Source: a virus (Duplodnaviria; Caudoviricetes). From it: DNA of 64,000 nt. Shown here one piece after another: positions 1 through 64,000 of the stretch (positions within the stretch are counted from its first letter, which is position 1; each line of letters begins with the position of its first letter). Both the position numbers and the translations under genes were made by a program. The stretch covers positions 19,751 to 83,750 of IMG/VR virus record IMGVR_UViG_3300033463_000073, one strand, 5' to 3'. The notes below the pieces were generated by a model. The model did no database searches, was not told the DNA's origin, and worked only from the letters and a program-made list of their open reading frames with translations.

Positions 1-275
1 GCCTCGTGCAACACACGCACCATACAGTCGCCTTTTGAATCAAGAAACGCAAGGTCGTCCATCAATTGGCTTTCCGTTATGTCATATTCGACAATGCCGT
101 GCGCAACCCTGAATTGCCATCTTTCCCACCTGACACGGAGGTCAAAGCAGCGGACACCGAGGTCATACTGCTCGCGTATGGTCTTGCTCTGGCATCTCGC
201 TGTGAATGACAATGGCTTCATCCACCATTTCCTGACGGGGAGGTAGCTCCATGAGTTATGTGAACCAAGTATCAT
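1..275 (-). CDS. PI-PLC X-domain-like phosphodiesterase (partial, runs off window start)
   Basis: Manual translation from ATG at 275: MILGSHNSWSYL...RCQSKTIREQYDLGVRCFDLRVRW...VAHG; HNS, Q-x3-I-x2-Q-x3-GVR-x-FDLR and AHG motifs typical of PI-PLC X domains. Confidence 0.65.
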   Translation of the reverse strand, partial: MILGSHNSWSYLPVRKWWMKPLSFTARCQSKTIREQYDLGVRCFDLRVRWERWQFRVAHGIVEYDITESQLMDDLAFLDSKGDCMVRVLHE

Positions 276-278
276 ACG

Positions 279-662
279 CTAATTCTTGTTTATATATATC
301 GTGTCGTGTGCAATAACAGAGCCGCAGACGCCAGACTGCTTGTGCTTTAATAGTTCGTACGCAAGACTGTCTCGTTGGTGCTCGTATGTCTTGGACTTGA
401 CTTTCAAGCTGACGCTGACCATAAGCCAGAAGATAGTCATCGCAGTAGCGATGAGTGCGACAGACAGAAGTGGTCTCATGCGTATGATTTTCGCAAGGAA
501 CACACAAAGCTTATACAACGCTGTGGCTAATCCTGCGAATATAGCCACAAGAACGCTGAGAACGCCATTTATAAGCGTTCTGACAGCATTCTTCGTGTAT
601 TGCAGCCAACTATTAAGGTTGTCGAATAAAAAGCGCTCAGAGCCGATATTTGACATTTCCAT
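279..662 (-). CDS. membrane protein, hypothetical
   Basis: 127 aa ORF with two hydrophobic segments, tightly packed in operon. Confidence 0.6.
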   Translation of the reverse strand: MEMSNIGSERFLFDNLNSWLQYTKNAVRTLINGVLSVLVAIFAGLATALYKLCVFLAKIIRMRPLLSVALIATAMTIFWLMVSVSLKVKSKTYEHQRDSLAYELLKHKQSGVCGSVIAHDTIYINKN

Positions 663-667
663 GTGAT

Positions 668-874
668 TTACGAGTCAAAGTTCTTGAATGCGCCTCCGTT
701 CTTGACGAACTCGAGTATCTGGACTTGTAGGTACATCTTGTTGTTGTAGACGTACGGCACAGACTTCTTGAACATCTTCTCGTACTCTTCGTCGACGAGA
801 ACGATGTGCTTCTTGAACCGCTTCTCCCTCTCAATCGCGCTGTGCGAGTGCAGATAATTTATTCCTTGGCTCAT
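668..874 (-). CDS. hypothetical protein
   Basis: 68 aa ORF overlapping recT stop by 4 nt. Confidence 0.55.
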   Translation of the reverse strand: MSQGINYLHSHSAIEREKRFKKHIVLVDEEYEKMFKKSVPYVYNNKMYLQVQILEFVKNGGAFKNFDS

Positions 875-1731
875 TTCTTCTTGTCTTTAGGTTTTTCTTC
901 AGCTTCGTCGAAGTCGGCAAACTTGTCGGCAACTTCTTGCGCTTTCTGGGCATCGAGTACTTGCTGTTCAAAGTTGTCGTTGTCCATATAGTCGTACTTG
1001 TCGGCCTCGAACTGCACGCTCTGGTCAGCCTGTATTGCATCCTTCATCTCCACGCTCAAAGGCGCGTTCTTTGAGAGGTTCAGCTTAATTACGGTCTTCC
1101 TTGCCATGTCGTCAAAGTCTGTAGTCCACTTGCTTGACTGCTTTACGTTGTCGAACTTCGAGCGATAAGTCTGCGAGTAGCGTGCGGCGTGTGCCTGCAT
1201 CTCTTCGAGAGACATATAGAACGTGGACTCAGCGCCATTGAGCAGGCGGAAGTACGATGCATATCCGATGGTCTTTGCTTTCGAGCGCTCGATGTCGTCT
1301 TCAATGAACTCAAAGACGCATTCTCCAGTCAGTCTGTTGCGGCTCTTCAGTTCTCCTTCCTTGATGTCTGTCGCCGTAGGGATGACCTTGAACTGACCGC
1401 TACGGAGGGCAAGCTGCTTGAATCCCTTGTATCCAAGCTGGAACTGGGCTACCGTTATGCCTTTCTTGTTGTCTTTGTACGGAATGCAGTACGCGAATCC
1501 GAGCGAGTTCTCAAGCGGCAAGTCTAATGCCGTGGCTTTAAGCGCAGCGAACATTACCGTCAAAGGCTGGCACTCTTGCAGTGCAGCGTTGTTTGCCACG
1601 AGAGCCGTGAGGTTGTTTACGAACGAGCCCTTACGCTCGCCTAATACGTCTGCCAAGTACTTCTGCGTGCTTGGGTTCGTAATGGTCTGGTTGAACAGCT
1701 GCAGACCAGTAGCTTTCTTTTCTTCTGCCAT
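871..1731 (-). CDS. recT: RecT-family single-strand annealing protein
   Basis: Motifs LGFAYCIPYK, AQFQLGYKGFKQLALRSGQ, W-x-TDFDDMARKTVIK. Confidence 0.9.
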   Translation of the reverse strand: MAEEKKATGLQLFNQTITNPSTQKYLADVLGERKGSFVNNLTALVANNAALQECQPLTVMFAALKATALDLPLENSLGFAYCIPYKDNKKGITVAQFQLGYKGFKQLALRSGQFKVIPTATDIKEGELKSRNRLTGECVFEFIEDDIERSKAKTIGYASYFRLLNGAESTFYMSLEEMQAHAARYSQTYRSKFDNVKQSSKWTTDFDDMARKTVIKLNLSKNAPLSVEMKDAIQADQSVQFEADKYDYMDNDNFEQQVLDAQKAQEVADKFADFDEAEEKPKDKKK

Positions 1732-1735
1732 AGTT

Positions 1736-2020
1736 TTATTCTTTTTTACGATTTCCTACTACCTGTATGGCAAGCAATGAACCTGCCAAGTGCGTCATAA
1801 GTTTGTTGAACAATCCAACCATGTCTTCATTTTCCATGAAATCGGTTGATGATAGGTTGAATTCAGTCTCGCCTTCTTTCAATTTCTGTTCAAGGTTTGA
1901 GAATGACAACAATTCTACCATTCCAGACTTGAAATCATTTTCATAGTTCTGTGTGATGTTTTCTACATTAGCGCGTTCATAGATGTAGCCGTCACTAACT
2001 TCAATGATGAATTTTGCCAT
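1736..2020 (-). CDS. hypothetical protein
   Basis: 94 aa ORF in operon context. Confidence 0.6.
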   Translation of the reverse strand: MAKFIIEVSDGYIYERANVENITQNYENDFKSGMVELLSFSNLEQKLKEGETEFNLSSTDFMENEDMVGLFNKLMTHLAGSLLAIQVVGNRKKE

Positions 2021-2022
2021 AG

Positions 2023-2409
2023 TTATTCTTCTTTCTTGTTTTCACTTTCAATAGAATCCACATAGCGCGTCAATGCGTCGATACACTTGTCTGGCAACTG
2101 CTTTGCCTTGTCATTGGACTTTATGTAGTCAATAGTGCCGCCAAGACCATATATTGCCATCAAGTCTTTTTCGGTAGGGGTCATTACAGCACCAAGCGTA
2201 AAGAAGACAAAGAACAAGATGAAAGACTTGATGTATTTCTTGCGTTGAATGACATTCGTCTTGATGTCATCCATATCCACGTCGTCACCGATGATGATGA
2301 AGAAACAGAACACGGCAATGACAAATGCCACCGCAAGACAAAACCAAAAACCTACGTTGAACAAAAACGAAATGTTTGCCAACCTTTGTAACCAATAAAT
2401 CTCTGTCAT
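2023..2409 (-). CDS. membrane protein, hypothetical
   Basis: 128 aa, two predicted TM helices. Confidence 0.65.
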   Translation of the reverse strand: MTEIYWLQRLANISFLFNVGFWFCLAVAFVIAVFCFFIIIGDDVDMDDIKTNVIQRKKYIKSFILFFVFFTLGAVMTPTEKDLMAIYGLGGTIDYIKSNDKAKQLPDKCIDALTRYVDSIESENKKEE

Positions 2410-2423
2410 AATCTTTAATCGTT

Positions 2424-3404
2424 TTATTTGTTGTTGTCTTTAATCTTGATTGATACGAAGCCTTTCTTGTTGACTTTCTTCTCATACTTCTCACGCATCT
2501 TCTTGTACAGCTTCGGATGGTCGTGTGCGTAGTCGTCGAGATAGCGCTTTGAGTCGAACTGAACCGATGTCGTCGGGTCAACGCGGGTTATGCTCCAAGA
2601 GTCGTTCTTGATGCTCTTGATGTTCTTGCTTTGAAGAAACTCATAGAGCTTCGCCTTAAAAGCCTCTACGGTCGCTTCTCGCTGCTTGATTTCAGTCAGC
2701 AGTGTAGTTATGCCATCGAACTCTTTCTGGACGTTCTCAGGCAGGTATTCATAAGGCACAGACTCGTCTTCTGTGTAATACTGCAGCGTGTCCAAGAAAT
2801 CGTCCACGATGTCCATTGCTTTTCCAAGGTCGTACTCTGCCTTCGAGAAGCGCACCTGCTTGACCGTAAGCCTCGAAGGGTCGAACTCGTGGTCGTTGTA
2901 ATCGACTTCATTTGTGTCGTACACACACAGAAGCACCCTAACCGTATAGTTGCCGACCGTCTTTGCGAGTTCGTTTCCAACAAGCCAGTGATGAGCGAGC
3001 TGCCATCTGTACTCTTCACGTGCCTGCCTGAACGACAACTTCGTAGCCTTCGCCTCTGCAATGATAATGACTTTCTTCTCGTCGTCTTGAAGTAAATAGT
3101 CAACATGGTCTATGACGTTCACATTCTTTCGAGAGTACTTCGTGCTTGTAAGGCACGGGTTCGACTGCCACCTGTCGTCCTGAGACTTGAGCATACTGAA
3201 TATCTCAAGCTCCATTCTGTCTCCAAACGCCATCGCAGGAGTGTAAACGTTATCATTCTCCACGAGACCTTTCACGATGGCCAGTCTCTTCACTGCAGAC
3301 TTGGGCACGACTCCGAGCTCTGCAATCTGTTGCAGCATACGGGCGTCACTTGAGCCTAAATTACCCTTGCGACTCTGTTCAATGTCTAATTTGTATTCTT
3401 CCAT
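2424..3404 (-). CDS. YqaJ/lambda-exonuclease-like nuclease (RecT partner)
   Basis: N-terminal LGSSDA, AMAFG-x2-ME, D-x-E-x-K-like (AEAK) and YRWQ motifs; near recT. Confidence 0.7.
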   Translation of the reverse strand: MEEYKLDIEQSRKGNLGSSDARMLQQIAELGVVPKSAVKRLAIVKGLVENDNVYTPAMAFGDRMELEIFSMLKSQDDRWQSNPCLTSTKYSRKNVNVIDHVDYLLQDDEKKVIIIAEAKATKLSFRQAREEYRWQLAHHWLVGNELAKTVGNYTVRVLLCVYDTNEVDYNDHEFDPSRLTVKQVRFSKAEYDLGKAMDIVDDFLDTLQYYTEDESVPYEYLPENVQKEFDGITTLLTEIKQREATVEAFKAKLYEFLQSKNIKSIKNDSWSITRVDPTTSVQFDSKRYLDDYAHDHPKLYKKMREKYEKKVNKKGFVSIKIKDNNK

Positions 3405-3405
3405 T

Positions 3406-3771
3406 CTATTTATTGTTTTGTGAGTTTATTATCTCTTCGTCAGACTTAGTCTTTATGATATAGATTTCAATTCCGTTGACGGCGTTTGCAACAATCTCCT
3501 TGCCTTTAATCTCCTGCTTGAACGAAGACAGGAAACCGAAGATTATTACGTTGTCGCCAGTGTGTGCATTGACTTTCTCAAGGTACTTGATGACCGCAGG
3601 CTTGTAGCACATGACATTCAGGTTCTGCTCGAAGTTGTTGCTTGTAGACGTTGCTCCGTCCTTGTTGTGAATCAGTACGGGCATCCATATATACGTCTGG
3701 CCGTTGACAGTCTTGCCTTTCTTTATCACGCCGCCTATTCTGCCTACGAGAATCATCAAGTTCCTGTCCAT
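3406..3771 (-). CDS. SSB-like OB-fold protein
   Basis: Likely start MDRNLMILVGRIG; G-D-x-V-x-I-x-G pattern; recombination-module context. Confidence 0.5.
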   Translation of the reverse strand: MDRNLMILVGRIGGVIKKGKTVNGQTYIWMPVLIHNKDGATSTSNNFEQNLNVMCYKPAVIKYLEKVNAHTGDNVIIFGFLSSFKQEIKGKEIVANAVNGIEIYIIKTKSDEEIINSQNNK

Positions 3772-3772
3772 A

Positions 3773-3976
3773 CTACTCTTCCACCGAGATTGTACACTCT
3801 CTGAACTGTCCCTTCTCGACAAACTGCATGAACTGCCTGTCACTTACGATGCCGCCGCCGATGAACGTGCCGTCATCCCTCAGCTTCGGCTTGCTCGTGT
3901 AGAAATACAGTTCGCCGTTCCTGTCTCGTGCAACAAATGCCTTGACTTCGATTCTCTTGTTTTCGTTCTTTTCCAT
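3773..3976 (-). CDS. small hypothetical protein (ARD-x-x-G-x-LY-x-Y-x-x-KP family)
   Basis: 67 aa; motif shared with ORF 15693-15902. Confidence 0.55.
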   Translation of the reverse strand: MEKNENKRIEVKAFVARDRNGELYFYTSKPKLRDDGTFIGGGIVSDRQFMQFVEKGQFRECTISVEE

Positions 3977-4057
3977 AATTCTTTGAATTTTGCTACAAAG
4001 TTAATGATAATAATTTGAAATATTTAAAATATACACACTTATTAACGTATTTAACGT

Positions 4058-4432
4058 TCAGTCACAACCGTACTTATCACACCATGCTTGCTTTGCATCC
4101 ATGAAGTGTACGAGCTCTTCGTCCCACATAGCCTGCGTGTCTGTGTCAAACACTGGAAGATACGAGTAGCTTATCCATTCCTCGTCGTGTCTGAGCGTGA
4201 CAAGATGGTCTCTGTACTTCTTTGGCAGCATCTCCACAATCCTCTCCACGTAGTCGCCAGTAAGGTTGCACTGCCATGAAGAGTCGTCTGGCCGTATCTT
4301 GACCATGATGTAACTCCCGTCTTCGCTGAGTCCGTTCGGCTTGGTCTTGGTGCATCTGTCCATCCAAGGGCTCTCGATGCACGGCTGGTTGATGACCTGC
4401 TCGATATTCTTCTTCAGGATGTCTATGTTCAT
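4058..4432 (-). CDS. hypothetical protein
   Basis: 124 aa ORF, 4-nt overlap with upstream gene. Confidence 0.6.
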   Translation of the reverse strand: MNIDILKKNIEQVINQPCIESPWMDRCTKTKPNGLSEDGSYIMVKIRPDDSSWQCNLTGDYVERIVEMLPKKYRDHLVTLRHDEEWISYSYLPVFDTDTQAMWDEELVHFMDAKQAWCDKYGCD

Positions 4433-4641
4433 TCCGAAACCTCCTTACCTGTAAGTTTGACGTACTGCTCTTCAGTGAGCTTCGTGACGTTGATGATTGC
4501 GTATGACGTCGAGTTCTTGTCGTGGCACACGTCCATCAGCTCGTCCTTCGTCGGGAAGGATTCGAAAAAGCAGTTCACGTACTTGTTGTAGTTCGTAATG
4601 ATGGTGAACAGCCAGTACTCTTTCTTTGTCTTCTTTGCCAT
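4429..4641 (-). CDS. hypothetical protein
   Basis: 70 aa ORF with the AAAACAT...ATTATG leader. Confidence 0.55.
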   Translation of the reverse strand: MAKKTKKEYWLFTIITNYNKYVNCFFESFPTKDELMDVCHDKNSTSYAIINVTKLTEEQYVKLTGKEVSE

Positions 4642-4749
4642 AATCTTATGTTTTAATTGTTGTTTAATTGTTCGTTGTACAGTCTCACTGCGTCTTCCCA
4701 GCTGATAGTCGGACGCTTGGTTCTCGGCTCGAATGTCTTTGTCTCCATT

Positions 4750-5112
4750 TCAGGCGGCAAGTTTAAGTCCTACTCGATTCAGAGCGCCGACAATGCACGA
4801 CAGCGTGTGCCTCCCTGAGTTGCGCATGCTGAGTATCTCGCGAGCGGTAAGGCGGGTGATGTCCTCGACAGTCTCGCAGTCAGCAGCCCTCAGACAGTTG
4901 ATGGCACGCACGGTTACGAGGCTGTTGGTTGAGTACTTGAACATGAACTCCTTGACAGTCATTCCAACAATCTCCTGCGGCACAAGCGAGAACGGACTGA
5001 CGGAACTGTCGTCTTTGCTGACGGCTTCCATGATTTCACACATGAGCTCCCGAGACCTTGCGAAGATTGTCTCGAGCTCGTTCATTTTCTCTAATAGCTG
5101 TTGTTTTGTCAT
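4750..5112 (-). CDS. RNA polymerase alpha-subunit C-terminal-domain-like protein
   Basis: VRAINCLRAADCETVEDITRLTAREILSMRNSGRHTL...GL matches the alpha-CTD pattern VR-x-x-NCL-x-x-A-x-I/V-x-T-x-x-DL...RN-x-G-x-KSL. Confidence 0.75.
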   Translation of the reverse strand: MTKQQLLEKMNELETIFARSRELMCEIMEAVSKDDSSVSPFSLVPQEIVGMTVKEFMFKYSTNSLVTVRAINCLRAADCETVEDITRLTAREILSMRNSGRHTLSCIVGALNRVGLKLAA

Positions 5113-5251
5113 AAGCGTTTATTTTGAGCTGTTACTTGACAAATCTATGACGAGACACCTTTTGCCTGTGTCCTCGTTTATCTTGTATCCTCTTTCTTCT
5201 AAGACCTTCTCGTTCATATCGAACATCCATTCCCATACTTTCCGTTGTTCA

Positions 5252-5395
5252 TCAAGAATTTCTTTTTCGGTCATATCCGTCTATTTTAAGTTGTTTTTTA
5301 ATGTTATGTATTTTCTCGTGGCAATCACGGCAAAGAACTACCAATTCGCCCATGTTAAACACATCAAGTTTTGTTGGTATTACTTTTGTCTCCAT
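5252..5395 (-). pseudogene. HNH endonuclease C-terminal remnant
   Basis: 47 aa ORF METKV...LVVLCRDCHEKIH containing only the LCxxCHxxxH half of an HNH fold. Confidence 0.45.
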
Positions 5396-5552
5396 AGCCT
5401 TGTTGTTTGTTTATTTATAAATTTGTTTGTATTTCTTCTATTATTTTACGTGCCTTATCTTCGCTGATACCTTTTTCTTTGGCTATCATCTTAACGGCTC
5501 GCTCGTTACATTCTTTTATTCCAGCAAGAATTTCTTCCATAGTCGTTATTTA

Positions 5553-6518
5553 TTAAAAATATTGTTCGCAAACAAAAAATTTTCTCGGAGAAAACTCCTT
5601 AAAATCAATTGTATTAAACAAACTTCGCTTGTTCGCCCAATGAGCCATGTCTTTCTGCCATTGAGGGATATTTTGTCGTGTAGTTGAGAAGTCTAAATAT
5701 GGCTGAGCTGCGATTGTTATGCTTTGTAGTCTCTTTGGATTTTTAACTCTCTCCTGTTTATTTCTCTCCCACCAATAATGAGTTCTGTCGTAACACTCGT
5801 TGATGTCTCCCATCAAAATTGTGTACATAAAGAAATCTCCATTAAAACCACACCGTGTGAGCTTGTCAATTACACGTTCACAATCTTTTATTTGAGCTTT
5901 TGTATCACAAGCAAACCTTATGCGACTATTTATCCACTTTATACGAGCCAACACTTTTGCTATGTCGTCCGTCACCAGTCGTGCGTCCATTGCTTGATTG
6001 AAGTCAACACGATACTTTTTGTCAGCAATTTTGTTTAACTGCTCCATTCCATAGTCACCAGCAGCAAGAATGTTGTTATCCATCAGTATGAGGTTTGTTC
6101 GACCATCAACTGCTATCTCATCAACGTCTTGGTACGGATGGATATAACCTTCTTTTTTTGGTACTATGCACCACGGACACTTGCGGATGCAACCGCGAGT
6201 AAGGAATCCGTAAGCGGTCTTTCCGTCAATGAACGGATAGATAGAGTAGTCTGGAATTATCTTCTCCGCTTTTTCTGGAAGACTACTTGTTACGTCGTAC
6301 CCAGTTCCACCGCGAATTATTTCTTTAGCGTTTGGAATAATATGAAGATAGTCCATTGTGTGTGTAAACACTTTAGACATGTATACGATGTCATATTCTC
6401 CAACTATACTATACCACTCAACATTGTCACCGTTTGCTTTGTGGTAAGCACTTAACTTCATCAAAGCAAGGTTTGGGAAATTCCCATGACCGTCTACGTC
6501 TATTAAACCAATATTCAT
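5553..6518 (-). CDS. radical SAM protein
   Basis: CxxxCxxC motif (GCIRKCPWC), DNN motif, N-terminal IGLIDVDGH-x-x-FPNLALMK. Confidence 0.85.
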   Translation of the reverse strand: MNIGLIDVDGHGNFPNLALMKLSAYHKANGDNVEWYSIVGEYDIVYMSKVFTHTMDYLHIIPNAKEIIRGGTGYDVTSSLPEKAEKIIPDYSIYPFIDGKTAYGFLTRGCIRKCPWCIVPKKEGYIHPYQDVDEIAVDGRTNLILMDNNILAAGDYGMEQLNKIADKKYRVDFNQAMDARLVTDDIAKVLARIKWINSRIRFACDTKAQIKDCERVIDKLTRCGFNGDFFMYTILMGDINECYDRTHYWWERNKQERVKNPKRLQSITIAAQPYLDFSTTRQNIPQWQKDMAHWANKRSLFNTIDFKEFSPRKFFVCEQYF

Positions 6519-6544
6519 ATATACTATACTGTTTATTCAACAAC

Positions 6545-6968
6545 TGCTACTGGAAGAGACCTTAGTTCCAGAGCGTAAGTTCCCCTTACACGCGAGACGA
6601 AAATCTCTCGTGAGGAACTTTTGCTCTGACTCCCTGCTGACTGTTGTCAACCTTGAGTCCATCGGCACTTTGTGGATAATCACATTGTGCTGCGGAATAT
6701 TTCTGCATTATCGCATACCTTGTCAACGTGTTCCGCTCGCAAAGTCACGTTTTGCCGTCTGGCTCCCGTTCGGCTCTCGGCATTGATACGGTGGGTTGTC
6801 CTCGTCTACCAAGCCCAGTGAAAATAGAGAAAGCCAACATACATAAATGAACTATCCCCGTCAAGTAGGGCAGTTACTCAACAGGGAATCGTTGCTTATG
6901 ATGTTGGCTAATTAAAGCCACCTTTTTGCTGTTATGTCCGCTATTCCAAGTACTGCCCACTTGTTTCA
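6545..6968 (-). ncRNA. candidate structured ncRNA/leader (~420 nt)
   Basis: No long ORF; downstream of promoter 6974-6981; long hairpins (6569-6628, 6663-6692, 6832-6909) and kissing complement 6863-6874/6952-6962. Confidence 0.5.
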
Positions 6969-6973
6969 CGGTG

Positions 6974-6981
6974 CAAATATA
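6974..6981 (-). promoter_or_regulatory. Bacteroidota sigma-A -7 element
   Basis: TATATTTG followed by CA. Confidence 0.7.
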
Positions 6982-7025
6982 CGACCATATTTTATATATT
7001 CCAAATTTTATGGCAAAACTTTAAG

Positions 7026-7439
7026 TTATTTTAGCATTTGGACACCTTTCCAGCACAGCCAAGCGCAGACGATAATATTCACGACGCACACGCAAATGTA
7101 GATAGTGATTTCGTACTCGTGTGAAGCAAACAACGACTTCTCAAGCAGATTGATGCCAAGATAAAGGCATGCAAGCTTGTTCCAGACACAAGTCTCTATG
7201 GCAACGCTTATGATGCACAGCACTACGAGCATCTGGACGTTGTACTCAAAATAAGCGCCTATGAGCCACGAAATCGGCTTGTTGGGTATAACCATATCGT
7301 CGTAGTACAGAAAGTCGCTTGTAGCCATTGCAAATACGCTTTCTGAGTAAGATATGAGTACAAGCGCGCAGATGAAAAAGGGAAGCATCTTCCCTGTGCG
7401 GATTAATGCCACCCTTGCTTTAAATAGTATGGAGCTCAT
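7026..7439 (-). CDS. multi-pass membrane protein
   Basis: 137 aa with 3-4 hydrophobic segments. Confidence 0.65.
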   Translation of the reverse strand: MSSILFKARVALIRTGKMLPFFICALVLISYSESVFAMATSDFLYYDDMVIPNKPISWLIGAYFEYNVQMLVVLCIISVAIETCVWNKLACLYLGINLLEKSLFASHEYEITIYICVCVVNIIVCAWLCWKGVQMLK

Positions 7440-7612
7440 TTTCTTCTTACTTTTATCTTGAATGTGACGCCAGCATCCCTTGGAAGTTGTGCTTGCATTC
7501 TCGGATAGCGCGTAGTGTCAGGCTTCGACACCCTCGTAGCGTCGTTCTTGTGCTTTAGTTCAACGGATTTCTTAATCCTTATCTTCCCTCTCCTACGCTT
7601 TTTCCTTGCCAT
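7436..7612 (-). CDS. small basic protein
   Basis: Manual translation MARKKRRRGKIRIKKSVELK...KIKVRRK (58 aa); 4-nt overlap with next gene. Confidence 0.5.
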   Translation of the reverse strand: MARKKRRRGKIRIKKSVELKHKNDATRVSKPDTTRYPRMQAQLPRDAGVTFKIKVRRK

Positions 7613-7714
7613 AGATGATGTTCAAAACCTTGGAATACTGTTCTCTCGTAATCTCTGCACGTCCGTGCTCTCGTCCTGCGATGTACACGAACCCAATCTT
7701 ATCCTCATTCATAG

Positions 7715-7791
7715 TGGAACTGTCTGAGTCGAACAAGACGGACAGGCGATACCGCTCCTACATCCGCACCACCCAATGTGGCCACAGTCCC
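7715..7791 (-). ncRNA. tRNA-like element with alanine identity (G3.U70, A73), no canonical anticodon arm
   Basis: Acceptor GGGACTG/CAGTTCC+A, U8, D arm GCCAC-ATTGG-GTGGT, T loop TTCGACT. Confidence 0.55.
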
Positions 7792-7864
7792 GTAAAGAAT
7801 AGGCTACCGACTTGTCACAAGCACTCACCTAAAGTAATTTATTCAAAATATAAAAATAATGGAA

Positions 7865-7891
7865 AAAGGCTTACTTAACTTCACAGCCTTT
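7865..7891 (-). terminator. hairpin terminator after Met-like element
   Basis: AAAGGCT...AGCCTTT stem followed by T run. Confidence 0.5.
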
Positions 7892-7946
7892 CAGCTTACT
7901 GTTATCAATCTAAAACATTACATCATGAAAAACCTGTATTTTGTTG

Positions 7947-8017
7947 TTGCGGTAGTGGAACCTGCCTCCCACCTCAAGGATATGAACCTCGTATGCGACT
8001 GTCACACTGCTACCGCG
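7947..8017 (-). tRNA. degenerate tRNA-Met(CAT)-like element
   Basis: Acceptor GCGGTAG/CTACCGC, anticodon arm CGAGG-TTCATAT-CCTTG; T loop lacks TTC. Confidence 0.55.
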
Positions 8018-8093
8018 ATGTGGAAAAGCCTACTAACTTGTCTCAAGCTCTCGGCTTAACAATAATCTAATACCATGAAATCTTAGTGACATG

Positions 8094-8101
8094 CAAAGAT
8101 A
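8094..8101 (-). promoter_or_regulatory. Bacteroidota -7 promoter driving the tRNA-like cluster
   Basis: TATCTTTG followed by CA. Confidence 0.7.
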
Positions 8102-8145
8102 CCACAATATTTTGAATATTGCAAGTTTCTTAGCAAGATTTAACG

Positions 8146-8475
8146 TTATTCTTCGTCTTCGCCGCTTCCTCTGAGCCTTTCGTTTAGCCGCTTAATCTGC
8201 TTCTTCATGTTCTTAATCTGATTCGAAAGTGCCTCGTTCTCCTTCTGTGCTTCGACGAGCGCTTTCACAGTCTCGCCGTTGTCTTTCCATACTACGGACG
8301 CTGTCAGGAACTCGCGCATGGTCTCCGCGTCGATGGCTGCGAGCTCTTCAAGACCGACGTGGTACATGAATCCTTCGAGCAGCGCTGGCAGCGTGTAGTA
8401 CATGTATTCGTTGTTGCCGACCTTCAGCACATGGCCGTTCGGCACAGGATAGACATTAATCTTTGTTCTTTCCAT
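8146..8475 (-). CDS. hypothetical protein with C-terminal coiled coil
   Basis: 109 aa ORF. Confidence 0.6.
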   Translation of the reverse strand: MERTKINVYPVPNGHVLKVGNNEYMYYTLPALLEGFMYHVGLEELAAIDAETMREFLTASVVWKDNGETVKALVEAQKENEALSNQIKNMKKQIKRLNERLRGSGEDEE

Positions 8476-8480
8476 AGCCC

Positions 8481-8714
8481 TTACTTTTCAATTACTTCGT
8501 TTAACTGGTCGATGATGTCGTCGAGGCTATTGACAGCATCGTCAATCCCGTCGACACACTCCTGCATCGTATCACCGCGCTCTGAGTACTGTATGCCTTC
8601 TGGCAGATTGTCAAAAGCCTCCTGCTCTTCGTCGCGGATGTCTTCCAACTCGCTCTTGATGTCCTCAAGCTTCTCAATGCACTTCTCTATTTTCTGTCTC
8701 CTATTCTTATTCAT
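8481..8714 (-). CDS. coiled-coil phage hypothetical protein
   Basis: EEQEAFDNLPEGIQYSERG motif; likely start MNKNRRQ with leader motif. Confidence 0.65.
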   Translation of the reverse strand: MNKNRRQKIEKCIEKLEDIKSELEDIRDEEQEAFDNLPEGIQYSERGDTMQECVDGIDDAVNSLDDIIDQLNEVIEK

Positions 8715-8743
8715 AATCAATGTTTTTTTAATTGTCAATACTG

Positions 8744-9133
8744 TTAGTCAATAAACATATCAAACTCTACCGTCTTGGATGCGATTCCCCACATGACTGG
8801 CTTCTTGGAGAACCTGTAGGTGACGTTTCTTGTCTTCTTGTCCTTGTCAGGATAGATGAAGTACCCTGCGTCTTGGAATGCCTTGAACGCGGCGTCCATC
8901 TCGCACGAGTTGATTCTCGTGTATTCGCATCCGACGTTGCGCTCCGAATGCGAGATGGTCTTGTACCCTCCGTTGACGGTTATGCTCAGATACAGGGCGT
9001 TGTCTTTCGCGAAGACGGTCATCGGAAGCGACTTCTCCGTATAGTCGAGCATTATGTCGCAGATGCTCTGTACCACAAACTCCCTCACTTCAATTGGCTG
9101 AACGTAGTCGTTCTTCTTGATTCTGATGTTCAT
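8744..9133 (-). CDS. hypothetical protein
   Basis: 129 aa ORF. Confidence 0.6.
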   Translation of the reverse strand: MNIRIKKNDYVQPIEVREFVVQSICDIMLDYTEKSLPMTVFAKDNALYLSITVNGGYKTISHSERNVGCEYTRINSCEMDAAFKAFQDAGYFIYPDKDKKTRNVTYRFSKKPVMWGIASKTVEFDMFID

Positions 9134-9136
9134 AAT

Positions 9137-9364
9137 CTACTTGTTGTTTAAATAATACTTTGCGTACGATTTCTCGCCGTCGTTCACTCTCTCCGTGACG
9201 ATGTCCATACCGTCGTTTCGAAGCCTGTTAATCGCTGCGGCCAGACGGAAACAGCCCCATCTCTGAAGCGCTTCGATTGGTGTAATACTGTTCCCGTTCT
9301 CAAGCCATGCCTTAATCTGTGCCTTCTGTGTGGCGCTTCTCTCTGGATTCCAATTCTCGTTCAT
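9137..9364 (-). CDS. winged HTH protein (HTH_39-like)
   Basis: ITPIEALQRWGCFRLAAAINRLRNDGMDIVT pattern. Confidence 0.7.
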   Translation of the reverse strand: MNENWNPERSATQKAQIKAWLENGNSITPIEALQRWGCFRLAAAINRLRNDGMDIVTERVNDGEKSYAKYYLNNK

Positions 9365-9376
9365 GATTCGATGTTC

Positions 9377-9673
9377 TTATAAGTTAGACAAATCAATAGT
9401 CTCTGTTCTTGTGAACGTAATCTTTCCGTCGTATCCGCGACGCTTCAGCTCTTCCATCAGCTCTCTCGGCGTGAAGTCCTGAAGTCTGAGGCTGCGTGCG
9501 TTGACGGCGTCGACGGCCTGCTGCTTCAGCTTCTTGCGATTCTCGACGCCCTCCTTGATTTTCTGTGAGTGGCACTCCTTGCATACGCTTGTGACACCCC
9601 ATGCGTTCTTTACAAACTCGTCTTCAGGCAACTCGCGCCCGCAAATCTTACAAACTTTTGTCGTTGTTTCCAT
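9377..9673 (-). CDS. zinc-finger protein
   Basis: CKICG...CKECH (CxxC-x~17-CxxC); likely start METTTK. Confidence 0.55.
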   Translation of the reverse strand: METTTKVCKICGRELPEDEFVKNAWGVTSVCKECHSQKIKEGVENRKKLKQQAVDAVNARSLRLQDFTPRELMEELKRRGYDGKITFTRTETIDLSNL

Positions 9674-9739
9674 AATTCTCTTGTTTTTAGTTGTTAATAA
9701 CTGATTGCCGACCACCCACCCTCGCGTTGATAGTGAACG

Positions 9740-9823
9740 CTACTTCTTGAACCCTCGCCCTCCCATCGTGATGAAGATGTCAGGACGAACGATGAACGTA
9801 AGAATGATAAGCAATGTAATCAT
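9740..9823 (-). CDS. small hydrophobic peptide
   Basis: MITLLIILTFIVRPDIFITMGGRGFKK (27 aa, manual). Confidence 0.4.
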   Translation of the reverse strand: MITLLIILTFIVRPDIFITMGGRGFKK

Positions 9824-9835
9824 ACGCAGTACTAT

Positions 9836-10639
9836 TTAGTTGTTAGACGAATAATTCTCTATGCTCTTCTTGAACTGCTGCATGTGCGCTCGCAGACGCT
9901 TCTGGAGCACTGGCGACTTGAAGTCCCACTTCGCGAATATGCTCTCGTCTATGTCGTGGTACTTCTTCATGACTTCCACGACTTCTTCCAAGCGCCCGCA
10001 TCTCAGTCTGATTCCCATCCAGTCCCACTTCTTGAAGTCTTCGTCCTCGCAGTGGTCTGGAAACACTTCTTTCAACACTTTCAAGAAGCACTGCGATTCT
10101 CGCGCTTCAATATATCGCTTATTCTTCAGCTTTCCTTTATCCATATATATCTGTTTAAGTTTCTCTTTGTCTGTCCTTGCTCTCGTCTCTTTGTACTTGT
10201 CTGACGAAGCACCTAAGCGAGCACCGTTCTTCTTTTTCACAGCCAGTGCGTCCTTCGTCCTCTTTGAAATCATCTCCCTCTCATACTGCGCAACAGAAGC
10301 GAAGACTCCGAGTATCATGGAATTGACAACTGGCATATCCGTAAAATGAATGTCGATGCCAGTGTTGATTACTTTGAACGTAAACTCGACGTCTCTTGCC
10401 AATCTGTCCAGTTTCGCAATGACAAGGCCGCATCTGTTCGACTTGCAGTAGTCGATGGCATCCCACAATCCTTTTCTGTCTCTGTGAGTGCCGCTCTCGA
10501 CGTCCATGAACTCGTGTACTAACACTCCGTTCTTCTGCGCAATGAAGTTCTCGCACATCGTTCTTTGTGCGGATATTCCAAGACCTTTCGCGCCTTGACG
10601 CTGAGTTGAAACTCTTAAATACGTGCAGTAGTTGTTCAT
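9836..10639 (-). CDS. serine recombinase (resolvase/invertase family)
   Basis: YLRVST, ESG-x-x-x-DR, AKLDRLAR, AQYEREMISKRTKDALA motifs. Confidence 0.9.
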   Translation of the reverse strand: MNNYCTYLRVSTQRQGAKGLGISAQRTMCENFIAQKNGVLVHEFMDVESGTHRDRKGLWDAIDYCKSNRCGLVIAKLDRLARDVEFTFKVINTGIDIHFTDMPVVNSMILGVFASVAQYEREMISKRTKDALAVKKKNGARLGASSDKYKETRARTDKEKLKQIYMDKGKLKNKRYIEARESQCFLKVLKEVFPDHCEDEDFKKWDWMGIRLRCGRLEEVVEVMKKYHDIDESIFAKWDFKSPVLQKRLRAHMQQFKKSIENYSSNN

Positions 10640-10666
10640 AACTCATGATGTTTTAAATTGACTCTG

Positions 10667-10674
10667 CAAAGTTA
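10667..10674 (-). promoter_or_regulatory. -7 promoter upstream of serine recombinase
   Basis: TAACTTTG followed by CA. Confidence 0.65.
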
Positions 10675-11442
10675 CTTTAAATATTTAAACCTTGCAAGCT
10701 TTTTAACACTTTTAACTTTAGTAAACATCAATCACCTTTGCTCCTACATACGCATCTGCGGTACGTGCGTGGTAGAACGGCTCGTCGCGCACCTTCTTGA
10801 TGGCGAGCAGTCTTGCCTGTTCCTCGCTCTCTGCCTCGACATAGATGGTTTTTGAAAGCGTGATGTCGATAGACACGCTGTACTCTGTTGTCTTCATAAT
10901 GTTTGTTGTTTTAATTGTTTTATGGTGTTACTCCTTAATGCTTGTTCTGAGACAAGCAGTAGTCGTAAAGAAGATGAATGTTGTCAGTCTTGTACTTTCT
11001 GACGAATCTCTTGACGATAGCCATGTCAATCGTCACATACCCGTATCGCTCGTTGAACTCTTCGAGCATTCTGTCATAGTCGTATTTCTTTCTTGTCATA
11101 CTTTCGCATAGTTCGTCAAATCGTTTACAAATGCTGAGTAGAATCCGTCCTCTGCATGGAACACGGCGCGAGAGAAGAACCGAGTGTACTCACCGACTTT
11201 CGATTCCGAAAACCACTTCCATATATCCTCGCACTGGTTGAGCAAAAACGTCTCTCCTCTGAAAACCATTGTATTCATAGTTCTGTTATCAGCTACTTTG
11301 TTTATTGTTCAATACTCCAAGAGTCTGCCGACCAACCGACAAGACCGTTTGTATAACCATTCTCTATTTGCTCTGCAACCTCTCTGCAAGCATCTGCTGC
11401 GTTGTCGATGTCGCTTACTTCAATTACAATCTGTGCCATACT

Positions 11443-11790
11443 TCACTTCTTCTTTGGTTCTTTGTAATATACATTCACTTTGTATCCGCTCTTGGCCATC
11501 GGCATGATGAGCTGGCGGGCTTCCTTGTAGTAGACGTTGAGCTTGACGCTTACCACGTCAGTTCCAAGCAGCGTGTGGTCTGATGAGTTCTTGATGACAC
11601 GCTTCGCATGGTCGATGTCACACAGGAAGTTCCACAGCTGAGCCATCTTCTGACCATCCTCCTGTCGATAGTGATAGATGAATGCACACAGCGCGTTGGC
11701 TGGATGAATCTTTACTGTGAGCACTTTTGTCTCGTCGTGGTTCTTAACTTTGACTTCTCCGTATGAAATCTGATAGTTTACTCTTAGCAT
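11443..11790 (-). CDS. hypothetical protein
   Basis: 115 aa ORF. Confidence 0.6.
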   Translation of the reverse strand: MLRVNYQISYGEVKVKNHDETKVLTVKIHPANALCAFIYHYRQEDGQKMAQLWNFLCDIDHAKRVIKNSSDHTLLGTDVVSVKLNVYYKEARQLIMPMAKSGYKVNVYYKEPKKK

Positions 11791-11802
11791 AATTATGATT
11801 TT

Positions 11803-12168
11803 TTAAAGTGAATCAAACTCCTGTTCCATGTAGTTGTTGTCCTTGTCCATCCAACCATGCGTGAACATGATTGTCATGTTGTAGTCGCACACTTTGTCAG
11901 CCTCAATCTTTGCAATCACGAGAGGATAGCCAAGACCTTTGCATTGTTCGATGCAGTGTTCCTTAAATCCGCTCTCAGTACCCATCTCTCTAATAGCAAT
12001 GTAGTAAGGCTCTTTAAGACCAGTCCATGACTTGTCGTGAAGGTCTGACAACGAGTGAACCATGTCCGATGTTACTAACCTGTAACCGCACACCGCAGAC
12101 ACACCGAGTGCTGCCTGCATAAGAATCTCGCTGATTTGCGAGAAGTGAATTTGATTGTAAGTTCTCAT
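11803..12168 (-). CDS. hypothetical protein
   Basis: 121 aa ORF with leader motif. Confidence 0.6.
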   Translation of the reverse strand: MRTYNQIHFSQISEILMQAALGVSAVCGYRLVTSDMVHSLSDLHDKSWTGLKEPYYIAIREMGTESGFKEHCIEQCKGLGYPLVIAKIEADKVCDYNMTIMFTHGWMDKDNNYMEQEFDSL

Positions 12169-12187
12169 AATGATAATGTTTTAATTG

Positions 12188-13090
12188 TTACTCTTCGATT
12201 AATTCTTCCTTCTTGAACCCTGCTTCACAAAGTATATACTCTTCGTTCTTTGAAAGCTCTCCATAGAATCCCCAGCATGAATCAGTCTCTTCCCACTCGG
12301 TCTCTTCTGTCTCAGTGTCGTCATGCTCTCCGTCAGGATAGCGCACACTCTTGATGGTCTTCACGGCTTTCTCTGCCTTGAATCCGTACACCTCGTTGTC
12401 TCCCAATGCCTCAAGCTCGTCTATCAGCCACTCAATCTCTCGAAGCGTCTTGCCTTTCCAATATTTTTCTTCGCAGCCAGAGTACTTCAGGAACTCGTCC
12501 TTCTCCAACCAACAGATTCCCTCTGAATCGCAAGTAACTTCCTCGCTGAAGGAAATTCCGCTATAATAGCCGAATGAGTAAGACATCATCTTGATACCAT
12601 CAGTCATTGCATTCGCTACAAGGTGGTCGATAGTTTCGGTATTTAGATATTCTATGATTGAATCTACATCAATGTCTTCTAACTTGAGAGAGAATGAAGT
12701 GTCTTCACCCCAGTGTGCCTCATGTACTACTTTCTGTCCGTCCGTCCATGCAGGAATCCAAGAACCCACTACCCATTCCTTGTTTGAACGGTCATAGAAC
12801 AAAGCAGTATCGTGATACTTATGTACGTTGCTCTTGTAGTTGTCCTTGAGAATTTTGATGATTTTCTTTTTATCACCATACATCTCCAACATATAACAGA
12901 GGAAGTTGTATGCACTGCCTGATTTGTTCTCACGCTCCTGTTTTCCCATTAACGAGCCATCTCTTGACCAGTCCTCGCAGTGCAGTGGCTCGTCGGTGTT
13001 GTCGCGAGGGTTCTCTGCATACTCGTCACGATATATCGTCACCCTCTGTTTTCCGTCTTTTGTGACGTATCTTTTTACATAGTCTTCCAT
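12188..13090 (-). CDS. acidic hypothetical early protein
   Basis: 300 aa, strongly acidic, C-terminal DSCWGFYG. Confidence 0.7.
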   Translation of the reverse strand: MEDYVKRYVTKDGKQRVTIYRDEYAENPRDNTDEPLHCEDWSRDGSLMGKQERENKSGSAYNFLCYMLEMYGDKKKIIKILKDNYKSNVHKYHDTALFYDRSNKEWVVGSWIPAWTDGQKVVHEAHWGEDTSFSLKLEDIDVDSIIEYLNTETIDHLVANAMTDGIKMMSYSFGYYSGISFSEEVTCDSEGICWLEKDEFLKYSGCEEKYWKGKTLREIEWLIDELEALGDNEVYGFKAEKAVKTIKSVRYPDGEHDDTETEETEWEETDSCWGFYGELSKNEEYILCEAGFKKEELIEE

Positions 13091-13134
13091 AATATATATG
13101 CTTTTATTAATTATTTATATATTAATTATTTTCT

Positions 13135-13230
13135 CTACGCGTACGCGACGCAAAGGAAAGCCCATGTGAGCACCAAGAAGATGATGCAGCACACGAGCCC
13201 TCCGACAAACTCCCAATCAATCTTCCTCAT
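13135..13230 (-). CDS. small hydrophobic peptide
   Basis: MRKIDWEFVGGLVCCIIFLVLTWAFLCVAYA (31 aa, manual). Confidence 0.45.
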   Translation of the reverse strand: MRKIDWEFVGGLVCCIIFLVLTWAFLCVAYA

Positions 13231-13231
13231 A

Positions 13232-13801
13232 TCACTTGAATCTCTTTTCATGTTTCTTGTCTATGATTACCCACTTGTCGTAGGTCTTTCCGTCAGCAAC
13301 ATGGCGCATGTTGTAACCGAGCCAGTCCATGATGCGAGGATAGCAGGACATACCGACACCGCCCTCGAAGTAGCAGTACGTGTAGTCGCTTTTGTAAATG
13401 CCGTAAGGAGCTTTCTTGAAGTTCTTGTTGCGAACTGCATAGCGTAGGTTCTTGAAGTGGTTCAGGGCTTCTGCAACAACTGTAGAGTGCTTGTCGTAGC
13501 CCCATCCGCTTGCGTACCCTGCGTTCTCAATATAGTGCCAGTCACCTTTTGCATCTTCCCACCGCATAGATGCGCGAGGACACCAGCCCCAAGTGTGTGA
13601 ACGCTTCCACTCGACCTCAATCTCGATGTAGATTGGAAGTGGCTTGTTGTGCTTAAACTCTTCAGATGCGTTAGTTCGCTCCAAGTACTTCAGAAGGCCA
13701 CGCTCGGTCTTGTAGTCGTTGGCACGGCTTGCAATCTCTTTCTTTGTCAGATGTGTGAACGTTTTCGCGAACTCGTTCAAACGCTTCTTCGTAAGTTCCA
13801 T
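13232..13801 (-). CDS. hypothetical early protein
   Basis: 189 aa; ASGWGYDKHST motif. Confidence 0.65.
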   Translation of the reverse strand: MELTKKRLNEFAKTFTHLTKKEIASRANDYKTERGLLKYLERTNASEEFKHNKPLPIYIEIEVEWKRSHTWGWCPRASMRWEDAKGDWHYIENAGYASGWGYDKHSTVVAEALNHFKNLRYAVRNKNFKKAPYGIYKSDYTYCYFEGGVGMSCYPRIMDWLGYNMRHVADGKTYDKWVIIDKKHEKRFK

Positions 13802-13820
13802 AATGCTAAATGTTTAAAGA

Positions 13821-14099
13821 TTAATACTGAATATCTTTCTCGTACATAAGAATTTCTTCGTAGTAGTCGTCGCAAGGGTCTGTAATAAAGAAACGTCCGC
13901 CTCCTTCGTCTTCGACCTCGAACATTTCTTCTCGTTCTTCTTTTGTGTAACCTCCGAAGTGATAGCTTTCTTTTAATATTGTGTCAATTACTTGCTCAAA
14001 CACTTGTTTTGCAGTCTCTTTGCATGAGCATGGTGTGACGTTAAACAAAATCTCTCCGTCGCAGTTGCTCTCTTGTGTTACCAACCAAATCTTTTCCAT
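13821..14099 (-). CDS. hypothetical protein
   Basis: 92 aa acidic ORF. Confidence 0.55.
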   Translation of the reverse strand: MEKIWLVTQESNCDGEILFNVTPCSCKETAKQVFEQVIDTILKESYHFGGYTKEEREEMFEVEDEGGGRFFITDPCDDYYEEILMYEKDIQY

Positions 14100-14102
14100 A
14101 GT

Positions 14103-14327
14103 TCAATCGTTGTAGTAAAACTTCTTAATACCATAATACGCTCTCAATGTTTGGCATATTCCGTCGCACTGAGCAAGAGTGACATCATAGTTGTCTCTGA
14201 TGTAGTCTGTAAAGAACTCGTAGGCGGAAGAGTTTCCCTTTGGTACTCCTTTCCACTCACCAAGATTCTTTATAATATCTTCACATATACGTCCTGCATT
14301 GTGAATTGGTTCTTTTACCCATCCCAT
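14103..14327 (-). CDS. hypothetical protein
   Basis: 74 aa ORF in packed operon. Confidence 0.5.
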   Translation of the reverse strand: MGWVKEPIHNAGRICEDIIKNLGEWKGVPKGNSSAYEFFTDYIRDNYDVTLAQCDGICQTLRAYYGIKKFYYND

Positions 14328-14329
14328 AG

Positions 14330-14566
14330 TTACCAGTTTCTCTCGTCGTTTACAATCTCTCCAATCATATTCTCAAGGGTGAGGTAGTACTCAAGTCCCT
14401 CGTTTACACAGAGTCCGTCGTGGCGCAACTTGCGCAGCTTGCGGATGGCTCTCTCGGTCACGTTGAAGCGGCCACGGATTGGCCACAAGTGACTCTCGTC
14501 ATTCTTACGGAAGTAGGCGTTAATCTGTCTGATGGACATTTCGCTTACGTTGGATGGCTCATTCAT
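14330..14566 (-). CDS. hypothetical protein
   Basis: 78 aa ORF. Confidence 0.5.
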   Translation of the reverse strand: MNEPSNVSEMSIRQINAYFRKNDESHLWPIRGRFNVTERAIRKLRKLRHDGLCVNEGLEYYLTLENMIGEIVNDERNW

Positions 14567-14577
14567 GACGCTTTAAT

Positions 14578-14844
14578 TTAGAGGTCAATAGCCAGATAAT
14601 TGCCGCCACGCTGACCTGTGCGTCTGTTGTAGATGTCAACAATACGGGCGTTCTCGTAGCCAAGACTCCTACAATACCTTGCCAAGTCTTCAGCGTAACT
14701 TCTGTTAAAACTTGTGGTGTAGGCCGTACAATGACGCTCACCGCGCTTAATCTGTTTCTCGATAACGTCAAGCACTTTTTCCCGTGCTGATTCTGACGGT
14801 ACGAACTCTTTTGTGTACTGTTTTGCTTCTGATGCTGTAATCAT
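14578..14844 (-). CDS. hypothetical protein
   Basis: 88 aa ORF with leader motif. Confidence 0.55.
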   Translation of the reverse strand: MITASEAKQYTKEFVPSESAREKVLDVIEKQIKRGERHCTAYTTSFNRSYAEDLARYCRSLGYENARIVDIYNRRTGQRGGNYLAIDL

Positions 14845-14868
14845 AATGCTAAATGTTTTATGTTAATA

Positions 14869-15387
14869 CTAAAGTTTTTCTATCTTTAAGTAAAACGGTT
14901 TAATGCTGCCAGAATGCCATCTTACGTCTGTTATGTTAAACATTGTCTCGTCGTTAGACATTTCTGTTATTGTTAATTTTGAATACTTGTTTGCTTCTTT
15001 GTATTTACTAAGCGTATAATTTATTGTTTTCTTATTTAATTCTATCCCTGACAAAGCAAGAAGTGCAAATTGCTTTCCGATATTATAAACATTGTCATAG
15101 GTGGGAAGAAAGTGAGGTTCAAAAATATTGCACATCATATCTTCTTCGTAGCATCCGCTAAATTTGTATTTGCCAGCAACAATGTAATAATCTTCTGTTT
15201 TTTTATTTTGAGAGTAATGCGTTTTCTTTAAGTATTTCAATACATGTGTTATGTCGCAATGGCCATTTTTGATTGTTGTTGTTGTTTCTTTTGGGTATTC
15301 GGACATGAGTTTTTCGTATTCAATACACTTATCTTCGGATTCAAAAAGCCTTCCGTTAAAAGCCTTGTATGCAATTATTTGTTTCAT
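14869..15387 (-). CDS. AT-rich hypothetical protein
   Basis: 172 aa, visibly more AT-rich than neighbours. Confidence 0.6.
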   Translation of the reverse strand: MKQIIAYKAFNGRLFESEDKCIEYEKLMSEYPKETTTTIKNGHCDITHVLKYLKKTHYSQNKKTEDYYIVAGKYKFSGCYEEDMMCNIFEPHFLPTYDNVYNIGKQFALLALSGIELNKKTINYTLSKYKEANKYSKLTITEMSNDETMFNITDVRWHSGSIKPFYLKIEKL

Positions 15388-15450
15388 AATTTGTTTTTTA
15401 ATTAATACTAAAGTTAATTATCTTTGTCGTCGCCTAATGTTTAAAAATTG

Positions 15451-15481
15451 CCTGTGGATGATGAGCACCACCACCCACAGG
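15451..15481 (-). terminator. hairpin terminator after amber/Leu-like element
   Basis: CCTGTGGGTGGTG...CATCATCCACAGG stem followed by CAATTTTT. Confidence 0.5.
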
Positions 15482-15519
15482 ACTTAAAGCATCAATCTAA
15501 AACATTAAGCAAACATATT

Positions 15520-15587
15520 GAAGCGGCGAGGGAATCGAACCCTCAGCCACAACCTTTAGAGTTGCTTAGTCGCCATGACCACCGCGC
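15520..15587 (-). tRNA. atypical short tRNA-like gene, anticodon CTA (amber) or TAA depending on register
   Basis: Perfect T arm GAGGG-TTCGATT-CCCTC, D arm GGTC-ATGGC-GACT, anticodon region GCAA-CTCTAAAGG-TTGT, weak acceptor GCGCGGT/GCCGCTT. Confidence 0.55.
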
Positions 15588-15596
15588 GTCGATAGT

Positions 15597-15668
15597 GAAT
15601 CAGATTCCGAGCGACACAATCTCGTTGTACATTCTCTCCATTTCAGCATACGCAATCTTGTGACAGCT
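15597..15668 (-). repeat. diverged duplicate of the 3' end of ORF 15883-17688
   Basis: Encodes CHKIAYAEMERMYNEIVSLGI* versus CHDIAYAEMERMYNEIVELENNEA*; mostly synonymous differences. Confidence 0.8.
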
Positions 15669-15692
15669 TGCCGATGTTATAACCTTTGTACT

Positions 15693-15902
15693 TCATATCT
15701 TTACTTCAATAGGTGAATTTTCCCAAGTTATGTCTTTTCTTGTGTCATATTCAAAAAAGAAAGGGAGTGGCGCATAATCGAACTTTGCTTCCAAATCTTC
15801 CCACTCTCCAAACTCTTCGTCACGCAACGGCTTTCCTAAATAGCCGTACAAATGTCCGTCTTTACTTCTTGCTAACCACATACTACGCCTCGTTATTTTC
15901 AA
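15693..15902 (-). CDS. small hypothetical protein (ARS/ARD-x-DG family)
   Basis: WLARSKDGHLYGYLGKP resembles ORF 3773-3976; AT-rich. Confidence 0.55.
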   Translation of the reverse strand: MKITRRSMWLARSKDGHLYGYLGKPLRDEEFGEWEDLEAKFDYAPLPFFFEYDTRKDITWENSPIEVKI

Positions 15903-17688
15903 GTTCTACAATCTCGTTGTACATTCTCTCCATCTCTGCGTATGCGATGTCGTGACAGCCTGCGGTCAGAATGTCGTTCTTGTACCCACTGACTGTGTAC
16001 GTGCCGTTGCCCTTCGTGTTCCACTCCATCGGCTTGAACGACTTCGGGTCGTCGTGCCACTGCTTGACCTTCTTGAACCACAACTTTGCAACCGCAACAG
16101 GAACACGCACGTTCTTGCTCGACTCCACATACGTCTTGTCGAGGTTGAGTCTGAGAAGCACGTTACCGCCATAGTAGAACACATTCTTGCTCGCTGCTTC
16201 TGATTCTGCATCGTAGATGTCAGTGAGGTGCAGTCGCCACAAGTCGCGGAAGCCCTCGATGCCACGCTCGATGCATGCATCAATCTGCTCCTGCTTGACT
16301 TGCTTCTTATACTCTTCCTCTCGCTTTCTCTCCTCTGCCTGACGCTGGCGCTCAATCTCCATTGCACGTTTGCGGGCTTCCTTGTCTGCATAGTGCTTGT
16401 CCTGTCTCTCGATGAACCACGACACAAGGGCGAACTCTTTGTCTGTTGTCAACATTCTCAGATGTGCATCATTCAGATAGATGTCGTCGTCATAAGAGTG
16501 CTTTTTCTCTTTCGTATTCGCTTTTGCCATCTTGAGGATGGAGATTGCCTTGCGGTTGTCCTGCACCTCTTTGCACTTTGCATAGAATCCTGCAATCCAC
16601 TGCTCCTTGTCTTCGCTCTTGCGGAATCCGTCATAGTCAAATTCAACGCGTGTGTCGCACCAGTAGAAGCCGTAGATGTATTCGCCGCTGAGGTCGTATT
16701 CCTCGCCAGTGTACATATTGCGGCACGTCAAGACCATGTCGCTGTATGACTTTCCATGCCACGAGGAATTTTCTTGCGGGTTGCAGCCGACAATCCACCT
16801 GTATGCATTCCACTTGTTCTTCTCGTACTTCTTCTTGCGCTCGTCCTCGTGCTTGCGCCACTCCTTGTGTGCAAGAACTTTGAAATGCAACTCAACACGC
16901 TCCTTTGCAGTGAGCTTACGGATGCCGTCGGCACTCATTTCGTGGCTCATCATGCCTCTGTACCCTCTATACGACACATACGGACTGCCGATGCCGAGAC
17001 GCTTGCACAGGCTTTCCATCTGAATCCTCTTGTCTTCTGACTTGCGGTAGCGTGCGCAGTAGTCGTAGTACTTCTTGTATGTGCCTTGTCCGAATGCAGC
17101 ATCTACGAGCACACGCACTTCTCTCTCGCCCTTGTACAAAGCCTTGACGATAATCTTCTTCCGTTTCCATGTGCCATCCGTGTCGATACGCTTCTTCTTG
17201 AGCCACTTTGGTACAGTTGTGTCCTTGTACATGGAACATAGTTTCTCCACGTACGCCCAATACTCTTCGATGATTCGCTCTGCGTTTTTGTCGAGGTCTT
17301 TCTGCTTGCCGTCGACCATTGCATTGAGAGCGTCGTATATCTCACCAACCCAATAGTCCATGAGTCTCACACGTGCATCGTAGTTAAACTCACCCCAGCC
17401 GAGCAAGTCGCAGCCCTGATAAGTATAGTATCCGCCATGACCATCCTCGTAAGGGAATAGTGTAACGTCCTTCGGGAAGCTGCTCTGCCACAGCTTATGC
17501 CCGTTAGACGTGATGCTTGTATTTCCATGATACACGATGCAGACCTTCTCGTCCACCCACTGGCCGAAGACAGTCGAATAGCTGTAGTAGTTGCGCCCCT
17601 CGATGTGTACACTTGAACCTTTCAGTCCTTTCTCAAAATTGTAGTCTCTGTTGGCGAATCTGTGCGCCACTGTTCCGTTGCTTGCCAT
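15883..17688 (-). CDS. large early hypothetical protein
   Basis: 601 aa, Lys/Tyr/Trp-rich, with a coiled-coil segment. Confidence 0.75.
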   Translation of the reverse strand: MASNGTVAHRFANRDYNFEKGLKGSSVHIEGRNYYSYSTVFGQWVDEKVCIVYHGNTSITSNGHKLWQSSFPKDVTLFPYEDGHGGYYTYQGCDLLGWGEFNYDARVRLMDYWVGEIYDALNAMVDGKQKDLDKNAERIIEEYWAYVEKLCSMYKDTTVPKWLKKKRIDTDGTWKRKKIIVKALYKGEREVRVLVDAAFGQGTYKKYYDYCARYRKSEDKRIQMESLCKRLGIGSPYVSYRGYRGMMSHEMSADGIRKLTAKERVELHFKVLAHKEWRKHEDERKKKYEKNKWNAYRWIVGCNPQENSSWHGKSYSDMVLTCRNMYTGEEYDLSGEYIYGFYWCDTRVEFDYDGFRKSEDKEQWIAGFYAKCKEVQDNRKAISILKMAKANTKEKKHSYDDDIYLNDAHLRMLTTDKEFALVSWFIERQDKHYADKEARKRAMEIERQRQAEERKREEEYKKQVKQEQIDACIERGIEGFRDLWRLHLTDIYDAESEAASKNVFYYGGNVLLRLNLDKTYVESSKNVRVPVAVAKLWFKKVKQWHDDPKSFKPMEWNTKGNGTYTVSGYKNDILTAGCHDIAYAEMERMYNEIVELENNEA

Positions 17689-17726
17689 AATGTTTTAATG
17701 TTTTTAATTGTTAATACTGTTTGTTG

Positions 17727-18017
17727 TTAAAGCCGATAAGTAGTGCGTGCCCTGTATCTGTAGCCGCCATAGTTCTCGTATATTCTGAAGCCCTGCTCCT
17801 TCATGATTCTGTTTATTTCATCATGATAGCACTGTCCTGCCATGAAATCAAACACTTGAGAGTCTGCTTTCGGCTTGTCGTCAGTCTCCCACCATCCGCA
17901 CACGAGCTCAAGGCTTTCTCCGTCCTTGCACTTCTTTGCGCAGTCCTCGACGATTTCAAGAACCATCTGCTCGATTGTCTTGCCTTTTAGATTGGCATAT
18001 TTCTCTGCAATAGTCAT
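17727..18017 (-). CDS. hypothetical protein
   Basis: Likely start MTIAEKY overlapping upstream stop. Confidence 0.5.
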   Translation of the reverse strand: MTIAEKYANLKGKTIEQMVLEIVEDCAKKCKDGESLELVCGWWETDDKPKADSQVFDFMAGQCYHDEINRIMKEQGFRIYENYGGYRYRARTTYRL

Positions 18018-18199
18018 ACCCTGTCCTCCTCTGTATTGATTACGTCCACGTCCTCGATGTCCTCTTCTGGGAAATCCGTACTTGCGAGGTACGAACATGC
18101 GTCCATCAATGCCTCGTCCTTGTTCTCACCGATGCCGCTACATGGCAGCACCACACCGCTTGCCAATGTGACAAGCACCAAAAATGCCTTTGCTTTCAT
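18014..18199 (-). CDS. hypothetical protein
   Basis: 61 aa acidic ORF with leader motif. Confidence 0.5.
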   Translation of the reverse strand: MKAKAFLVLVTLASGVVLPCSGIGENKDEALMDACSYLASTDFPEEDIEDVDVINTEEDRV

Positions 18200-18532
18200 A
18201 ATGATGATGTTTTAATTGTTTATTGATGTCTGTCAGCGTGGCGGGCGTGTCGATAGTGGCTGCGCCCACCTTCTGCCGTTTACTGTATGTCCATGTATGC
18301 AATACCGTTCCCTCTCCCGCTTACGACGCAAAGAAGGTGGTTCTTTAACACATACCTCATAATTTCCTCGTGGTCTGTAGAAAACATCAGGGTAAACTCA
18401 ACATCCATGCAGTATGCGTTATAGGCGAATTTATCCACCCTGCACACGTATTTTCTGTTGTGACACTTGTTCTTCTCGTTGAGCCGTCTGAAGAGTGACT
18501 TCAGCTCTTTCAATTGCTTGTTTGTCATAATG

Positions 18533-18631
18533 CTACTTGTTCTTAAATTGATACTCATGTTTTGCGTCGCTGAATATGCATGCACCGCCTGCGACCAAGA
18601 CGATGCCAACGATGATAGATAATGTAATCAT
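18533..18631 (-). CDS. small hydrophobic peptide
   Basis: MITLSIIVGIVLVAGGACIFSDAKHEYQFKNK (32 aa, manual). Confidence 0.4.
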   Translation of the reverse strand: MITLSIIVGIVLVAGGACIFSDAKHEYQFKNK

Positions 18632-18794
18632 GCCTTTGCTATTAAATACAATTCGCTCCATGTATCGCAACCGAAATAACGAGGGTTGTTGTACTCTTCA
18701 TCTGCTTGCTGCAACACGTTCCAATACTCACGGTTTGCCCAATACTGAGCCTCAAATATCTGCCATGCGATTTCGCACTCAATTTCCTTCTGTG

Positions 18795-19256
18795 TCATAC
18801 TATTCTGCTTAATTCGTGATAATAGTCCCATGTCTTGGTGCTCCAGCCGCTGCGCACTGCGTTTGCTTTGCTGAGTTGATACATCATGTCGCGCAACTCC
18901 CTGCGGTCGCGTGCCTTAATTTGCTCCATGACCCAGTCCGCGTGTTGCTGCTGCGTCGGATAGTCCATGTAATAGAACATATCGCGGTCGAAGTCCCTGC
19001 GCTTTGCGTACTTGACGATATGCGCCACCAAGCGGTCGAACACCTTGCCGATGCGCTGCTGCTCCTTGATTGCAGCCCACAATTTGCCTGCTTTGTGCGG
19101 ATTCGACTTGCACCAAGCACGACAGAACTTGTCCTTGTCGCCTATAAAAGCGTTATAAGCCATCTCGATTTCCACATATTCCTCCGCCGTGGGCTGATAG
19201 CCTGTGCGGTCGATAAACTCACTTAACAACATAATCAATCCTCCAACTTTTGCCAA
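18795..19256 (-). CDS. hypothetical protein
   Basis: 153 aa ORF. Confidence 0.6.
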   Translation of the reverse strand: MAKVGGLIMLLSEFIDRTGYQPTAEEYVEIEMAYNAFIGDKDKFCRAWCKSNPHKAGKLWAAIKEQQRIGKVFDRLVAHIVKYAKRRDFDRDMFYYMDYPTQQQHADWVMEQIKARDRRELRDMMYQLSKANAVRSGWSTKTWDYYHELSRIV

Positions 19257-19510
19257 ATTGCCAACAACTCCATATCCTCTCGCTCCCTGTCAGGGCTGCA
19301 TATATATTCTATCTGCGCACCTGCCTCTATGTCGCCCTCGTTGTCGTTTCCATCCCACAGACACCAATCGAGACACGGGAACGCTTTTTTAAGTTCTCCG
19401 TAAACACTGAAACTTCCGTAGATAAACTTAAATTCGTAATCCCTGCTATAAATAAACATGATTGGCTCGTCGTCTTGCATGACAGCCACCTGTAAATTGT
19501 ACTTTGCCAT
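19235..19510 (-). CDS. hypothetical protein
   Basis: 91 aa ORF. Confidence 0.5.
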   Translation of the reverse strand: MAKYNLQVAVMQDDEPIMFIYSRDYEFKFIYGSFSVYGELKKAFPCLDWCLWDGNDNEGDIEAGAQIEYICSPDREREDMELLAIWQKLED

Positions 19511-20018
19511 ATTTATGCCTCCTCTATTACTATGTGATGATACTTGAATCCGTACTTGCGCAGGCTGAACTCCAGCTCAAGCGCCTCTCTCTGTGCCTTC
19601 TCGATGCTTTTGCAGATGGTCGGGCAGAAGCCTCTCAGACAATAGCCCCTTGCGTCTGCTGGATATACACGTGTCCTCATATTTCGCCCTCCTATAACTT
19701 TATTACTTCTGCACGCTCGTTGTGCATGCGCATCTGCACGCACAAATCGTCACACACCTGCTTTGTGTCTTGGAACAACACGACGCCTGCGACGACGACA
19801 GCCCACAACACGATGCTCTTAGGGCAGTAAGGCGTACCAACCTTTACTGCGCCCTGCTTCTTAATCCTTTGTCTCATAATGCTTTTTGTTTTAAATTGTT
19901 TGCTACCCAAAAAGGTGGGCACACGTATGCACCCACCTGTCTGACGCACTATGCCTAAAGCCTGTTTATGCACGCATAGTCGTGCCTGTGCAATTTTCTC
20001 GCATGGTTACGCACCTGC

Positions 20019-20414
20019 TTACTTTGCGGCCTCGATGCTCTGTGCGAGCACCTGAAACACCTTGCGAGGAGTCCACGATGTCACCTTGCGCAGCACGGGA
20101 ATCTGCACCTCTTTGTCGCTTGCATCCTTCTGCTTCTTCATGCCCCAGATACCCACGTAGTCGTTGCCCTTCTTATCCGTGCCGTGCAGATTCTTATGCA
20201 CCTTCTCGAAGAACGCTGCTGGAGTCAGCTTTTCTGCATCCACGTCCACACCAACGGCTGCGAATACTTCTCTGTAGCCTGCTTTGAGAAGCTGGCTGCG
20301 CTGAATATCCTTTAGCACGCTGCTGATGCTGCGATACTCTTTGTCTGCACTACGCATAGAACCTGCTACGCCCTTTAATAACTCACTTGCATTGTTGATA
20401 AAATCGTACTTCAT
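20019..20414 (-). CDS. first gene of early arm, hypothetical
   Basis: 131 aa, strong leader motif. Confidence 0.65.
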   Translation of the reverse strand: MKYDFINNASELLKGVAGSMRSADKEYRSISSVLKDIQRSQLLKAGYREVFAAVGVDVDAEKLTPAAFFEKVHKNLHGTDKKGNDYVGIWGMKKQKDASDKEVQIPVLRKVTSWTPRKVFQVLAQSIEAAK

Positions 20415-20429
20415 AATTGTAATGTTTTA

Positions 20430-20945
20430 AATTTCTGCGATATTGCATTGTAAGCGCATAGGAATTGAACCTATTATGACGACACAATGTGCCTGCATAG
20501 CAAACCTGCGCACCCTTTGTTAGTGCCACCTTTGTTTTTCCCATTTCGGTACTCTTTTCGTCAATGTTAAGTGCCCATGTGTACTTTCGTACGGGCACAA
20601 AATAGCACAATACTTTTTTGCTGTCTCCGCCGTGGTGCACCGCATTTCGCTGCTCTTCCACTTTCTTTGCCCCTGATTCGGGTTACAAAGTGCCCACGCC
20701 TACTTTGCTATGGAATGCATTTCGACCCCGTCACTGAAATGTCAGCTCACACCACGGCTTATAATAAGCCCATTCTTTGAGTTGCGGGCAACCCTATAGT
20801 AATTGACGTTTACTATATCAGCGTACAGACGTATTTTTTCAATTTCTGTTACCAAGCCCCGTCTGTCGGCTCTGAGTCTGTCGCCTATTTCAGGCACTCA
20901 ATTTAGTTGTTTATCTTCTATCTGTTTCGTATTATTTAATTTTCT
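20430..20945 (-). ncRNA. candidate large structured ncRNA/5' leader ending in a tRNA-like T arm
   Basis: 9-bp long-range helix 20629-20637/20750-20758, several GAAA-capped stems, T arm ATAGG-TTCAATT-CCTAT (20458-20474). Confidence 0.5.
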
Positions 20946-20950
20946 TGGTG

Positions 20951-20958
20951 CAAAGTTA
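20951..20958 (-). promoter_or_regulatory. -7 promoter heading the early arm
   Basis: TAACTTTG, inside an inverted repeat GGTGCAAA...TTTGCACC. Confidence 0.65.
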
Positions 20959-21714
20959 CGGCGATATTTGCACCTATACAAACAATTTCGACAAATAGGC
21001 GTATTTTCTCGACAAAATAACATATTTTATCTATAATAGGTATTTTTACCATGTAATTATTTGACAAAAGTTTAAATATACACTATAATAATATTATATA
21101 AACTATTGATTATCAGATAGTTATGAATAAAAATATTATATACGTATTAAAATTATTGATAGTCATGGGGAAAAATTGCACATTTTTCTATTTTTGTGCA
21201 ATTTATCCATAGAGTTATAAAGCGTAATAGTGTATTAATATAATAGTACACCCTATTTTATTATAATAATGTACGCGCGAAAAAGTTTCTTTCTTTTATA
21301 TTTTCTTTCTTTCTCTATATACTGGATAGATTAATATTTAGATTAATGTTATTATGTATTAGTGTTTAAGTACAAATAATATATTATGGTGTAAAGAGTA
21401 AAATGATAGCAAATAATAACTTTATATCATCATCATAAAAGAATGATGGCGTAAAAACTGGAAAACGGCTAAATAGACATAATGATAATAAACGAACGTA
21501 TTTAAAACGTATTTTTAACCCTAAAAAGATAGTAGATAAAATACGGCTTAAAATGTACGAAAACAGACGAAAGTAAACAGACGGGCGGGGTGATGTGAGC
21601 AAAGCGAAAGGATATGGTGCAAGTAGTCCTTCCAGAAAATCGAAAACGAAAAATTTTAAAAAATTAAAAAATGAGATTTTCACCAAAACGTTTGGTAGTT
21701 TCAAATAATTATTG

Positions 21715-21722
21715 TACTTTTG
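21715..21722 (+). promoter_or_regulatory. -7 promoter for GIY-YIG gene
   Basis: TACTTTTG followed by CA. Confidence 0.65.
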
Positions 21723-21761
21723 CACTGTGAATTTATTGTTTAATATTAAAAGATTGGGATT

Positions 21762-23000
21762 ATGGATTTGGAAGAAGTTAAGAAGTTAAGGATTAGCTGT
21801 ATTTACAGGATTACGTTTCCAGATGGCAAGTATTATGTCGGTCATACGAAGAACTTGTGTGAGCGTGTGCAGTTGTATGAGCGTAATTTGGATGATTCGA
21901 GCGACAAGTCTCGTGTGATGTGCGCTTTGCGTGAGTGTGGTATTAGGAATGTATCTTGGGACGTGCTATGCGCCGTTAGTGTCAAGTGTGACGAAGATTT
22001 GAAGCTATGCTTGTCTATTTTGGAGATTAAGTACATCAGGGAGAACGGCTGTATTTATCCTAATGGCTACAACACAAGCATCGGTGGTGAGCTGTTGGGT
22101 ATTCCGTCTGATGTCATCGAGATGAAATTCGGAGTTGATGCTACTGGTTATGCGCCAAAACCTGTTCTTGTCTATGATGCTGAAGGCAATTTTATGTCTG
22201 AGCATGCGTCGATAGGAAGGTGTGCGTATGCGCTTGGCGTTGACGTGAACGATGTCAAGCGTCATATCGGTAAAGTTTCCCTTGTTAGGGGTACTTACAT
22301 GGTTCGTGAGAAGAAGTACAGAGAAGTACCGAGTAAGATTGTGCCGTTCGAGCCGTCTGTATCCGTCCGTCATGTGACGAAGACGGAGTATGATGTCGTA
22401 AGGGAGAAGATATACAGGAAGGTTGAGATTACGAATGCTGCTATCATGTACGACAAGGACGGTAATTATGTAGGTTTGTTCGATAACTCCAATCATTCGC
22501 GTCATTTCCTTCGTCTCGACTTTGCCTGTCCGTTTGGTCGTGAGACTCGTGGGATGTATCTTTTTCACTACAACGGAGGTGAGATTAAGAAGAGTATCGG
22601 GCGCATAACGTCGAAGGTTGTCAAGACGATTCTGTATGATGATATTCTTGCTTACGGAGACAGAGACGATATAGGGAGTCTTATATCTTTCGATATTGAC
22701 ATTGAGTCGGAGGTTGAGGAAGAGTGTGACGACAAGAAGAGAGCAAGAAAAAACGATGTCATCAAGAAGGAGAGGGTGTCGCGTCCAGTATCGTGCTATA
22801 CGCTCATTGGCGAGTATGTGAATACATTTTCTTCTGTCGTTGAAGCAGCCGACGAGCTCGGTATGCACGCATCTGCAATACGCTCTTGTATAGCGAGGAC
22901 ATGCAGGCGTGCTGGCGAATACGTCTTCCGATACGCTGACGAGGACTTGGATTTGCCAGAGTTTAGCTCAGTGACACTTAAAAAGTACGTCAAAAAGTGA
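21762..23000 (+). CDS. GIY-YIG homing endonuclease with NUMOD1-like repeats
   Basis: CIYRITFPDGKYYVGHT; KPVLVYDAEGNF and RPVSCYTLIGEYVNTFSSVVEAADELG repeats. Confidence 0.8.
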   Translation: MDLEEVKKLRISCIYRITFPDGKYYVGHTKNLCERVQLYERNLDDSSDKSRVMCALRECGIRNVSWDVLCAVSVKCDEDLKLCLSILEIKYIRENGCIYPNGYNTSIGGELLGIPSDVIEMKFGVDATGYAPKPVLVYDAEGNFMSEHASIGRCAYALGVDVNDVKRHIGKVSLVRGTYMVREKKYREVPSKIVPFEPSVSVRHVTKTEYDVVREKIYRKVEITNAAIMYDKDGNYVGLFDNSNHSRHFLRLDFACPFGRETRGMYLFHYNGGEIKKSIGRITSKVVKTILYDDILAYGDRDDIGSLISFDIDIESEVEEECDDKKRARKNDVIKKERVSRPVSCYTLIGEYVNTFSSVVEAADELGMHASAIRSCIARTCRRAGEYVFRYADEDLDLPEFSSVTLKKYVKK

Positions 23001-23079
23001 AATCTCGGTAAAATTGTTGTCGGTGTGAGGATTTTGTGTTATCTTTGCACCGACTTCTAATAAATTCACAGATTTTCGG

Positions 23080-23111
23080 TCGTCATCGTTGTGAAACGGT
23101 GGCGGCTTTTG
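23080..23111 (+). terminator. intrinsic terminator shortly after promoter 23040-23047
   Basis: GTCGTCATCGTT-GTGA-AACGGTGGCGGC followed by TTTT. Confidence 0.6.
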
Positions 23112-23285
23112 TATTCTATAGTCGCAGAATCGTCGTAGATGTCGTTTTTAAGCTCTCTGACAGCATAACGCCAGCGGTATAGTATAATTGTCCACCGAGC
23201 CGAAATTCGTCGATTCTGAGCGATTTCTGAAGGTTTTTTTGTTTTTTTCTTGGTTGTTTGGCTTAAAAGCAGTACTTTTGCAGCC

Positions 23286-24152
23286 ATGAGAGAGGAATTG
23301 GAAGAGAAAATCAGGCAGAGTACGCTTCTTATACGTCACGCATACAGGCATGCGACGTGGCAGGACAAGAAGCTGGAGGTTGCCATCAGTGGCGGAAAGG
23401 ACTCTGATGTCCTGATAGAGCTGTGCAAGATGGCTTGGGTGTGGGGCAAGGACGGTCTGAGGCCGTTGCATAGGGTTACGACCATAGACCCTCCCTATAC
23501 GATTAGGCACTGTATGGAGCAGGGGGTTGAGATACGCCGTCCGAAGCGTGATTTTGCCCATTGCATACTCAGGAGCGGCTTCCCTACGATGTTCCAGCGC
23601 CACTGCTGCGGAGAGCTGAAGGAGTTCGCTGTCGAGGACTACGTCCTTATAGGCGTCAGGAAGAGCGAGAGCGTCCACAGGAGCAAGCGATACACCTGCG
23701 ACCAAGAGCTCAGGTCTTACGGCAACGGTGGCGGGAGGAATATGCAGTACTATCCTCTCCTGAACTGGACTGACGAGGACGTGGCTGAGTTCATAGAGGA
23801 GCGTAAGATTAAGTGCCATCCCCTGTACTACGACGAGAACGGCAATTTCCATGTGGAGAGAAGGCTTGGATGCATGGGATGCCCGCTGATGTACTACAGG
23901 AAGCGCATAGAGGATTTTAAGCGTCATCCGAAGATGGTTCGTTTCTGGTGCAGATGGGGCAAGCAGTACTTTGATACGCATCCTGACGTCAAGACGCACG
24001 AATATTTCTCTGACGTGTTCGAGTGGTTTGTGTGCAATACGTTCTACAATGATATGGACGACTACAACAGGAAGTGGGAGCACGACAGGGACGGAAAGAC
24101 TGCGAAGGAGTTCCTTGAGGAGTACTTCTCTATAAGCCTTGATAACTTATAG
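23286..24152 (+). CDS. PAPS reductase-family protein (CysH/DndC-like)
   Basis: SGGKDS PP-loop, CCGELK, GVRKSES-x-x-R, YPLLNWT, RLGCMGCP; own promoter at 23273-23280. Confidence 0.85.
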   Translation: MREELEEKIRQSTLLIRHAYRHATWQDKKLEVAISGGKDSDVLIELCKMAWVWGKDGLRPLHRVTTIDPPYTIRHCMEQGVEIRRPKRDFAHCILRSGFPTMFQRHCCGELKEFAVEDYVLIGVRKSESVHRSKRYTCDQELRSYGNGGGRNMQYYPLLNWTDEDVAEFIEERKIKCHPLYYDENGNFHVERRLGCMGCPLMYYRKRIEDFKRHPKMVRFWCRWGKQYFDTHPDVKTHEYFSDVFEWFVCNTFYNDMDDYNRKWEHDRDGKTAKEFLEEYFSISLDNL

Positions 24153-24294
24153 CTCCTTTTTTTATTTGCAGAGTAAATCCAAAAAAGAAGTAAGTTGCTG
24201 AAAATCAGCGTATTTTTATTTGCTTGTAATTTGCTTTTGTTTTTTTCTGCCATGGATTTCAAGAAAAGAGCTGATTTTACGCGCGCGTGTATAT

Positions 24295-24370
24295 GTAATA
24301 CTTATACATAGTAGACACTATAATATAGTAATACTTATATAATAGTATACACTTAAACATAGTAATACTT
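24295..24370. repeat. three phased GTAATACTT repeats in AT-rich DNA
   Basis: Copies at 24295, 24328 and 24362 (spacing 33 and 34 bp). Confidence 0.7.
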
Positions 24371-24496
24371 GTATAAAAGTGTAACTATATGTTAAAGTTG
24401 TGTTAAAGTCTGGATAAGATTATAAATATTTCAAGAACTATGTCTATATTTGCAGCGAATTTCATTATTTATTTACGTTAAACAGAGAGAAATATT

Positions 24497-24805
24497 ATGT
24501 ATTTGACAAGAGAACAGAGATGGGAGCTGACTCGGAAGATTGGCTTGTTCGGTCTGAGTGACCTGCGCAAGCTTGCTCCTATCGGAGACTTGGGTTACGA
24601 GAACGGTTGGTATCCTCCGTATTTCGGGAATACTCACATGTGGCTGGACGTTATGCTGCCGCGTCTGATTATGAAGGCGTTCTGGGAGCAGAAGGAGAAG
24701 TACGGATTTGAGGTTGACGGCTACAGCGACGGTTGGGCTGGCACAGACCACCATTCGTGGTGCAAGTCCCTGAGCCTGTACTGGCATTGTGATTCAAGCG
24801 GATGA
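24497..24805 (+). CDS. hypothetical protein
   Basis: 102 aa after promoter 24445-24452. Confidence 0.6.
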   Translation: MYLTREQRWELTRKIGLFGLSDLRKLAPIGDLGYENGWYPPYFGNTHMWLDVMLPRLIMKAFWEQKEKYGFEVDGYSDGWAGTDHHSWCKSLSLYWHCDSSG

Positions 24806-24812
24806 CATGGTT

Positions 24813-24860
24813 ATGAGAGAGATTAAGTTTAGAGGAAGGAGAAGAGGGGTGCTCTTATGA
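24813..24860 (+). pseudogene. YopX N-terminal stub
   Basis: MREIKFRGRRRGVLL*; compare MREIMFRG at 25552. Confidence 0.55.
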
Positions 24861-24940
24861 CTAAGTATTATTTTGTCGCTCGCGTCTCGGAGTTCCTGTG
24901 GGATTGGCTGAATACAAGTTTAAAACAAAAATAGGATTAT

Positions 24941-25126
24941 ATGGCTTTTATCAAATTGACGGCGTGTAGTGGAAGGGAAGTCGTTTTAAACACCGACGAG
25001 ATAAGTTCCTGTCATGTTGAGGGAGGTTTCAGTTACACGGATTATATCGTGACGATGCGCAATGGCGACAAGCATTATTTGCATCGAGATTCCTATTACA
25101 AGGTTTTGGATTTGGTTTGTGATTAA
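24941..25126 (+). CDS. small hypothetical protein
   Basis: 61 aa. Confidence 0.5.
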   Translation: MAFIKLTACSGREVVLNTDEISSCHVEGGFSYTDYIVTMRNGDKHYLHRDSYYKVLDLVCD

Positions 25127-25146
25127 CAATTAAACATATTTAACAA

Positions 25147-25515
25147 ATGGAATTAAATTGCAAGGTTATTGAGGTGCTGCCTGTACAGAGTGGTACGAGC
25201 AGCAAGGGAGACTGGGAGAAGCACCAGTTCGTAGTGTCATGGATGGACGGCCAGTACGAGCAGAAGCTGTGCCTTGAGGTCATGGGCGCGGACAAGTTCG
25301 AGAAGATGAAGAACGCCGTCGTGGTCGGCCACGAGGTGTTGGTCAAGTTCAACGTGACGTCGAGGGAGTATCAGGGACGTTGGTTCACCACTGCGTCGTG
25401 CTACTACTGCTCGACCATCGGTGGGGTGCAGCAGCCACAGCAGAGCGCAGCGCCGAATGCGCAGGTACAATCTACGCAGCAGAAGAATGTCGCGTCTGAC
25501 CCATTACCGTTTTGA
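25147..25515 (+). CDS. DUF3127-type OB-fold (SSB-like) protein
   Basis: VLPVQSGTS-x-KGDW-x-K...SREYQGRWFT and acidic C-terminal DPLPF. Confidence 0.8.
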   Translation: MELNCKVIEVLPVQSGTSSKGDWEKHQFVVSWMDGQYEQKLCLEVMGADKFEKMKNAVVVGHEVLVKFNVTSREYQGRWFTTASCYYCSTIGGVQQPQQSAAPNAQVQSTQQKNVASDPLPF

Positions 25516-25551
25516 GCGCATGCTCACTGAGAAGTTTAACTGCGAGAGAGT

Positions 25552-25989
25552 ATGCGAGAGATAATGTTCAGGGGCTTGGACGCCACTGGTCAGAAGAAGT
25601 GGGTCTACGGCGACTTGGTACACAACAAGAAGGTGACTCGTACTGGCCTTGAAGACCGTGTCATGGTCGGAGGCTACGAGGTGTTCATGGACAGCGTAGG
25701 ACAGTTCACAGGTTTAAAGGACAAGAACGGGCGCGAGATATACGAGGGTGATATAATAAAAATCGTTGAGAACCTCGACGACGAACCATACAATTCCGAA
25801 GTAAAATTCTATAAAGGCGTTTTTGGCGTCGAGAATTGGACTGAGAACACGAGAAACAGAAGTCTTACCACTTTGAATTACTTCATGCCGACTGTAGGCT
25901 TATATGACGACGAACAAGAATACACGGTAGAAGTTTTAGGAAACATATACGAAAACAAGGATTTATTAAAAAAAAACAGAGAATCATGA
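25552..25989 (+). CDS. YopX-family protein
   Basis: MREIMFRG, WVYGDL, GQFTGLKDKNGREIYEGDI, EVLGNIYEN. Confidence 0.85.
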   Translation: MREIMFRGLDATGQKKWVYGDLVHNKKVTRTGLEDRVMVGGYEVFMDSVGQFTGLKDKNGREIYEGDIIKIVENLDDEPYNSEVKFYKGVFGVENWTENTRNRSLTTLNYFMPTVGLYDDEQEYTVEVLGNIYENKDLLKKNRES

Positions 25990-26270
25990 CAAAGAAGGAA
26001 TTTTTGGAGAATGAAGTGTTCGCTGCATTGTCAGACGACGCTGAGATTGTGTTTGCGACAGGCAACAATCTAAGGATGTGCGTACCGCTGAATCCGCTGA
26101 ACATCTCGCTTGTGAAAGAGTGCGTGAACGAGGACAGGCTGAAAGACCTGCCTTTAGACGTACGCGAGCACTTCAAGCCTGAGTACAAGTGCGCCTTGGT
26201 GCTGGATGCCATCCCCTATTGGTATCTGAAAGAGAAGTACAACGTCAGTTTCGATACGCATGAAGATTGA
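25986..26270 (+). CDS. hypothetical protein
   Basis: 94 aa, 4-nt overlap. Confidence 0.55.
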   Translation: MTKKEFLENEVFAALSDDAEIVFATGNNLRMCVPLNPLNISLVKECVNEDRLKDLPLDVREHFKPEYKCALVLDAIPYWYLKEKYNVSFDTHED

Positions 26271-26484
26271 CATCAGGGACGGAATACCCGACGCCATCGC
26301 TGTGGAATGCGTCTTGAACGTCGTAAAGGCTGGAAAGATTAGCGAAGGGGAGCACGGCAAGAAATACTACTGCTGGGCTACGGTACTTGGAACGCCCGTC
26401 GGCAAAGTTGTCGTATCGACACGCCAATACAGAAAGAGCGACTGCTTCGTTGTCTATAAATACAGAGAAGATGACGAAGGATGA
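26260..26484 (+). CDS. hypothetical protein
   Basis: 74 aa. Confidence 0.5.
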   Translation: MKIDIRDGIPDAIAVECVLNVVKAGKISEGEHGKKYYCWATVLGTPVGKVVVSTRQYRKSDCFVVYKYREDDEG

Positions 26485-26815
26485 TACGTTGCAGCGCATC
26501 TGCAGGCGCTATATGCTCAGACTGATGCCAGTTGCGAGGAAGTTCGGTCTCGGAGGCTTCACGTACGACATGATACGCAGGAACTACAGACGCGAGTGCG
26601 CTGCCACAGAGTCGGAGGTAGAGCTTCTTAGCAGAGCTTGCGACGACGAGCGGCTGCACAGACAAGACGTGCCTAAAGTGCTCAGAAAGTCGTACAGGCG
26701 CGCATACGAGGACGGCGACTTCGAGAGAATCAGGACTCTTAAACGAACTGGCATCTACAGCAAGATTAGCGCCCTTTTGTTGGGAGATGAGCTCCGCGCA
26801 ATAAGCGACGAATAA
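26471..26815 (+). CDS. basic hypothetical protein
   Basis: Likely start MTKDDTL. Confidence 0.55.
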   Translation: MTKDDTLQRICRRYMLRLMPVARKFGLGGFTYDMIRRNYRRECAATESEVELLSRACDDERLHRQDVPKVLRKSYRRAYEDGDFERIRTLKRTGIYSKISALLLGDELRAISDE

Positions 26816-26892
26816 TCATAAAAATGCATAAAATGTTTGGAACATGAGCGGATAATTAGTATCTTTGCACACAGAAATCGTTTTCCACGGGT

Positions 26893-27019
26893 ACGCTGTC
26901 AGTCACTTTAAGCGTCTTGATGCACAATAAATGTTATAACAACTTGCCGAAAACGGAGGATGGGAAAGTGGAGTGACTGCCGCGAGTAGCATCCTCTGTT
27001 CGGCTTCTAAAGCAGTCAC
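26893..27019 (+). promoter_or_regulatory. structured leader (kissing-loop type) upstream of replication initiator
   Basis: Promoter 26860-26867; loop CAGTCACT, loop AGTGACTGC and a second GCAGTCAC next to the TTG start. Confidence 0.5.
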
Positions 27020-27022
27020 AAA

Positions 27023-27718
27023 TTGGTTTCGATAGACAGCTCGATATTCAGACTTAAAGGAAACGACTTGGTCGTGTTCTTGTATTTGCTTACGCACGCG
27101 GATACAGAAGGCGTGTGCGATACGAGCTATGCCATTTTATCGCATGAGCTCGGTCTGTCTGTACAGAACCTAAGAACTATAACAAACAGATTACGAGCAA
27201 CAGGCGAAATCGTTTCAACGTCAACAAACAAAATTACACACGTAACTATCTGTAACTATGAGAGATACGAACAAAATACCAAGCAACGTCAACAAGCAAA
27301 ACCAATACCTATCAACAAACAAAACAGTAAAGAAAATTCGGAAATTATTATAGCTACAGTACCGAATGTTGCCGATAAACTCAAGAAAGACAAGAAAGAG
27401 TTCTATGATTCGCTGATTCCATACGTACAGACATACGGAAAGGCAACCGTAAGGGAGTTCTACGACTACTGGACTGAGACGAATAAGTCTATGACCAAGA
27501 TGAGATTCCAGATGGAGAAGACTTGGGACACCTCTAAGCGCATATCGAGATGGGCAAGAAACAACAAACAGATAAACAACAATAATTATGGAAGAACTGA
27601 AACAAATTCTCAGAAGTTCGACGAGTCTGTCGCAGCGTCAAACGAGTTTAGCCAGCAGCTCCATGCGAGATTCGGAGACTCAGAGATGGGTGTCGGAGAT
27701 AACAGCGAAGTACGGTAA
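27023..27718 (+). CDS. phage replication initiator / replisome organizer
   Basis: N-terminal wHTH with TICNY, Q/N-rich linker containing CAACGTCAACAA repeats (27216, 27284), C-terminal FYDYWTE...FQMEKTWD. Confidence 0.7.
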   Translation: MVSIDSSIFRLKGNDLVVFLYLLTHADTEGVCDTSYAILSHELGLSVQNLRTITNRLRATGEIVSTSTNKITHVTICNYERYEQNTKQRQQAKPIPINKQNSKENSEIIIATVPNVADKLKKDKKEFYDSLIPYVQTYGKATVREFYDYWTETNKSMTKMRFQMEKTWDTSKRISRWARNNKQINNNNYGRTETNSQKFDESVAASNEFSQQLHARFGDSEMGVGDNSEVR

Positions 27719-28244
27719 TCTCCAAAGCTTTTGCAATGTGTTCTCGTACGCGCGGATGAACGACATCGTTGCAAATCCGATTGAATGCTTCAGACAAGAG
27801 ACTCCTACTCTTGTGCGAATGGACGTGACATACGGACAAGAAGCGTCTGCTACATGGCTGTACGACGTGCTGCAGGGAATGTTTCTCTTTCTCGGTGTCA
27901 GCAACGACAAGTTCAAGAGAGAACAAGTGTACGACCTTGCGAGGACAATAGCGTCGCAGTACAAGACGCTTAAAGTGGCAGAGATTCTTCTGTTTGTGTC
28001 GAGGTTCAAGGCTGGCAAGTACGGACGGTTCTATGGCGGGGACTCCTATGCCCTTGTCGTCACGGAAGCCATCAACAAGTTTATGGTCGAGCGCGAGCAC
28101 TACTACGCAGACATCGAGCGGATGGAGACAGAGAGACGAATTGAGGAAGGCAAGAGGAACACCATGTCGTATGCAGAGTACAAGAAGCAGAAGGAATCTG
28201 AGGGAATGGGCGTGTCTGGCGCGCTCGACGACATTTTTGGTTAA
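27588..28244 (+). CDS. putative helicase-loader-like replication protein
   Basis: Overlaps initiator; LFVSRFKAGKYGRFYG motif typical of the gene following initiators in Bacteroidota phages. Confidence 0.5.
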   Translation: MEELKQILRSSTSLSQRQTSLASSSMRDSETQRWVSEITAKYGNLQSFCNVFSYARMNDIVANPIECFRQETPTLVRMDVTYGQEASATWLYDVLQGMFLFLGVSNDKFKREQVYDLARTIASQYKTLKVAEILLFVSRFKAGKYGRFYGGDSYALVVTEAINKFMVEREHYYADIERMETERRIEEGKRNTMSYAEYKKQKESEGMGVSGALDDIFG

Positions 28245-28373
28245 AAATCATTTAAAAACTTGGAATATTCCAAATTATGGGCTATATTTGCAGCAGAAAA
28301 ATAAAACAAGCCGAAAAGAGGCTGTCTGAGCGTCGAAAATTTACGAGGTTGACAACTATACCACAGGAGTGCT

Positions 28374-28826
28374 TTGATGCCGTCAGAAGACTTGAAAAGC
28401 GGCAAAAACGAAATATTTATGGCTGACATACAGATATTGGGGCACATAGCGAACATAAAGTACCAGAAAGAGTGTATTTTGATATTCGTCGACGAGAGGC
28501 GCAGGGGTTTCAAGAGGAACAACGGCTCTGTTGTCGGAGACACCATACTCACATGGAAGTGCATATTCAGCGGAAGCGACAGCAAGCGCTCGTACATAGA
28601 CAGGTACTTCAATACAGGGATGCTCGTCAAAGTCAAAGGAGAAATCCTGCCTTACGCAATAGAGCAAGACAATACAGTAGACGGGTACAGCGTACTCATA
28701 CAGAGCATCAACGTCGCACCGTATCCGTCAGACAGCCTCAGACGCGAAATAAAGATGCAGAAGGACTCGCAGCTGAACTCCAGCGGAGAGCCAGACTTGG
28801 AAGCGTACAACCAACCAGATTTCTAA
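28374..28826 (+). CDS. SSB-like OB-fold protein
   Basis: GMLVKVKGEI pattern, acidic C-terminal PDF; promoter 28283-28290. Confidence 0.5.
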   Translation: MMPSEDLKSGKNEIFMADIQILGHIANIKYQKECILIFVDERRRGFKRNNGSVVGDTILTWKCIFSGSDSKRSYIDRYFNTGMLVKVKGEILPYAIEQDNTVDGYSVLIQSINVAPYPSDSLRREIKMQKDSQLNSSGEPDLEAYNQPDF

Positions 28827-28853
28827 TTATATAACATCTAAAATTGCAATTTT

Positions 28854-29240
28854 ATGAGTAAGAAAAAAGAAAACCGTTTCGAGAGCATCGAAGAAGAAGT
28901 GGCGTTCCTTCGCAAACAGAACGCTGGCATGAGAGGACAAATCTCTCTACTGCAGAAGCAGGTGAAGAAGTACAAGGAACTCGACTTGGAAGGTGACGGA
29001 CTCTACGAGAAGCGCATCTCTGAGAACGACAGCCTCAAGCTTGCTTTGGAGGCTAAAGACAAAATCGTCAAAGAGAAAGAGAATGTCATCGACGGGCTGA
29101 ACTCTCAGGTCAGCAAGCTTTCCCAACAGCTTATGGCTCTCAAAGACGCCGTAAACAAGAAGAATGCCGACATCCAAGACCTTGATGCGCTGCTCGAGTA
29201 CGAGAAGCTGCCTTGGTGGAAGAAAGCGTTCATGCGCTGA
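28854..29240 (+). CDS. coiled-coil protein
   Basis: 128 aa heptad-rich, ends LPWWKKAF. Confidence 0.6.
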   Translation: MSKKKENRFESIEEEVAFLRKQNAGMRGQISLLQKQVKKYKELDLEGDGLYEKRISENDSLKLALEAKDKIVKEKENVIDGLNSQVSKLSQQLMALKDAVNKKNADIQDLDALLEYEKLPWWKKAFMR

Positions 29241-29268
29241 GCAGCGAATTTTCGACAACTACAGAAAC

Positions 29269-29292
29269 CAGCCTATCCTCACGGACGGGCTG
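29269..29292. terminator. hairpin between convergent transcription units
   Basis: CAGCCTATCC-TCAC-GGACGGGCTG. Confidence 0.6.
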
Positions 29293-29330
29293 ATTTCCTT
29301 ACTATATCAAAATGAAAAAGAAAGCATTTC

Positions 29331-29852
29331 CTATGTGTTGTTCGTCGGCACTGACAGCGTATGGAACGGTATCGTGGCCAAGATGTAAGAGTCCTTGCCT
29401 CTGTGAAGCTTCACGGCAGTCGGCTTGAACGACTTCAGATTGACGACGTGCGCAGTCTTGCCTGTATAGGCCGACTTGATGTATATGTCACCGTTGCATA
29501 TTGTTGAAAGAAGGTCGTCATAGGTAGACTGCACGTCTATGTCTGCGACAGCGTACCTTCCAGACACGATGACGGTCATCTCCAAGTCGACGTTCTTTCG
29601 AACGACAACGTCACGCGTAACAGTCACAGCGTTCTGACCGCTGCCTACAGTCGTGGTCTCTTGCTTTGCACACATGTAGTCTTCTGTATCAGAGTCAACC
29701 CACTGCGCAGTATATACGTTTACAGCATCGCCACGTTCGTCGAAACCGCTGATTGCAAGTACGCGGACGCCGGCAATTGTAGTAAAGTCCGACCACGAGC
29801 CGCTTGTCCCTTTCCTGTAAAAATACTTGTTCGTCAAATTACCTATTGCCAT
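29331..29852 (-). CDS. putative distal tail protein
   Basis: Position downstream of tape measure; beta-rich 173 aa. Confidence 0.45.
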   Translation of the reverse strand: MAIGNLTNKYFYRKGTSGSWSDFTTIAGVRVLAISGFDERGDAVNVYTAQWVDSDTEDYMCAKQETTTVGSGQNAVTVTRDVVVRKNVDLEMTVIVSGRYAVADIDVQSTYDDLLSTICNGDIYIKSAYTGKTAHVVNLKSFKPTAVKLHRGKDSYILATIPFHTLSVPTNNT

Positions 29853-29856
29853 AATC

Positions 29857-30450
29857 TTATAATCTTAAAGTCTTTAAAAATATCTTCACGTTCGCAAGAC
29901 AGAACTTGCCAGTGTCCACATCCGCCCTGTTGCTGTATTTGTACACAACCACGTCGCACGTCTCGTCTGCATCGTCTATGACAACCTTGCTCTCGTCGAA
30001 GAGGTACACCCTTATCGAGTTGAACCCTTCGCAAGAGATTCTGACGTCGCTGCCGTTGCTTACATAGACCGTCGGACACTTGCATTTGGGTATCGACATG
30101 TCTGTTTCCATGCACCACATCAGAGACATGACGTCTTTGTCGGCCACAATGTCGTTCTCGTAGTCCCAGTCCACATAGAGGCCATATTCGTACCCACTAA
30201 CTTTGTCAGCGTCATGTATCGTGTAGCCGTTGATGTAGTCAGCGAAGTTCTCTTTCACATACTCCTTTGTGATGCCCTTGCCTTGGTACGCAAACGTTAC
30301 CACATGAGGGATTGACTGCTGGCACATGGCCAGTCTCAGAAGCTCCTCCTTGTCGTGAGACGCCTTCTGCCACCGACCCCTGTAGTCCTGACAAAGGTCG
30401 GCAAGCAGTGCGTTCTTGTAGTATTGCTGTAACCTGTCCATATCCGTCAA
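29857..30450 (-). CDS. hypothetical protein downstream of tape measure
   Basis: 197 aa. Confidence 0.6.
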   Translation of the reverse strand: MTDMDRLQQYYKNALLADLCQDYRGRWQKASHDKEELLRLAMCQQSIPHVVTFAYQGKGITKEYVKENFADYINGYTIHDADKVSGYEYGLYVDWDYENDIVADKDVMSLMWCMETDMSIPKCKCPTVYVSNGSDVRISCEGFNSIRVYLFDESKVVIDDADETCDVVVYKYSNRADVDTGKFCLANVKIFLKTLRL

Positions 30451-33400
30451 TTCATTTCAACCCTTACTGCGAGGCCGTTTGGCGAGCTCCATCCCTCGAG
30501 GATGCCGCGTATCGCCTCCTGCGTCTGATAGCTCGCCTGCAGCTGCATAAGCATCTGGGACAGCGTCGCGACCTTCGCGTCGTCCGTCAGGGCGGACTGC
30601 ATCGTGAGTATTTCCACAATCTGGCGCATGTAGTCGCTCTGCAGGTACACCTGCTGGCTTACGCCGTTCATGTATGCTTCAATGGCTCCAGCGGTCGTTT
30701 CGGTTATTCCGCTGATACCCTGTTGCAAGGCTGAAAGTTGCGCAGACTCTTTCTTGTCGCCTAATGAGATGCCAAATGCCTCCATCCAAGTTTCAAACTC
30801 GCTCTTTACGTTATCTTTCCATCCGTCAACACGCTCTCTTATGCTGTTCACGTCATCTGGTGTCACGGATAGTGCCTGTGAATATGCATCTTGTGCCTCT
30901 TGTAGTTGTTTTTGGAGTTCTGCGTTATCACGGTTTATTGACTCGACTTCACGCAGCCATTGTATGTAGCCTTCTGGAGCAAATAATCTACCAAAATCCT
31001 CCCAATACCTCCTGCTTGCTTCAAGTTCTGCGAGTCTGTCTTCGTTTTCCTTCATCTGTGTGGAGATGGATTCAATATTTGCCTGCCAACCCGACGCACG
31101 CCCCTTTGTCATCTCGTCAACTTCTGCAAACATCTGCTCCATCCTCTGACCGATGACCTTTGAAACGATTGACTTCATTATCATATTGTCAATCATATCG
31201 GAGAACGTGTCGCCGAAACTCTTCATATAGTCCTCTCCGTTTCTGAAAGCGTCTATCATAGCGGAAACAACCTCTTCGGCGGCACTTCCGACACTTGAAA
31301 TGCCAAGAAGGTCATTGACAATATCATTCGTCGCCTTGCTGATTTCCTGCTCAAGGTCGATGACCTGTCCTTTCAGGCTTTCAATCTCGTCTTCGTCACG
31401 GTGTTTGCCAGTTCGTGATTTTGAAAGTTCAAGCTGCCTCTTGAGTTCTGCAAGTTGTAGTTTCTTGTTTGCGATAGCCGCCTCCTCAGCACCGTATTTG
31501 GCAGTACCATACGCCTCGTCAATAGCGTATTGTAGACTCTTGTATGCGTTCTCAAGACGCTTGACCGCCGTTTCTGACTCCTTAATCGAGGCTGTAATTT
31601 TTTTGTTGCCATTGTCAACGAATGCCGTTATAGCACCCATGACACCTCCAGCGACACCTCCGATGAGAGCACCCCATCCACCGCCGACCTGAGCACCTAT
31701 GGCAGCACCCTGACCGCCCTTGTCTATGATGGAGAAAGTGTCGTTCATGACTTCCTGAGCCTCAGACCAGTTGTCACCGCTCATCGCATTAACCATGTCG
31801 TTAATCATGCCTACGGCTTGACCTGCTACTTGGGCGATGCCCTGTATGTTCGCGACAATCTCCGTGGCGTCGATGTCTCCTGCGTTTTCCCTTGCTTGTT
31901 TCAACTTCCTTAACCTGTCGGTTAAAGTCATTATCTTCTTGCCAGTTTCTTCAATGTTGGACGAATCCTGCGAGCTTGAAAGCCTGTCTATTTCACCTTC
32001 AACTTCCTTTATAGATTCATCGAATGCCTCCATACGTTCCTTTGCATTGGCAGCAGATATGGCAAAAGCTGCAAAAGGATTGTTTTTCTTACGTTCCTTG
32101 TCGAGGTCGCGGAGAGCCTTGTTGATGTCCTTAATCTGCTTCGGGGACAGGTACTTGGCTTTGTTCTTGTATTCCTCTATCGAGGATATGAGACCTTTGA
32201 GCGCAGAGTCCGTGAGGCCTGCGAGGTTCCCTGTGGCGACGACCCACTCTGGCGACTTCTGGAACTCCTCGAACGAAGCCTTGGCGCCTTCATCGAGCTC
32301 CTTCTTGTCTATGGCGACTCCGATTTGAAGGACTACCTTGTTTTTGTCTGCAATCTGTGAGACGATGGACTTCAGTTGCTTTTCAAGCTTCTCGATGTCG
32401 GACGGATTGTCAGACATCTCAATCTTTGACGCGATTTTGCGAGACTGCTCCTTCTGCTCTTCAGTACCGAACTTTACGACAAGTGCCTTGCGCTCATTGT
32501 TTGCATCTTTTGCAATCTGTGTGAGCTTGTATTGGTACTCTGCGTACTTCTGAAGCAGTTTGTCGTACTCCTTTATGGCGTCTGTGGCTTCTTTTTTGCG
32601 GGCTTCCTGAGTTGCCTCGTAGCCCTTCTGTATAAGGTCAAAGTAGGCTTGCTGCAGCTCTCCAGTACCAATCTGCTCTGTGAAGGCTTCCATATCGTCA
32701 CGGGTCAGATTCAGCATGTTGGGAAGCTCGATGTTATCACCCATCTGCTTGAAGTACTTGTTCAAGGACTTCGTATATCTGTCCGCATACTCCTTTGCTG
32801 TACGTGGAAGCGTATCCAAGTCGATGTCGAACATGTCTGCGAACATGTTGCCGAGCTCTGGGTTGGCGTCCAACTCGACCGCAAGCTCGTACTCGTCCTT
32901 CAGACGCCCAAGCTCATTGTCGAGACCCTTCTTTATCTTCGTCGCGTCGTATGCCTCAGCGTCGACCTTAATCTCACTGTACTTGATTTCAAGGTCTTTT
33001 ATTTCCTCTGGCTTGATATTCTTGACTTTCTTGGCTGAATCAATCTGCTTTTTGAGCATGACCATCATCTCATGAGGATTGTCAGTGCCTGCAAACGACT
33101 TGATGTCGAACTTTGGCAGACCATTCTTACCGAGTACTGCGTTGATATGCTTGATGGAGTCGCCGAACTGCTCTGTGACAGTCTTCATGGCAACTGCGCG
33201 GCTTACGCCTGCGTCAGTGAGTTTCTTGTACTGGGTTCGTACTTTGTCGATGAGCTGCAGTTCTTCCTTCAACGCTTTCTGAAGCTCTGACTCGGCCTGC
33301 TTCTGTGCTTTGGTATTTGCAGCGTTTTCTTTCTTCGACTCTCCACCATCAGAAACAGCTTTGTTGTAGTCTTTTTCAGCTGCAGCTCGTTCTTTTAGTG

Positions 33401-36400
33401 CCTTTGTAAGTCTTTGGTCGTCTTCCGAAGCAGTTATGTTGTTTTCGTCAACTTCCTTTGCTCCCTTTTTCCTTAATCTCGCAATCTCCTTGTCAAGACG
33501 CTGCATATCTTTCCATGCTTTGTCAGCAGCTGCATCAGCCTCTTCAAGCGTCTTCATGACAGTTTTGTTTTTGTCTGTGCTTATAGTAAGAGGTATAAAG
33601 ATGCTCCACTGATTTGCGCTTGCAACCCAATTTCTCAGGTAGTTAAATGCTTCATCGTACGACATCTTGTGGCTCTTCGCATAATTAGTAACCATGCGTT
33701 TCACCCAATCCGCATATTTCCCTTCTTGGAAGTTCAATGACTCTATTTGTTTTGCGTTCATACCCCTGAACATTGCTGTCATTTCAGACAGGTGCTGTTC
33801 CTTGAGATATTTGGTAAAGCGCTCCCATTCAACTTTTTGGCGACCGTTATAAAGATTCCAGTTGTTATATATCTCTGCCTCCTTCTCGTATTCTTTAGCT
33901 ATCTCTTCTTTATGAAGGCTGTCTTTTTCAGCCATATATGCATTTCTAAGGTCTTGAAGCCTTATATATTGGGCTTCTTTTGCGGCCTTTGAACGTGCTT
34001 CTTCCATCTCAATCTGAAGCGTATACGCTTTTTCAGGGTCAAGTTGGTTCTGTTGTATGAGATTGTCGGTAATCTGTTTGAACGTTTCATTAACCTTGTT
34101 TACGTTTCCACTCCACCCTTGCGCGTTTATGAAGTTTAGAACAGACTCCTTTGTTGACTCAAGGTCTTCCCTGAACTTTCTAAGTTCATTTTCGTAATTG
34201 TCAAGCCATCGCTCAGCGTCGTCTTGGTATTTCTTGTCTATACCCAATGGAGCTCTGTCTTCTCCAGAAGCAGCTTTCCTTGCTTTTTCAATTGAACCAT
34301 ATTTCTCTTCAATCTTCCCAAGCCACATGTGGGCGTCTTTGAGATTCCCTATCGTACCGTCAGGAAGAGTCCATAAGTTCCACCAACCAGACCAGTCTCT
34401 CTCTAATTTTATTGCACCATCTCCAAGCTCCTTTATTGCTGCTGACACAGATTGTATGTCGTCAATGACAGCAAAACTTTGCCTCAGCCTTTCACTGATA
34501 TTTTTTATCTGCAAAAGACTTCCGACATATTTGTCGCTTGCGTGAGAAGAAAGCTCTATCTGTTCTTTTACAGACTCCCAAGCCTTCTCTGCGTCGTCAA
34601 CGTTAATGTTTTGAGGCGTTACAATGGTCTTTCCGTTGTTGTCTGTTATCGTCTGATAAAGGCTTTCTCGAAGCTCTTTATACTGCTCCTTGAATCTCTC
34701 CAAGTCATTATAGGTGTTTTTGGCGTTTTCTCGCAAAGTCTTGTTGAACTCTTTCATCGCCTCGTTCCCTCGAACAACTTCGACAATAGCAGCCCCAGCG
34801 GCAACAGCAAGAAGCCCCCACCATGTGGCGCCAGACGTCAAGACTGTGCTCATGGTTGTTCCAAGGTTGCGTAACACGTTTGAAAGCTTTGTCCCAAGAA
34901 CGGTTTCAATCGCAATCGCTTTATTTGTCCCGAGAACCATTCCGTAGTACGCAAGTTGAGCTGCCTTCAAGACGCCGAAGACGATTACAAGGTCTTCGAC
35001 AGCTCTGTTAATGTCTTTCCATCTAAGGAAAAAGTCTTTAAGAAGGTTTATACCTGTTGTAAGAACACCCTGCTCAGACTTTCCAATGTCGTTAAGCATA
35101 TTGTTCCATGCAAGCGTCAGGTTGGCAAGACGTACTTTAAGAGTGTCAGCCATCTTTGCTTGGAAGTCAAAGAACTTACCGCCTTCGTCGGTCATCTTTG
35201 TTACAACAGACATAACATCGTTGAAGTCGATGGCTTTCTTCTTCATTCTGTCATATACATCACCGACGCTTACCATCTTTCCTTCAAGTTCAGTGTAGTA
35301 CTTTGACAGCTCTCGGACGAGAGGAATACCAGCGTTTGCAAACATACGTGCATCTCGGCTGTTTAGATAGCCGTAAGCCTTAATCTGACCGAGTGCGTAT
35401 GTCAGACGTTCCATCGGGACACCAACAGCAGAAGCCATGTCTGCAAGACGGCGTGTCGTGTCTACCACTTCGTTTGCCGCAATGTCGTATGCAGTCAGTT
35501 GCTTTGCTGCGTTTGACAGTTCTATCAAGGTGTATGGAGAAACGAGAGCCATCTGAGACAACTCGTTGAATATCTGAGTTCCCCTCTCCGCAGAGTTGAT
35601 GAGAATACCAAGCGCACGCTCGTTCATCTCGTACTGAGAACGTACTTCAATCAAATTCTTGATAAACTGCGTTGAAGCTCCTACTGTAAAGTAGAACGCA
35701 AGACGATTCTTCATGTAGTTCCACGAGCGCCCAAGAGCGTTGTTTGAACCGACCATCTGCTGGTTCTTGTTCATGACTTCGTCCATCTTCTTCTTTAAGC
35801 GGTCATACTCGTCGTTGACTTGCTTGATTTCGTTCTTTTGCGAATCAACATCAAGACCGCTTCTGTATGAAGCAAGTCTCTGCATCTTGTATGCAATATC
35901 GTCAAGAGTCTTTTCGGAAAGTCCTCCTTTGCCGTTTATCCCTATAATTGAGTCTAATGATATTGGTCTGGATGCGAGAGAGCGTATTTTTTGCATAGCG
36001 CGCTCAACTTCGTGTATGGATGCTATCAATGATTTGCCTTGGTCACTGTTTCTCTCTGCATTGCTGAGTCTGTAGTATGCCTGAGTTAGCTGCTTTAGCG
36101 TTTTGTCAAGGTTGTTGTATGATGCCGTCTCTGCATCCGCAAGCTTTACTTGGGACTGCTGCAGACCTAATACATGTGCTATTGACTGCCTTAAATCGTC
36201 GTATGAAGCAAACGTCTTCGGTTGTGAACGCTTGCTTTCTATATCTACAACTTTTCTTTCTGTTTCAAGCCTTTCTCTTACACTTTCGTTCTGTTGCTTT
36301 TCCTGCTCAAGAATTTGCGACTTGCTTCTGTTCTCTGTCTCGTAGATTGCAACCAACTGCTCTTCTACGGAGCGTCTGTCGTTTGCGGACACCCATGTCA

Positions 36401-37244
36401 TTGCACCAGTCTCGGCATTGAGCATCATTGCATACTCACCTTTCTGTTTCCACTCGGCGCTTTCCCTTATCGCCTGCGCTTGCTTTCGTATTGCCTCTGT
36501 GTAACGGTTTGCCGACGATGTGGCATTGTTCATGTCCGCATTACTGCGCTCGACAGACATTGAATTGCTTTTAATCTGTTCCCCAAGTTGCTTTAGTTCT
36601 GGGCTTACTTTTCCAATGCTATTGACGTAGTTCTGTATCGTATGACCTTGAGGCGCAATGACGTCACCCATCTGCTGCATAGCAGTTTGCATTGAACGAA
36701 TTTGAGGAATAAGCGATTTGACTTCCTGCTCGTATTGGCGTACTCCAGATGTGGCAAATTGATATAGCCCTTTATCGCCAGTTGTTGTCGCATGTGCGGC
36801 AAGAGCAATAAAAGACGAATATTGTTGACGTGCGTCACGTAGTTTTTCTCGTAGTAAGTCAAGGTTTGTCTGCATCATCTGCAGCGTATCTGCATTCCTG
36901 AAAGAGCTACTTGCACTACGAATTGCAACTTGCTGGGATTGTGCAGTATGGTCAAACGTCATCTTCTGTTCTTTGGCTGCTTGTGTCGTTTTCTTCGTTT
37001 GCTCTTCAAGTTCTCTCTGGTCGTTAATGACTTTTTTAGTCACTCCACCTGACGATGTGCCTCCAAAGTCAATCTTTACGTTTCCAAGTTCGCCAAGCTT
37101 CTTCTTCATCTGCTCGACAGCAGAGTCCATAGAACCTGCCATCTTGTTCGTTGCTTCTTCAACATGCTTGACAAGCTTGTCTATCGAGTTCTTTAAGTCT
37201 TGGTCGCTCAAAGACGCAGCTACTATCGTCGGGTTGTTTGCCAT
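30447..37244 (-). CDS. tail tape measure protein
   Basis: 2265 aa helical protein with tape-measure core (SPYTLIELSNAAKQLTAY...LTYALGQIKAYG). Confidence 0.9.
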   Translation of the reverse strand: MANNPTIVAASLSDQDLKNSIDKLVKHVEEATNKMAGSMDSAVEQMKKKLGELGNVKIDFGGTSSGGVTKKVINDQRELEEQTKKTTQAAKEQKMTFDHTAQSQQVAIRSASSSFRNADTLQMMQTNLDLLREKLRDARQQYSSFIALAAHATTTGDKGLYQFATSGVRQYEQEVKSLIPQIRSMQTAMQQMGDVIAPQGHTIQNYVNSIGKVSPELKQLGEQIKSNSMSVERSNADMNNATSSANRYTEAIRKQAQAIRESAEWKQKGEYAMMLNAETGAMTWVSANDRRSVEEQLVAIYETENRSKSQILEQEKQQNESVRERLETERKVVDIESKRSQPKTFASYDDLRQSIAHVLGLQQSQVKLADAETASYNNLDKTLKQLTQAYYRLSNAERNSDQGKSLIASIHEVERAMQKIRSLASRPISLDSIIGINGKGGLSEKTLDDIAYKMQRLASYRSGLDVDSQKNEIKQVNDEYDRLKKKMDEVMNKNQQMVGSNNALGRSWNYMKNRLAFYFTVGASTQFIKNLIEVRSQYEMNERALGILINSAERGTQIFNELSQMALVSPYTLIELSNAAKQLTAYDIAANEVVDTTRRLADMASAVGVPMERLTYALGQIKAYGYLNSRDARMFANAGIPLVRELSKYYTELEGKMVSVGDVYDRMKKKAIDFNDVMSVVTKMTDEGGKFFDFQAKMADTLKVRLANLTLAWNNMLNDIGKSEQGVLTTGINLLKDFFLRWKDINRAVEDLVIVFGVLKAAQLAYYGMVLGTNKAIAIETVLGTKLSNVLRNLGTTMSTVLTSGATWWGLLAVAAGAAIVEVVRGNEAMKEFNKTLRENAKNTYNDLERFKEQYKELRESLYQTITDNNGKTIVTPQNINVDDAEKAWESVKEQIELSSHASDKYVGSLLQIKNISERLRQSFAVIDDIQSVSAAIKELGDGAIKLERDWSGWWNLWTLPDGTIGNLKDAHMWLGKIEEKYGSIEKARKAASGEDRAPLGIDKKYQDDAERWLDNYENELRKFREDLESTKESVLNFINAQGWSGNVNKVNETFKQITDNLIQQNQLDPEKAYTLQIEMEEARSKAAKEAQYIRLQDLRNAYMAEKDSLHKEEIAKEYEKEAEIYNNWNLYNGRQKVEWERFTKYLKEQHLSEMTAMFRGMNAKQIESLNFQEGKYADWVKRMVTNYAKSHKMSYDEAFNYLRNWVASANQWSIFIPLTISTDKNKTVMKTLEEADAAADKAWKDMQRLDKEIARLRKKGAKEVDENNITASEDDQRLTKALKERAAAEKDYNKAVSDGGESKKENAANTKAQKQAESELQKALKEELQLIDKVRTQYKKLTDAGVSRAVAMKTVTEQFGDSIKHINAVLGKNGLPKFDIKSFAGTDNPHEMMVMLKKQIDSAKKVKNIKPEEIKDLEIKYSEIKVDAEAYDATKIKKGLDNELGRLKDEYELAVELDANPELGNMFADMFDIDLDTLPRTAKEYADRYTKSLNKYFKQMGDNIELPNMLNLTRDDMEAFTEQIGTGELQQAYFDLIQKGYEATQEARKKEATDAIKEYDKLLQKYAEYQYKLTQIAKDANNERKALVVKFGTEEQKEQSRKIASKIEMSDNPSDIEKLEKQLKSIVSQIADKNKVVLQIGVAIDKKELDEGAKASFEEFQKSPEWVVATGNLAGLTDSALKGLISSIEEYKNKAKYLSPKQIKDINKALRDLDKERKKNNPFAAFAISAANAKERMEAFDESIKEVEGEIDRLSSSQDSSNIEETGKKIMTLTDRLRKLKQARENAGDIDATEIVANIQGIAQVAGQAVGMINDMVNAMSGDNWSEAQEVMNDTFSIIDKGGQGAAIGAQVGGGWGALIGGVAGGVMGAITAFVDNGNKKITASIKESETAVKRLENAYKSLQYAIDEAYGTAKYGAEEAAIANKKLQLAELKRQLELSKSRTGKHRDEDEIESLKGQVIDLEQEISKATNDIVNDLLGISSVGSAAEEVVSAMIDAFRNGEDYMKSFGDTFSDMIDNMIMKSIVSKVIGQRMEQMFAEVDEMTKGRASGWQANIESISTQMKENEDRLAELEASRRYWEDFGRLFAPEGYIQWLREVESINRDNAELQKQLQEAQDAYSQALSVTPDDVNSIRERVDGWKDNVKSEFETWMEAFGISLGDKKESAQLSALQQGISGITETTAGAIEAYMNGVSQQVYLQSDYMRQIVEILTMQSALTDDAKVATLSQMLMQLQASYQTQEAIRGILEGWSSPNGLAVRVEMN

Positions 37245-37271
37245 ATCGCTATTTCTTTTATAGAGTTAATA

Positions 37272-37640
37272 CTATTTGTTACGATGCACTGGAATCTCGT
37301 ACTCTTCTCCAGCCTTGAGGTTCTTAGCTCCGAGACTCGTGTAGAAGTCCTCCAACTTGTTCTGCGCGTCCAACGCCTCCTTGTAGTTGTTCCAAGCTGC
37401 CTTGTCAGCTCCTTTCAAGTACTTCGTGTGCGTGTTGTCGACAGCCATGAACTGTATCTGTGCGCACGACAGACGGTAGAGGTAGTCGTCTAGTCGGTAC
37501 TGGGGGTAGGCTTTGATGAAGTCTGCTGCGTCCGCAATGACAGTGCTTCCATAAACTGTGAGGCTGTCTCCATTGACTTCCTCTTGCGCATCAGCAGTGA
37601 ATCCGTAAGCGTACTCACCGATTTTTTGAGTAAAAAAAAA
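37272..37640 (-). CDS. tail assembly chaperone T segment (frameshift product)
   Basis: Open -1 frame overlapping the TAC gene and lacking an obvious own start. Confidence 0.6.
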   Translation of the reverse strand, partial: FFFTQKIGEYAYGFTADAQEEVNGDSLTVYGSTVIADAADFIKAYPQYRLDDYLYRLSCAQIQFMAVDNTHTKYLKGADKAAWNNYKEALDAQNKLEDFYTSLGAKNLKAGEEYEIPVHRNK

Positions 37641-38110
37641 GCACTCAAGTCGATGGACTGTATCGCTCCTAAGATTATTGCTGCCCACTGGTTTGCGTCG
37701 AACGTCGAGTTCATGACTTTCGTCTTCATCTGTCTTATCATCCTGTCGTTCTTCTCGTCAGCATTCTCTCTGTCTGGCGTGAAGCGATGGTTGCAGAGAA
37801 TGACTGCCATTATCTCGCACATGGCGTCCAAATCAGTGCATAGCGCTGTGATTACCTTGTTGTCGTCGTCAAGCGTCTCGTCTGCTTTTCTCATATCTGT
37901 CACGAGTCTGCAGATTCGGAACACTGAATAGTATCGCATATCCTTTACTCTGTACTCTTTGTCTCCAAGCTTCACGAGCGACGGAGAATCGTTGATGATG
38001 TCTACGATGTTTTGCTTGACTTCAACGGAGAACTCTGGCAACGAGAACTCTTCCTCGTCCTCTTTCTTCTCTTCTGCCTTCTTCTTGTTGTCGAACTTAT
38101 TCTTCTTCAT
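37490..38110 (-). CDS. tail assembly chaperone (G)
   Basis: Between major tail and tape measure genes; contains T TTT TTA slippery heptamer. Confidence 0.7.
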   Translation of the reverse strand: MKKNKFDNKKKAEEKKEDEEEFSLPEFSVEVKQNIVDIINDSPSLVKLGDKEYRVKDMRYYSVFRICRLVTDMRKADETLDDDNKVITALCTDLDAMCEIMAVILCNHRFTPDRENADEKNDRMIRQMKTKVMNSTFDANQWAAIILGAIQSIDLSAFFLLKKSVSTLTDSLLMRKRKSMETASQFMEALSLRTQQTSSKPTPSTD

Positions 38111-38247
38111 TCTTCTGTGTTTCGTTTGCGTTTCTTTTTAATGCCTGCTCTGTATTCGATAATATGGGGATGCGCTATCGGGATGAACCCTCTCAACGCA
38201 CCCCCGCGCTTACGAAAACAGAGAATTACCTCTTTCTTGTATCAAGA

Positions 38248-38772
38248 TTATGCAGACGGAGTGTCGCCGATAATCTTGTACATGTGGTCGACGTTCGGAG
38301 TAACCGTGGTGTCGGTGTACACGAGCGAGGTGATGGTCACACTGAAGTTCAGAGCGCCGTCTGCGTCCTTCTTCAGAGTGCCGACAGTCAGACCCTTGTA
38401 GATAACCAGAGAGCCGAAGCCGCGTCCGAAGTCGAGCTTCCACTCGTACTCCTTCGTGGTGGCTGCAGTAGCACCCTCGTAGACCTCTGCAGTAGTACCT
38501 GCAGTACCAGAGGTGTAAGAACCGCCGAACAGTTCGTCCAGCTCGTTCAAGTCGTAGTTTGCGAGCTCGAATGTCATCGTCACAGGCTTGCCCTGATAGA
38601 TGATGTCGAACGGAGAGTCGTAGAACTCGGCCTCAATCTCAGTAGAGTCGGGCTCGTCCTGAGCAATAGCAAGACCCTTGAGAACACCCATAACCTTTGT
38701 GTAGTCGCCAGTGCCAGCGCCAACTGTGCGATAGCCTAAGCTAATCGGCTTCAAAGTTGTTTTCTTTGCCAT
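38248..38772 (-). CDS. major tail tube protein
   Basis: 174 aa, synteny and beta-rich composition. Confidence 0.65.
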   Translation of the reverse strand: MAKKTTLKPISLGYRTVGAGTGDYTKVMGVLKGLAIAQDEPDSTEIEAEFYDSPFDIIYQGKPVTMTFELANYDLNELDELFGGSYTSGTAGTTAEVYEGATAATTKEYEWKLDFGRGFGSLVIYKGLTVGTLKKDADGALNFSVTITSLVYTDTTVTPNVDHMYKIIGDTPSA

Positions 38773-38791
38773 AATTTTACCCTTTCTTTAA

Positions 38792-39292
38792 TTAGTTATT
38801 ATTACTGTTGTTGTTGTCTGTATTTTCGGAATCGTCAGAGCTTTCGCTGCTGGCGTCTTCTTCAACGTCTATGGTGACTATGAACGACTTTACAAACACG
38901 TTGTACTGGTTGCCCTTGTTCGTGTCCTCGTCGTCGTCCATTGAGAGGATGCTGTCGGCTTGTATTGCGTATGAGTAAGATGTAGGACTGTCAATCTCCG
39001 AGCGTATGGCTGCATTGATGCCGTCTTCGAATGCTTTGTACTTGTCCCTGTCGAGTCTTCCCCTGCTCTTCTGAGGTACGTATGCCGTAACGTAGCACCG
39101 AACCCATCCGAAGGCTTGGAGGTCGAACTCCGACTCGTCCCTGATGCTGCCGACTTCTATGACAATGAAGCCATTGCTCGTATCGTCAGCCGTGTTGTCG
39201 GTAGGGACGCGCATCGGATAGATGTTATTCGTCACACCACTGAACAGCGGCTTCAGATAATCGTATATGGCAATTCTTGACTCTTCAACCAT
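38792..39292 (-). CDS. tail terminator-like protein
   Basis: Synteny (just upstream of tail tube gene). Confidence 0.5.
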   Translation of the reverse strand: MVEESRIAIYDYLKPLFSGVTNNIYPMRVPTDNTADDTSNGFIVIEVGSIRDESEFDLQAFGWVRCYVTAYVPQKSRGRLDRDKYKAFEDGINAAIRSEIDSPTSYSYAIQADSILSMDDDEDTNKGNQYNVFVKSFIVTIDVEEDASSESSDDSENTDNNNSNNN

Positions 39293-39295
39293 AAT

Positions 39296-40018
39296 CTATC
39301 GTATTAAACCAATCTTCTTGACTCCACGTCTATTCTTATACTTCTTTCCCTTTGCGCTGCGTGCGCTGTGAGAATACTTCGGTACGTAAACTGTAAGATG
39401 AGTCTCCGATGGTTTTAAAGCCATCCTTACGTCGTCAAAAATATGCGTCATCACTTGGAACTGCATAAAGCGAGTCATTCGAGGTGCATTGGACACTCTG
39501 TTACCGTTTTCATCTGTCGCATCGCTTCCAGTGCGCATTGTGAAACCGCTTTCCCAATATCCCCAATAAGGAGCAAGTATTGCGAAGAATACAGTCCACT
39601 TGTTACGCTTTCCATGTTTTGACAACAGAAACTCTTCTGCGAATTTCCTACCGTCAACAGGGATACTGTCGTTCGTGAAGAACTCATGCAACGAAGAACC
39701 ATGCCCTCCTTGAAATCCCATGCCTCTGACTTGACCCCAACGATTGTACGTTATGTTTGTACGTTCAGAGCGATAGAATCCGCATTCAGACATCCTTCCG
39801 TCGTACGTTACTCCCCAACACAGAGAATTGAGTAAGTTTCCTGTTCTGTCCATGTGGTTTGCACTGTTGTACGTTTGAATCATGTCTCCGAGCTTCTTGA
39901 TTTCAGTCTTGGCATATTCAATGAGCCTTGCAGTCTGCTCTCCGACCCAATAGTCAGTGAGCTCTTTCTGCAGCTGCTTCGTGTAAGCACCCAATCCTAT
40001 GACCTTCGACTTCTTCAT
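39296..40018 (-). CDS. tail completion/neck protein
   Basis: DRTGNLLNSL and WGYWE motifs resemble HK97 gp10-like genes; synteny. Confidence 0.5.
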   Translation of the reverse strand: MKKSKVIGLGAYTKQLQKELTDYWVGEQTARLIEYAKTEIKKLGDMIQTYNSANHMDRTGNLLNSLCWGVTYDGRMSECGFYRSERTNITYNRWGQVRGMGFQGGHGSSLHEFFTNDSIPVDGRKFAEEFLLSKHGKRNKWTVFFAILAPYWGYWESGFTMRTGSDATDENGNRVSNAPRMTRFMQFQVMTHIFDDVRMALKPSETHLTVYVPKYSHSARSAKGKKYKNRRGVKKIGLIR

Positions 40019-40019
40019 G

Positions 40020-40358
40020 CTAATCCCAGTCTTTGCGTGTACAATATACACTTATTCCCATCAGCTGAGAAGGTTCTGCGTTGTCCACCGTAAAGTTCAG
40101 CTCTTCGCCATAACGCGTCAAAGAAACGCTGTCTCCCTTTCGAGGAACGATGTAATCGCCCTCGTCATCTTTTGTGAGAGGTATGGATATGATGTAAGAC
40201 GCAGTCTGCAGAATCCTGCCCTCGTCGTCACTGACCATGTGCTCGTCCATGACGCCCTCGTAGACAGTCAGCTCTTCGTCATCATTGTCACCATGCCCCT
40301 CGACGATTCGCGTGATGACGCCCTCGTACGGGTATTCAACAATCTCTTCTCTCGTCAT
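40020..40358 (-). CDS. head closure/stopper-like protein
   Basis: 112 aa, synteny. Confidence 0.5.
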   Translation of the reverse strand: MTREEIVEYPYEGVITRIVEGHGDNDDEELTVYEGVMDEHMVSDDEGRILQTASYIISIPLTKDDEGDYIVPRKGDSVSLTRYGEELNFTVDNAEPSQLMGISVYCTRKDWD

Positions 40359-40741
40359 AAGCTTACAACGTCCTCAATGGGGATGAAGCGAATCTTCTTC
40401 TGCATATTCTCAAGCACTTCAGCCCTCTCGTCACCATAAAGGTTGTAGATTCCTATCGCGTACTTAATCTTGTCGTCTTGGTAGAAGTCCTGCTCACTTC
40501 CGACTGTCTTCTGATAGCCGTTGTGAGACTGTTGCAAGGATGAGGTATTAGAGGGGCTCAGCAGCACTGCGGCGAAGATGATGTCTGCAGTCATTAGTTC
40601 TTTCAGACGCTTCGTCACCTTTGTGTCGTCGTATGCGTCATCCTCTGGGTCTACACCTCTGTCAAGTGCAATCTTTATAAAGTTGCTCTCATCGAAACGT
40701 GTGTAAGTCGTCGATGCTTTGAGCCATTCTAATACCGTCAT
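40355..40741 (-). CDS. head-tail adaptor-like protein
   Basis: 128 aa immediately after major capsid gene. Confidence 0.5.
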   Translation of the reverse strand: MTVLEWLKASTTYTRFDESNFIKIALDRGVDPEDDAYDDTKVTKRLKELMTADIIFAAVLLSPSNTSSLQQSHNGYQKTVGSEQDFYQDDKIKYAIGIYNLYGDERAEVLENMQKKIRFIPIEDVVSL

Positions 40742-40787
40742 CTCTCAATCAACTTAATAAAACTAAACTACCTATGAAGATATTTTA

Positions 40788-42068
40788 CTAGTCGGCCTGT
40801 GTCGTGTCAACGCAGACATGGTACATCGACTCGTCGAGCACGGTGGCGTAACGACCGATGACGTCCGTGTGGTATGCCTTGAGCATGCCGTTTGGAACGA
40901 CCTTGTTGATGACATAGAGGAATCCCTGCGTCTTTGCCACGGAAGCCTGAATGGTGTTGTTAATCTCACCGCTCTGGATGAGGTCGACATCAGCGGGCTT
41001 TGCGTGAACGATGACGCCAGCCATGCCGAGAGGACGCAGAACGGCGACACCAGCCTTCCAACCCTTGACGGTGTGGTAGGTTGTGATGCCCTGTACGGTC
41101 TGCTGCTCGCGGACGATGTGGATGGGCGCAATCTTCGAGATAGGCGAACGGCTGTACTCGACAAGCTGCTGATAGGTGATGCTGTCGACGGTAGTGCTCG
41201 ACTGACCGCTTGTGACAACGATGACCTTGTCGGGGGCATAGAGCGAGATGTAGCGGTTCACTTCCTTGATGAATGCTGTGTTCTTCAGAAGAACGTTAAT
41301 CAGCATGTCCCAAGTGATGTCCCACTGGAAGCTTACGCTGTCGGGAATCTGGTTGGCAAGACGGAAGTCAATCTCAATCTTGCGCATCTGCTCTGGGATG
41401 TCGCAGTCAGCAGCAGTCCAGACCTTCGTTCCTGCAGTCTTGAAGTTTGCAGAAGGAATGTAAGCAGCCTGCGAAGTGACGACGCCGCTGAAGCCTTGTG
41501 TGGTGGCAGTGCCGCCAGCGATGTTGGTCAGGGCGATGGTGTTACCATACTGACCGCCGCGAGACAGAGTCATTGCAGCCATGTTGGATGCGGTAAGCAT
41601 GTGAGACTTGATGAGGTCTGCAACACCACGTACCCAACCCTCTACCAAAGACTGGTCTGGGCCGAGTTCCTCAAGGCGAGCCTGAAGCTCCATCTTTGAC
41701 ATAGAAGTCTCGAACAAGCCCTTACCATACTGGTAGATGGAGCCAGTCTTAACCTCGTAGCCCTCAGCGTCGAGCTGCATGGTCTCGGACAGGGGAGCCA
41801 TCGCGTCGGCCATAGGAACGGTGCGCTGAATCTTCTGACGTACAGACCAAGCGGGGTTCTGCTTCAGCTGTCCGCGCTCAATCTGATACTCCATGCCCTC
41901 TACACGGAAGCACTCCTGCCAGAAGAACTGATTCTCGTCGAGTTCGATGGTCTTGTCAATAAGGGTCTGCAAAAAGCCCTGATTACTGCCACCACCTAAG
42001 AAACCTCTCTGATAAAGCTTCTCGATAGCCTCATCGGAAGTCCACTGAAATTTTAGTGCATTTGCCAT
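40788..42068 (-). CDS. major capsid protein
   Basis: 426 aa; follows scaffold and decoration-like genes. Confidence 0.7.
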   Translation of the reverse strand: MANALKFQWTSDEAIEKLYQRGFLGGGSNQGFLQTLIDKTIELDENQFFWQECFRVEGMEYQIERGQLKQNPAWSVRQKIQRTVPMADAMAPLSETMQLDAEGYEVKTGSIYQYGKGLFETSMSKMELQARLEELGPDQSLVEGWVRGVADLIKSHMLTASNMAAMTLSRGGQYGNTIALTNIAGGTATTQGFSGVVTSQAAYIPSANFKTAGTKVWTAADCDIPEQMRKIEIDFRLANQIPDSVSFQWDITWDMLINVLLKNTAFIKEVNRYISLYAPDKVIVVTSGQSSTTVDSITYQQLVEYSRSPISKIAPIHIVREQQTVQGITTYHTVKGWKAGVAVLRPLGMAGVIVHAKPADVDLIQSGEINNTIQASVAKTQGFLYVINKVVPNGMLKAYHTDVIGRYATVLDESMYHVCVDTTQAD

Positions 42069-42086
42069 AATCTGTTCCTCCTTCTT

Positions 42087-42890
42087 TTAAATCCAGAAAA
42101 TGCCGTCGATGTATGACTTGTTCTTTGCAAGAACGTAGTCGGGCAGTGGCTGCATGCGAGCAATCCAAGCCTGCTTGTTGTAAACGGCTGACATAGAATA
42201 GTTGGCTGTACCAGTGATGCCGTATCCCTCAGTCGGAAGCAAATCGCGGTCTGCTTCAACGAAAGTGTTGGGATTTGGAACGAGAACCTTACAAGAACCC
42301 GTTGGCTCTGCAAGTGCTGCGTCAGCAGCTGCGTCACCCTCAACCAGAATGGTATCGGTTGTGATGGCTGCACCAAGAGCGTTCTCAAGCGTCAGCTGGA
42401 ACTTCTTGTTTGTTTCATCAAACACCACTGCTGTCACCTTTGCATAAGTGCCAGTGTAGTCAGAGATGTCGCCAGTAGTCACAGTGAACGTAGCATCTGC
42501 AAGGTCTACCTTGCTGTCTGCAACATCCAACTCGCTCGTTGAAGCGACAGAGATGGCTCCACCAGACTTCAGTGTCTTCGGGGCAATCATCAGATACATT
42601 CCGACCTCTGGAGCATCGCTATAGCCGTCGCCTTCCACGTAGATTGTGGTAGCGTTGTTGGCAGCGTTTGCCTGAACCTTGAACGAGCGGAAGATGAGAC
42701 AACCCTGAGCGGGAGTGTACTGCACCAACTGAGCTGCATACAAGTGGTCGAAGCCCTTCTTGGGATTCAGGATTGTGCCTCCGAGCAATACGTTGCCGCG
42801 CTGCTCACCGTTACCATCCTTGACCCATACCCATTTGCCGCCACGTACCTTGTGTGACGACTCATAGAAATAAGCTAAGTTTGTTACCAT
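42087..42890 (-). CDS. head decoration/minor capsid-like protein
   Basis: 267 aa between scaffold and capsid genes. Confidence 0.5.
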   Translation of the reverse strand: MVTNLAYFYESSHKVRGGKWVWVKDGNGEQRGNVLLGGTILNPKKGFDHLYAAQLVQYTPAQGCLIFRSFKVQANAANNATTIYVEGDGYSDAPEVGMYLMIAPKTLKSGGAISVASTSELDVADSKVDLADATFTVTTGDISDYTGTYAKVTAVVFDETNKKFQLTLENALGAAITTDTILVEGDAAADAALAEPTGSCKVLVPNPNTFVEADRDLLPTEGYGITGTANYSMSAVYNKQAWIARMQPLPDYVLAKNKSYIDGIFWI

Positions 42891-42921
42891 AATTCTGTTA
42901 CTTTTTTAGTTATTAAATCCA

Positions 42922-43563
42922 TTACTGAACTTTTACTTTTGGAATGGAGTCTATGAACTCGTCTTCTTGCTTCTGGACTTGCTTCGGCGCAAGCGGCTTG
43001 ATGTCGCCAATCTTGCTCTTGAAGATTTCCTGAAAGCGCGAGTGCAATCTCTTTGCTTGTTCATCGACTGCGACATCGTCCTTGACTTCATAGTCTTTCA
43101 CGAAAATATCGAAATCGCTCAGACAGTCATCTCGGATGTCTTTCTTTGCCAACGCCACGATTTCGTTGAACTTATTCTTCTTTGCTTCTTCGTTCTTGAA
43201 CTTCTGAAGCTCAGCAAGCTGGTTCTTCACGTCTTCTGGCAGCTCGAACTGCTGTTGCTGCTGTTGCTGCCCTGGGTCGGCGATTTTCTTGTTCAACTCT
43301 GCAATCTGATTCTTGTAGTCGCTCTCTTTCGACTCGAACTCCTTCTGCTGTGCAGCACGTACCTTCGCTGATGCGCTCCTCGCTGTGTCAAGGTTGAACT
43401 TGATTTCGTCAATGATGCCTTCGTCGTCGATGCCTGCTGCTTCGTGCTTCTTTGCGAAGAACTCAGCAAACTTGTCCTTAAAATCATCTGTCAAAGTCTC
43501 GCTGTCGTAGCTTCTCTCGCTACAGTAAGTGTTTGCTCTCTGCAAAACCTCTTCTTTTGTCAT
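42922..43563 (-). CDS. capsid scaffolding protein
   Basis: 213 aa acidic coiled coil with poly-Q. Confidence 0.6.
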   Translation of the reverse strand: MTKEEVLQRANTYCSERSYDSETLTDDFKDKFAEFFAKKHEAAGIDDEGIIDEIKFNLDTARSASAKVRAAQQKEFESKESDYKNQIAELNKKIADPGQQQQQQQFELPEDVKNQLAELQKFKNEEAKKNKFNEIVALAKKDIRDDCLSDFDIFVKDYEVKDDVAVDEQAKRLHSRFQEIFKSKIGDIKPLAPKQVQKQEDEFIDSIPKVKVQ

Positions 43564-43610
43564 AATAGTTCTCTCCTATATTTGATTTGTCGAACACGAT
43601 TGTTCGGATG

Positions 43611-43735
43611 CAAATATATGAACAAATACGCACGTGCAAAATATATTATGACAACAAGTTTGTGATAAAGTGTATAAACAGCACAAACTTTATTCTTGAT
43701 GTATTAACGACACATTGGCACAATGTGTATCTTTG
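43611..43735. promoter_or_regulatory. divergent -7 promoters (head/tail arm and terminase arm)
   Basis: TATATTTG on minus at 43611-43618; TATCTTTG on plus at 43728-43735. Confidence 0.65.
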
Positions 43736-43768
43736 CAACGAGAAATTAAAATTTCTGTTCCGTAAGAT

Positions 43769-45547
43769 ATGGCAAAGAAACGCAACGATATAGTACTTGC
43801 TCCGTTGGAGGATGGCAACCAGAAGTACGCCATTCGCTCCAACGCAGACTTCGTCGTAATGACTGGCGGAACTGGAGGCGGTAAAAGTTACGCGCTTTAC
43901 TATGCGCCAATAGACTATCTTGCGACAAACGACAACGCAAAAATAGTCTGTTTTATGCGTAATGTGTCAGACTTCTGGGGTGCTGGAAAAGTCGGAGATA
44001 CGCTGAAGAAAATGTATCCACTTGTAGACCGTGCCGTAAAGAGACAGCCTCATGACCCCATAGGAGAGATTATCCACAAGCAAGAAGACATGGGTCTGAA
44101 ACTGTTCAACGGTTCGGAAATTAAGTTTCAGCAACTTGACAACGAGTCTCCGATAGTAATAGACAAAATAGCTAAAGGTCTGCAAGCGAAGAAGCTCATA
44201 TTCGACGAGTGCAACAAGTTCGACTGGCAGACGATAACAGCCTTTATGCCGCGCCTTCGTTCTGACAGCGCAGGAAAAGCTCAGATATACCTTGCACAGA
44301 ACCCTGAGCGTGAATGTTTTCTTAGAAAGCTGTGCGGGAAAGGAGAGCATGGAGGAGGATGGATAAACGACGACGGAACTATAGACAAGTCAATGGACGG
44401 AGTCGTTATGTACTTCAACATGGAGCAGGGAGACATAGAAAAGACGTATTGGGGTCGAACAAAGCGTGAGGTTTACGAAAAGTGCAAAGAGCACATCGAC
44501 TCAATGATTGCGTTAGACCCAGACATGACTTACGAAGACTTTATACTTTCAATGGTGTTCTTCACGTTCAGTGTCCGTGACAACAAGAAGATGCTTGCGA
44601 AGAACAAAGGTTATAGGGGTCTTGCGGCAAACGCTTCGACAGCAGCATCAGCTTACAATGAGAACTGGAACTACTCGATAACCGACGAAGAAGAGAAGCT
44701 TGAAGACCTATCTAACGTACAGCTTTCGCAGAACGACGTTGAGCGCATGTTCAGACCTATGGAGATTCCGCACGACAGCGTTCTCGAAGACGAGTTCATT
44801 ACAGTCGACATGGCAACGACAGGCTTCGACAACCTTGTCATGAAGTATTGGCAGAAGTGGAGCTCGTTCGGATTCCTCTGCAAAGACATCAAGTTTTCAA
44901 CAAATAATACAAACCGTACTGCTGTGCTTATGATTAACGACTTCATGAAGAAGCACGGCGTACCACAGAAAAGGCTTATTCTTGATGTGCAAGGATTCGG
45001 ATTCTTGCGCGAGTGCTATCCGCAAGCACGCTGCTTCGCTGGAGCTGGCACTGCGTCACAACGCAGTAAAAGCCAATACAGAACAGCCAAGGACGAAGCA
45101 GGTCATGTTGCGATGGAGATGATACAGAGCGGACTCATGCACTACGAGCCGAGACTCGCGCAGATGCACTACATGCACAAGAACATGAAGCGAGAAGGGG
45201 GGACTACAATCCTTAGACACATGCTGTTCGAGTCGCGCGTATTCCAGTTCTACAAGACACCGAACGGACGCAACGCCATGCTCGACAAGGAGAGGATGAA
45301 GCCTATGCTGAAAGGAATGTCGCCAGACCTAATGGACAACGTCATACTGCTATGCGGAGGTACTGTCTACGACTGCTACAGGATGCTGAGGGACGACGCT
45401 GGCATGGCACGCAGAAAAGCAGAAGCGAGCGACATGCTGACACTGCTCAACATCAATGACGGCGATACCATAGATACGCGCGTGGAACGCGTGCGTCCGA
45501 GAATAAGGAACGCAAGTGAAGTATTAAATATATTAAGTTCGATATGA
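43769..45547 (+). CDS. terL: terminase large subunit
   Basis: Walker A GGTGGGKS, Walker B IFDEC, NP coupling motif, RNase H-like VDMA...SPD. Confidence 0.9.
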   Translation: MAKKRNDIVLAPLEDGNQKYAIRSNADFVVMTGGTGGGKSYALYYAPIDYLATNDNAKIVCFMRNVSDFWGAGKVGDTLKKMYPLVDRAVKRQPHDPIGEIIHKQEDMGLKLFNGSEIKFQQLDNESPIVIDKIAKGLQAKKLIFDECNKFDWQTITAFMPRLRSDSAGKAQIYLAQNPERECFLRKLCGKGEHGGGWINDDGTIDKSMDGVVMYFNMEQGDIEKTYWGRTKREVYEKCKEHIDSMIALDPDMTYEDFILSMVFFTFSVRDNKKMLAKNKGYRGLAANASTAASAYNENWNYSITDEEEKLEDLSNVQLSQNDVERMFRPMEIPHDSVLEDEFITVDMATTGFDNLVMKYWQKWSSFGFLCKDIKFSTNNTNRTAVLMINDFMKKHGVPQKRLILDVQGFGFLRECYPQARCFAGAGTASQRSKSQYRTAKDEAGHVAMEMIQSGLMHYEPRLAQMHYMHKNMKREGGTTILRHMLFESRVFQFYKTPNGRNAMLDKERMKPMLKGMSPDLMDNVILLCGGTVYDCYRMLRDDAGMARRKAEASDMLTLLNINDGDTIDTRVERVRPRIRNASEVLNILSSI

Positions 45548-47064
45548 TACGACAACATGACATCAGATGGTTCTTGGCTGAACCGACAAGGCTTATGATG
45601 ATGAAGCCTTTCACAAGGGGAGGGGTGATGAAAAGCCACGGTTTTGAAGGCAGTCCGATATACAACAACAATATGTTGAATACAGGATTTGCAAACCTTG
45701 AGTTAAATCCTATATCGCAAGACACGTACATAACCGAGTACCGCCCAGACCTCCATCATATCATCTTCAACGAGATAGTTCCAAAGATAAAGATTGTACT
45801 AAATGGAGTGGAACTGCCTGGTTCTATGATGAACATGACGCAGACGGCGTCGTTCCAGAAGATTATCCATGCAGCTCACGTAAGAAGCTTAACAAGCAAT
45901 CCGCTTGAGTTCACTCTGTGTAAAGGAGACTCTGATTCTGGAGGTAACAAGACGTTTGAGGAAGTTAAGGCTGAGTGGACGTGGCGCAACAACGACTGGT
46001 ATCTTGCACAAGCCATAAACACGTGCAAGCAACTCGGAAACTGCGGACTGCTGTTCTCGTTCGACAAAGATTCTGGACAGTACAATATCACAGTATACTC
46101 TTATGAAGACGGCTATCAGATTGTACCGAACTACGACGAGTACGGAATAGAGATAGCGCGTTCCCTTGTTTATCAGATAGACAGCAACATCATTATTGAT
46201 ACGTATGACGCCAACAATCACTATCACATCGTTCAAGCTGACAATCAGAACGGTTGGGAGATAACGATGGAGAAGCACGGTTTCTCACGCTGTCCGCTGC
46301 TGCACCAACGCGGCAAAGTTGCGTGGGAATATGCAGAGTCGACCATCGAGATATGGGAACTGATGACAAACATTCAGAACATAGCTCTCAAGAGATTTGG
46401 TACGTTTGCACTTGTATTCACTGGTGAGATGGATAAAGAATCGTTCAAGCGCGACTCTTCGACGCTTATCATCAATCTGTCGAGTGATACAACGAACGGA
46501 AAGCAGGATGCAAAAGTGCTCGATTTCCCTGAGCCGCAGACGATGGACGGATACCTCAAGACTCTTGAAGAGAAGATTTCATTGTTCTCAAGCACGTCGT
46601 TCATCACTCCGAAAGACATCACTGCCACGAACAGCGGAGGTAACGGTATCGCCCTCGCCATGTCTAACGACTACGCTCTTGCCACGCAGTCTGCTCTATC
46701 GTGGCGCAAGTTCGTCAACGACATGTTCTATTTACACCAAGAGGGTCTTGACCTTGAAAGCAACGGTACACAGAAATACGGCAAGCTGAAGGTCGGTGCG
46801 AAGATTGTGCCTTGGTCGTTGGAAACGAACAACACGAAGATTACGAACCTGCAGATGGAGGCAAAGTGGCTGTCAATGAAGACGATTATCGAACGCTCTC
46901 CTGATGCAGCCCCAGACGAGGAAGAGCGCATCATATCGGAAAGAGGAGCTCTTGTTCCGCAAGACGCCGTCACTGACGCTGAAACAGAGAAAGCCGCACG
47001 CATCAGCAAGAACAAATCTAACGAGATAGTAGACAACAATGCCAAAACAGGGCTTGATAACTAA
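45544..47064 (+). CDS. portal protein
   Basis: 506 aa directly after terL; SPP1-like size and motifs. Confidence 0.8.
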   Translation: MIRQHDIRWFLAEPTRLMMMKPFTRGGVMKSHGFEGSPIYNNNMLNTGFANLELNPISQDTYITEYRPDLHHIIFNEIVPKIKIVLNGVELPGSMMNMTQTASFQKIIHAAHVRSLTSNPLEFTLCKGDSDSGGNKTFEEVKAEWTWRNNDWYLAQAINTCKQLGNCGLLFSFDKDSGQYNITVYSYEDGYQIVPNYDEYGIEIARSLVYQIDSNIIIDTYDANNHYHIVQADNQNGWEITMEKHGFSRCPLLHQRGKVAWEYAESTIEIWELMTNIQNIALKRFGTFALVFTGEMDKESFKRDSSTLIINLSSDTTNGKQDAKVLDFPEPQTMDGYLKTLEEKISLFSSTSFITPKDITATNSGGNGIALAMSNDYALATQSALSWRKFVNDMFYLHQEGLDLESNGTQKYGKLKVGAKIVPWSLETNNTKITNLQMEAKWLSMKTIIERSPDAAPDEEERIISERGALVPQDAVTDAETEKAARISKNKSNEIVDNNAKTGLDN

Positions 47065-47082
47065 CAAGAAAGGAGGTTAATT

Positions 47083-47535
47083 ATGGAATTAGGAGAATTT
47101 TTAAACTGGATTTTAGGTATCTTGACAATTATAGCAGGTGGTGGTTGGTTCATTAACTGGCGAGCAAATAAGCGAAAATCCAATGGTGAAGCAACGCAGT
47201 CAGAGGCAGAGGGATGGAAGGCGATGCAAGACTTGTATCAGCAGACCATTGAAGACTTTAAGGTTTACAGCGAAGACATGCGTACAGAACGAGCCGTTTT
47301 GAAGAAGGAAAACTCTGAAATGAGAGAAAAGTACAAAGCTTATGACGATGAAATACTTCAACTAAAAAAGCAGCTTGCGAGACAAGATAGAAAAATTGAA
47401 GCAATAACCCCTTTTCTTTGCAGTGTCGTTGGATGTTTGAACCGCAAGAAAGTCAACCTCGCTGAAAACTCTGACGACGACAGCTTTGCGACAGAAGAAG
47501 AGAGAAACAAACAAGAAAACGAAAACAAAATTTAA
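47083..47535 (+). CDS. holin-like membrane/coiled-coil protein
   Basis: N-terminal TM then coiled coil, directly before endolysin. Confidence 0.5.
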   Translation: MELGEFLNWILGILTIIAGGGWFINWRANKRKSNGEATQSEAEGWKAMQDLYQQTIEDFKVYSEDMRTERAVLKKENSEMREKYKAYDDEILQLKKQLARQDRKIEAITPFLCSVVGCLNRKKVNLAENSDDDSFATEEERNKQENENKI

Positions 47536-47541
47536 TTCATT

Positions 47542-48159
47542 ATGTCAGTTTATATTACAAAGGGTAGCAGGGGCGATTTGGTGAGACGTATACAGCACGA
47601 GCTTCACCTTATCGAGGACGGCATTTTTGGAAGCATAACAGAAGAAGCTGTGAAGGCGTTCCAAAAAACAAACAACCTGAAAGCAGACGGAGTCGTAGGT
47701 GATAAAACTTGGGAAGCGATTTTTAAGAACTCTTTGAAGACGTCTAAGCGTAACATCAAATATATAGTAATCCATTGTACGGCGACTCCTGAAGGACGCG
47801 AAGAGACAGTTGAAAGCATACGACGTATGCATAAAGCGCAAGGATGGGCAGACATCGGCTACCATTACGTTGTGTATATTGACGGCTCTGTACACAACGG
47901 AAGAAACGTTGACTTGGTCGGAGCTCATTGTTATGGCTACAATGCAACGTCAATTGGCGTGTGTTATGTTGGCGGAGTTGACAAGAAACTCAAAGCGAAA
48001 GACACTCGCACAGACGCACAGAAAAAAGCATTGGAAAAACTTCTGAAAGAACTGAGAGTGCTATATCCGAAAGCTAAGATTGTCGGACATAGAGACTTAG
48101 ACAAGAAAGGAAAGCAATGTCCGTCGTTTGACGCTACAAAAGAATACAAAGACATTTAG
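47542..48159 (+). CDS. endolysin: PG-binding domain plus N-acetylmuramoyl-L-alanine amidase
   Basis: IVIHCTAT, DIGYHYVV, GAHC, SIGVCYVGG, GHRD, CPSF (T7 lysozyme-like). Confidence 0.9.
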   Translation: MSVYITKGSRGDLVRRIQHELHLIEDGIFGSITEEAVKAFQKTNNLKADGVVGDKTWEAIFKNSLKTSKRNIKYIVIHCTATPEGREETVESIRRMHKAQGWADIGYHYVVYIDGSVHNGRNVDLVGAHCYGYNATSIGVCYVGGVDKKLKAKDTRTDAQKKALEKLLKELRVLYPKAKIVGHRDLDKKGKQCPSFDATKEYKDI

Positions 48160-48163
48160 CATT

Positions 48164-48634
48164 ATGACAGCAGAAGAAGAAAAGGCAAGAATCATCAAAG
48201 AGTGTATGAATAACGCATTATACAACGGATGCGGCTCGCGCATGATGATAGCAGTGTTCGTGTTTGTCGTACTGCTTATGTCGTCTTGTGCCACACGAAC
48301 GCAGATAGAATACAGAGACCGCATCGTAGACCATTACATCACAAAAGTCGAAAAAGACACTGTGATAGAGAAGATGCACGACAGCGTGTATGTACATTCA
48401 AAAGGCGATACAGTATGGTTTGAGAAATGGCATACGAAATATGTTGACAAAATAGTATTGCGTCACGACACGTGCTGGCGAGACAGCATAGTTACAATAA
48501 AAAAAGAAACCACAAAAGAGGTTGTTAAAATACCAAAAATATTTAAGTATTCTTTGATATTTTCGATATTAGTTATTATCTTTGCAATCATAAAGTTCTA
48601 CAAATGGCTACGGGAGAAATCGGTAGGAATCTGA
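48164..48634 (+). CDS. spanin-like lipoprotein (u-spanin architecture)
   Basis: Hydrophobic signal ending LMSSC, beta-rich middle, C-terminal TM helix. Confidence 0.55.
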   Translation: MTAEEEKARIIKECMNNALYNGCGSRMMIAVFVFVVLLMSSCATRTQIEYRDRIVDHYITKVEKDTVIEKMHDSVYVHSKGDTVWFEKWHTKYVDKIVLRHDTCWRDSIVTIKKETTKEVVKIPKIFKYSLIFSILVIIFAIIKFYKWLREKSVGI

Positions 48635-51600
48635 CGTTCCCTATTTTCAATAGCGACGGAACGGCTTTCAACGACTTGGTTCTGCACAAGGCGACGTACG
48701 ACAGTGTCGTCATGTCTCTTGGCGACAAGATAACTGGTGACGTGTACTATCGCGGCACTGACTTGGCTGTCACGATGGGTGAGTATATCGAATACGATGG
48801 CGTCAGGTTTGTGCTTGTGAGTCCTCCAACAATCGTTCGAGAAGGTATGGTGAGTGACAACAGTGAACTGAAAGGGCTTACCAAGTACTCGTTCACGTTC
48901 TACCATCCGATGTACATGCTCAACAATTTCCCGTTCTCGGACATTGCCGTCACCACGGCACAAAGCAAGTACCTTTCACAGAACAAGTCATTCTCTTGGA
49001 TTGGCAACCTGACGGATTTCGTCGCAAAGATTAACAAGAATCTTGAAGGAACGCAATGGTATTGTGACATCAGTAGCGCAATATCTGCAAATGACCGCAA
49101 TAAACTTAGCGAGGTAATAGCATTCGACAAGAACACCATTGCTGACGCCTTGAAAAAAGGCTATGAGACATGGGAATTTCCATACATCATAAGCAAGATA
49201 AATCATGGCGAACCTCAATACAGCAGCGGAAAGCGTTTCCTTATTAGATTCGGCTTGCCTACAACCGAAATCACCGTTGACGGTTCACCTTTTGTATTTG
49301 AATACGGACAAGGCGTAGGACTTAAAAATAATTCGCGCACGCCGAGGAACAACAAGATTGTGACTCGCCTTGCGGGCTACGGTAGCGAAGACAATATACC
49401 TTATGGCTATCCTCAAATTCGTTGGTATGGAGACCAATCATGGGACTATACGGTAGAAAACAATCCGTCTGCTGCAAATTCATACCCGATATATGACGGC
49501 ATCCTTGGAGGTCAGAAAGTACGGCTTATCAAGCATCCTTTCACACGTACGCACTTGATGCCAAGCGTGTATGTCAATTCGCTTTTCAACAAGGTAAGCC
49601 CATATATCAGCGGCGGCGTTCAAAACCCGAACTACAACCCGAACACGGAGTTGAAGGACTACTACGATGCGGACAACACTTATCCTAACCCAATCGTACA
49701 AGACGCACCGTCATACGAGATACACGAGTTCGGCGACATAAAGCCAGAGTTGCAAAGCCGTCAGGTTTCTGCAATAGGCACTTATGACAACAACTACATG
49801 GAATCGGTCACGATGTCTGATTTCCTTGACATCCTTGATGATTTCATCACGCAATCGCAATATGACGTAGAAAAAACCGAAATAAAGAAGATAAAGGACG
49901 GCATTGAAACACATGATTCCGATTCTGGCTCCGTTTTGCCTCCAGTGTCATCGGTTGATGCACGCCTTTACTCTTGCAAGTGGTCATACCACAAGGACGA
50001 TGACTTTGCATACGTCAAGTACGAGTCCAATGGGCAGAACTTTGAATACACGGTACGACTATCCAACTCGATGCCTTCACCAGATTGGGATGACACGATG
50101 GATGATGATGGTAACTATGTGCAAAGTTATTTCACTATGACGCTGCCCGCTTTGGGCTTTGACCTTTACGCTTGTGCGGCAATCACACAACAGATGTCAA
50201 TCAACATGCGTAGCGGTGCTTGCATCGGCTGCACGTTCCCCGTTGCCGTTGATTGGGAGGACTACAAGAGGAATTTCTATGACGAGAACGGAGACTTTGA
50301 CCCTGTAATCGGCACTGGACACCCACGTAATGGTGACAAATACCCAAATTCGACAAGTTCCGCCATTACCGTTGTCGTGCAAAAGGAAACAAGCACATTC
50401 GGTACTTTGATGCCGAACATATACCAAAAGCCAGCAGCAGGCGACGACTTTGTCATCTTGGGCATATCGTTACCTTCGACATACGTCACTTCTGCAGAAG
50501 AGCGTCTTGATGACGACATGGAACAGTACATGCGTGACAACAACGTGTACTATTTCGACTACCCGTTTAAGTTTGACGAGGCTTTCCTTGCAACGCATAC
50601 CGACATCTTGCAACAAATGAAGCCCAACGTCGTAGTCCGCTTCAAGTACAACGGCGAGACGCTTGCCTTGTACATAAAGCAGATGTCCATCAAGTTCGGC
50701 GACAAGCCGTTGCCAGAATACAACATTACGCTGACCGACGATGTTGAAATCGTACTAAACCAAATCGGAAGTGTTACGGAAGAGGTGTCCAACCTGCGGC
50801 TCTTGCTTGGCGAAGAAGGCGGAGGCGTTCTTGACGGGAACAAATACCTGCGCAAGGACAAGGATGATACCGCATCTGGCCTTATAAGGCTATTGCGCGG
50901 CATTCAGGTCGGCGAACGGTTTGTTACTGGCCTGTTGGGCGAAGGAGGCATATTCCGCAAGGATGCCGACGGCACTACATATCTTGAATGCGACAAAATG
51001 TATGTCCGCATGAAGGCATACTTTGACACCGTCGAGGTTCGCAAATACCTGCATAGCGGAGGAAACCGCATCGCATCCGCAGCGGGCATCAAGTGTTCCC
51101 GTGTCGAATGGCTTACAAGCAACAACACCGTTACCGATGACATAAACAGTGCCGTAAAGTTCCGTTGCTATTTTCGTGGAAACAACGACGGCGTTGAGAT
51201 TACCAATGACTTTGTCGTTGGCGACCAAGCATTCTGCCACGAGACGAACGTGAACACATCGGCACTTGACATGCGCCATTATTGGCGACTTGTGATAGCA
51301 AAGAGCAGCGTAACGAACGAGAACGGCGAACACTGGATTGACTTGTCGAACTACCGCAACCAAAACGGCACACCGTCCAACATGACATGGGTGAACGAGC
51401 GCGGCGTAACCGTCAACCATCTTAGCCACCAAGCGGGAAGTGACATTCCTCTTGCACAAGACGACATCATACAATTGGGAAATGCTGACGATACGACCCG
51501 TCAGGGTGCTATCATCGAATACGTGACTGGCGAAGATGCCCCATCTTACAAGATATACCAAAACATAGACGATTTCTCGTTTGAGGACACCAACTTTATT

Positions 51601-54600
51601 GCCCTTGGTTACAACTCGCAAACTGGACACGCATATTTGAACGTCTACGGTGATGCCTATATAGGCGACCCTGATGGAAGCACATTCATCAAATACGAGC
51701 AAGAGGATTCGCAGACGCACCAACCGAAGATGACCATCAAGGCGGTTGTGGAGTTTGTCGACCCAGACACGGGGCAATCGACCCAGCTTGAGGATTTTGC
51801 CAACACAGTCGTAACAGATATAGAGAACATACAGTCGCAGATAGACGGCGAACTTGATACATGGTACTACGCTGGTGTCCCGACACTACAGAACGCTCCA
51901 GCAAACCAATGGACTACTGACGATGACAAGAAGATGCACGTCGGCGACTTGTACTATGACAAAGATTCTGGTTTTGTGTATCGTTTCATTTATGATACTT
52001 CTGTCACGCCTAATGTGTACAAGTGGATTCAGATTCACGATGATGCAATATCAGAAGCTCTGAAACAAGCAGAAAAGGCGCAGGACACGGCAGACCACAA
52101 GCGCAGGGTGTTTGTTGTACAGCCAACGCCTATACCACCCAACACCTACGTAGAGTATGATGTAGGTGACTTGTGGACGAACGCAACTGGAACGTTCACT
52201 TATACGGAAGGCGGAGTAACACAAAGTGTCACATACGACAACGACTTGTTGAGGTGCAAGCGTTCAAAGCCTATTAGGAATGCAAGCGGCATTGTCGTTG
52301 ACGGGGCATTCAGTATTGCCGATTGGGAACTTGCAACAGGGTACACTGATGATACGAAGATAGACAATTTCCTTGACGGCTATCAGGGAACACTGACAAC
52401 AATACGCAATCAGGTTGACCAAAAGGCTGAAACATACTATCAGGATAACGACCCTTCAACTAACCAATGGGGAGCAGAACATGTTGGTGATATGTGGTTC
52501 TGCACGTCAAACCATACCGCACCGTCCAAATACCAAAAGGGAACGACATGGGTGTGGCAGGAAATTCAGGGTTCTTATGTATGGGCAGAGGCTGAGATTC
52601 CGCAAGTGGTGTTTGACACGATTGACGGTAAAAAGGCTATCTATGTGGCTTGGAACACTTGGTACATTAATGACAAATTTGGAAACACAGTAAGCAACCT
52701 TGCATTGCGCGACTTGCTTATCCCAGCATCGGACATTACTCCGCAAGGTGACGGAAGTGACAAGAATTACTACGCTAACAGGATGTACCGTTGTGTCAGT
52801 CTGAACCCAATATCCTTCCAAGAAGTTGACTATGTGGACAATCAAACGTGGAGTAACGCGGTTCAGCAAATCTACGGTAATATGTCCACCATTGAAGGTC
52901 AGGTGGACAAGAAGGCTGAGACGTGGTATCAGAACACGAACCCAGAGAACGCATGGACAAGCGATGAAAAGTCACATCACGTAGGCGACCTATGGCTTGT
53001 GAACATTGACGTTACTGGCAGTCAAATCTACAAGGCTGGAACGACGTGGTACTATAAGGACAATGGTGTTGGAACAAGCCCGCGCTACACATGGGAAAGG
53101 CAAGTAGTGCCACAGGAGGTGTTCGACTATGCCGACGGCAAGGCGGCGATATTCGTAGGAAGCACATTGCCCACTAACTACCACGTAAACGATATGTGGT
53201 TCATAGGGGACGGTGTTGCCGACGCAAATCTCCCAATTGGGTGTATCGCAGGCGACGTAGTTGTGTCAAGTGCGGAGAGTACTACTTACAACAAGTCCCA
53301 TTGGGCTAAGAAAGACCGCTATACGGATGACTCAAAGTTTAACGGTTATATTACCCAAATCATTAATGGCACAAGCGGCACTTCGGATTCAGCACAGGTT
53401 GCACAGGCATTGCACGTCATTAAGGCTGCTCTTAACGAGAATACGAGTATTGACGGCGGTCTTATCCTCACATCCCTGATTTCGCTTAGAAGCAATAATC
53501 AAGTGTGGGCAGGAATCAGTGGCCTATACGATGCTACTAAACTTGGCAGCGGTATTGCATCATGGTATGGCGGTCTGATGAAAGATTACGAAGCCCTTAC
53601 GGATGCACAGAAAAACCAAGGGTGGAGTGTACACCATTGGGCAAGGTCTTTGTTCCGTTTCGACGGAAGCGGCTATCTTGCTACTGGCAATGTTTCTTGG
53701 GACGAAGATGGTGTTGTAACCATAAAGAACCTTACCACGCTGTATGATTCAAACAACGAGGATGTTCTTAACAAGGTCGCATCTTTGACGGGAGCATTCC
53801 ATTTCTCCACACGAGGAAGCGGTAGTAGTACGGTCACTTATATCAATCCACAGATGATGTTTGACCACATACGCCTTTCCCACGAAAGCAACTACGGCTT
53901 TAACGGCCTTGATGTGCTGAACAGGAACGAAATGGATGCACGTTATGTCCGTCTTGACTTCTTTAACGCCTTGTTCCAAGCATACAGCAGTGAGACAATA
54001 TCCGACCAAAACAAGATAGACCCGACATCGTGGACGGCGCAGACTACGGTCAACAATTTGAAGATACTCGTCGGCGCATGGACTGACCAGTATTTGTCCG
54101 CAAAAGGTCTCAACAACAGCGGTAGCGGTGGTAGCGGCGTATCTTTGAATGAGCCTCTCAACGGAATTAACACAGCAAACATCGGTGCGCCAAGCACAAG
54201 CGGTCAGGCAATCGTGTGGAACGGCTCGGCTTGGGTGTACTCCATCTATACCACCTTGCGTGCCGCTGGTCTGTATTCCGCAGGTACGATAGCCTCATAC
54301 GGAAACTTTACTTCGACACAAGGCGACTTCATTGCTTCGGCAGGCCACGGCTTCAAGGTGACAGGCAGTGACAACACCTCCGTCCTGCTGGCTGGCGGCG
54401 GGACGAAACCGCTGAGCGAGATTGGTTCTGCGTACACTCTTCCCGCTGCCACGGCTGCTGCCCTTGGTGGTCTGAAGGTGAACCAGTCATACGGGCAGGC
54501 CGTAACAGTACAGTCTTCGGGGAACGTCAGCACAAGCAACTATGGTTTGCAAATTGACTCAAACGGAATGGGATTCGTCTATGTGCCTTGCCTTCCTTTG

Positions 54601-56265
54601 AATGGCGGAACGCTGACGGGTGACTTGAACACCAACAGCAACATTAAGATTACAGGCTACAACAACAGGGTATTCGGTTTAATCCAGACAAAATCAGATG
54701 ATAATAGCGGTCATGTCGGTGACAACATTGATGTCGGGTGGAACTGGACAAATGTTGACGGCTCTGGTGCTTTCTTTCGCAGTTCGGACGCTGACGGCAG
54801 TTTCGGTTTCTATGCCCGTAAAGGCTCTTCCACGACCCAGCTTGTAGGCACGCCCGCTGGTAGTCTTAAATGGGGCGGCAATGAGATAGCCACGCAGACG
54901 TGGGTGAATAGTCAAGGGTTCATTACAAGTGCCACCGACACAAAGAACACTACCGGTGGTGACAATTTAGGTAGCAAACTATTCTTGGTCGGTATGACCG
55001 CACAGACAACAAATAACGGCAATAGTAGGACATACACAAACTCAAATTGCTACACTTCTGGTGGTTATTTGTATAGCGGCGGCCTAAAAGTTGCTACCGA
55101 AAGCTGGGTGTCTGACCAACACTACATAACGGGTTACACTGACACAAAGAATACCGCTGGTACGACAAACCTTGCAAGTATAAAGTTGTTTATTGTAGGT
55201 GCTGCATCACAAGCGGCTAATCCGCAGACGTACTCTAACTCAAATTGCTACGTCGGTTCTGACAACTGTTTGTATTCGAACGGTGCTAAAGTTGCAACAG
55301 GTACAATCCCCACCAAGACGTCTCAACTTACAAACGACAGTGGGTATATCACAAGTGATAGCGACACCAAGAACACGGCTGGGGCGACAAATCTTGCTTC
55401 GACCAAATTGTTCATAATTGGCGCAACGGCACAAAACAATAATCCTGTGACGTATTCTAACACAAACTGTTACGTCGACACAGATAATTGCCTTTACAGT
55501 AATGGCTCTAAGGTTGCCACTGGCACGATACCTACAAAGACGTCACAACTTACGAATGATTCTGGGTATCTGACATCTGGCGACGTGGTGACAACAAATA
55601 CAGCACAGAGTATAGGTGCTGCTAAGACTTTCACGGCAACTTTGACATCTTCTGCTGGCGGTAGTTTTACAGGTGGATTGAGGTTCTATTCAATTTGCAT
55701 TGAATGTAATTCCGATGGAACTCCTAATTCTGGTAGAAGCGGCGAGATTAACCGCTACGGAAGCCAGAACCTTCACTTGCAATATGACAGCGATACTGGT
55801 GGCGTAACAATGTGCCGACAAAAGTTTGTGTTCAGTAGCACAAGCTCCACATCGCAACTATCGTCAAACAACAATAACTTCAGTTTTCTTGTCGGTACAG
55901 GAACACCATATATTGATAAGGCATGGCAGGTTACATCGGATATGCGCAAAAAGGACATTGCTCGATATATCAATCTCGACATCAGCAGAATAGCCGATGC
56001 ACCCGTGTTCGACTTTACTTGGAAGAATGACATCACAAAGCAGTTGACGCTTGGTTCGTCGGCACAATACTGGCAGAGTGTATTCCCGAACGCTATCCGT
56101 CAAACGCCAGATGGCTACCTTGGAATGGACTACAGTTCGATTGCCCTTGCATCAGCCGTTCTTACCGCCCGCAAGGTCGTTGACCACGAAAAGCGGATAA
56201 GGCTCTTGGAGGTGGAGAACGAGGCTTTGAGAAGAGAAATAGACCAACTTAAAAAAGCGGCATAG
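48604..56265 (+). CDS. large tail hub/fibre protein with C-terminal S74 intramolecular chaperone
   Basis: 2553 aa; internal repeats; SDMRKK...GSSAQYWQ...coiled-coil C terminus. Confidence 0.85.
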   Translation: MATGEIGRNLTFPIFNSDGTAFNDLVLHKATYDSVVMSLGDKITGDVYYRGTDLAVTMGEYIEYDGVRFVLVSPPTIVREGMVSDNSELKGLTKYSFTFYHPMYMLNNFPFSDIAVTTAQSKYLSQNKSFSWIGNLTDFVAKINKNLEGTQWYCDISSAISANDRNKLSEVIAFDKNTIADALKKGYETWEFPYIISKINHGEPQYSSGKRFLIRFGLPTTEITVDGSPFVFEYGQGVGLKNNSRTPRNNKIVTRLAGYGSEDNIPYGYPQIRWYGDQSWDYTVENNPSAANSYPIYDGILGGQKVRLIKHPFTRTHLMPSVYVNSLFNKVSPYISGGVQNPNYNPNTELKDYYDADNTYPNPIVQDAPSYEIHEFGDIKPELQSRQVSAIGTYDNNYMESVTMSDFLDILDDFITQSQYDVEKTEIKKIKDGIETHDSDSGSVLPPVSSVDARLYSCKWSYHKDDDFAYVKYESNGQNFEYTVRLSNSMPSPDWDDTMDDDGNYVQSYFTMTLPALGFDLYACAAITQQMSINMRSGACIGCTFPVAVDWEDYKRNFYDENGDFDPVIGTGHPRNGDKYPNSTSSAITVVVQKETSTFGTLMPNIYQKPAAGDDFVILGISLPSTYVTSAEERLDDDMEQYMRDNNVYYFDYPFKFDEAFLATHTDILQQMKPNVVVRFKYNGETLALYIKQMSIKFGDKPLPEYNITLTDDVEIVLNQIGSVTEEVSNLRLLLGEEGGGVLDGNKYLRKDKDDTASGLIRLLRGIQVGERFVTGLLGEGGIFRKDADGTTYLECDKMYVRMKAYFDTVEVRKYLHSGGNRIASAAGIKCSRVEWLTSNNTVTDDINSAVKFRCYFRGNNDGVEITNDFVVGDQAFCHETNVNTSALDMRHYWRLVIAKSSVTNENGEHWIDLSNYRNQNGTPSNMTWVNERGVTVNHLSHQAGSDIPLAQDDIIQLGNADDTTRQGAIIEYVTGEDAPSYKIYQNIDDFSFEDTNFIALGYNSQTGHAYLNVYGDAYIGDPDGSTFIKYEQEDSQTHQPKMTIKAVVEFVDPDTGQSTQLEDFANTVVTDIENIQSQIDGELDTWYYAGVPTLQNAPANQWTTDDDKKMHVGDLYYDKDSGFVYRFIYDTSVTPNVYKWIQIHDDAISEALKQAEKAQDTADHKRRVFVVQPTPIPPNTYVEYDVGDLWTNATGTFTYTEGGVTQSVTYDNDLLRCKRSKPIRNASGIVVDGAFSIADWELATGYTDDTKIDNFLDGYQGTLTTIRNQVDQKAETYYQDNDPSTNQWGAEHVGDMWFCTSNHTAPSKYQKGTTWVWQEIQGSYVWAEAEIPQVVFDTIDGKKAIYVAWNTWYINDKFGNTVSNLALRDLLIPASDITPQGDGSDKNYYANRMYRCVSLNPISFQEVDYVDNQTWSNAVQQIYGNMSTIEGQVDKKAETWYQNTNPENAWTSDEKSHHVGDLWLVNIDVTGSQIYKAGTTWYYKDNGVGTSPRYTWERQVVPQEVFDYADGKAAIFVGSTLPTNYHVNDMWFIGDGVADANLPIGCIAGDVVVSSAESTTYNKSHWAKKDRYTDDSKFNGYITQIINGTSGTSDSAQVAQALHVIKAALNENTSIDGGLILTSLISLRSNNQVWAGISGLYDATKLGSGIASWYGGLMKDYEALTDAQKNQGWSVHHWARSLFRFDGSGYLATGNVSWDEDGVVTIKNLTTLYDSNNEDVLNKVASLTGAFHFSTRGSGSSTVTYINPQMMFDHIRLSHESNYGFNGLDVLNRNEMDARYVRLDFFNALFQAYSSETISDQNKIDPTSWTAQTTVNNLKILVGAWTDQYLSAKGLNNSGSGGSGVSLNEPLNGINTANIGAPSTSGQAIVWNGSAWVYSIYTTLRAAGLYSAGTIASYGNFTSTQGDFIASAGHGFKVTGSDNTSVLLAGGGTKPLSEIGSAYTLPAATAAALGGLKVNQSYGQAVTVQSSGNVSTSNYGLQIDSNGMGFVYVPCLPLNGGTLTGDLNTNSNIKITGYNNRVFGLIQTKSDDNSGHVGDNIDVGWNWTNVDGSGAFFRSSDADGSFGFYARKGSSTTQLVGTPAGSLKWGGNEIATQTWVNSQGFITSATDTKNTTGGDNLGSKLFLVGMTAQTTNNGNSRTYTNSNCYTSGGYLYSGGLKVATESWVSDQHYITGYTDTKNTAGTTNLASIKLFIVGAASQAANPQTYSNSNCYVGSDNCLYSNGAKVATGTIPTKTSQLTNDSGYITSDSDTKNTAGATNLASTKLFIIGATAQNNNPVTYSNTNCYVDTDNCLYSNGSKVATGTIPTKTSQLTNDSGYLTSGDVVTTNTAQSIGAAKTFTATLTSSAGGSFTGGLRFYSICIECNSDGTPNSGRSGEINRYGSQNLHLQYDSDTGGVTMCRQKFVFSSTSSTSQLSSNNNNFSFLVGTGTPYIDKAWQVTSDMRKKDIARYINLDISRIADAPVFDFTWKNDITKQLTLGSSAQYWQSVFPNAIRQTPDGYLGMDYSSIALASAVLTARKVVDHEKRIRLLEVENEALRREIDQLKKAA
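54934..55580 (+). repeat. three ~70-aa tandem repeats in tail fibre
   Basis: DTKNTxG...KLF(L/I)(V/I)G...TY(T/S)N(S/T)NCY...LYS(G/N)G-x-KVAT repeated three times. Confidence 0.85.
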
Positions 56266-56268
56266 GAT

Positions 56269-57558
56269 ATGAGTTACAGAAACGAACTGATAAAAGCGCC
56301 AGTCAACCAATACGATGTCCAGCAGGCGTTGGCGACGACGAAATATTCTTGGAGCGAACTTTGTACGCATGTAAACATCAATCCGATGGCGAAGTACAAG
56401 CCTGTAAGGTACGACAAGATACCAGACATATCAGACGCAGAATTTGCATTGGCAAGATACGGTTTTTCCCGCGTAACACCGACATTCACTGGCGGTAATT
56501 CAAATCCGTCATGCACTTGGGAATATGAAAAACCGAGAGGCGGCAGTTATAGTGAGCCTTTTAGGATAACAGACTTTGACGGTTATTTCCCACGAGCCTG
56601 CGCTCCGTTTGCCTTTGGCGTGTCTGGCGCACTACAAGACGGACTTGGTTTATATTTCTATATCAACAACACGGCTGCCACCTATTACAGTGACCAAGGA
56701 ATGAACGTTTTATGGGATAGCGACTACGGTTTGTCCGTGTCAGCCTTGTTTGCATATTCATCAAACGCATCGACAAACAGTTATATAGCCATCTGTATTC
56801 ATGACCTTACAAAAGGCGACAGTATTGTCGTAGAGACAAACAGGAGGCTTTGTGACCTAAGCACGTCGGTTGATACGATAATACTATATCCTACTGCAAG
56901 GACTATCAGCGGTGTGTCTTACCCAGCAGTTGACATGCTCAATGATTCGACACGTAGCGGACATGAGTTTCGTGTTATTGTCGGTCTTATGAACAGTAAT
57001 ACAAATCCAAACGTTCCATATCAGGTCTTTACGGGAAGCACTTCTCCTACGCCAAGTCAGATAACACTCTATTCGCTTGCATTTGTTGACGGAATAGACA
57101 GGAAGGATTTGGTTCTCACAGCCCATTATTCCATTGTGAAATTAAAGTGCTATTTCGATACAAGCACGTCAACGATAACAACCACTTATGTAGGTCAGGT
57201 ACAAAGGAATGGAATGACCATGCTGAAATACCTAATGAGCGCAAGGCTTGTCGGTGTATTTATTACACCGTCAGACCATTGGTCTCCAGAGCAGGGGGAT
57301 GTCGGCGTGAAACTTATTGCATCGGCAAACGGTATTGTCGGTGATGATGCCGTACAAGGAAACGTGCAAGGGGGTACATCTGTCAATATTCCTATTGCTG
57401 GTCACACGTATTATTCTGACCCGTTGTATCAATTTACCGATGTGCCAGTGTATTTCTATCAGGGTACGGGTACGAAAGAGATATACATAAACGGTTTCTC
57501 TACGGAAATATTCGAAAGTGTACCGTTTGAGAATACGCTTATAAAGGCTATCACATAG
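56269..57558 (+). CDS. tail fibre-associated protein
   Basis: N-terminal IKAPV-x-x-x-DVQQAL...LC...INPMAKYKPV, typical downstream of Bacteroidota phage fibres. Confidence 0.65.
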   Translation: MSYRNELIKAPVNQYDVQQALATTKYSWSELCTHVNINPMAKYKPVRYDKIPDISDAEFALARYGFSRVTPTFTGGNSNPSCTWEYEKPRGGSYSEPFRITDFDGYFPRACAPFAFGVSGALQDGLGLYFYINNTAATYYSDQGMNVLWDSDYGLSVSALFAYSSNASTNSYIAICIHDLTKGDSIVVETNRRLCDLSTSVDTIILYPTARTISGVSYPAVDMLNDSTRSGHEFRVIVGLMNSNTNPNVPYQVFTGSTSPTPSQITLYSLAFVDGIDRKDLVLTAHYSIVKLKCYFDTSTSTITTTYVGQVQRNGMTMLKYLMSARLVGVFITPSDHWSPEQGDVGVKLIASANGIVGDDAVQGNVQGGTSVNIPIAGHTYYSDPLYQFTDVPVYFYQGTGTKEIYINGFSTEIFESVPFENTLIKAIT

Positions 57559-57607
57559 AAATAGTTTTAGTTCACTTAAATATTAACCCTTTAAAAATTT
57601 TCAGATT

Positions 57608-57919
57608 ATGGGAACATTCAATGTAACAAGTTCAACTTTGAACAACAACTACGAGTATGTAAACAGCGAGGTCAAGGTGACTGGCAGCTATCAGAAGGAT
57701 GCACAGACCGATGCCTTGCAGAGTGTCAACGGTAGCGTCTATGCTCTCGACCAGAGCGGTCAGCAGGGTGCTTACATCGGCAACTTCAACGGCTATGTCC
57801 GTGACGGTGAGGTGAAGTACTCTATCTCGGAGATGTCACGTCGCGATGCCAACAAGGTTTGGGATGCCATCGACGAAATCGAGGCCGAGATTACTGGTTC
57901 AAACGCAGGGGAGGAATAA
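57608..57919 (+). CDS. small fibre-accessory protein, paralog of 60263-60535
   Basis: MGTFNV...YIGNFNG...DGEVKY. Confidence 0.65.
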   Translation: MGTFNVTSSTLNNNYEYVNSEVKVTGSYQKDAQTDALQSVNGSVYALDQSGQQGAYIGNFNGYVRDGEVKYSISEMSRRDANKVWDAIDEIEAEITGSNAGEE

Positions 57920-57922
57920 GTC

Positions 57923-58399
57923 ATGGGAAAGCACACACTTAGAACCGACAAGATTCTTTCCGCATACCGAGTTTTGAGCACGTCGAAGTACACAAAACTT
58001 GCGGACGATGACAAAATCAAGGCGTGGAAGATTGCGCGCGCATTGAAGCCTTTTGCCGACAAGTTCGAGGAAGATTCCAAGGATGCGGCAGAGAAACTGA
58101 AGCCTACAGAGGACTTTGCCGAGCGTTTGCAGAAGGCACAGGAGTACGAGCAGGCAATCAGAAAGCCAGACTTTAATGCCGAGACCGACAAACTGCCTAT
58201 GGGTACAGCCGAATACGGAGAGTTCCTTAAAGAGTTCCAGAACTACAGAAAACTCGTCGATGATGCCATCAAGGAATTTGCCGAGAAAGAGGTTGACGTA
58301 GAGTTTGACGAACTTTCAGAGGATGCCTTTGGCAAACTTATGGCTTCTAACGAATGGACGATGGAACAGACTATGGAAATAGGAAATATCATCGTATAA
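57923..58399 (+). CDS. hypothetical (possible fibre chaperone)
   Basis: 158 aa helical acidic protein. Confidence 0.6.
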   Translation: MGKHTLRTDKILSAYRVLSTSKYTKLADDDKIKAWKIARALKPFADKFEEDSKDAAEKLKPTEDFAERLQKAQEYEQAIRKPDFNAETDKLPMGTAEYGEFLKEFQNYRKLVDDAIKEFAEKEVDVEFDELSEDAFGKLMASNEWTMEQTMEIGNIIV

Positions 58400-58502
58400 C
58401 ATTAGTGTGTGCCGCGTGACTGGCAGTGTCGTTGCTTGCGACCTCCTGTCAGCACGTCGGTGCGCATAACAACAAATTGATTAAACAAAAAAGATATAAA
58501 AT

Positions 58503-60236
58503 ATGGCAGCACAGACAGAAGATAAGAAACTCGACGGCGCAGGCTTGTCAGTATTATGGGGCTTGATAAAGAACATTATACCGACAGTGCCGACGAACGT
58601 GTCGTCGTTTACCAACGATGCGGCTTATGTGTCGTTGCTTGATACCCACAATCAGAACCTCGTACTTGCTTCGCCGAACGGTGCTTCTGGTCTGCCATCG
58701 TTCCGTGCGTTGGCCGCTTCGGACATCCCCGATTTGAGCGGGACATACCTCACGAGCGCAAGCCTTAACGGATATGCCACACAGTCATGGGTGACGAGTC
58801 AGGGCTTCGGCACGGTTTCGTCCATCAAAGTAGGCACTACGTCATACTCGCCATCGAGCGGTGTGGTGTCGCTGCCTGCATATCCGACAACGCTGCCTGC
58901 GTCCGACGTGTATTCTTGGGCAAAGCAATCAACGAAGCCGTCATACTCTTGGAGTGAAATCGGCAGCAGACCGACGAAACTCTCCGAATTTACCAATGAC
59001 AGCGGTTTCATTACGGGGATTACAAGTTCGATGGTCACAACGGCACTTGGGTTTACCCCTGCAAATTCAACATCGTTGGCAAGTTACCTACCTTTGACTG
59101 GAGGAATAATATCTGTAAGTAGCAAGACGCATGCCTATCCCTTGACTATTAAAAACCGTTATCATAGTTCAGATAGCACATTTGCTGTTGGCTCTGGAAT
59201 AAAACTTGAACTCGGTGATGCCAGCGAAAGTACCAAGTATGCAAGTATTATGGCGGAGTCTGTAGAAAGTTGGGAAAACAAAATAGATTTGCATTTTTAC
59301 ATAAGCAATAGTGGCACCGAAAAAGAGGTAATGGGGTTTTCTGCAAGTGGTGATGTACTTTTTGATGGGAGTGTTTTGTTAAAAGGAGGCTCGAGTGGAA
59401 ACCGACGTTTTGGTTTTACCAGAAACAATAACGGTGCTAATATGGACGTAGGTTGGAACTGGGATAATGTAGACGGTGCAGGCGCTTACTTTAGAAGTTC
59501 TGACTATACAGATGCTGGAGAATTTGGTTTCTTTGCAAGAAGTTCGTCAAGTAATACAAAGAAGTTGATAGGAACAACAGACGGAAATCTTGCTTGGGAC
59601 GGACAAATCATTTCGAAACCTATAAGAGACACATGGGCAGGTGCATTTAAAGGATTTTGTGCGTCTCTTTCTGGGGGACAAGCTGTAGTAATCACAATAG
59701 GCAAAAGTGCTTCTGCAAATAATTCAGGTGCTATTCAGTACCATCATGTTTCTGATGGAAGTTCCAGCAATTATATGGCTATAAGTATATATGACAATGA
59801 TAGATTGCTTACTGTAAACGGTGCTGGAAATGTAGGAATAGGAATGGGCACAACAGCACCATCATATAAACTACAAGTCAACGGTGCTGTCGGTGCAACG
59901 GCATTTACCAACACCTCAGATATTCGCAACAAGGACTTTATCTCTGACACCTCAATGAGCATCGAGCAGATTGCCAATGCGCCGTCATTCAAGTTCAAGT
60001 GGAAGACTGGTGATGACAGAAACGTTCATGCGGGTTCAAGCGCACAGTACTGGAATATGGTGTTGCCAGAAACCGTGTCGGCGGCAAAGGACGAGCAGCA
60101 CACACTCTCGATGCAATACGACGTGATAGCCCTGTTGTCAGCCATTACCATAGCAAAAGAGGTGGTGAACGACAAGGAGAGGATAAGACAACTTGAACAG
60201 CGTGTAAGCCAACTTGAAGCGCAACTTGCAAACTAA
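58503..60236 (+). CDS. second tail fibre with S74 chaperone
   Basis: 577 aa; SDIRNK...GSSAQYW...coiled coil; shares VGWNW-x-NVDG module with 48604-56265. Confidence 0.85.
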   Translation: MAAQTEDKKLDGAGLSVLWGLIKNIIPTVPTNVSSFTNDAAYVSLLDTHNQNLVLASPNGASGLPSFRALAASDIPDLSGTYLTSASLNGYATQSWVTSQGFGTVSSIKVGTTSYSPSSGVVSLPAYPTTLPASDVYSWAKQSTKPSYSWSEIGSRPTKLSEFTNDSGFITGITSSMVTTALGFTPANSTSLASYLPLTGGIISVSSKTHAYPLTIKNRYHSSDSTFAVGSGIKLELGDASESTKYASIMAESVESWENKIDLHFYISNSGTEKEVMGFSASGDVLFDGSVLLKGGSSGNRRFGFTRNNNGANMDVGWNWDNVDGAGAYFRSSDYTDAGEFGFFARSSSSNTKKLIGTTDGNLAWDGQIISKPIRDTWAGAFKGFCASLSGGQAVVITIGKSASANNSGAIQYHHVSDGSSSNYMAISIYDNDRLLTVNGAGNVGIGMGTTAPSYKLQVNGAVGATAFTNTSDIRNKDFISDTSMSIEQIANAPSFKFKWKTGDDRNVHAGSSAQYWNMVLPETVSAAKDEQHTLSMQYDVIALLSAITIAKEVVNDKERIRQLEQRVSQLEAQLAN

Positions 60237-60262
60237 ATAGAAGAAAGGAGGTATACAAGGAT

Positions 60263-60535
60263 ATGGGAACGTTCGACATAGTATCAACATCGGTAGTCAA
60301 GAGCTATAAGGCCATCGGTGACGGATTCGTTGCCAACGGCAGTTATACGGAGTGCAAGGGAGTGCTTATGAAACTCGACGGCACTGTATATGAAGACGAC
60401 TTTATGAAGACCTACGTCGGCAGTTTCGGCGGCGAGCGCAAGGACGGGAGTATGCAATACAAGACGATAGGCGACAAGGCAAAGGTGGAAAGTGCCATTG
60501 CCGTCATAGAAAGTTACATCAACAACCAACAATAA
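60263..60535 (+). CDS. small fibre-accessory protein, paralog of 57608-57919
   Basis: MGTFDI...YVGSFGG...DGSMQY. Confidence 0.6.
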   Translation: MGTFDIVSTSVVKSYKAIGDGFVANGSYTECKGVLMKLDGTVYEDDFMKTYVGSFGGERKDGSMQYKTIGDKAKVESAIAVIESYINNQQ

Positions 60536-60551
60536 AGAAAAGGAAACGATT

Positions 60552-60884
60552 ATGGCAGACAATGTAAGAAGCGGACAGCAAAGGACGATTTACTTGGGTA
60601 CGGAACTCAAGTTCGCCCTAACGATAACGTCGGAAGGTTTTTCGATGATTACGGATGATTTCAAGGTGGTTATCAAGTCCACAAAGAAAAGGAAGGAAGT
60701 GGTAATCACTAAGGAGGAGATGATGCTTGACGAGAACGATAAGTATCTGTTCACGATAGATACGGAAGAACTCGGCATCGGCGAGTATTGGATTTACGTC
60801 TACGCCTATGTGCCAGACGAGGATTTTCCCGACGGTCTTAGGACGGAGGTACAAAAGCAGCAGCTATGTACGGTGATGTCGTAA
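60552..60884 (+). CDS. Ig-like/BppU-like structural protein
   Basis: Beta-rich 110 aa, FTIDTEELGIGEY. Confidence 0.5.
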   Translation: MADNVRSGQQRTIYLGTELKFALTITSEGFSMITDDFKVVIKSTKKRKEVVITKEEMMLDENDKYLFTIDTEELGIGEYWIYVYAYVPDEDFPDGLRTEVQKQQLCTVMS

Positions 60885-61213
60885 CAAACGGACAATTCTG
60901 TGGTATCAACGGATGTCAGAAAGTCACCGTTGAACACAAGGCGGGTGGTCTTATGGGCTGCTCGACGGAACTGCGGAACGACAGGGAACTTGCCATGGCG
61001 TGTCCGTTGCAGAACGGTGACGTGACAGCCGCCATTGAACTTGAAAACCCGAACGTCGGCGTGTCGGTTGCGCTACAGAATGACAAGGCCACGAAGATTG
61101 GCGTCTCGCTTGTGTGCAAGACATCCGTCGGAAACTGGGAGTACCTCTTGGTCGAAGAAGGCAGATTGTTGCTCATAGACGGTCAGGCGGTCATGGTAAG
61201 AAGGAAGAAATAA
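60866..61213 (+). CDS. hypothetical protein
   Basis: 115 aa ORF in packed operon. Confidence 0.5.
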   Translation: MYGDVVTNGQFCGINGCQKVTVEHKAGGLMGCSTELRNDRELAMACPLQNGDVTAAIELENPNVGVSVALQNDKATKIGVSLVCKTSVGNWEYLLVEEGRLLLIDGQAVMVRRKK

Positions 61214-61234
61214 TAAAACTTAAAATAAATTGGC

Positions 61235-61441
61235 ATGGCTTACAAGTTAGACAAATACGGAGACCAAGTTCGCGATGACCTCGACGCGGTAGAGCAGAAG
61301 ACCATCTATCCAGAGGCCACCCATCATAATGACGGCATCATGACAAAGGAACAAGTTGCGCAACTTGAGGGTTATGAACAGGAAATCATTGACAGTAGCG
61401 AAACGCTTACTGCATACGAGATTATGATGATTTGTAGATAA
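61235..61441 (+). CDS. small structural/hypothetical protein
   Basis: 68 aa; A-x-x-x-x-DGIMTKE motif seen in fibre-associated proteins. Confidence 0.5.
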   Translation: MAYKLDKYGDQVRDDLDAVEQKTIYPEATHHNDGIMTKEQVAQLEGYEQEIIDSSETLTAYEIMMICR

Positions 61442-61472
61442 TTTATGTATAACTTTTAAAAATTTAAAGATT

Positions 61473-62177
61473 ATGGCAGTACAAACAAATGACAAGAAAT
61501 TAGATGGTGCTGGTTTGTCAATCGTATGGGGATTGATTAAGACACTTGTTAGTGGAGCTATTTCTGCTCTTACTATTCCAACAAAGACGAGTGACCTCAC
61601 AAATGACTCGAACTTTGTTGCGGATGCAAACTACGTCCACACGGACAATAACTACTCCTCGTCAGAGAAGACGAAACTTGGTGGTGTGTCCGCTGGCGCG
61701 CAGGTAAATGTTATCGAAACCGTCAAAGTGAACAACGTGGCTCTGACACCAACGGAAAAATCGGTAAATATCCCCGTTCCGACAGACAACGCTTCTTTGG
61801 CAAATGGCGCAGGTTATCAGACAGCAGCGGACGTGAACAATGCTATTGACGCAAAGCTGAAGGCTACGATGAAGCCAAAGGGTAGTCTGTTGTTCGCCAA
61901 CCTTCCGACGCCACAAGAGAGTAATCTTGGCTGGATGTGGGATATGCTTGATGCGTTCACCATTGACAGTCGATTCTTGCACTATGACGCTCAAGACCCT
62001 CAGTCGTTCCCCATTGGAACTAATGTCTTTGTGGTCGAAGATGAGCCTGCATCTGGCAGTACTCCAGCAACGTACAAGTTTGATACCTATACTGGTTATA
62101 TTGACCTTAGCGGCTATGCCACAAAGGACGATGTAGACACGCTGACTCAGTCTGAAATTGAATCAATCTGTGTTTAA
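61473..62177 (+). CDS. fibre-associated protein sharing N terminus with 58503-60236
   Basis: MAVQTNDKKLDGAGLSIVWGLIK versus MAAQTEDKKLDGAGLSVLWGLIK. Confidence 0.7.
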   Translation: MAVQTNDKKLDGAGLSIVWGLIKTLVSGAISALTIPTKTSDLTNDSNFVADANYVHTDNNYSSSEKTKLGGVSAGAQVNVIETVKVNNVALTPTEKSVNIPVPTDNASLANGAGYQTAADVNNAIDAKLKATMKPKGSLLFANLPTPQESNLGWMWDMLDAFTIDSRFLHYDAQDPQSFPIGTNVFVVEDEPASGSTPATYKFDTYTGYIDLSGYATKDDVDTLTQSEIESICV

Positions 62178-62190
62178 TGATTTAAGGCGT

Positions 62191-62361
62191 ATGAAGAAGG
62201 TTTATTGTTTCATCATGCTCTGCCTTTATGTACTTGGTACAATCGGGGGCATTGGCTACACCATTTACTATGGTGCATACCCGATAGCAATTGGTGTCGG
62301 CGCAACGGCTTTCCTTGCCTTCGACAAGATTAAAGACTATTTCAACTACGTTAAACCGTAG
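62191..62361 (+). CDS. small two-TM membrane protein
   Basis: MKKVYCFIMLCLYVLGTIGGIGY...; followed by terminator hairpin. Confidence 0.5.
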   Translation: MKKVYCFIMLCLYVLGTIGGIGYTIYYGAYPIAIGVGATAFLAFDKIKDYFNYVKP

Positions 62362-62387
62362 GCGAATATCCATCTCCAATTTCTAAT

Positions 62388-62416
62388 AGCACAATCATTC
62401 GGTTGTGCTTTTTTTA
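62388..62416 (+). terminator. intrinsic terminator
   Basis: AGCACAATC-ATTC-GGTTGTGCT followed by T run. Confidence 0.7.
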
Positions 62417-62538
62417 TGCCTTTACGTGGACTTAAAAAAGTCCATGCCATAGCTTGTGTCTTTAACTCGTAAATTTGCACACGTAACGTTACAACGTGTG
62501 TGTTTTAATTAATAATTAACAAATTAAAGATTTAAACT

Positions 62539-62568
62539 ATGGCAGAAATTTATCAATTAAACTTATAA
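62539..62568 (+). pseudogene. N-terminal stub of the downstream Gly-rich gene
   Basis: MAEIYQLNL* versus MSEIYQLPD at 63726; has its own promoter 62470-62477. Confidence 0.65.
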
Positions 62569-62637
62569 ATTTTTGCAAAAATTCTTGCGTATTTCGATAT
62601 TTTTTTGTACCTTTGCATAAACAAAGATATAAAATAT

Positions 62638-63579
62638 ATGTACAACACAGAAGAGTTTATAAGAAGAGCGAGGCTTGTTCATGGGGACAAGTATGACTAT
62701 TCAAAGGTTGAATATGTAAATTCACAAACAAAGGTTTGTATAATCTGTCCGACTCACGGCGAGTTTTGGCAAACACCTGCCGAGCATTTAAGAGGCAAGG
62801 GTTGTATTAAATGCGGACAAGCGTTGTGTGGCGAAAAGCAAAAGCAAAAAGCGAAAGAAACTTTTGTGGAAAGATGTAAAGAAATACACGGTGACAAATA
62901 TACATACGACAAAGTTGATTATGTTGATTCGCACACAAAGATTATTGTCACCTGCAAGAAACATGGCGATTTTGAAACTTTGCCATACAGATTGCTAAAT
63001 GGTAGTGGCTGTCCCCAGTGCAAAAGCGAAGAAGCACATAAACGATATTCAAAAGGAACATTAAAGTTTATAGAGGAAGCTAAGCGTGTTCATGGTGATT
63101 TGTATGATTATAGTTTGTGTGACTATTATAATACCCATACAAAAGTAACAATTATATGTCGTGAACATGGTGCTGTTGAAGTTGAAGCAGGCGTACATTT
63201 AAGCGGTTGCGGTTGCCCATTATGTGCCGAACCAAGTGGAGAAAAGAGAGTGAGATTGTATTTGGAAAAGCGTAATATTTTATACATAAAACAATATGCC
63301 ATTAAATACAAAGGTAATAATTACAGAGCAGACTTTTTTGTCCCCTCAAAAAACATTATTATAGAGTATAACGGGAAACAGCATTACAAGCCCGTAAAAC
63401 AATTTGGTGGCGCAAAAAAATTTCACCAACAGAAGCAAAGAGATAATAATATTAGAGTCTATTGTAAAGAGAATAACATAAAATTGTTTGAAATATCGTA
63501 TTTACAATACCCAATAATAGAACAATTGCTTGATGTGATTTTTGAAAAAAATAAAAGTAACACAAAAACAGCGTTATAA
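62638..63579 (+). mobile_element. free-standing putative homing endonuclease (zinc-ribbon repeats plus PD-(D/E)xK domain)
   Basis: Three HGDKY-x-Y-x-x-V-x-Y...C-x-x-HG-x-F...GC-x-x-C repeats; C-terminal YRADF...IIIEYNGKQHY; AT-rich; own promoter 62608-62615. Confidence 0.75.
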
Positions 63580-63725
63580 CACAATGATATACAACTAATT
63601 ATAAATTGTACACGGACTTAAAAGAGTTCGCTATGGTTTAATCCTTTTTGAATTGTATCTTTGCAACGACAAAAGATGCGCATCTTGTCGTAAATAGAGT
63701 AACAACAATTTAAAAAGGATTATTT

Positions 63726-64000
63726 ATGAGTGAAATTTATCAGCTTCCAGACAATAACGGAGGCAACAACAACGGCGGGTTCGGTAACATCCCGTTCTCA
63801 ATTCCCATCGGTGGCTTTGGTGGGTTCGGCGGCTTCGGCAACGGTTTTGGCTACGGCATGAACGGGATTGCTGATTTGTTTGGACTTGCTATCATTGCTT
63901 CAATGTTCGGCTGGAACGGTGGCGGATTTGGCAATGGAGGCTTTGGCGGAGGAAACTCAGGCGCGGCTTTCTTGGCTAATCAGCTGTCGAACGATTCGGG
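63726..64000 (+). CDS. Gly-rich phage protein (partial, runs off window end)
   Basis: Manual translation MSEIYQLPDNNGG...GGFGGFGGFGNG...ASMFGWNGGGFGNGG; promoter 63656-63663. Confidence 0.7.
   Translation, partial: MSEIYQLPDNNGGNNNGGFGNIPFSIPIGGFGGFGGFGNGFGYGMNGIADLFGLAIIASMFGWNGGGFGNGGFGGGNSGAAFLANQLSNDS

Follow-up and report, generated by a model that had tools for sequence, protein, structure and literature searches.

A 17-nt sequence repeated in a phage genome

What does a 17-nt sequence do that a phage carries twice, each time between a tRNA-related element and a hairpin? In the window, the whole stretch of 64,000 nucleotides that was analysed, ATCAATCTAAAACATTA occurs exactly on the plus strand at 7904–7920 and 15491–15507, and these are the only exact copies in the complete 83.7-kb genome. 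When up to three mismatches were allowed, five matches were found against 0.27 expected, a number reached in 0 of 100 shuffles. The remaining three matches are the minus-strand leaders at 10646, 17696 and 20420. A sequence-only reading of this DNA had reported both copies and their layout, and both were recovered: on the minus strand each copy is located 3' of a tRNA-related element and 5' of a hairpin. The antisense relation that it had noticed was present as well, as the 17-mer is complementary to the leader TAAAACATTA of leftward genes, with the 10-nt match TAAAACATTA found in three leaders, those of the genes that start at 12168, 17688 and 20414. That these leftward genes are early genes was an assumption of that reading.

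The explanation that we place first, and hold tentatively, is that the 17-mer is the exposed seed of minus-strand sRNAs, which would pair with the phage's own leaders and thereby lower the translation of a gene block. The source appears to be an uncultured gut or rumen Bacteroidota phage with two candidate sRNA genes containing the seed on its minus strand, unit 2 (~7937–7850) and a module of ~150 nt (15599–15444).

The RNA module downstream of the 601-aa gene

The module at locus 2 (15444–15599, minus strand) is positioned directly after a gene for a 601-aa protein. It starts with the head motif TTCACTATCGAC, continues with a structured 5' domain containing a T-arm-like hairpin and with the second seed copy (UAAUGUUUUAGAUUGAU, 15491–15507) as an unpaired segment, and ends in an intrinsic terminator; its fold z-score was -3.0. 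This form, type A, has a core of ~150 nt that is identical in the window, L056, L057, L058 and G001, apart from a single T missing from G001; the flanks, in contrast, diverge. The near-identity of the type A modules could partly reflect recent recombinational exchange; in the window the 3' end of the 601-aa gene is duplicated next to the module (15616–15671 vs 15908–15963, 86% identity) as a scar.

Two further forms, types B and C, have a homologous architecture. At the place of the type A hairpin GAGGG-UUCGAUU-CCCUC (15528–15544, minus strand), type B has CAC-UUUGAUG-UGG, and in type C the stem is replaced by GGGAGG/CCUCCC and matches the 3' part of the tRNA-Sec model with 17.3 bits. The type A hairpin was the sole match to a tRNA or tmRNA model at this locus, and it matched as a T arm alone. 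The element at 15587–15520, earlier taken for a tRNA-like gene, consists only of a canonical T arm (15544–15528) and a short acceptor-like stem, that is, a T-arm minihelix. The tRNA scaffold is thus only partly supported, and release from it is not a general feature: in type B modules the 5' domain in front of this seed is not of tRNA type.

The terminator (15451–15481, minus strand) has 14 pairs and the tail CAATTTTTAA, and was the top terminator-like site in a scan of 7000–21200. Compared with type C it shows two compensatory U-A to C-G changes and one change to G.U, and in type B the corresponding position is taken by an unrelated hairpin with a U run behind it. Two nt upstream of the seed, TATGTTTG (15510–15517, minus strand) matches the Bacteroidota -7 promoter box TAnnTTTG as read from the sequence. 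A dedicated promoter at this site is uncertain, because type B keeps only TTTGC of the box, with a spacing of 0–3 nt.

The tRNA/sRNA operon

The first seed copy lies on the minus strand in what appears to be an operon of tRNA, tRNA-like and sRNA genes. Its putative promoter (8094–8125) is of host type, Bacteroidota sigma-ABfr-like, with CTTG, 20 nt and TATCTTTG. This block is identical in L057 and almost so in G001, and its TATCTTTGCA box is also found upstream of bacterial FopS genes.

The operon is led by unit 1 (8021–8086), a FopS-like RNA with the seed UUUCAUGGUAUUAGAU at 8080–8065 and a hairpin at 8056–8026. Its seed agrees with the FopS consensus in 16/16 positions, FopS was the top Rfam match for the stretch (14.3 bits), and in bacterial FopS genes of Bacteroidota genomes seed and promoter are placed in the same way. 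When the whole genome was searched with the FopS covariance model only two matches were obtained. Unit 1 was second, and the best was unit 2, located 90 nt downstream, with 16.8 bits (E=0.2), under the gathering score of 56.

Between the two units lies element A (7947–8017), the orthologue of a tRNA-Met(CAT) called by ARAGORN in G001. Its D and T arms are remodelled, and ARAGORN found no tRNA in the window; the Rfam tRNA model gave no score at either locus even at E<=10. Compensatory pairs occur in the anticodon stem of the consensus cloverleaf, and G000, G002 and G001 all retain the CAU loop. Element A is a decayed gene derived from tRNA-Met(CAU) within a tRNA operon. The last gene of the operon is element B (7715–7791), tRNA-shaped as read from the sequence and with an expanded anticodon arm; its orthologous place is occupied by tRNA-Ala(TGC) in L057 and by an 82-nt tRNA-Trp(CCA) call in G001.

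Unit 2 (7850–7937, minus strand) comprises a FopS-like 5' stretch, GGUUUUUCAUG, the exact 17-mer at 7904–7920, a hairpin at 7891–7865 and a U run. The block TTTCATGATG(n)AATGTTTTA(G/A)ATTGA has been retained in the window/L057 and in G001, even as the tRNA bodies on either side diverged. The hairpin exists (AAAGGCT/AGCCTTT, then TTCC), but its loop of 12–13 nt excluded it from the terminator scan, and it is missing in G001. In G001 unit 2 is situated in the spacer between tRNA-Met and tRNA-Trp and has no terminator of its own, which speaks against release from a tRNA scaffold as a general feature. In our proposal unit 2 lies in the spacer or trailer of an operon driven by a host promoter. The RNAs could be set free by termination combined with RNase P/Z/E cleavage of the tRNA-like parts; alternatively, a fragment of the 3' UTR of the 601-gene mRNA could supply them.

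Conservation of the seed among related phages

In a comparison of ~15 related phage contigs, the AUGUUUUAGAUUGAU core was the sole block invariant between type A and type B modules, which have diverged in all other parts. More precisely, ATGTTTTAGATTGAT was the only block of at least 10 nt that was invariant between them (at least 12 contigs; one T deleted in G001, corresponding to one U lost from its locus-2 seed). The 5' domain and the terminator differ between the types and the adjacent 601-aa proteins are only 51–78% identical. The mean predicted unpaired probability of the seed was 0.46 in type A, where the minimum-energy fold pairs part of it with upstream bases, and 0.61–0.86 in type B, compared to 0.34–0.43 for the rest of the type B RNA. 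On the gene-sense strand a hairpin and a U run follow every seed copy within 6–10 nt, and the other strand of the seed region contains no conserved ORF. An invariant core that is predicted to be unpaired, located just before a covarying terminator and without an ORF on the other strand, carries the usual marks of the seed of a trans-acting sRNA. The comparison with relatives thus backs the suggested behaviour of the minus-strand 17-mer region as a conserved single-stranded seed preceding a terminator, and most likely the seed RNAs have been kept across a group of uncultured Bacteroidota phages.

A functionless relic, formed at mosaic recombination joints or from inverted leader fragments on mobile tRNA/ncRNA cassettes, appears very unlikely. 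The block is highly mosaic, module 2 lies beside the duplicated gene end and type A modules may have spread recently. This is countered by the 15-nt island that stays invariant while its 5' domain, terminator and flanking genes diverge, and by the unit-2 block that the window has in common with G001 despite the diverged tRNA bodies around it.

Equally, we consider it highly improbable that the copies are inverted leader motifs working on the plus strand. There they could serve as the start region of a small ORF, the alternative given in the sequence-only reading, or could initiate antisense transcripts that run into the tRNA-like element or into the 3' end of the 601-aa gene. The sequence does have the look of a full leader, CATC-ATG-AAA comes after it at locus 1 and is kept in G001, and upstream of copy 2 in the window the plus strand has a TATCTTTG box. 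However, the ORF is 44 aa in the window and 6 aa in G001. No ATG follows the second copy, as had been pointed out, and most copies of the locus-2 type are without one (L066, L068, L073, L077). The promoter box is lost in all relatives, the C of AATCTAAAAC kept by the seeds is absent from every genuine leader in the window, and the U runs of the adjacent hairpins are found on the minus strand only. Moreover, the leader motif fills whole 19-nt stop-to-start spacers, as expected for a translation signal and not for a promoter.

Predicted pairing with the leaders of leftward genes

The word TAAAACAT occurs nine times in the 83.7-kb genome: seven at -16 to -9 of leftward genes, and two as the seed complements. 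For the gene at 11803–12168 the whole 19-nt intergenic spacer (12169–12187, minus strand) is the motif CAAUUAAAACAUUAUCAUU. A motif that takes up the complete distance from stop to start argues for an element of translation initiation and against a promoter. Together with its flanks, the seed is predicted to pair with an A-rich leader lacking a Shine-Dalgarno sequence (AGUAUUAAC..UUAAAACAUUA, ~-34 to -1), common to at least seven genes of the leftward block (4.6–20.4 kb).

The best predicted partner of unit 2 is the leader of the gene at 20019–20414 (20415–20440, minus strand). About 25 bp, including G.U pairs and one bulge, would span the AUG with -23 to -25 kcal/mol in RNAduplex, so that the pairing described earlier between the Met-locus trailer and this start codon is real. 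The leader of the serine recombinase gene (GUCAAUUUAAAACAUCA, 10640–10662, minus strand) forms 14 contiguous pairs with the seed, one of them G.U. A further predicted target is the leader of the 601-aa gene (17689–17723, minus strand), which ends in UUAAAACAUUA directly before the AUG. This gene lies directly upstream of the seed in every contig examined, and its leader takes part in the complementarity that had been noted for many leftward genes. Its pairing with its own downstream seed was better than with shuffled seeds in 8/8 contigs scored (z -2.2 to -5.5), a fraction of 0–0.026 of the shuffles reaching the observed energy. The type C seed of L067 is without AGAUUGAU, and its pairing with its own leader was not better than shuffles (p=0.07). 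Seeds and leaders also do not always occur together, which weighs against the reading that we place first: L065 has TAAAACAT leaders and no seed within the 16.5 kb of contig examined. With unit 2, 11 of 127 start regions lay beyond the 1% tail set by control windows from coding sequence, where 1.3 would be expected. This enrichment is partly circular, as are the window tests in general, because leader complementarity itself prompted the finding.

A rather doubtful explanation is that the 17-mer acts in cis, as an RNA or DNA element, and matches other leaders only incidentally. Candidate roles are part of a terminator or attenuator, a signal for RNase processing or stability placed behind tRNA-like structures, a site bound by a protein, or a segment of the 3' UTR that folds back on the 5' leader of its own 601-gene mRNA. 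Such a role would fit the fixed short distance of the seed to the terminator, its constant position directly 3' of the 601-aa gene or a tRNA, and the second conserved motif, TTCACTATCNAC, with which the modules begin and which recurs elsewhere in the block. It would also fit the lack of seed/target covariation, which likewise weighs against the reading that we place first: no lineage-specific covariation of seed and leader was found, and type A seeds paired equally well or better with type B leaders. Terminators, on the other hand, need no specific 15-nt upstream sequence, and here three unrelated terminator hairpins follow the same seed. The identical 17-mer stands in two different transcript contexts, and its match spans the complete leader motif of many genes.

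Alternatively, the RNAs could be real sRNAs acting mainly on host mRNAs. They would then be phage-borne copies or variants of the FopS/GibS family, reprogramming outer-membrane or polysaccharide-utilisation genes, and the likeness to phage leaders would only reflect the general A-richness of Bacteroidota start regions. Unit 1, with its exact FopS seed, has no complementary site in the phage other than its own gene, and the FopS-like GUUUUUCAU retained in unit 2 and type C is antisense to AUG-AAAAA, a kind of start that is typical of exported proteins. A FopS sequence has also been noted in a phage before (PMC11697453). We nevertheless regard host mRNAs as unlikely main targets. What the 17-mer seeds match, over 14–21 bp, is an extended leader specific to the phage, beyond mere A-richness. 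A single base separates the phage seed core GUUUUAGAUU from the FopS core GUAUUAGAUU, and this base makes the phage core fully complementary to AAU(C/U)UAAAAC. Intact seeds pair with phage leaders at -13 to -20 kcal/mol, compared to -6 to -13 kcal/mol for host FopS and unit 1. Also in keeping with phage leaders as targets, the base at which the window and G001 differ in the unit-2 seed (G/A) faces a U of UCAAUUUAAAACAU leaders, so that G.U is swapped for A-U.

Under the reading that we prefer, with the phage's own leaders as targets, pairing would mask the part of the mRNA on which ribosomes load in Bacteroidota. The sRNAs, acting in trans as repressors, would probably switch off translation of the leftward gene block, as FopS and GibS do on susC-type mRNAs.

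Comparison with known systems

FopS (RF04319, a paralogous family) and GibS of Bacteroides thetaiotaomicron are RNAs of ~65–70 nt in which a single-stranded seed is followed by an intrinsic terminator. They are multicopy, with one 3'-UTR-derived member, and block initiation on mRNAs without a Shine-Dalgarno sequence by pairing at the start codon or adjacent to it. Translation block by pairing at start regions has been described for these Bacteroides sRNAs, so that the likely host phylum offers a working precedent (PMC11697453). Unit 1 resembles FopS in its seed (16/16) behind the same TAnnTTTG promoter box, and unit 2 has GUUUUUCAUG and UAGAUU in common with it. In contrast to FopS, no unit reaches the Rfam gathering score (16.8 and 12–14 bits vs 56), and the 17-mer seed has ~11/17 identical positions in a hand alignment. 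The phage units are not free-standing but lie in a tRNA operon or behind a structured domain of ~90 nt, and their predicted targets are the phage's own leaders instead of susC genes.

In E. coli, spacers and trailers of tRNA operons, the 3'ETS of leuZ and the ITS of metZ-metW-metV, reportedly act as sponges for other sRNAs. The unit-2 seed likewise lies in a 3' trailer or inter-tRNA spacer (tRNA-Met to tRNA-Trp in G001) and would therefore be freed by ordinary tRNA processing. The E. coli RNAs differ in that they act on sRNAs and not on start regions, and in the window the flanking tRNAs are decayed.

The immunity antisense RNAs c4 of phages P1/P7 and CI of P4 are cut from a longer transcript with the help of RNase P and act in trans on repeated complementary sites, including the ribosome-binding region of the phage's own genes. 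A phage-encoded small RNA directed against start regions of its own genes is the predicted common feature. There is no likeness in sequence or structure, c4 and CI have one or two target sites whereas the leader described here is common to many genes, and they act in enterobacteria, where initiation depends on a Shine-Dalgarno sequence. In T4 the translational repressor RegA shuts off many phage mRNAs in a coordinated way through a common start-region feature; RegA is a protein, whereas the effector proposed here is an RNA.

The repeated 17-mer and the shared gene leader

The window forms the right-hand 64 kb of an 83,750-base IMG/VR virus record rated complete by CheckV, and the whole genome was searched for the 17-mer ATCAATCTAAAACATTA. 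Two exact copies were found, as the sequence-only reading had claimed, at 7904-7920 (locus 1) and 15491-15507 (locus 2), and none elsewhere. When up to three mismatches were allowed, five matches were obtained against 0.27 expected, and the remaining three of these were gene leaders on the minus strand. A shared leader, approximately AGTATTAAC-AATTAAAACAT-N4-7-ATTATG, stands ahead of some 15 genes on the minus strand in the interval from 4.6 to 20.4 kb. At gene 12168 it takes up the entire 19-nt spacer between the preceding stop and the start. Because the motif can fill such a spacer completely, we concluded that it serves translation initiation and is no promoter. Bacteroidota initiate translation without Shine-Dalgarno pairing, and the control of this step is only beginning to be understood.

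The word TAAAACAT occurred nine times in the whole genome. Seven of the occurrences were leaders of leftward genes (starts 20414, 18199, 17688, 14844, 12168, 10639 and 4641) and the other two were the complements of the two 17-mers, hereafter the seed, of which UGUUUUAG is a part. The 10-nt matches to gene leaders that had been read from the sequence were present, and the long pairing proposed for the start region of gene 20414 was recovered as a predicted duplex.

A few minus-strand genes (starts 19232, 19510, 19680 and 4432) carry GGAGG-type Shine-Dalgarno leaders instead of the A-rich shared leader. They are clustered beside a Pistol self-cleaving ribozyme at 19901-19985 on the minus strand (48.8 bits, gathering score 34.5), which suggests cassettes of other origin or under other control. 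The ribozyme falls within the block of leftward genes, a short distance upstream of gene 19692-19877, and its P3 hairpin was also scored as terminator-like.

tRNA-like elements and the operon at locus 1

ARAGORN detected no tRNA gene in the window or in the whole genome, and the Rfam tRNA model RF00005 gave no match at E≤10 at either locus. With both searches blank in the window, neither element is filed as a tRNA gene. Element A of locus 1 (8017-7947, minus strand) has kept its cloverleaf and a 7-nt anticodon loop, UUCAUAU, with U33, the anticodon CAU and a purine at position 37. Compensatory pairs in its anticodon stem were seen across three of the genomes compared (G000, G002 and G001), and its orthologue in G001 was called as tRNA-Met(CAT) by ARAGORN. 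Its D and T loops have been remodelled (a D loop of 3 nt, a T loop GGCAGG) and depart from the canonical form, in which the T loop reads UUCRANY and the D loop contains GG. In the element at locus 2 (15587-15520) no register combined U33 with a 5-bp stem, so to speak of an anticodon arm was not justified. The only tRNA-like parts there were a T arm at 15544-15528, a perfect GAGGG-UUCGAUU-CCCUC, and a short stem of acceptor type; neither a D arm nor an anticodon arm could be made out convincingly.

The operon at locus 1 is driven from a conserved promoter of the Bacteroidota type at 8125-8094 on the minus strand (CTTG, 20 nt, TATCTTTG), which points to a Bacteroidota host. The first seed copy belongs to unit 2 (7937-7850), which follows this promoter and element A and thus occupies the position of a spacer or trailer in a tRNA operon. 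At the orthologous site the 81-kb relative G001 carries tRNA-Met(CAT) and an odd 82-nt tRNA-Trp(CCA), both called by ARAGORN, and there the unit-2 block is a plain spacer between the two. The metagenome contig L057, 97% identical to the window over locus 1, has tRNA-Ala(TGC) in place of element B of the window (7791-7715). Between window and L057 on one side and G001 on the other, the block TTTCATGATG(n)AATGTTTTA(G/A)ATTGA was kept despite diverged tRNA bodies on both sides. The supposed terminator of the window at 7891-7865, part of a 69-nt insertion, represents one diverged copy of a GNRA-capped hairpin that precedes each tRNA-like gene (minus strand, 8026-8056, 7801-7830 and 7865-7891, with a GAG/AGUA-type internal loop). 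The inner stem of this hairpin covaries among G000, L057, G001 and G002 (GCTTG..CAAGT, GCCC..GGGT, GCTC..GAGT and GCGTT..AATGT).

The proposal of a tRNA scaffold for both seed copies held only in part: it stands for the operon spacer at locus 1, shrinks to a T-arm minihelix at locus 2, and has no counterpart in the related modules of type B described below.

Oddities were also noted among the tRNA-shaped genes of the group, several having expanded or odd anticodon arms (window 7715-7791, minus strand; L057 10388-10700; L032 1788-1869). The window element has a 16-nt loop region, the 82-nt 'tRNA-Trp' of G001 a 9-nt loop, and in L057 a tRNA-like gene bearing a long insert comes after the normal tRNA-Ala. 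Such cases suggest that phage tRNAs of this group have been remodelled recurrently. A small conserved ORF of 39 aa at 7593-7712 on the minus strand (MNEDKIGFVYIAG...) has its start within the 3' end of element B; G001 and L057 retain this ORF.

Kinship with the FopS family

FopS and GibS, sRNAs of Bacteroides thetaiotaomicron, are to our knowledge the first sRNAs worked out in Bacteroidota. FopS consists of a single-stranded 5' seed and a terminator. It base-pairs with susC-type mRNAs at their start region and thereby blocks translation; its sequence was noted in one phage by the authors (PMC11697453).

Among 4227 Rfam families the FopS model (RF04319) was the top-ranked one over 8010-8100 and, by bit score, the runner-up over 7840-7950. 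Scanned against the whole genome, it gave exactly two matches, adjacent and on the same strand, at 7850-7935 (16.8 bits) and 8021-8082 (12-14.3 bits). Both are far under the Rfam gathering score, which is 56 bits, and by the Rfam rule neither counts as a member. Locus 2, G001, G002 and the related module of type C gave no match to the model, on which ground neither locus 2 nor type C was assigned to FopS.

In unit 1 (8080-8065) the FopS seed was identical at 16 of 16 positions. Unit 2 has GUUUUUCAUG and UAGAUU in common with it (consensus positions 1-21), and the 17-mer itself agreed at about 11 of 17 positions in a hand alignment. Among a sample of 401 Bacteroidota genomes we found multicopy genes with the exact unit-1 seed and a TAnnTTTG box placed as in the window. 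FopS has its own sigma-ABfr promoter TAnnTTTG and an intrinsic terminator, yielding an RbpB-bound RNA of about 65-70 nt. Unit 1 has a promoter, and its hairpin, with only four U, leads directly into the tRNA-like gene. Unit 1 (8021-8125 on the minus strand, promoter included) is fused to that gene, and lacks a poly-U terminator of its own.

The core of the phage 17-mer, GUUUUAGAUU, is one base apart from that of FopS, GUAUUAGAUU, and the phage base completes the complementarity to the leader core. In predicted duplexes host FopS and unit 1 paired poorly with the phage leaders, whereas the 17-mer seeds paired well. No site complementary to the unit-1 seed was found within the phage; any target of unit 1 would therefore be in the host.

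Seed-bearing modules in related contigs

Relatives were fetched via the 601-aa gene adjoining locus 2 (2 viral and 17 metagenomic), and a DNA pattern built on the seed gave 5 further viral contigs. Directly downstream of the 601-aa gene, on the gene-sense strand, ATGTTTTAGATTGAT was found in two types of module. Type A (window, G001 and L056-L058) comprises about 150 nt, identical except for one T deleted in G001, with diverging flanks. Type B (L064, L066, L068 and L073-L077) has another 5' domain and another terminator hairpin with the same seed. The seed was the sole invariant block of at least 10 nt across types A and B. A hairpin and a U run follow it at a distance of 6-10 nt, and it is predicted to be mostly unpaired. 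Locus 2 has a strong terminator, and its TATGTTTG box is limited to type A. In type C (L067) the head motif is retained, as is a T-arm-like hairpin whose stem has been swapped; the terminator shows two compensatory pairs, and the seed region resembles that of unit 2 in the window, without AGAUUGAU. Base-pairing sRNAs are usually recognised by such a combination of a conserved exposed segment, hairpins that covary or can be replaced, and a strand-specific terminator.

An attP-type fragment of a host tRNA was considered as a possible cause of the near-identity seen at locus 2. The T-arm stem and the terminator argue against a fixed host sequence, since both show covariation in type C and give way to other elements in type B. 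The motif had alternatively been read as the leader of a plus-strand ORF at locus 1. We rejected this reading, as that ORF is not conserved and an ATG is absent from most copies; among the relatives no opposite-strand ORF was conserved. A candidate plus-strand promoter TATCTTTG near copy 2 was seen in the window only and is lost in all relatives.

The exact 17-mer gave 25 matches in IMG/VR, on unrelated contigs and none indicating kinship. The seed pattern gave 5 matches in 185,579 bacterial genomes, with no host copy or prophage among them; these look random, because they have neither a hairpin nor similar flanks. GenBank phages gave no match at megablast or blastn sensitivity.

The head motif (GCG)TTCACTATCNAC(G)CGG occurs five times in the window, on one strand only (18258, 15597, 11673, 9735 and 7107, all minus), in many cases forming the loop of a GC-rich hairpin. 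In relatives it stands at the head of every seed module. Its reading as a T7-type promoter (TTCACTATC) was set aside, the genome having no match to the single-subunit RNA polymerase family, which is a weak argument as the control genomes also gave 0 matches.

Boxes of the Bacteroidota -7 promoter type, TGTATCTTTGCAAC, were located on the plus strand at 26858, 43726 and 63654, ahead of rightward operons including the terminase operon. From these repeated boxes, the host polymerase appears to transcribe much of the phage genome.

Beside the module at locus 2, the 601-aa gene has its 3' end in duplicate (15616-15671 and 15908-15963, 86% identity). Between the duplicated ends, at 15693-15881, lies a short ORF beginning like the MKYKGYNIGK gene of G002. 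We concluded that the duplicated end is a recombination scar and that the module arrived along with a G001-like gene end. For the neighbour proteins, including the 601-aa gene product, no function emerged from Pfam or PHROG scans.

Predicted targets

Measured against coding-sequence controls, 11 of 127 start regions lay beyond the 1% tail with unit 2, and 5 of 127 with the locus-2 seed. The seed downstream of the 601-aa gene and the leader of that same gene gave a long predicted duplex in all 8 contigs scored, with z-scores from -2.2 to -5.5, reaching about 21 bp with a 2-nt bulge in type B. A 14-bp match, UCAAUUUAAAACAU, was present in one start region each of G000, G001, L058 and L064, ahead of different genes; the window gene behind it is a serine recombinase. 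Lineage-specific covariation of seed and leader was looked for in the relatives and not found. Contig L065 has the leaders and no seed within the stretch examined. G002 has neither seed modules nor TAAAACAT leaders, which fits co-occurrence of the two as a single case.

Discussion

The antisense-sRNA reading is the best explanation of these observations. That the 17-mer units are base-pairing sRNAs we consider rather probable. That they are directed at the phage's own leaders is plausible and at the same time somewhat doubtful. The full scheme, a FopS-type design of the host turned on the phage's own genome, with the dual-gene seed as a master off-switch and unit 1 acting on host genes, is speculative and on balance unlikely. 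Under this scheme a single seed would be supplied by two genes of different build, namely the spacer of the tRNA operon and the module with a T loop that trails the 601-aa gene. Through the leader common to a dozen phage genes it would stop translation of the block as a whole, while unit 1, in which the FopS seed is preserved, would act on genes of the host.

Locus 1 further shows tRNA genes decaying into structured, non-decoding RNAs, which may serve as processing handles. The compact pair of seed and leader could be used for translational switches in gut Bacteroides and Prevotella.

The type of mechanism is already known from FopS and GibS, from tRNA-spacer sRNAs and from the phage c4 and CI RNAs; in the literature searched we found no description of a phage-borne variant aimed at its own leader. 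If the scheme is true, the phage carries relatives of FopS and GibS, of which one has the host seed and two have a seed that fits the phage's own shared leader, and would be an example of phages borrowing and retargeting host sRNAs. Shut-off by such a seed would then achieve with RNA what T4 RegA and similar shut-off factors achieve as proteins.
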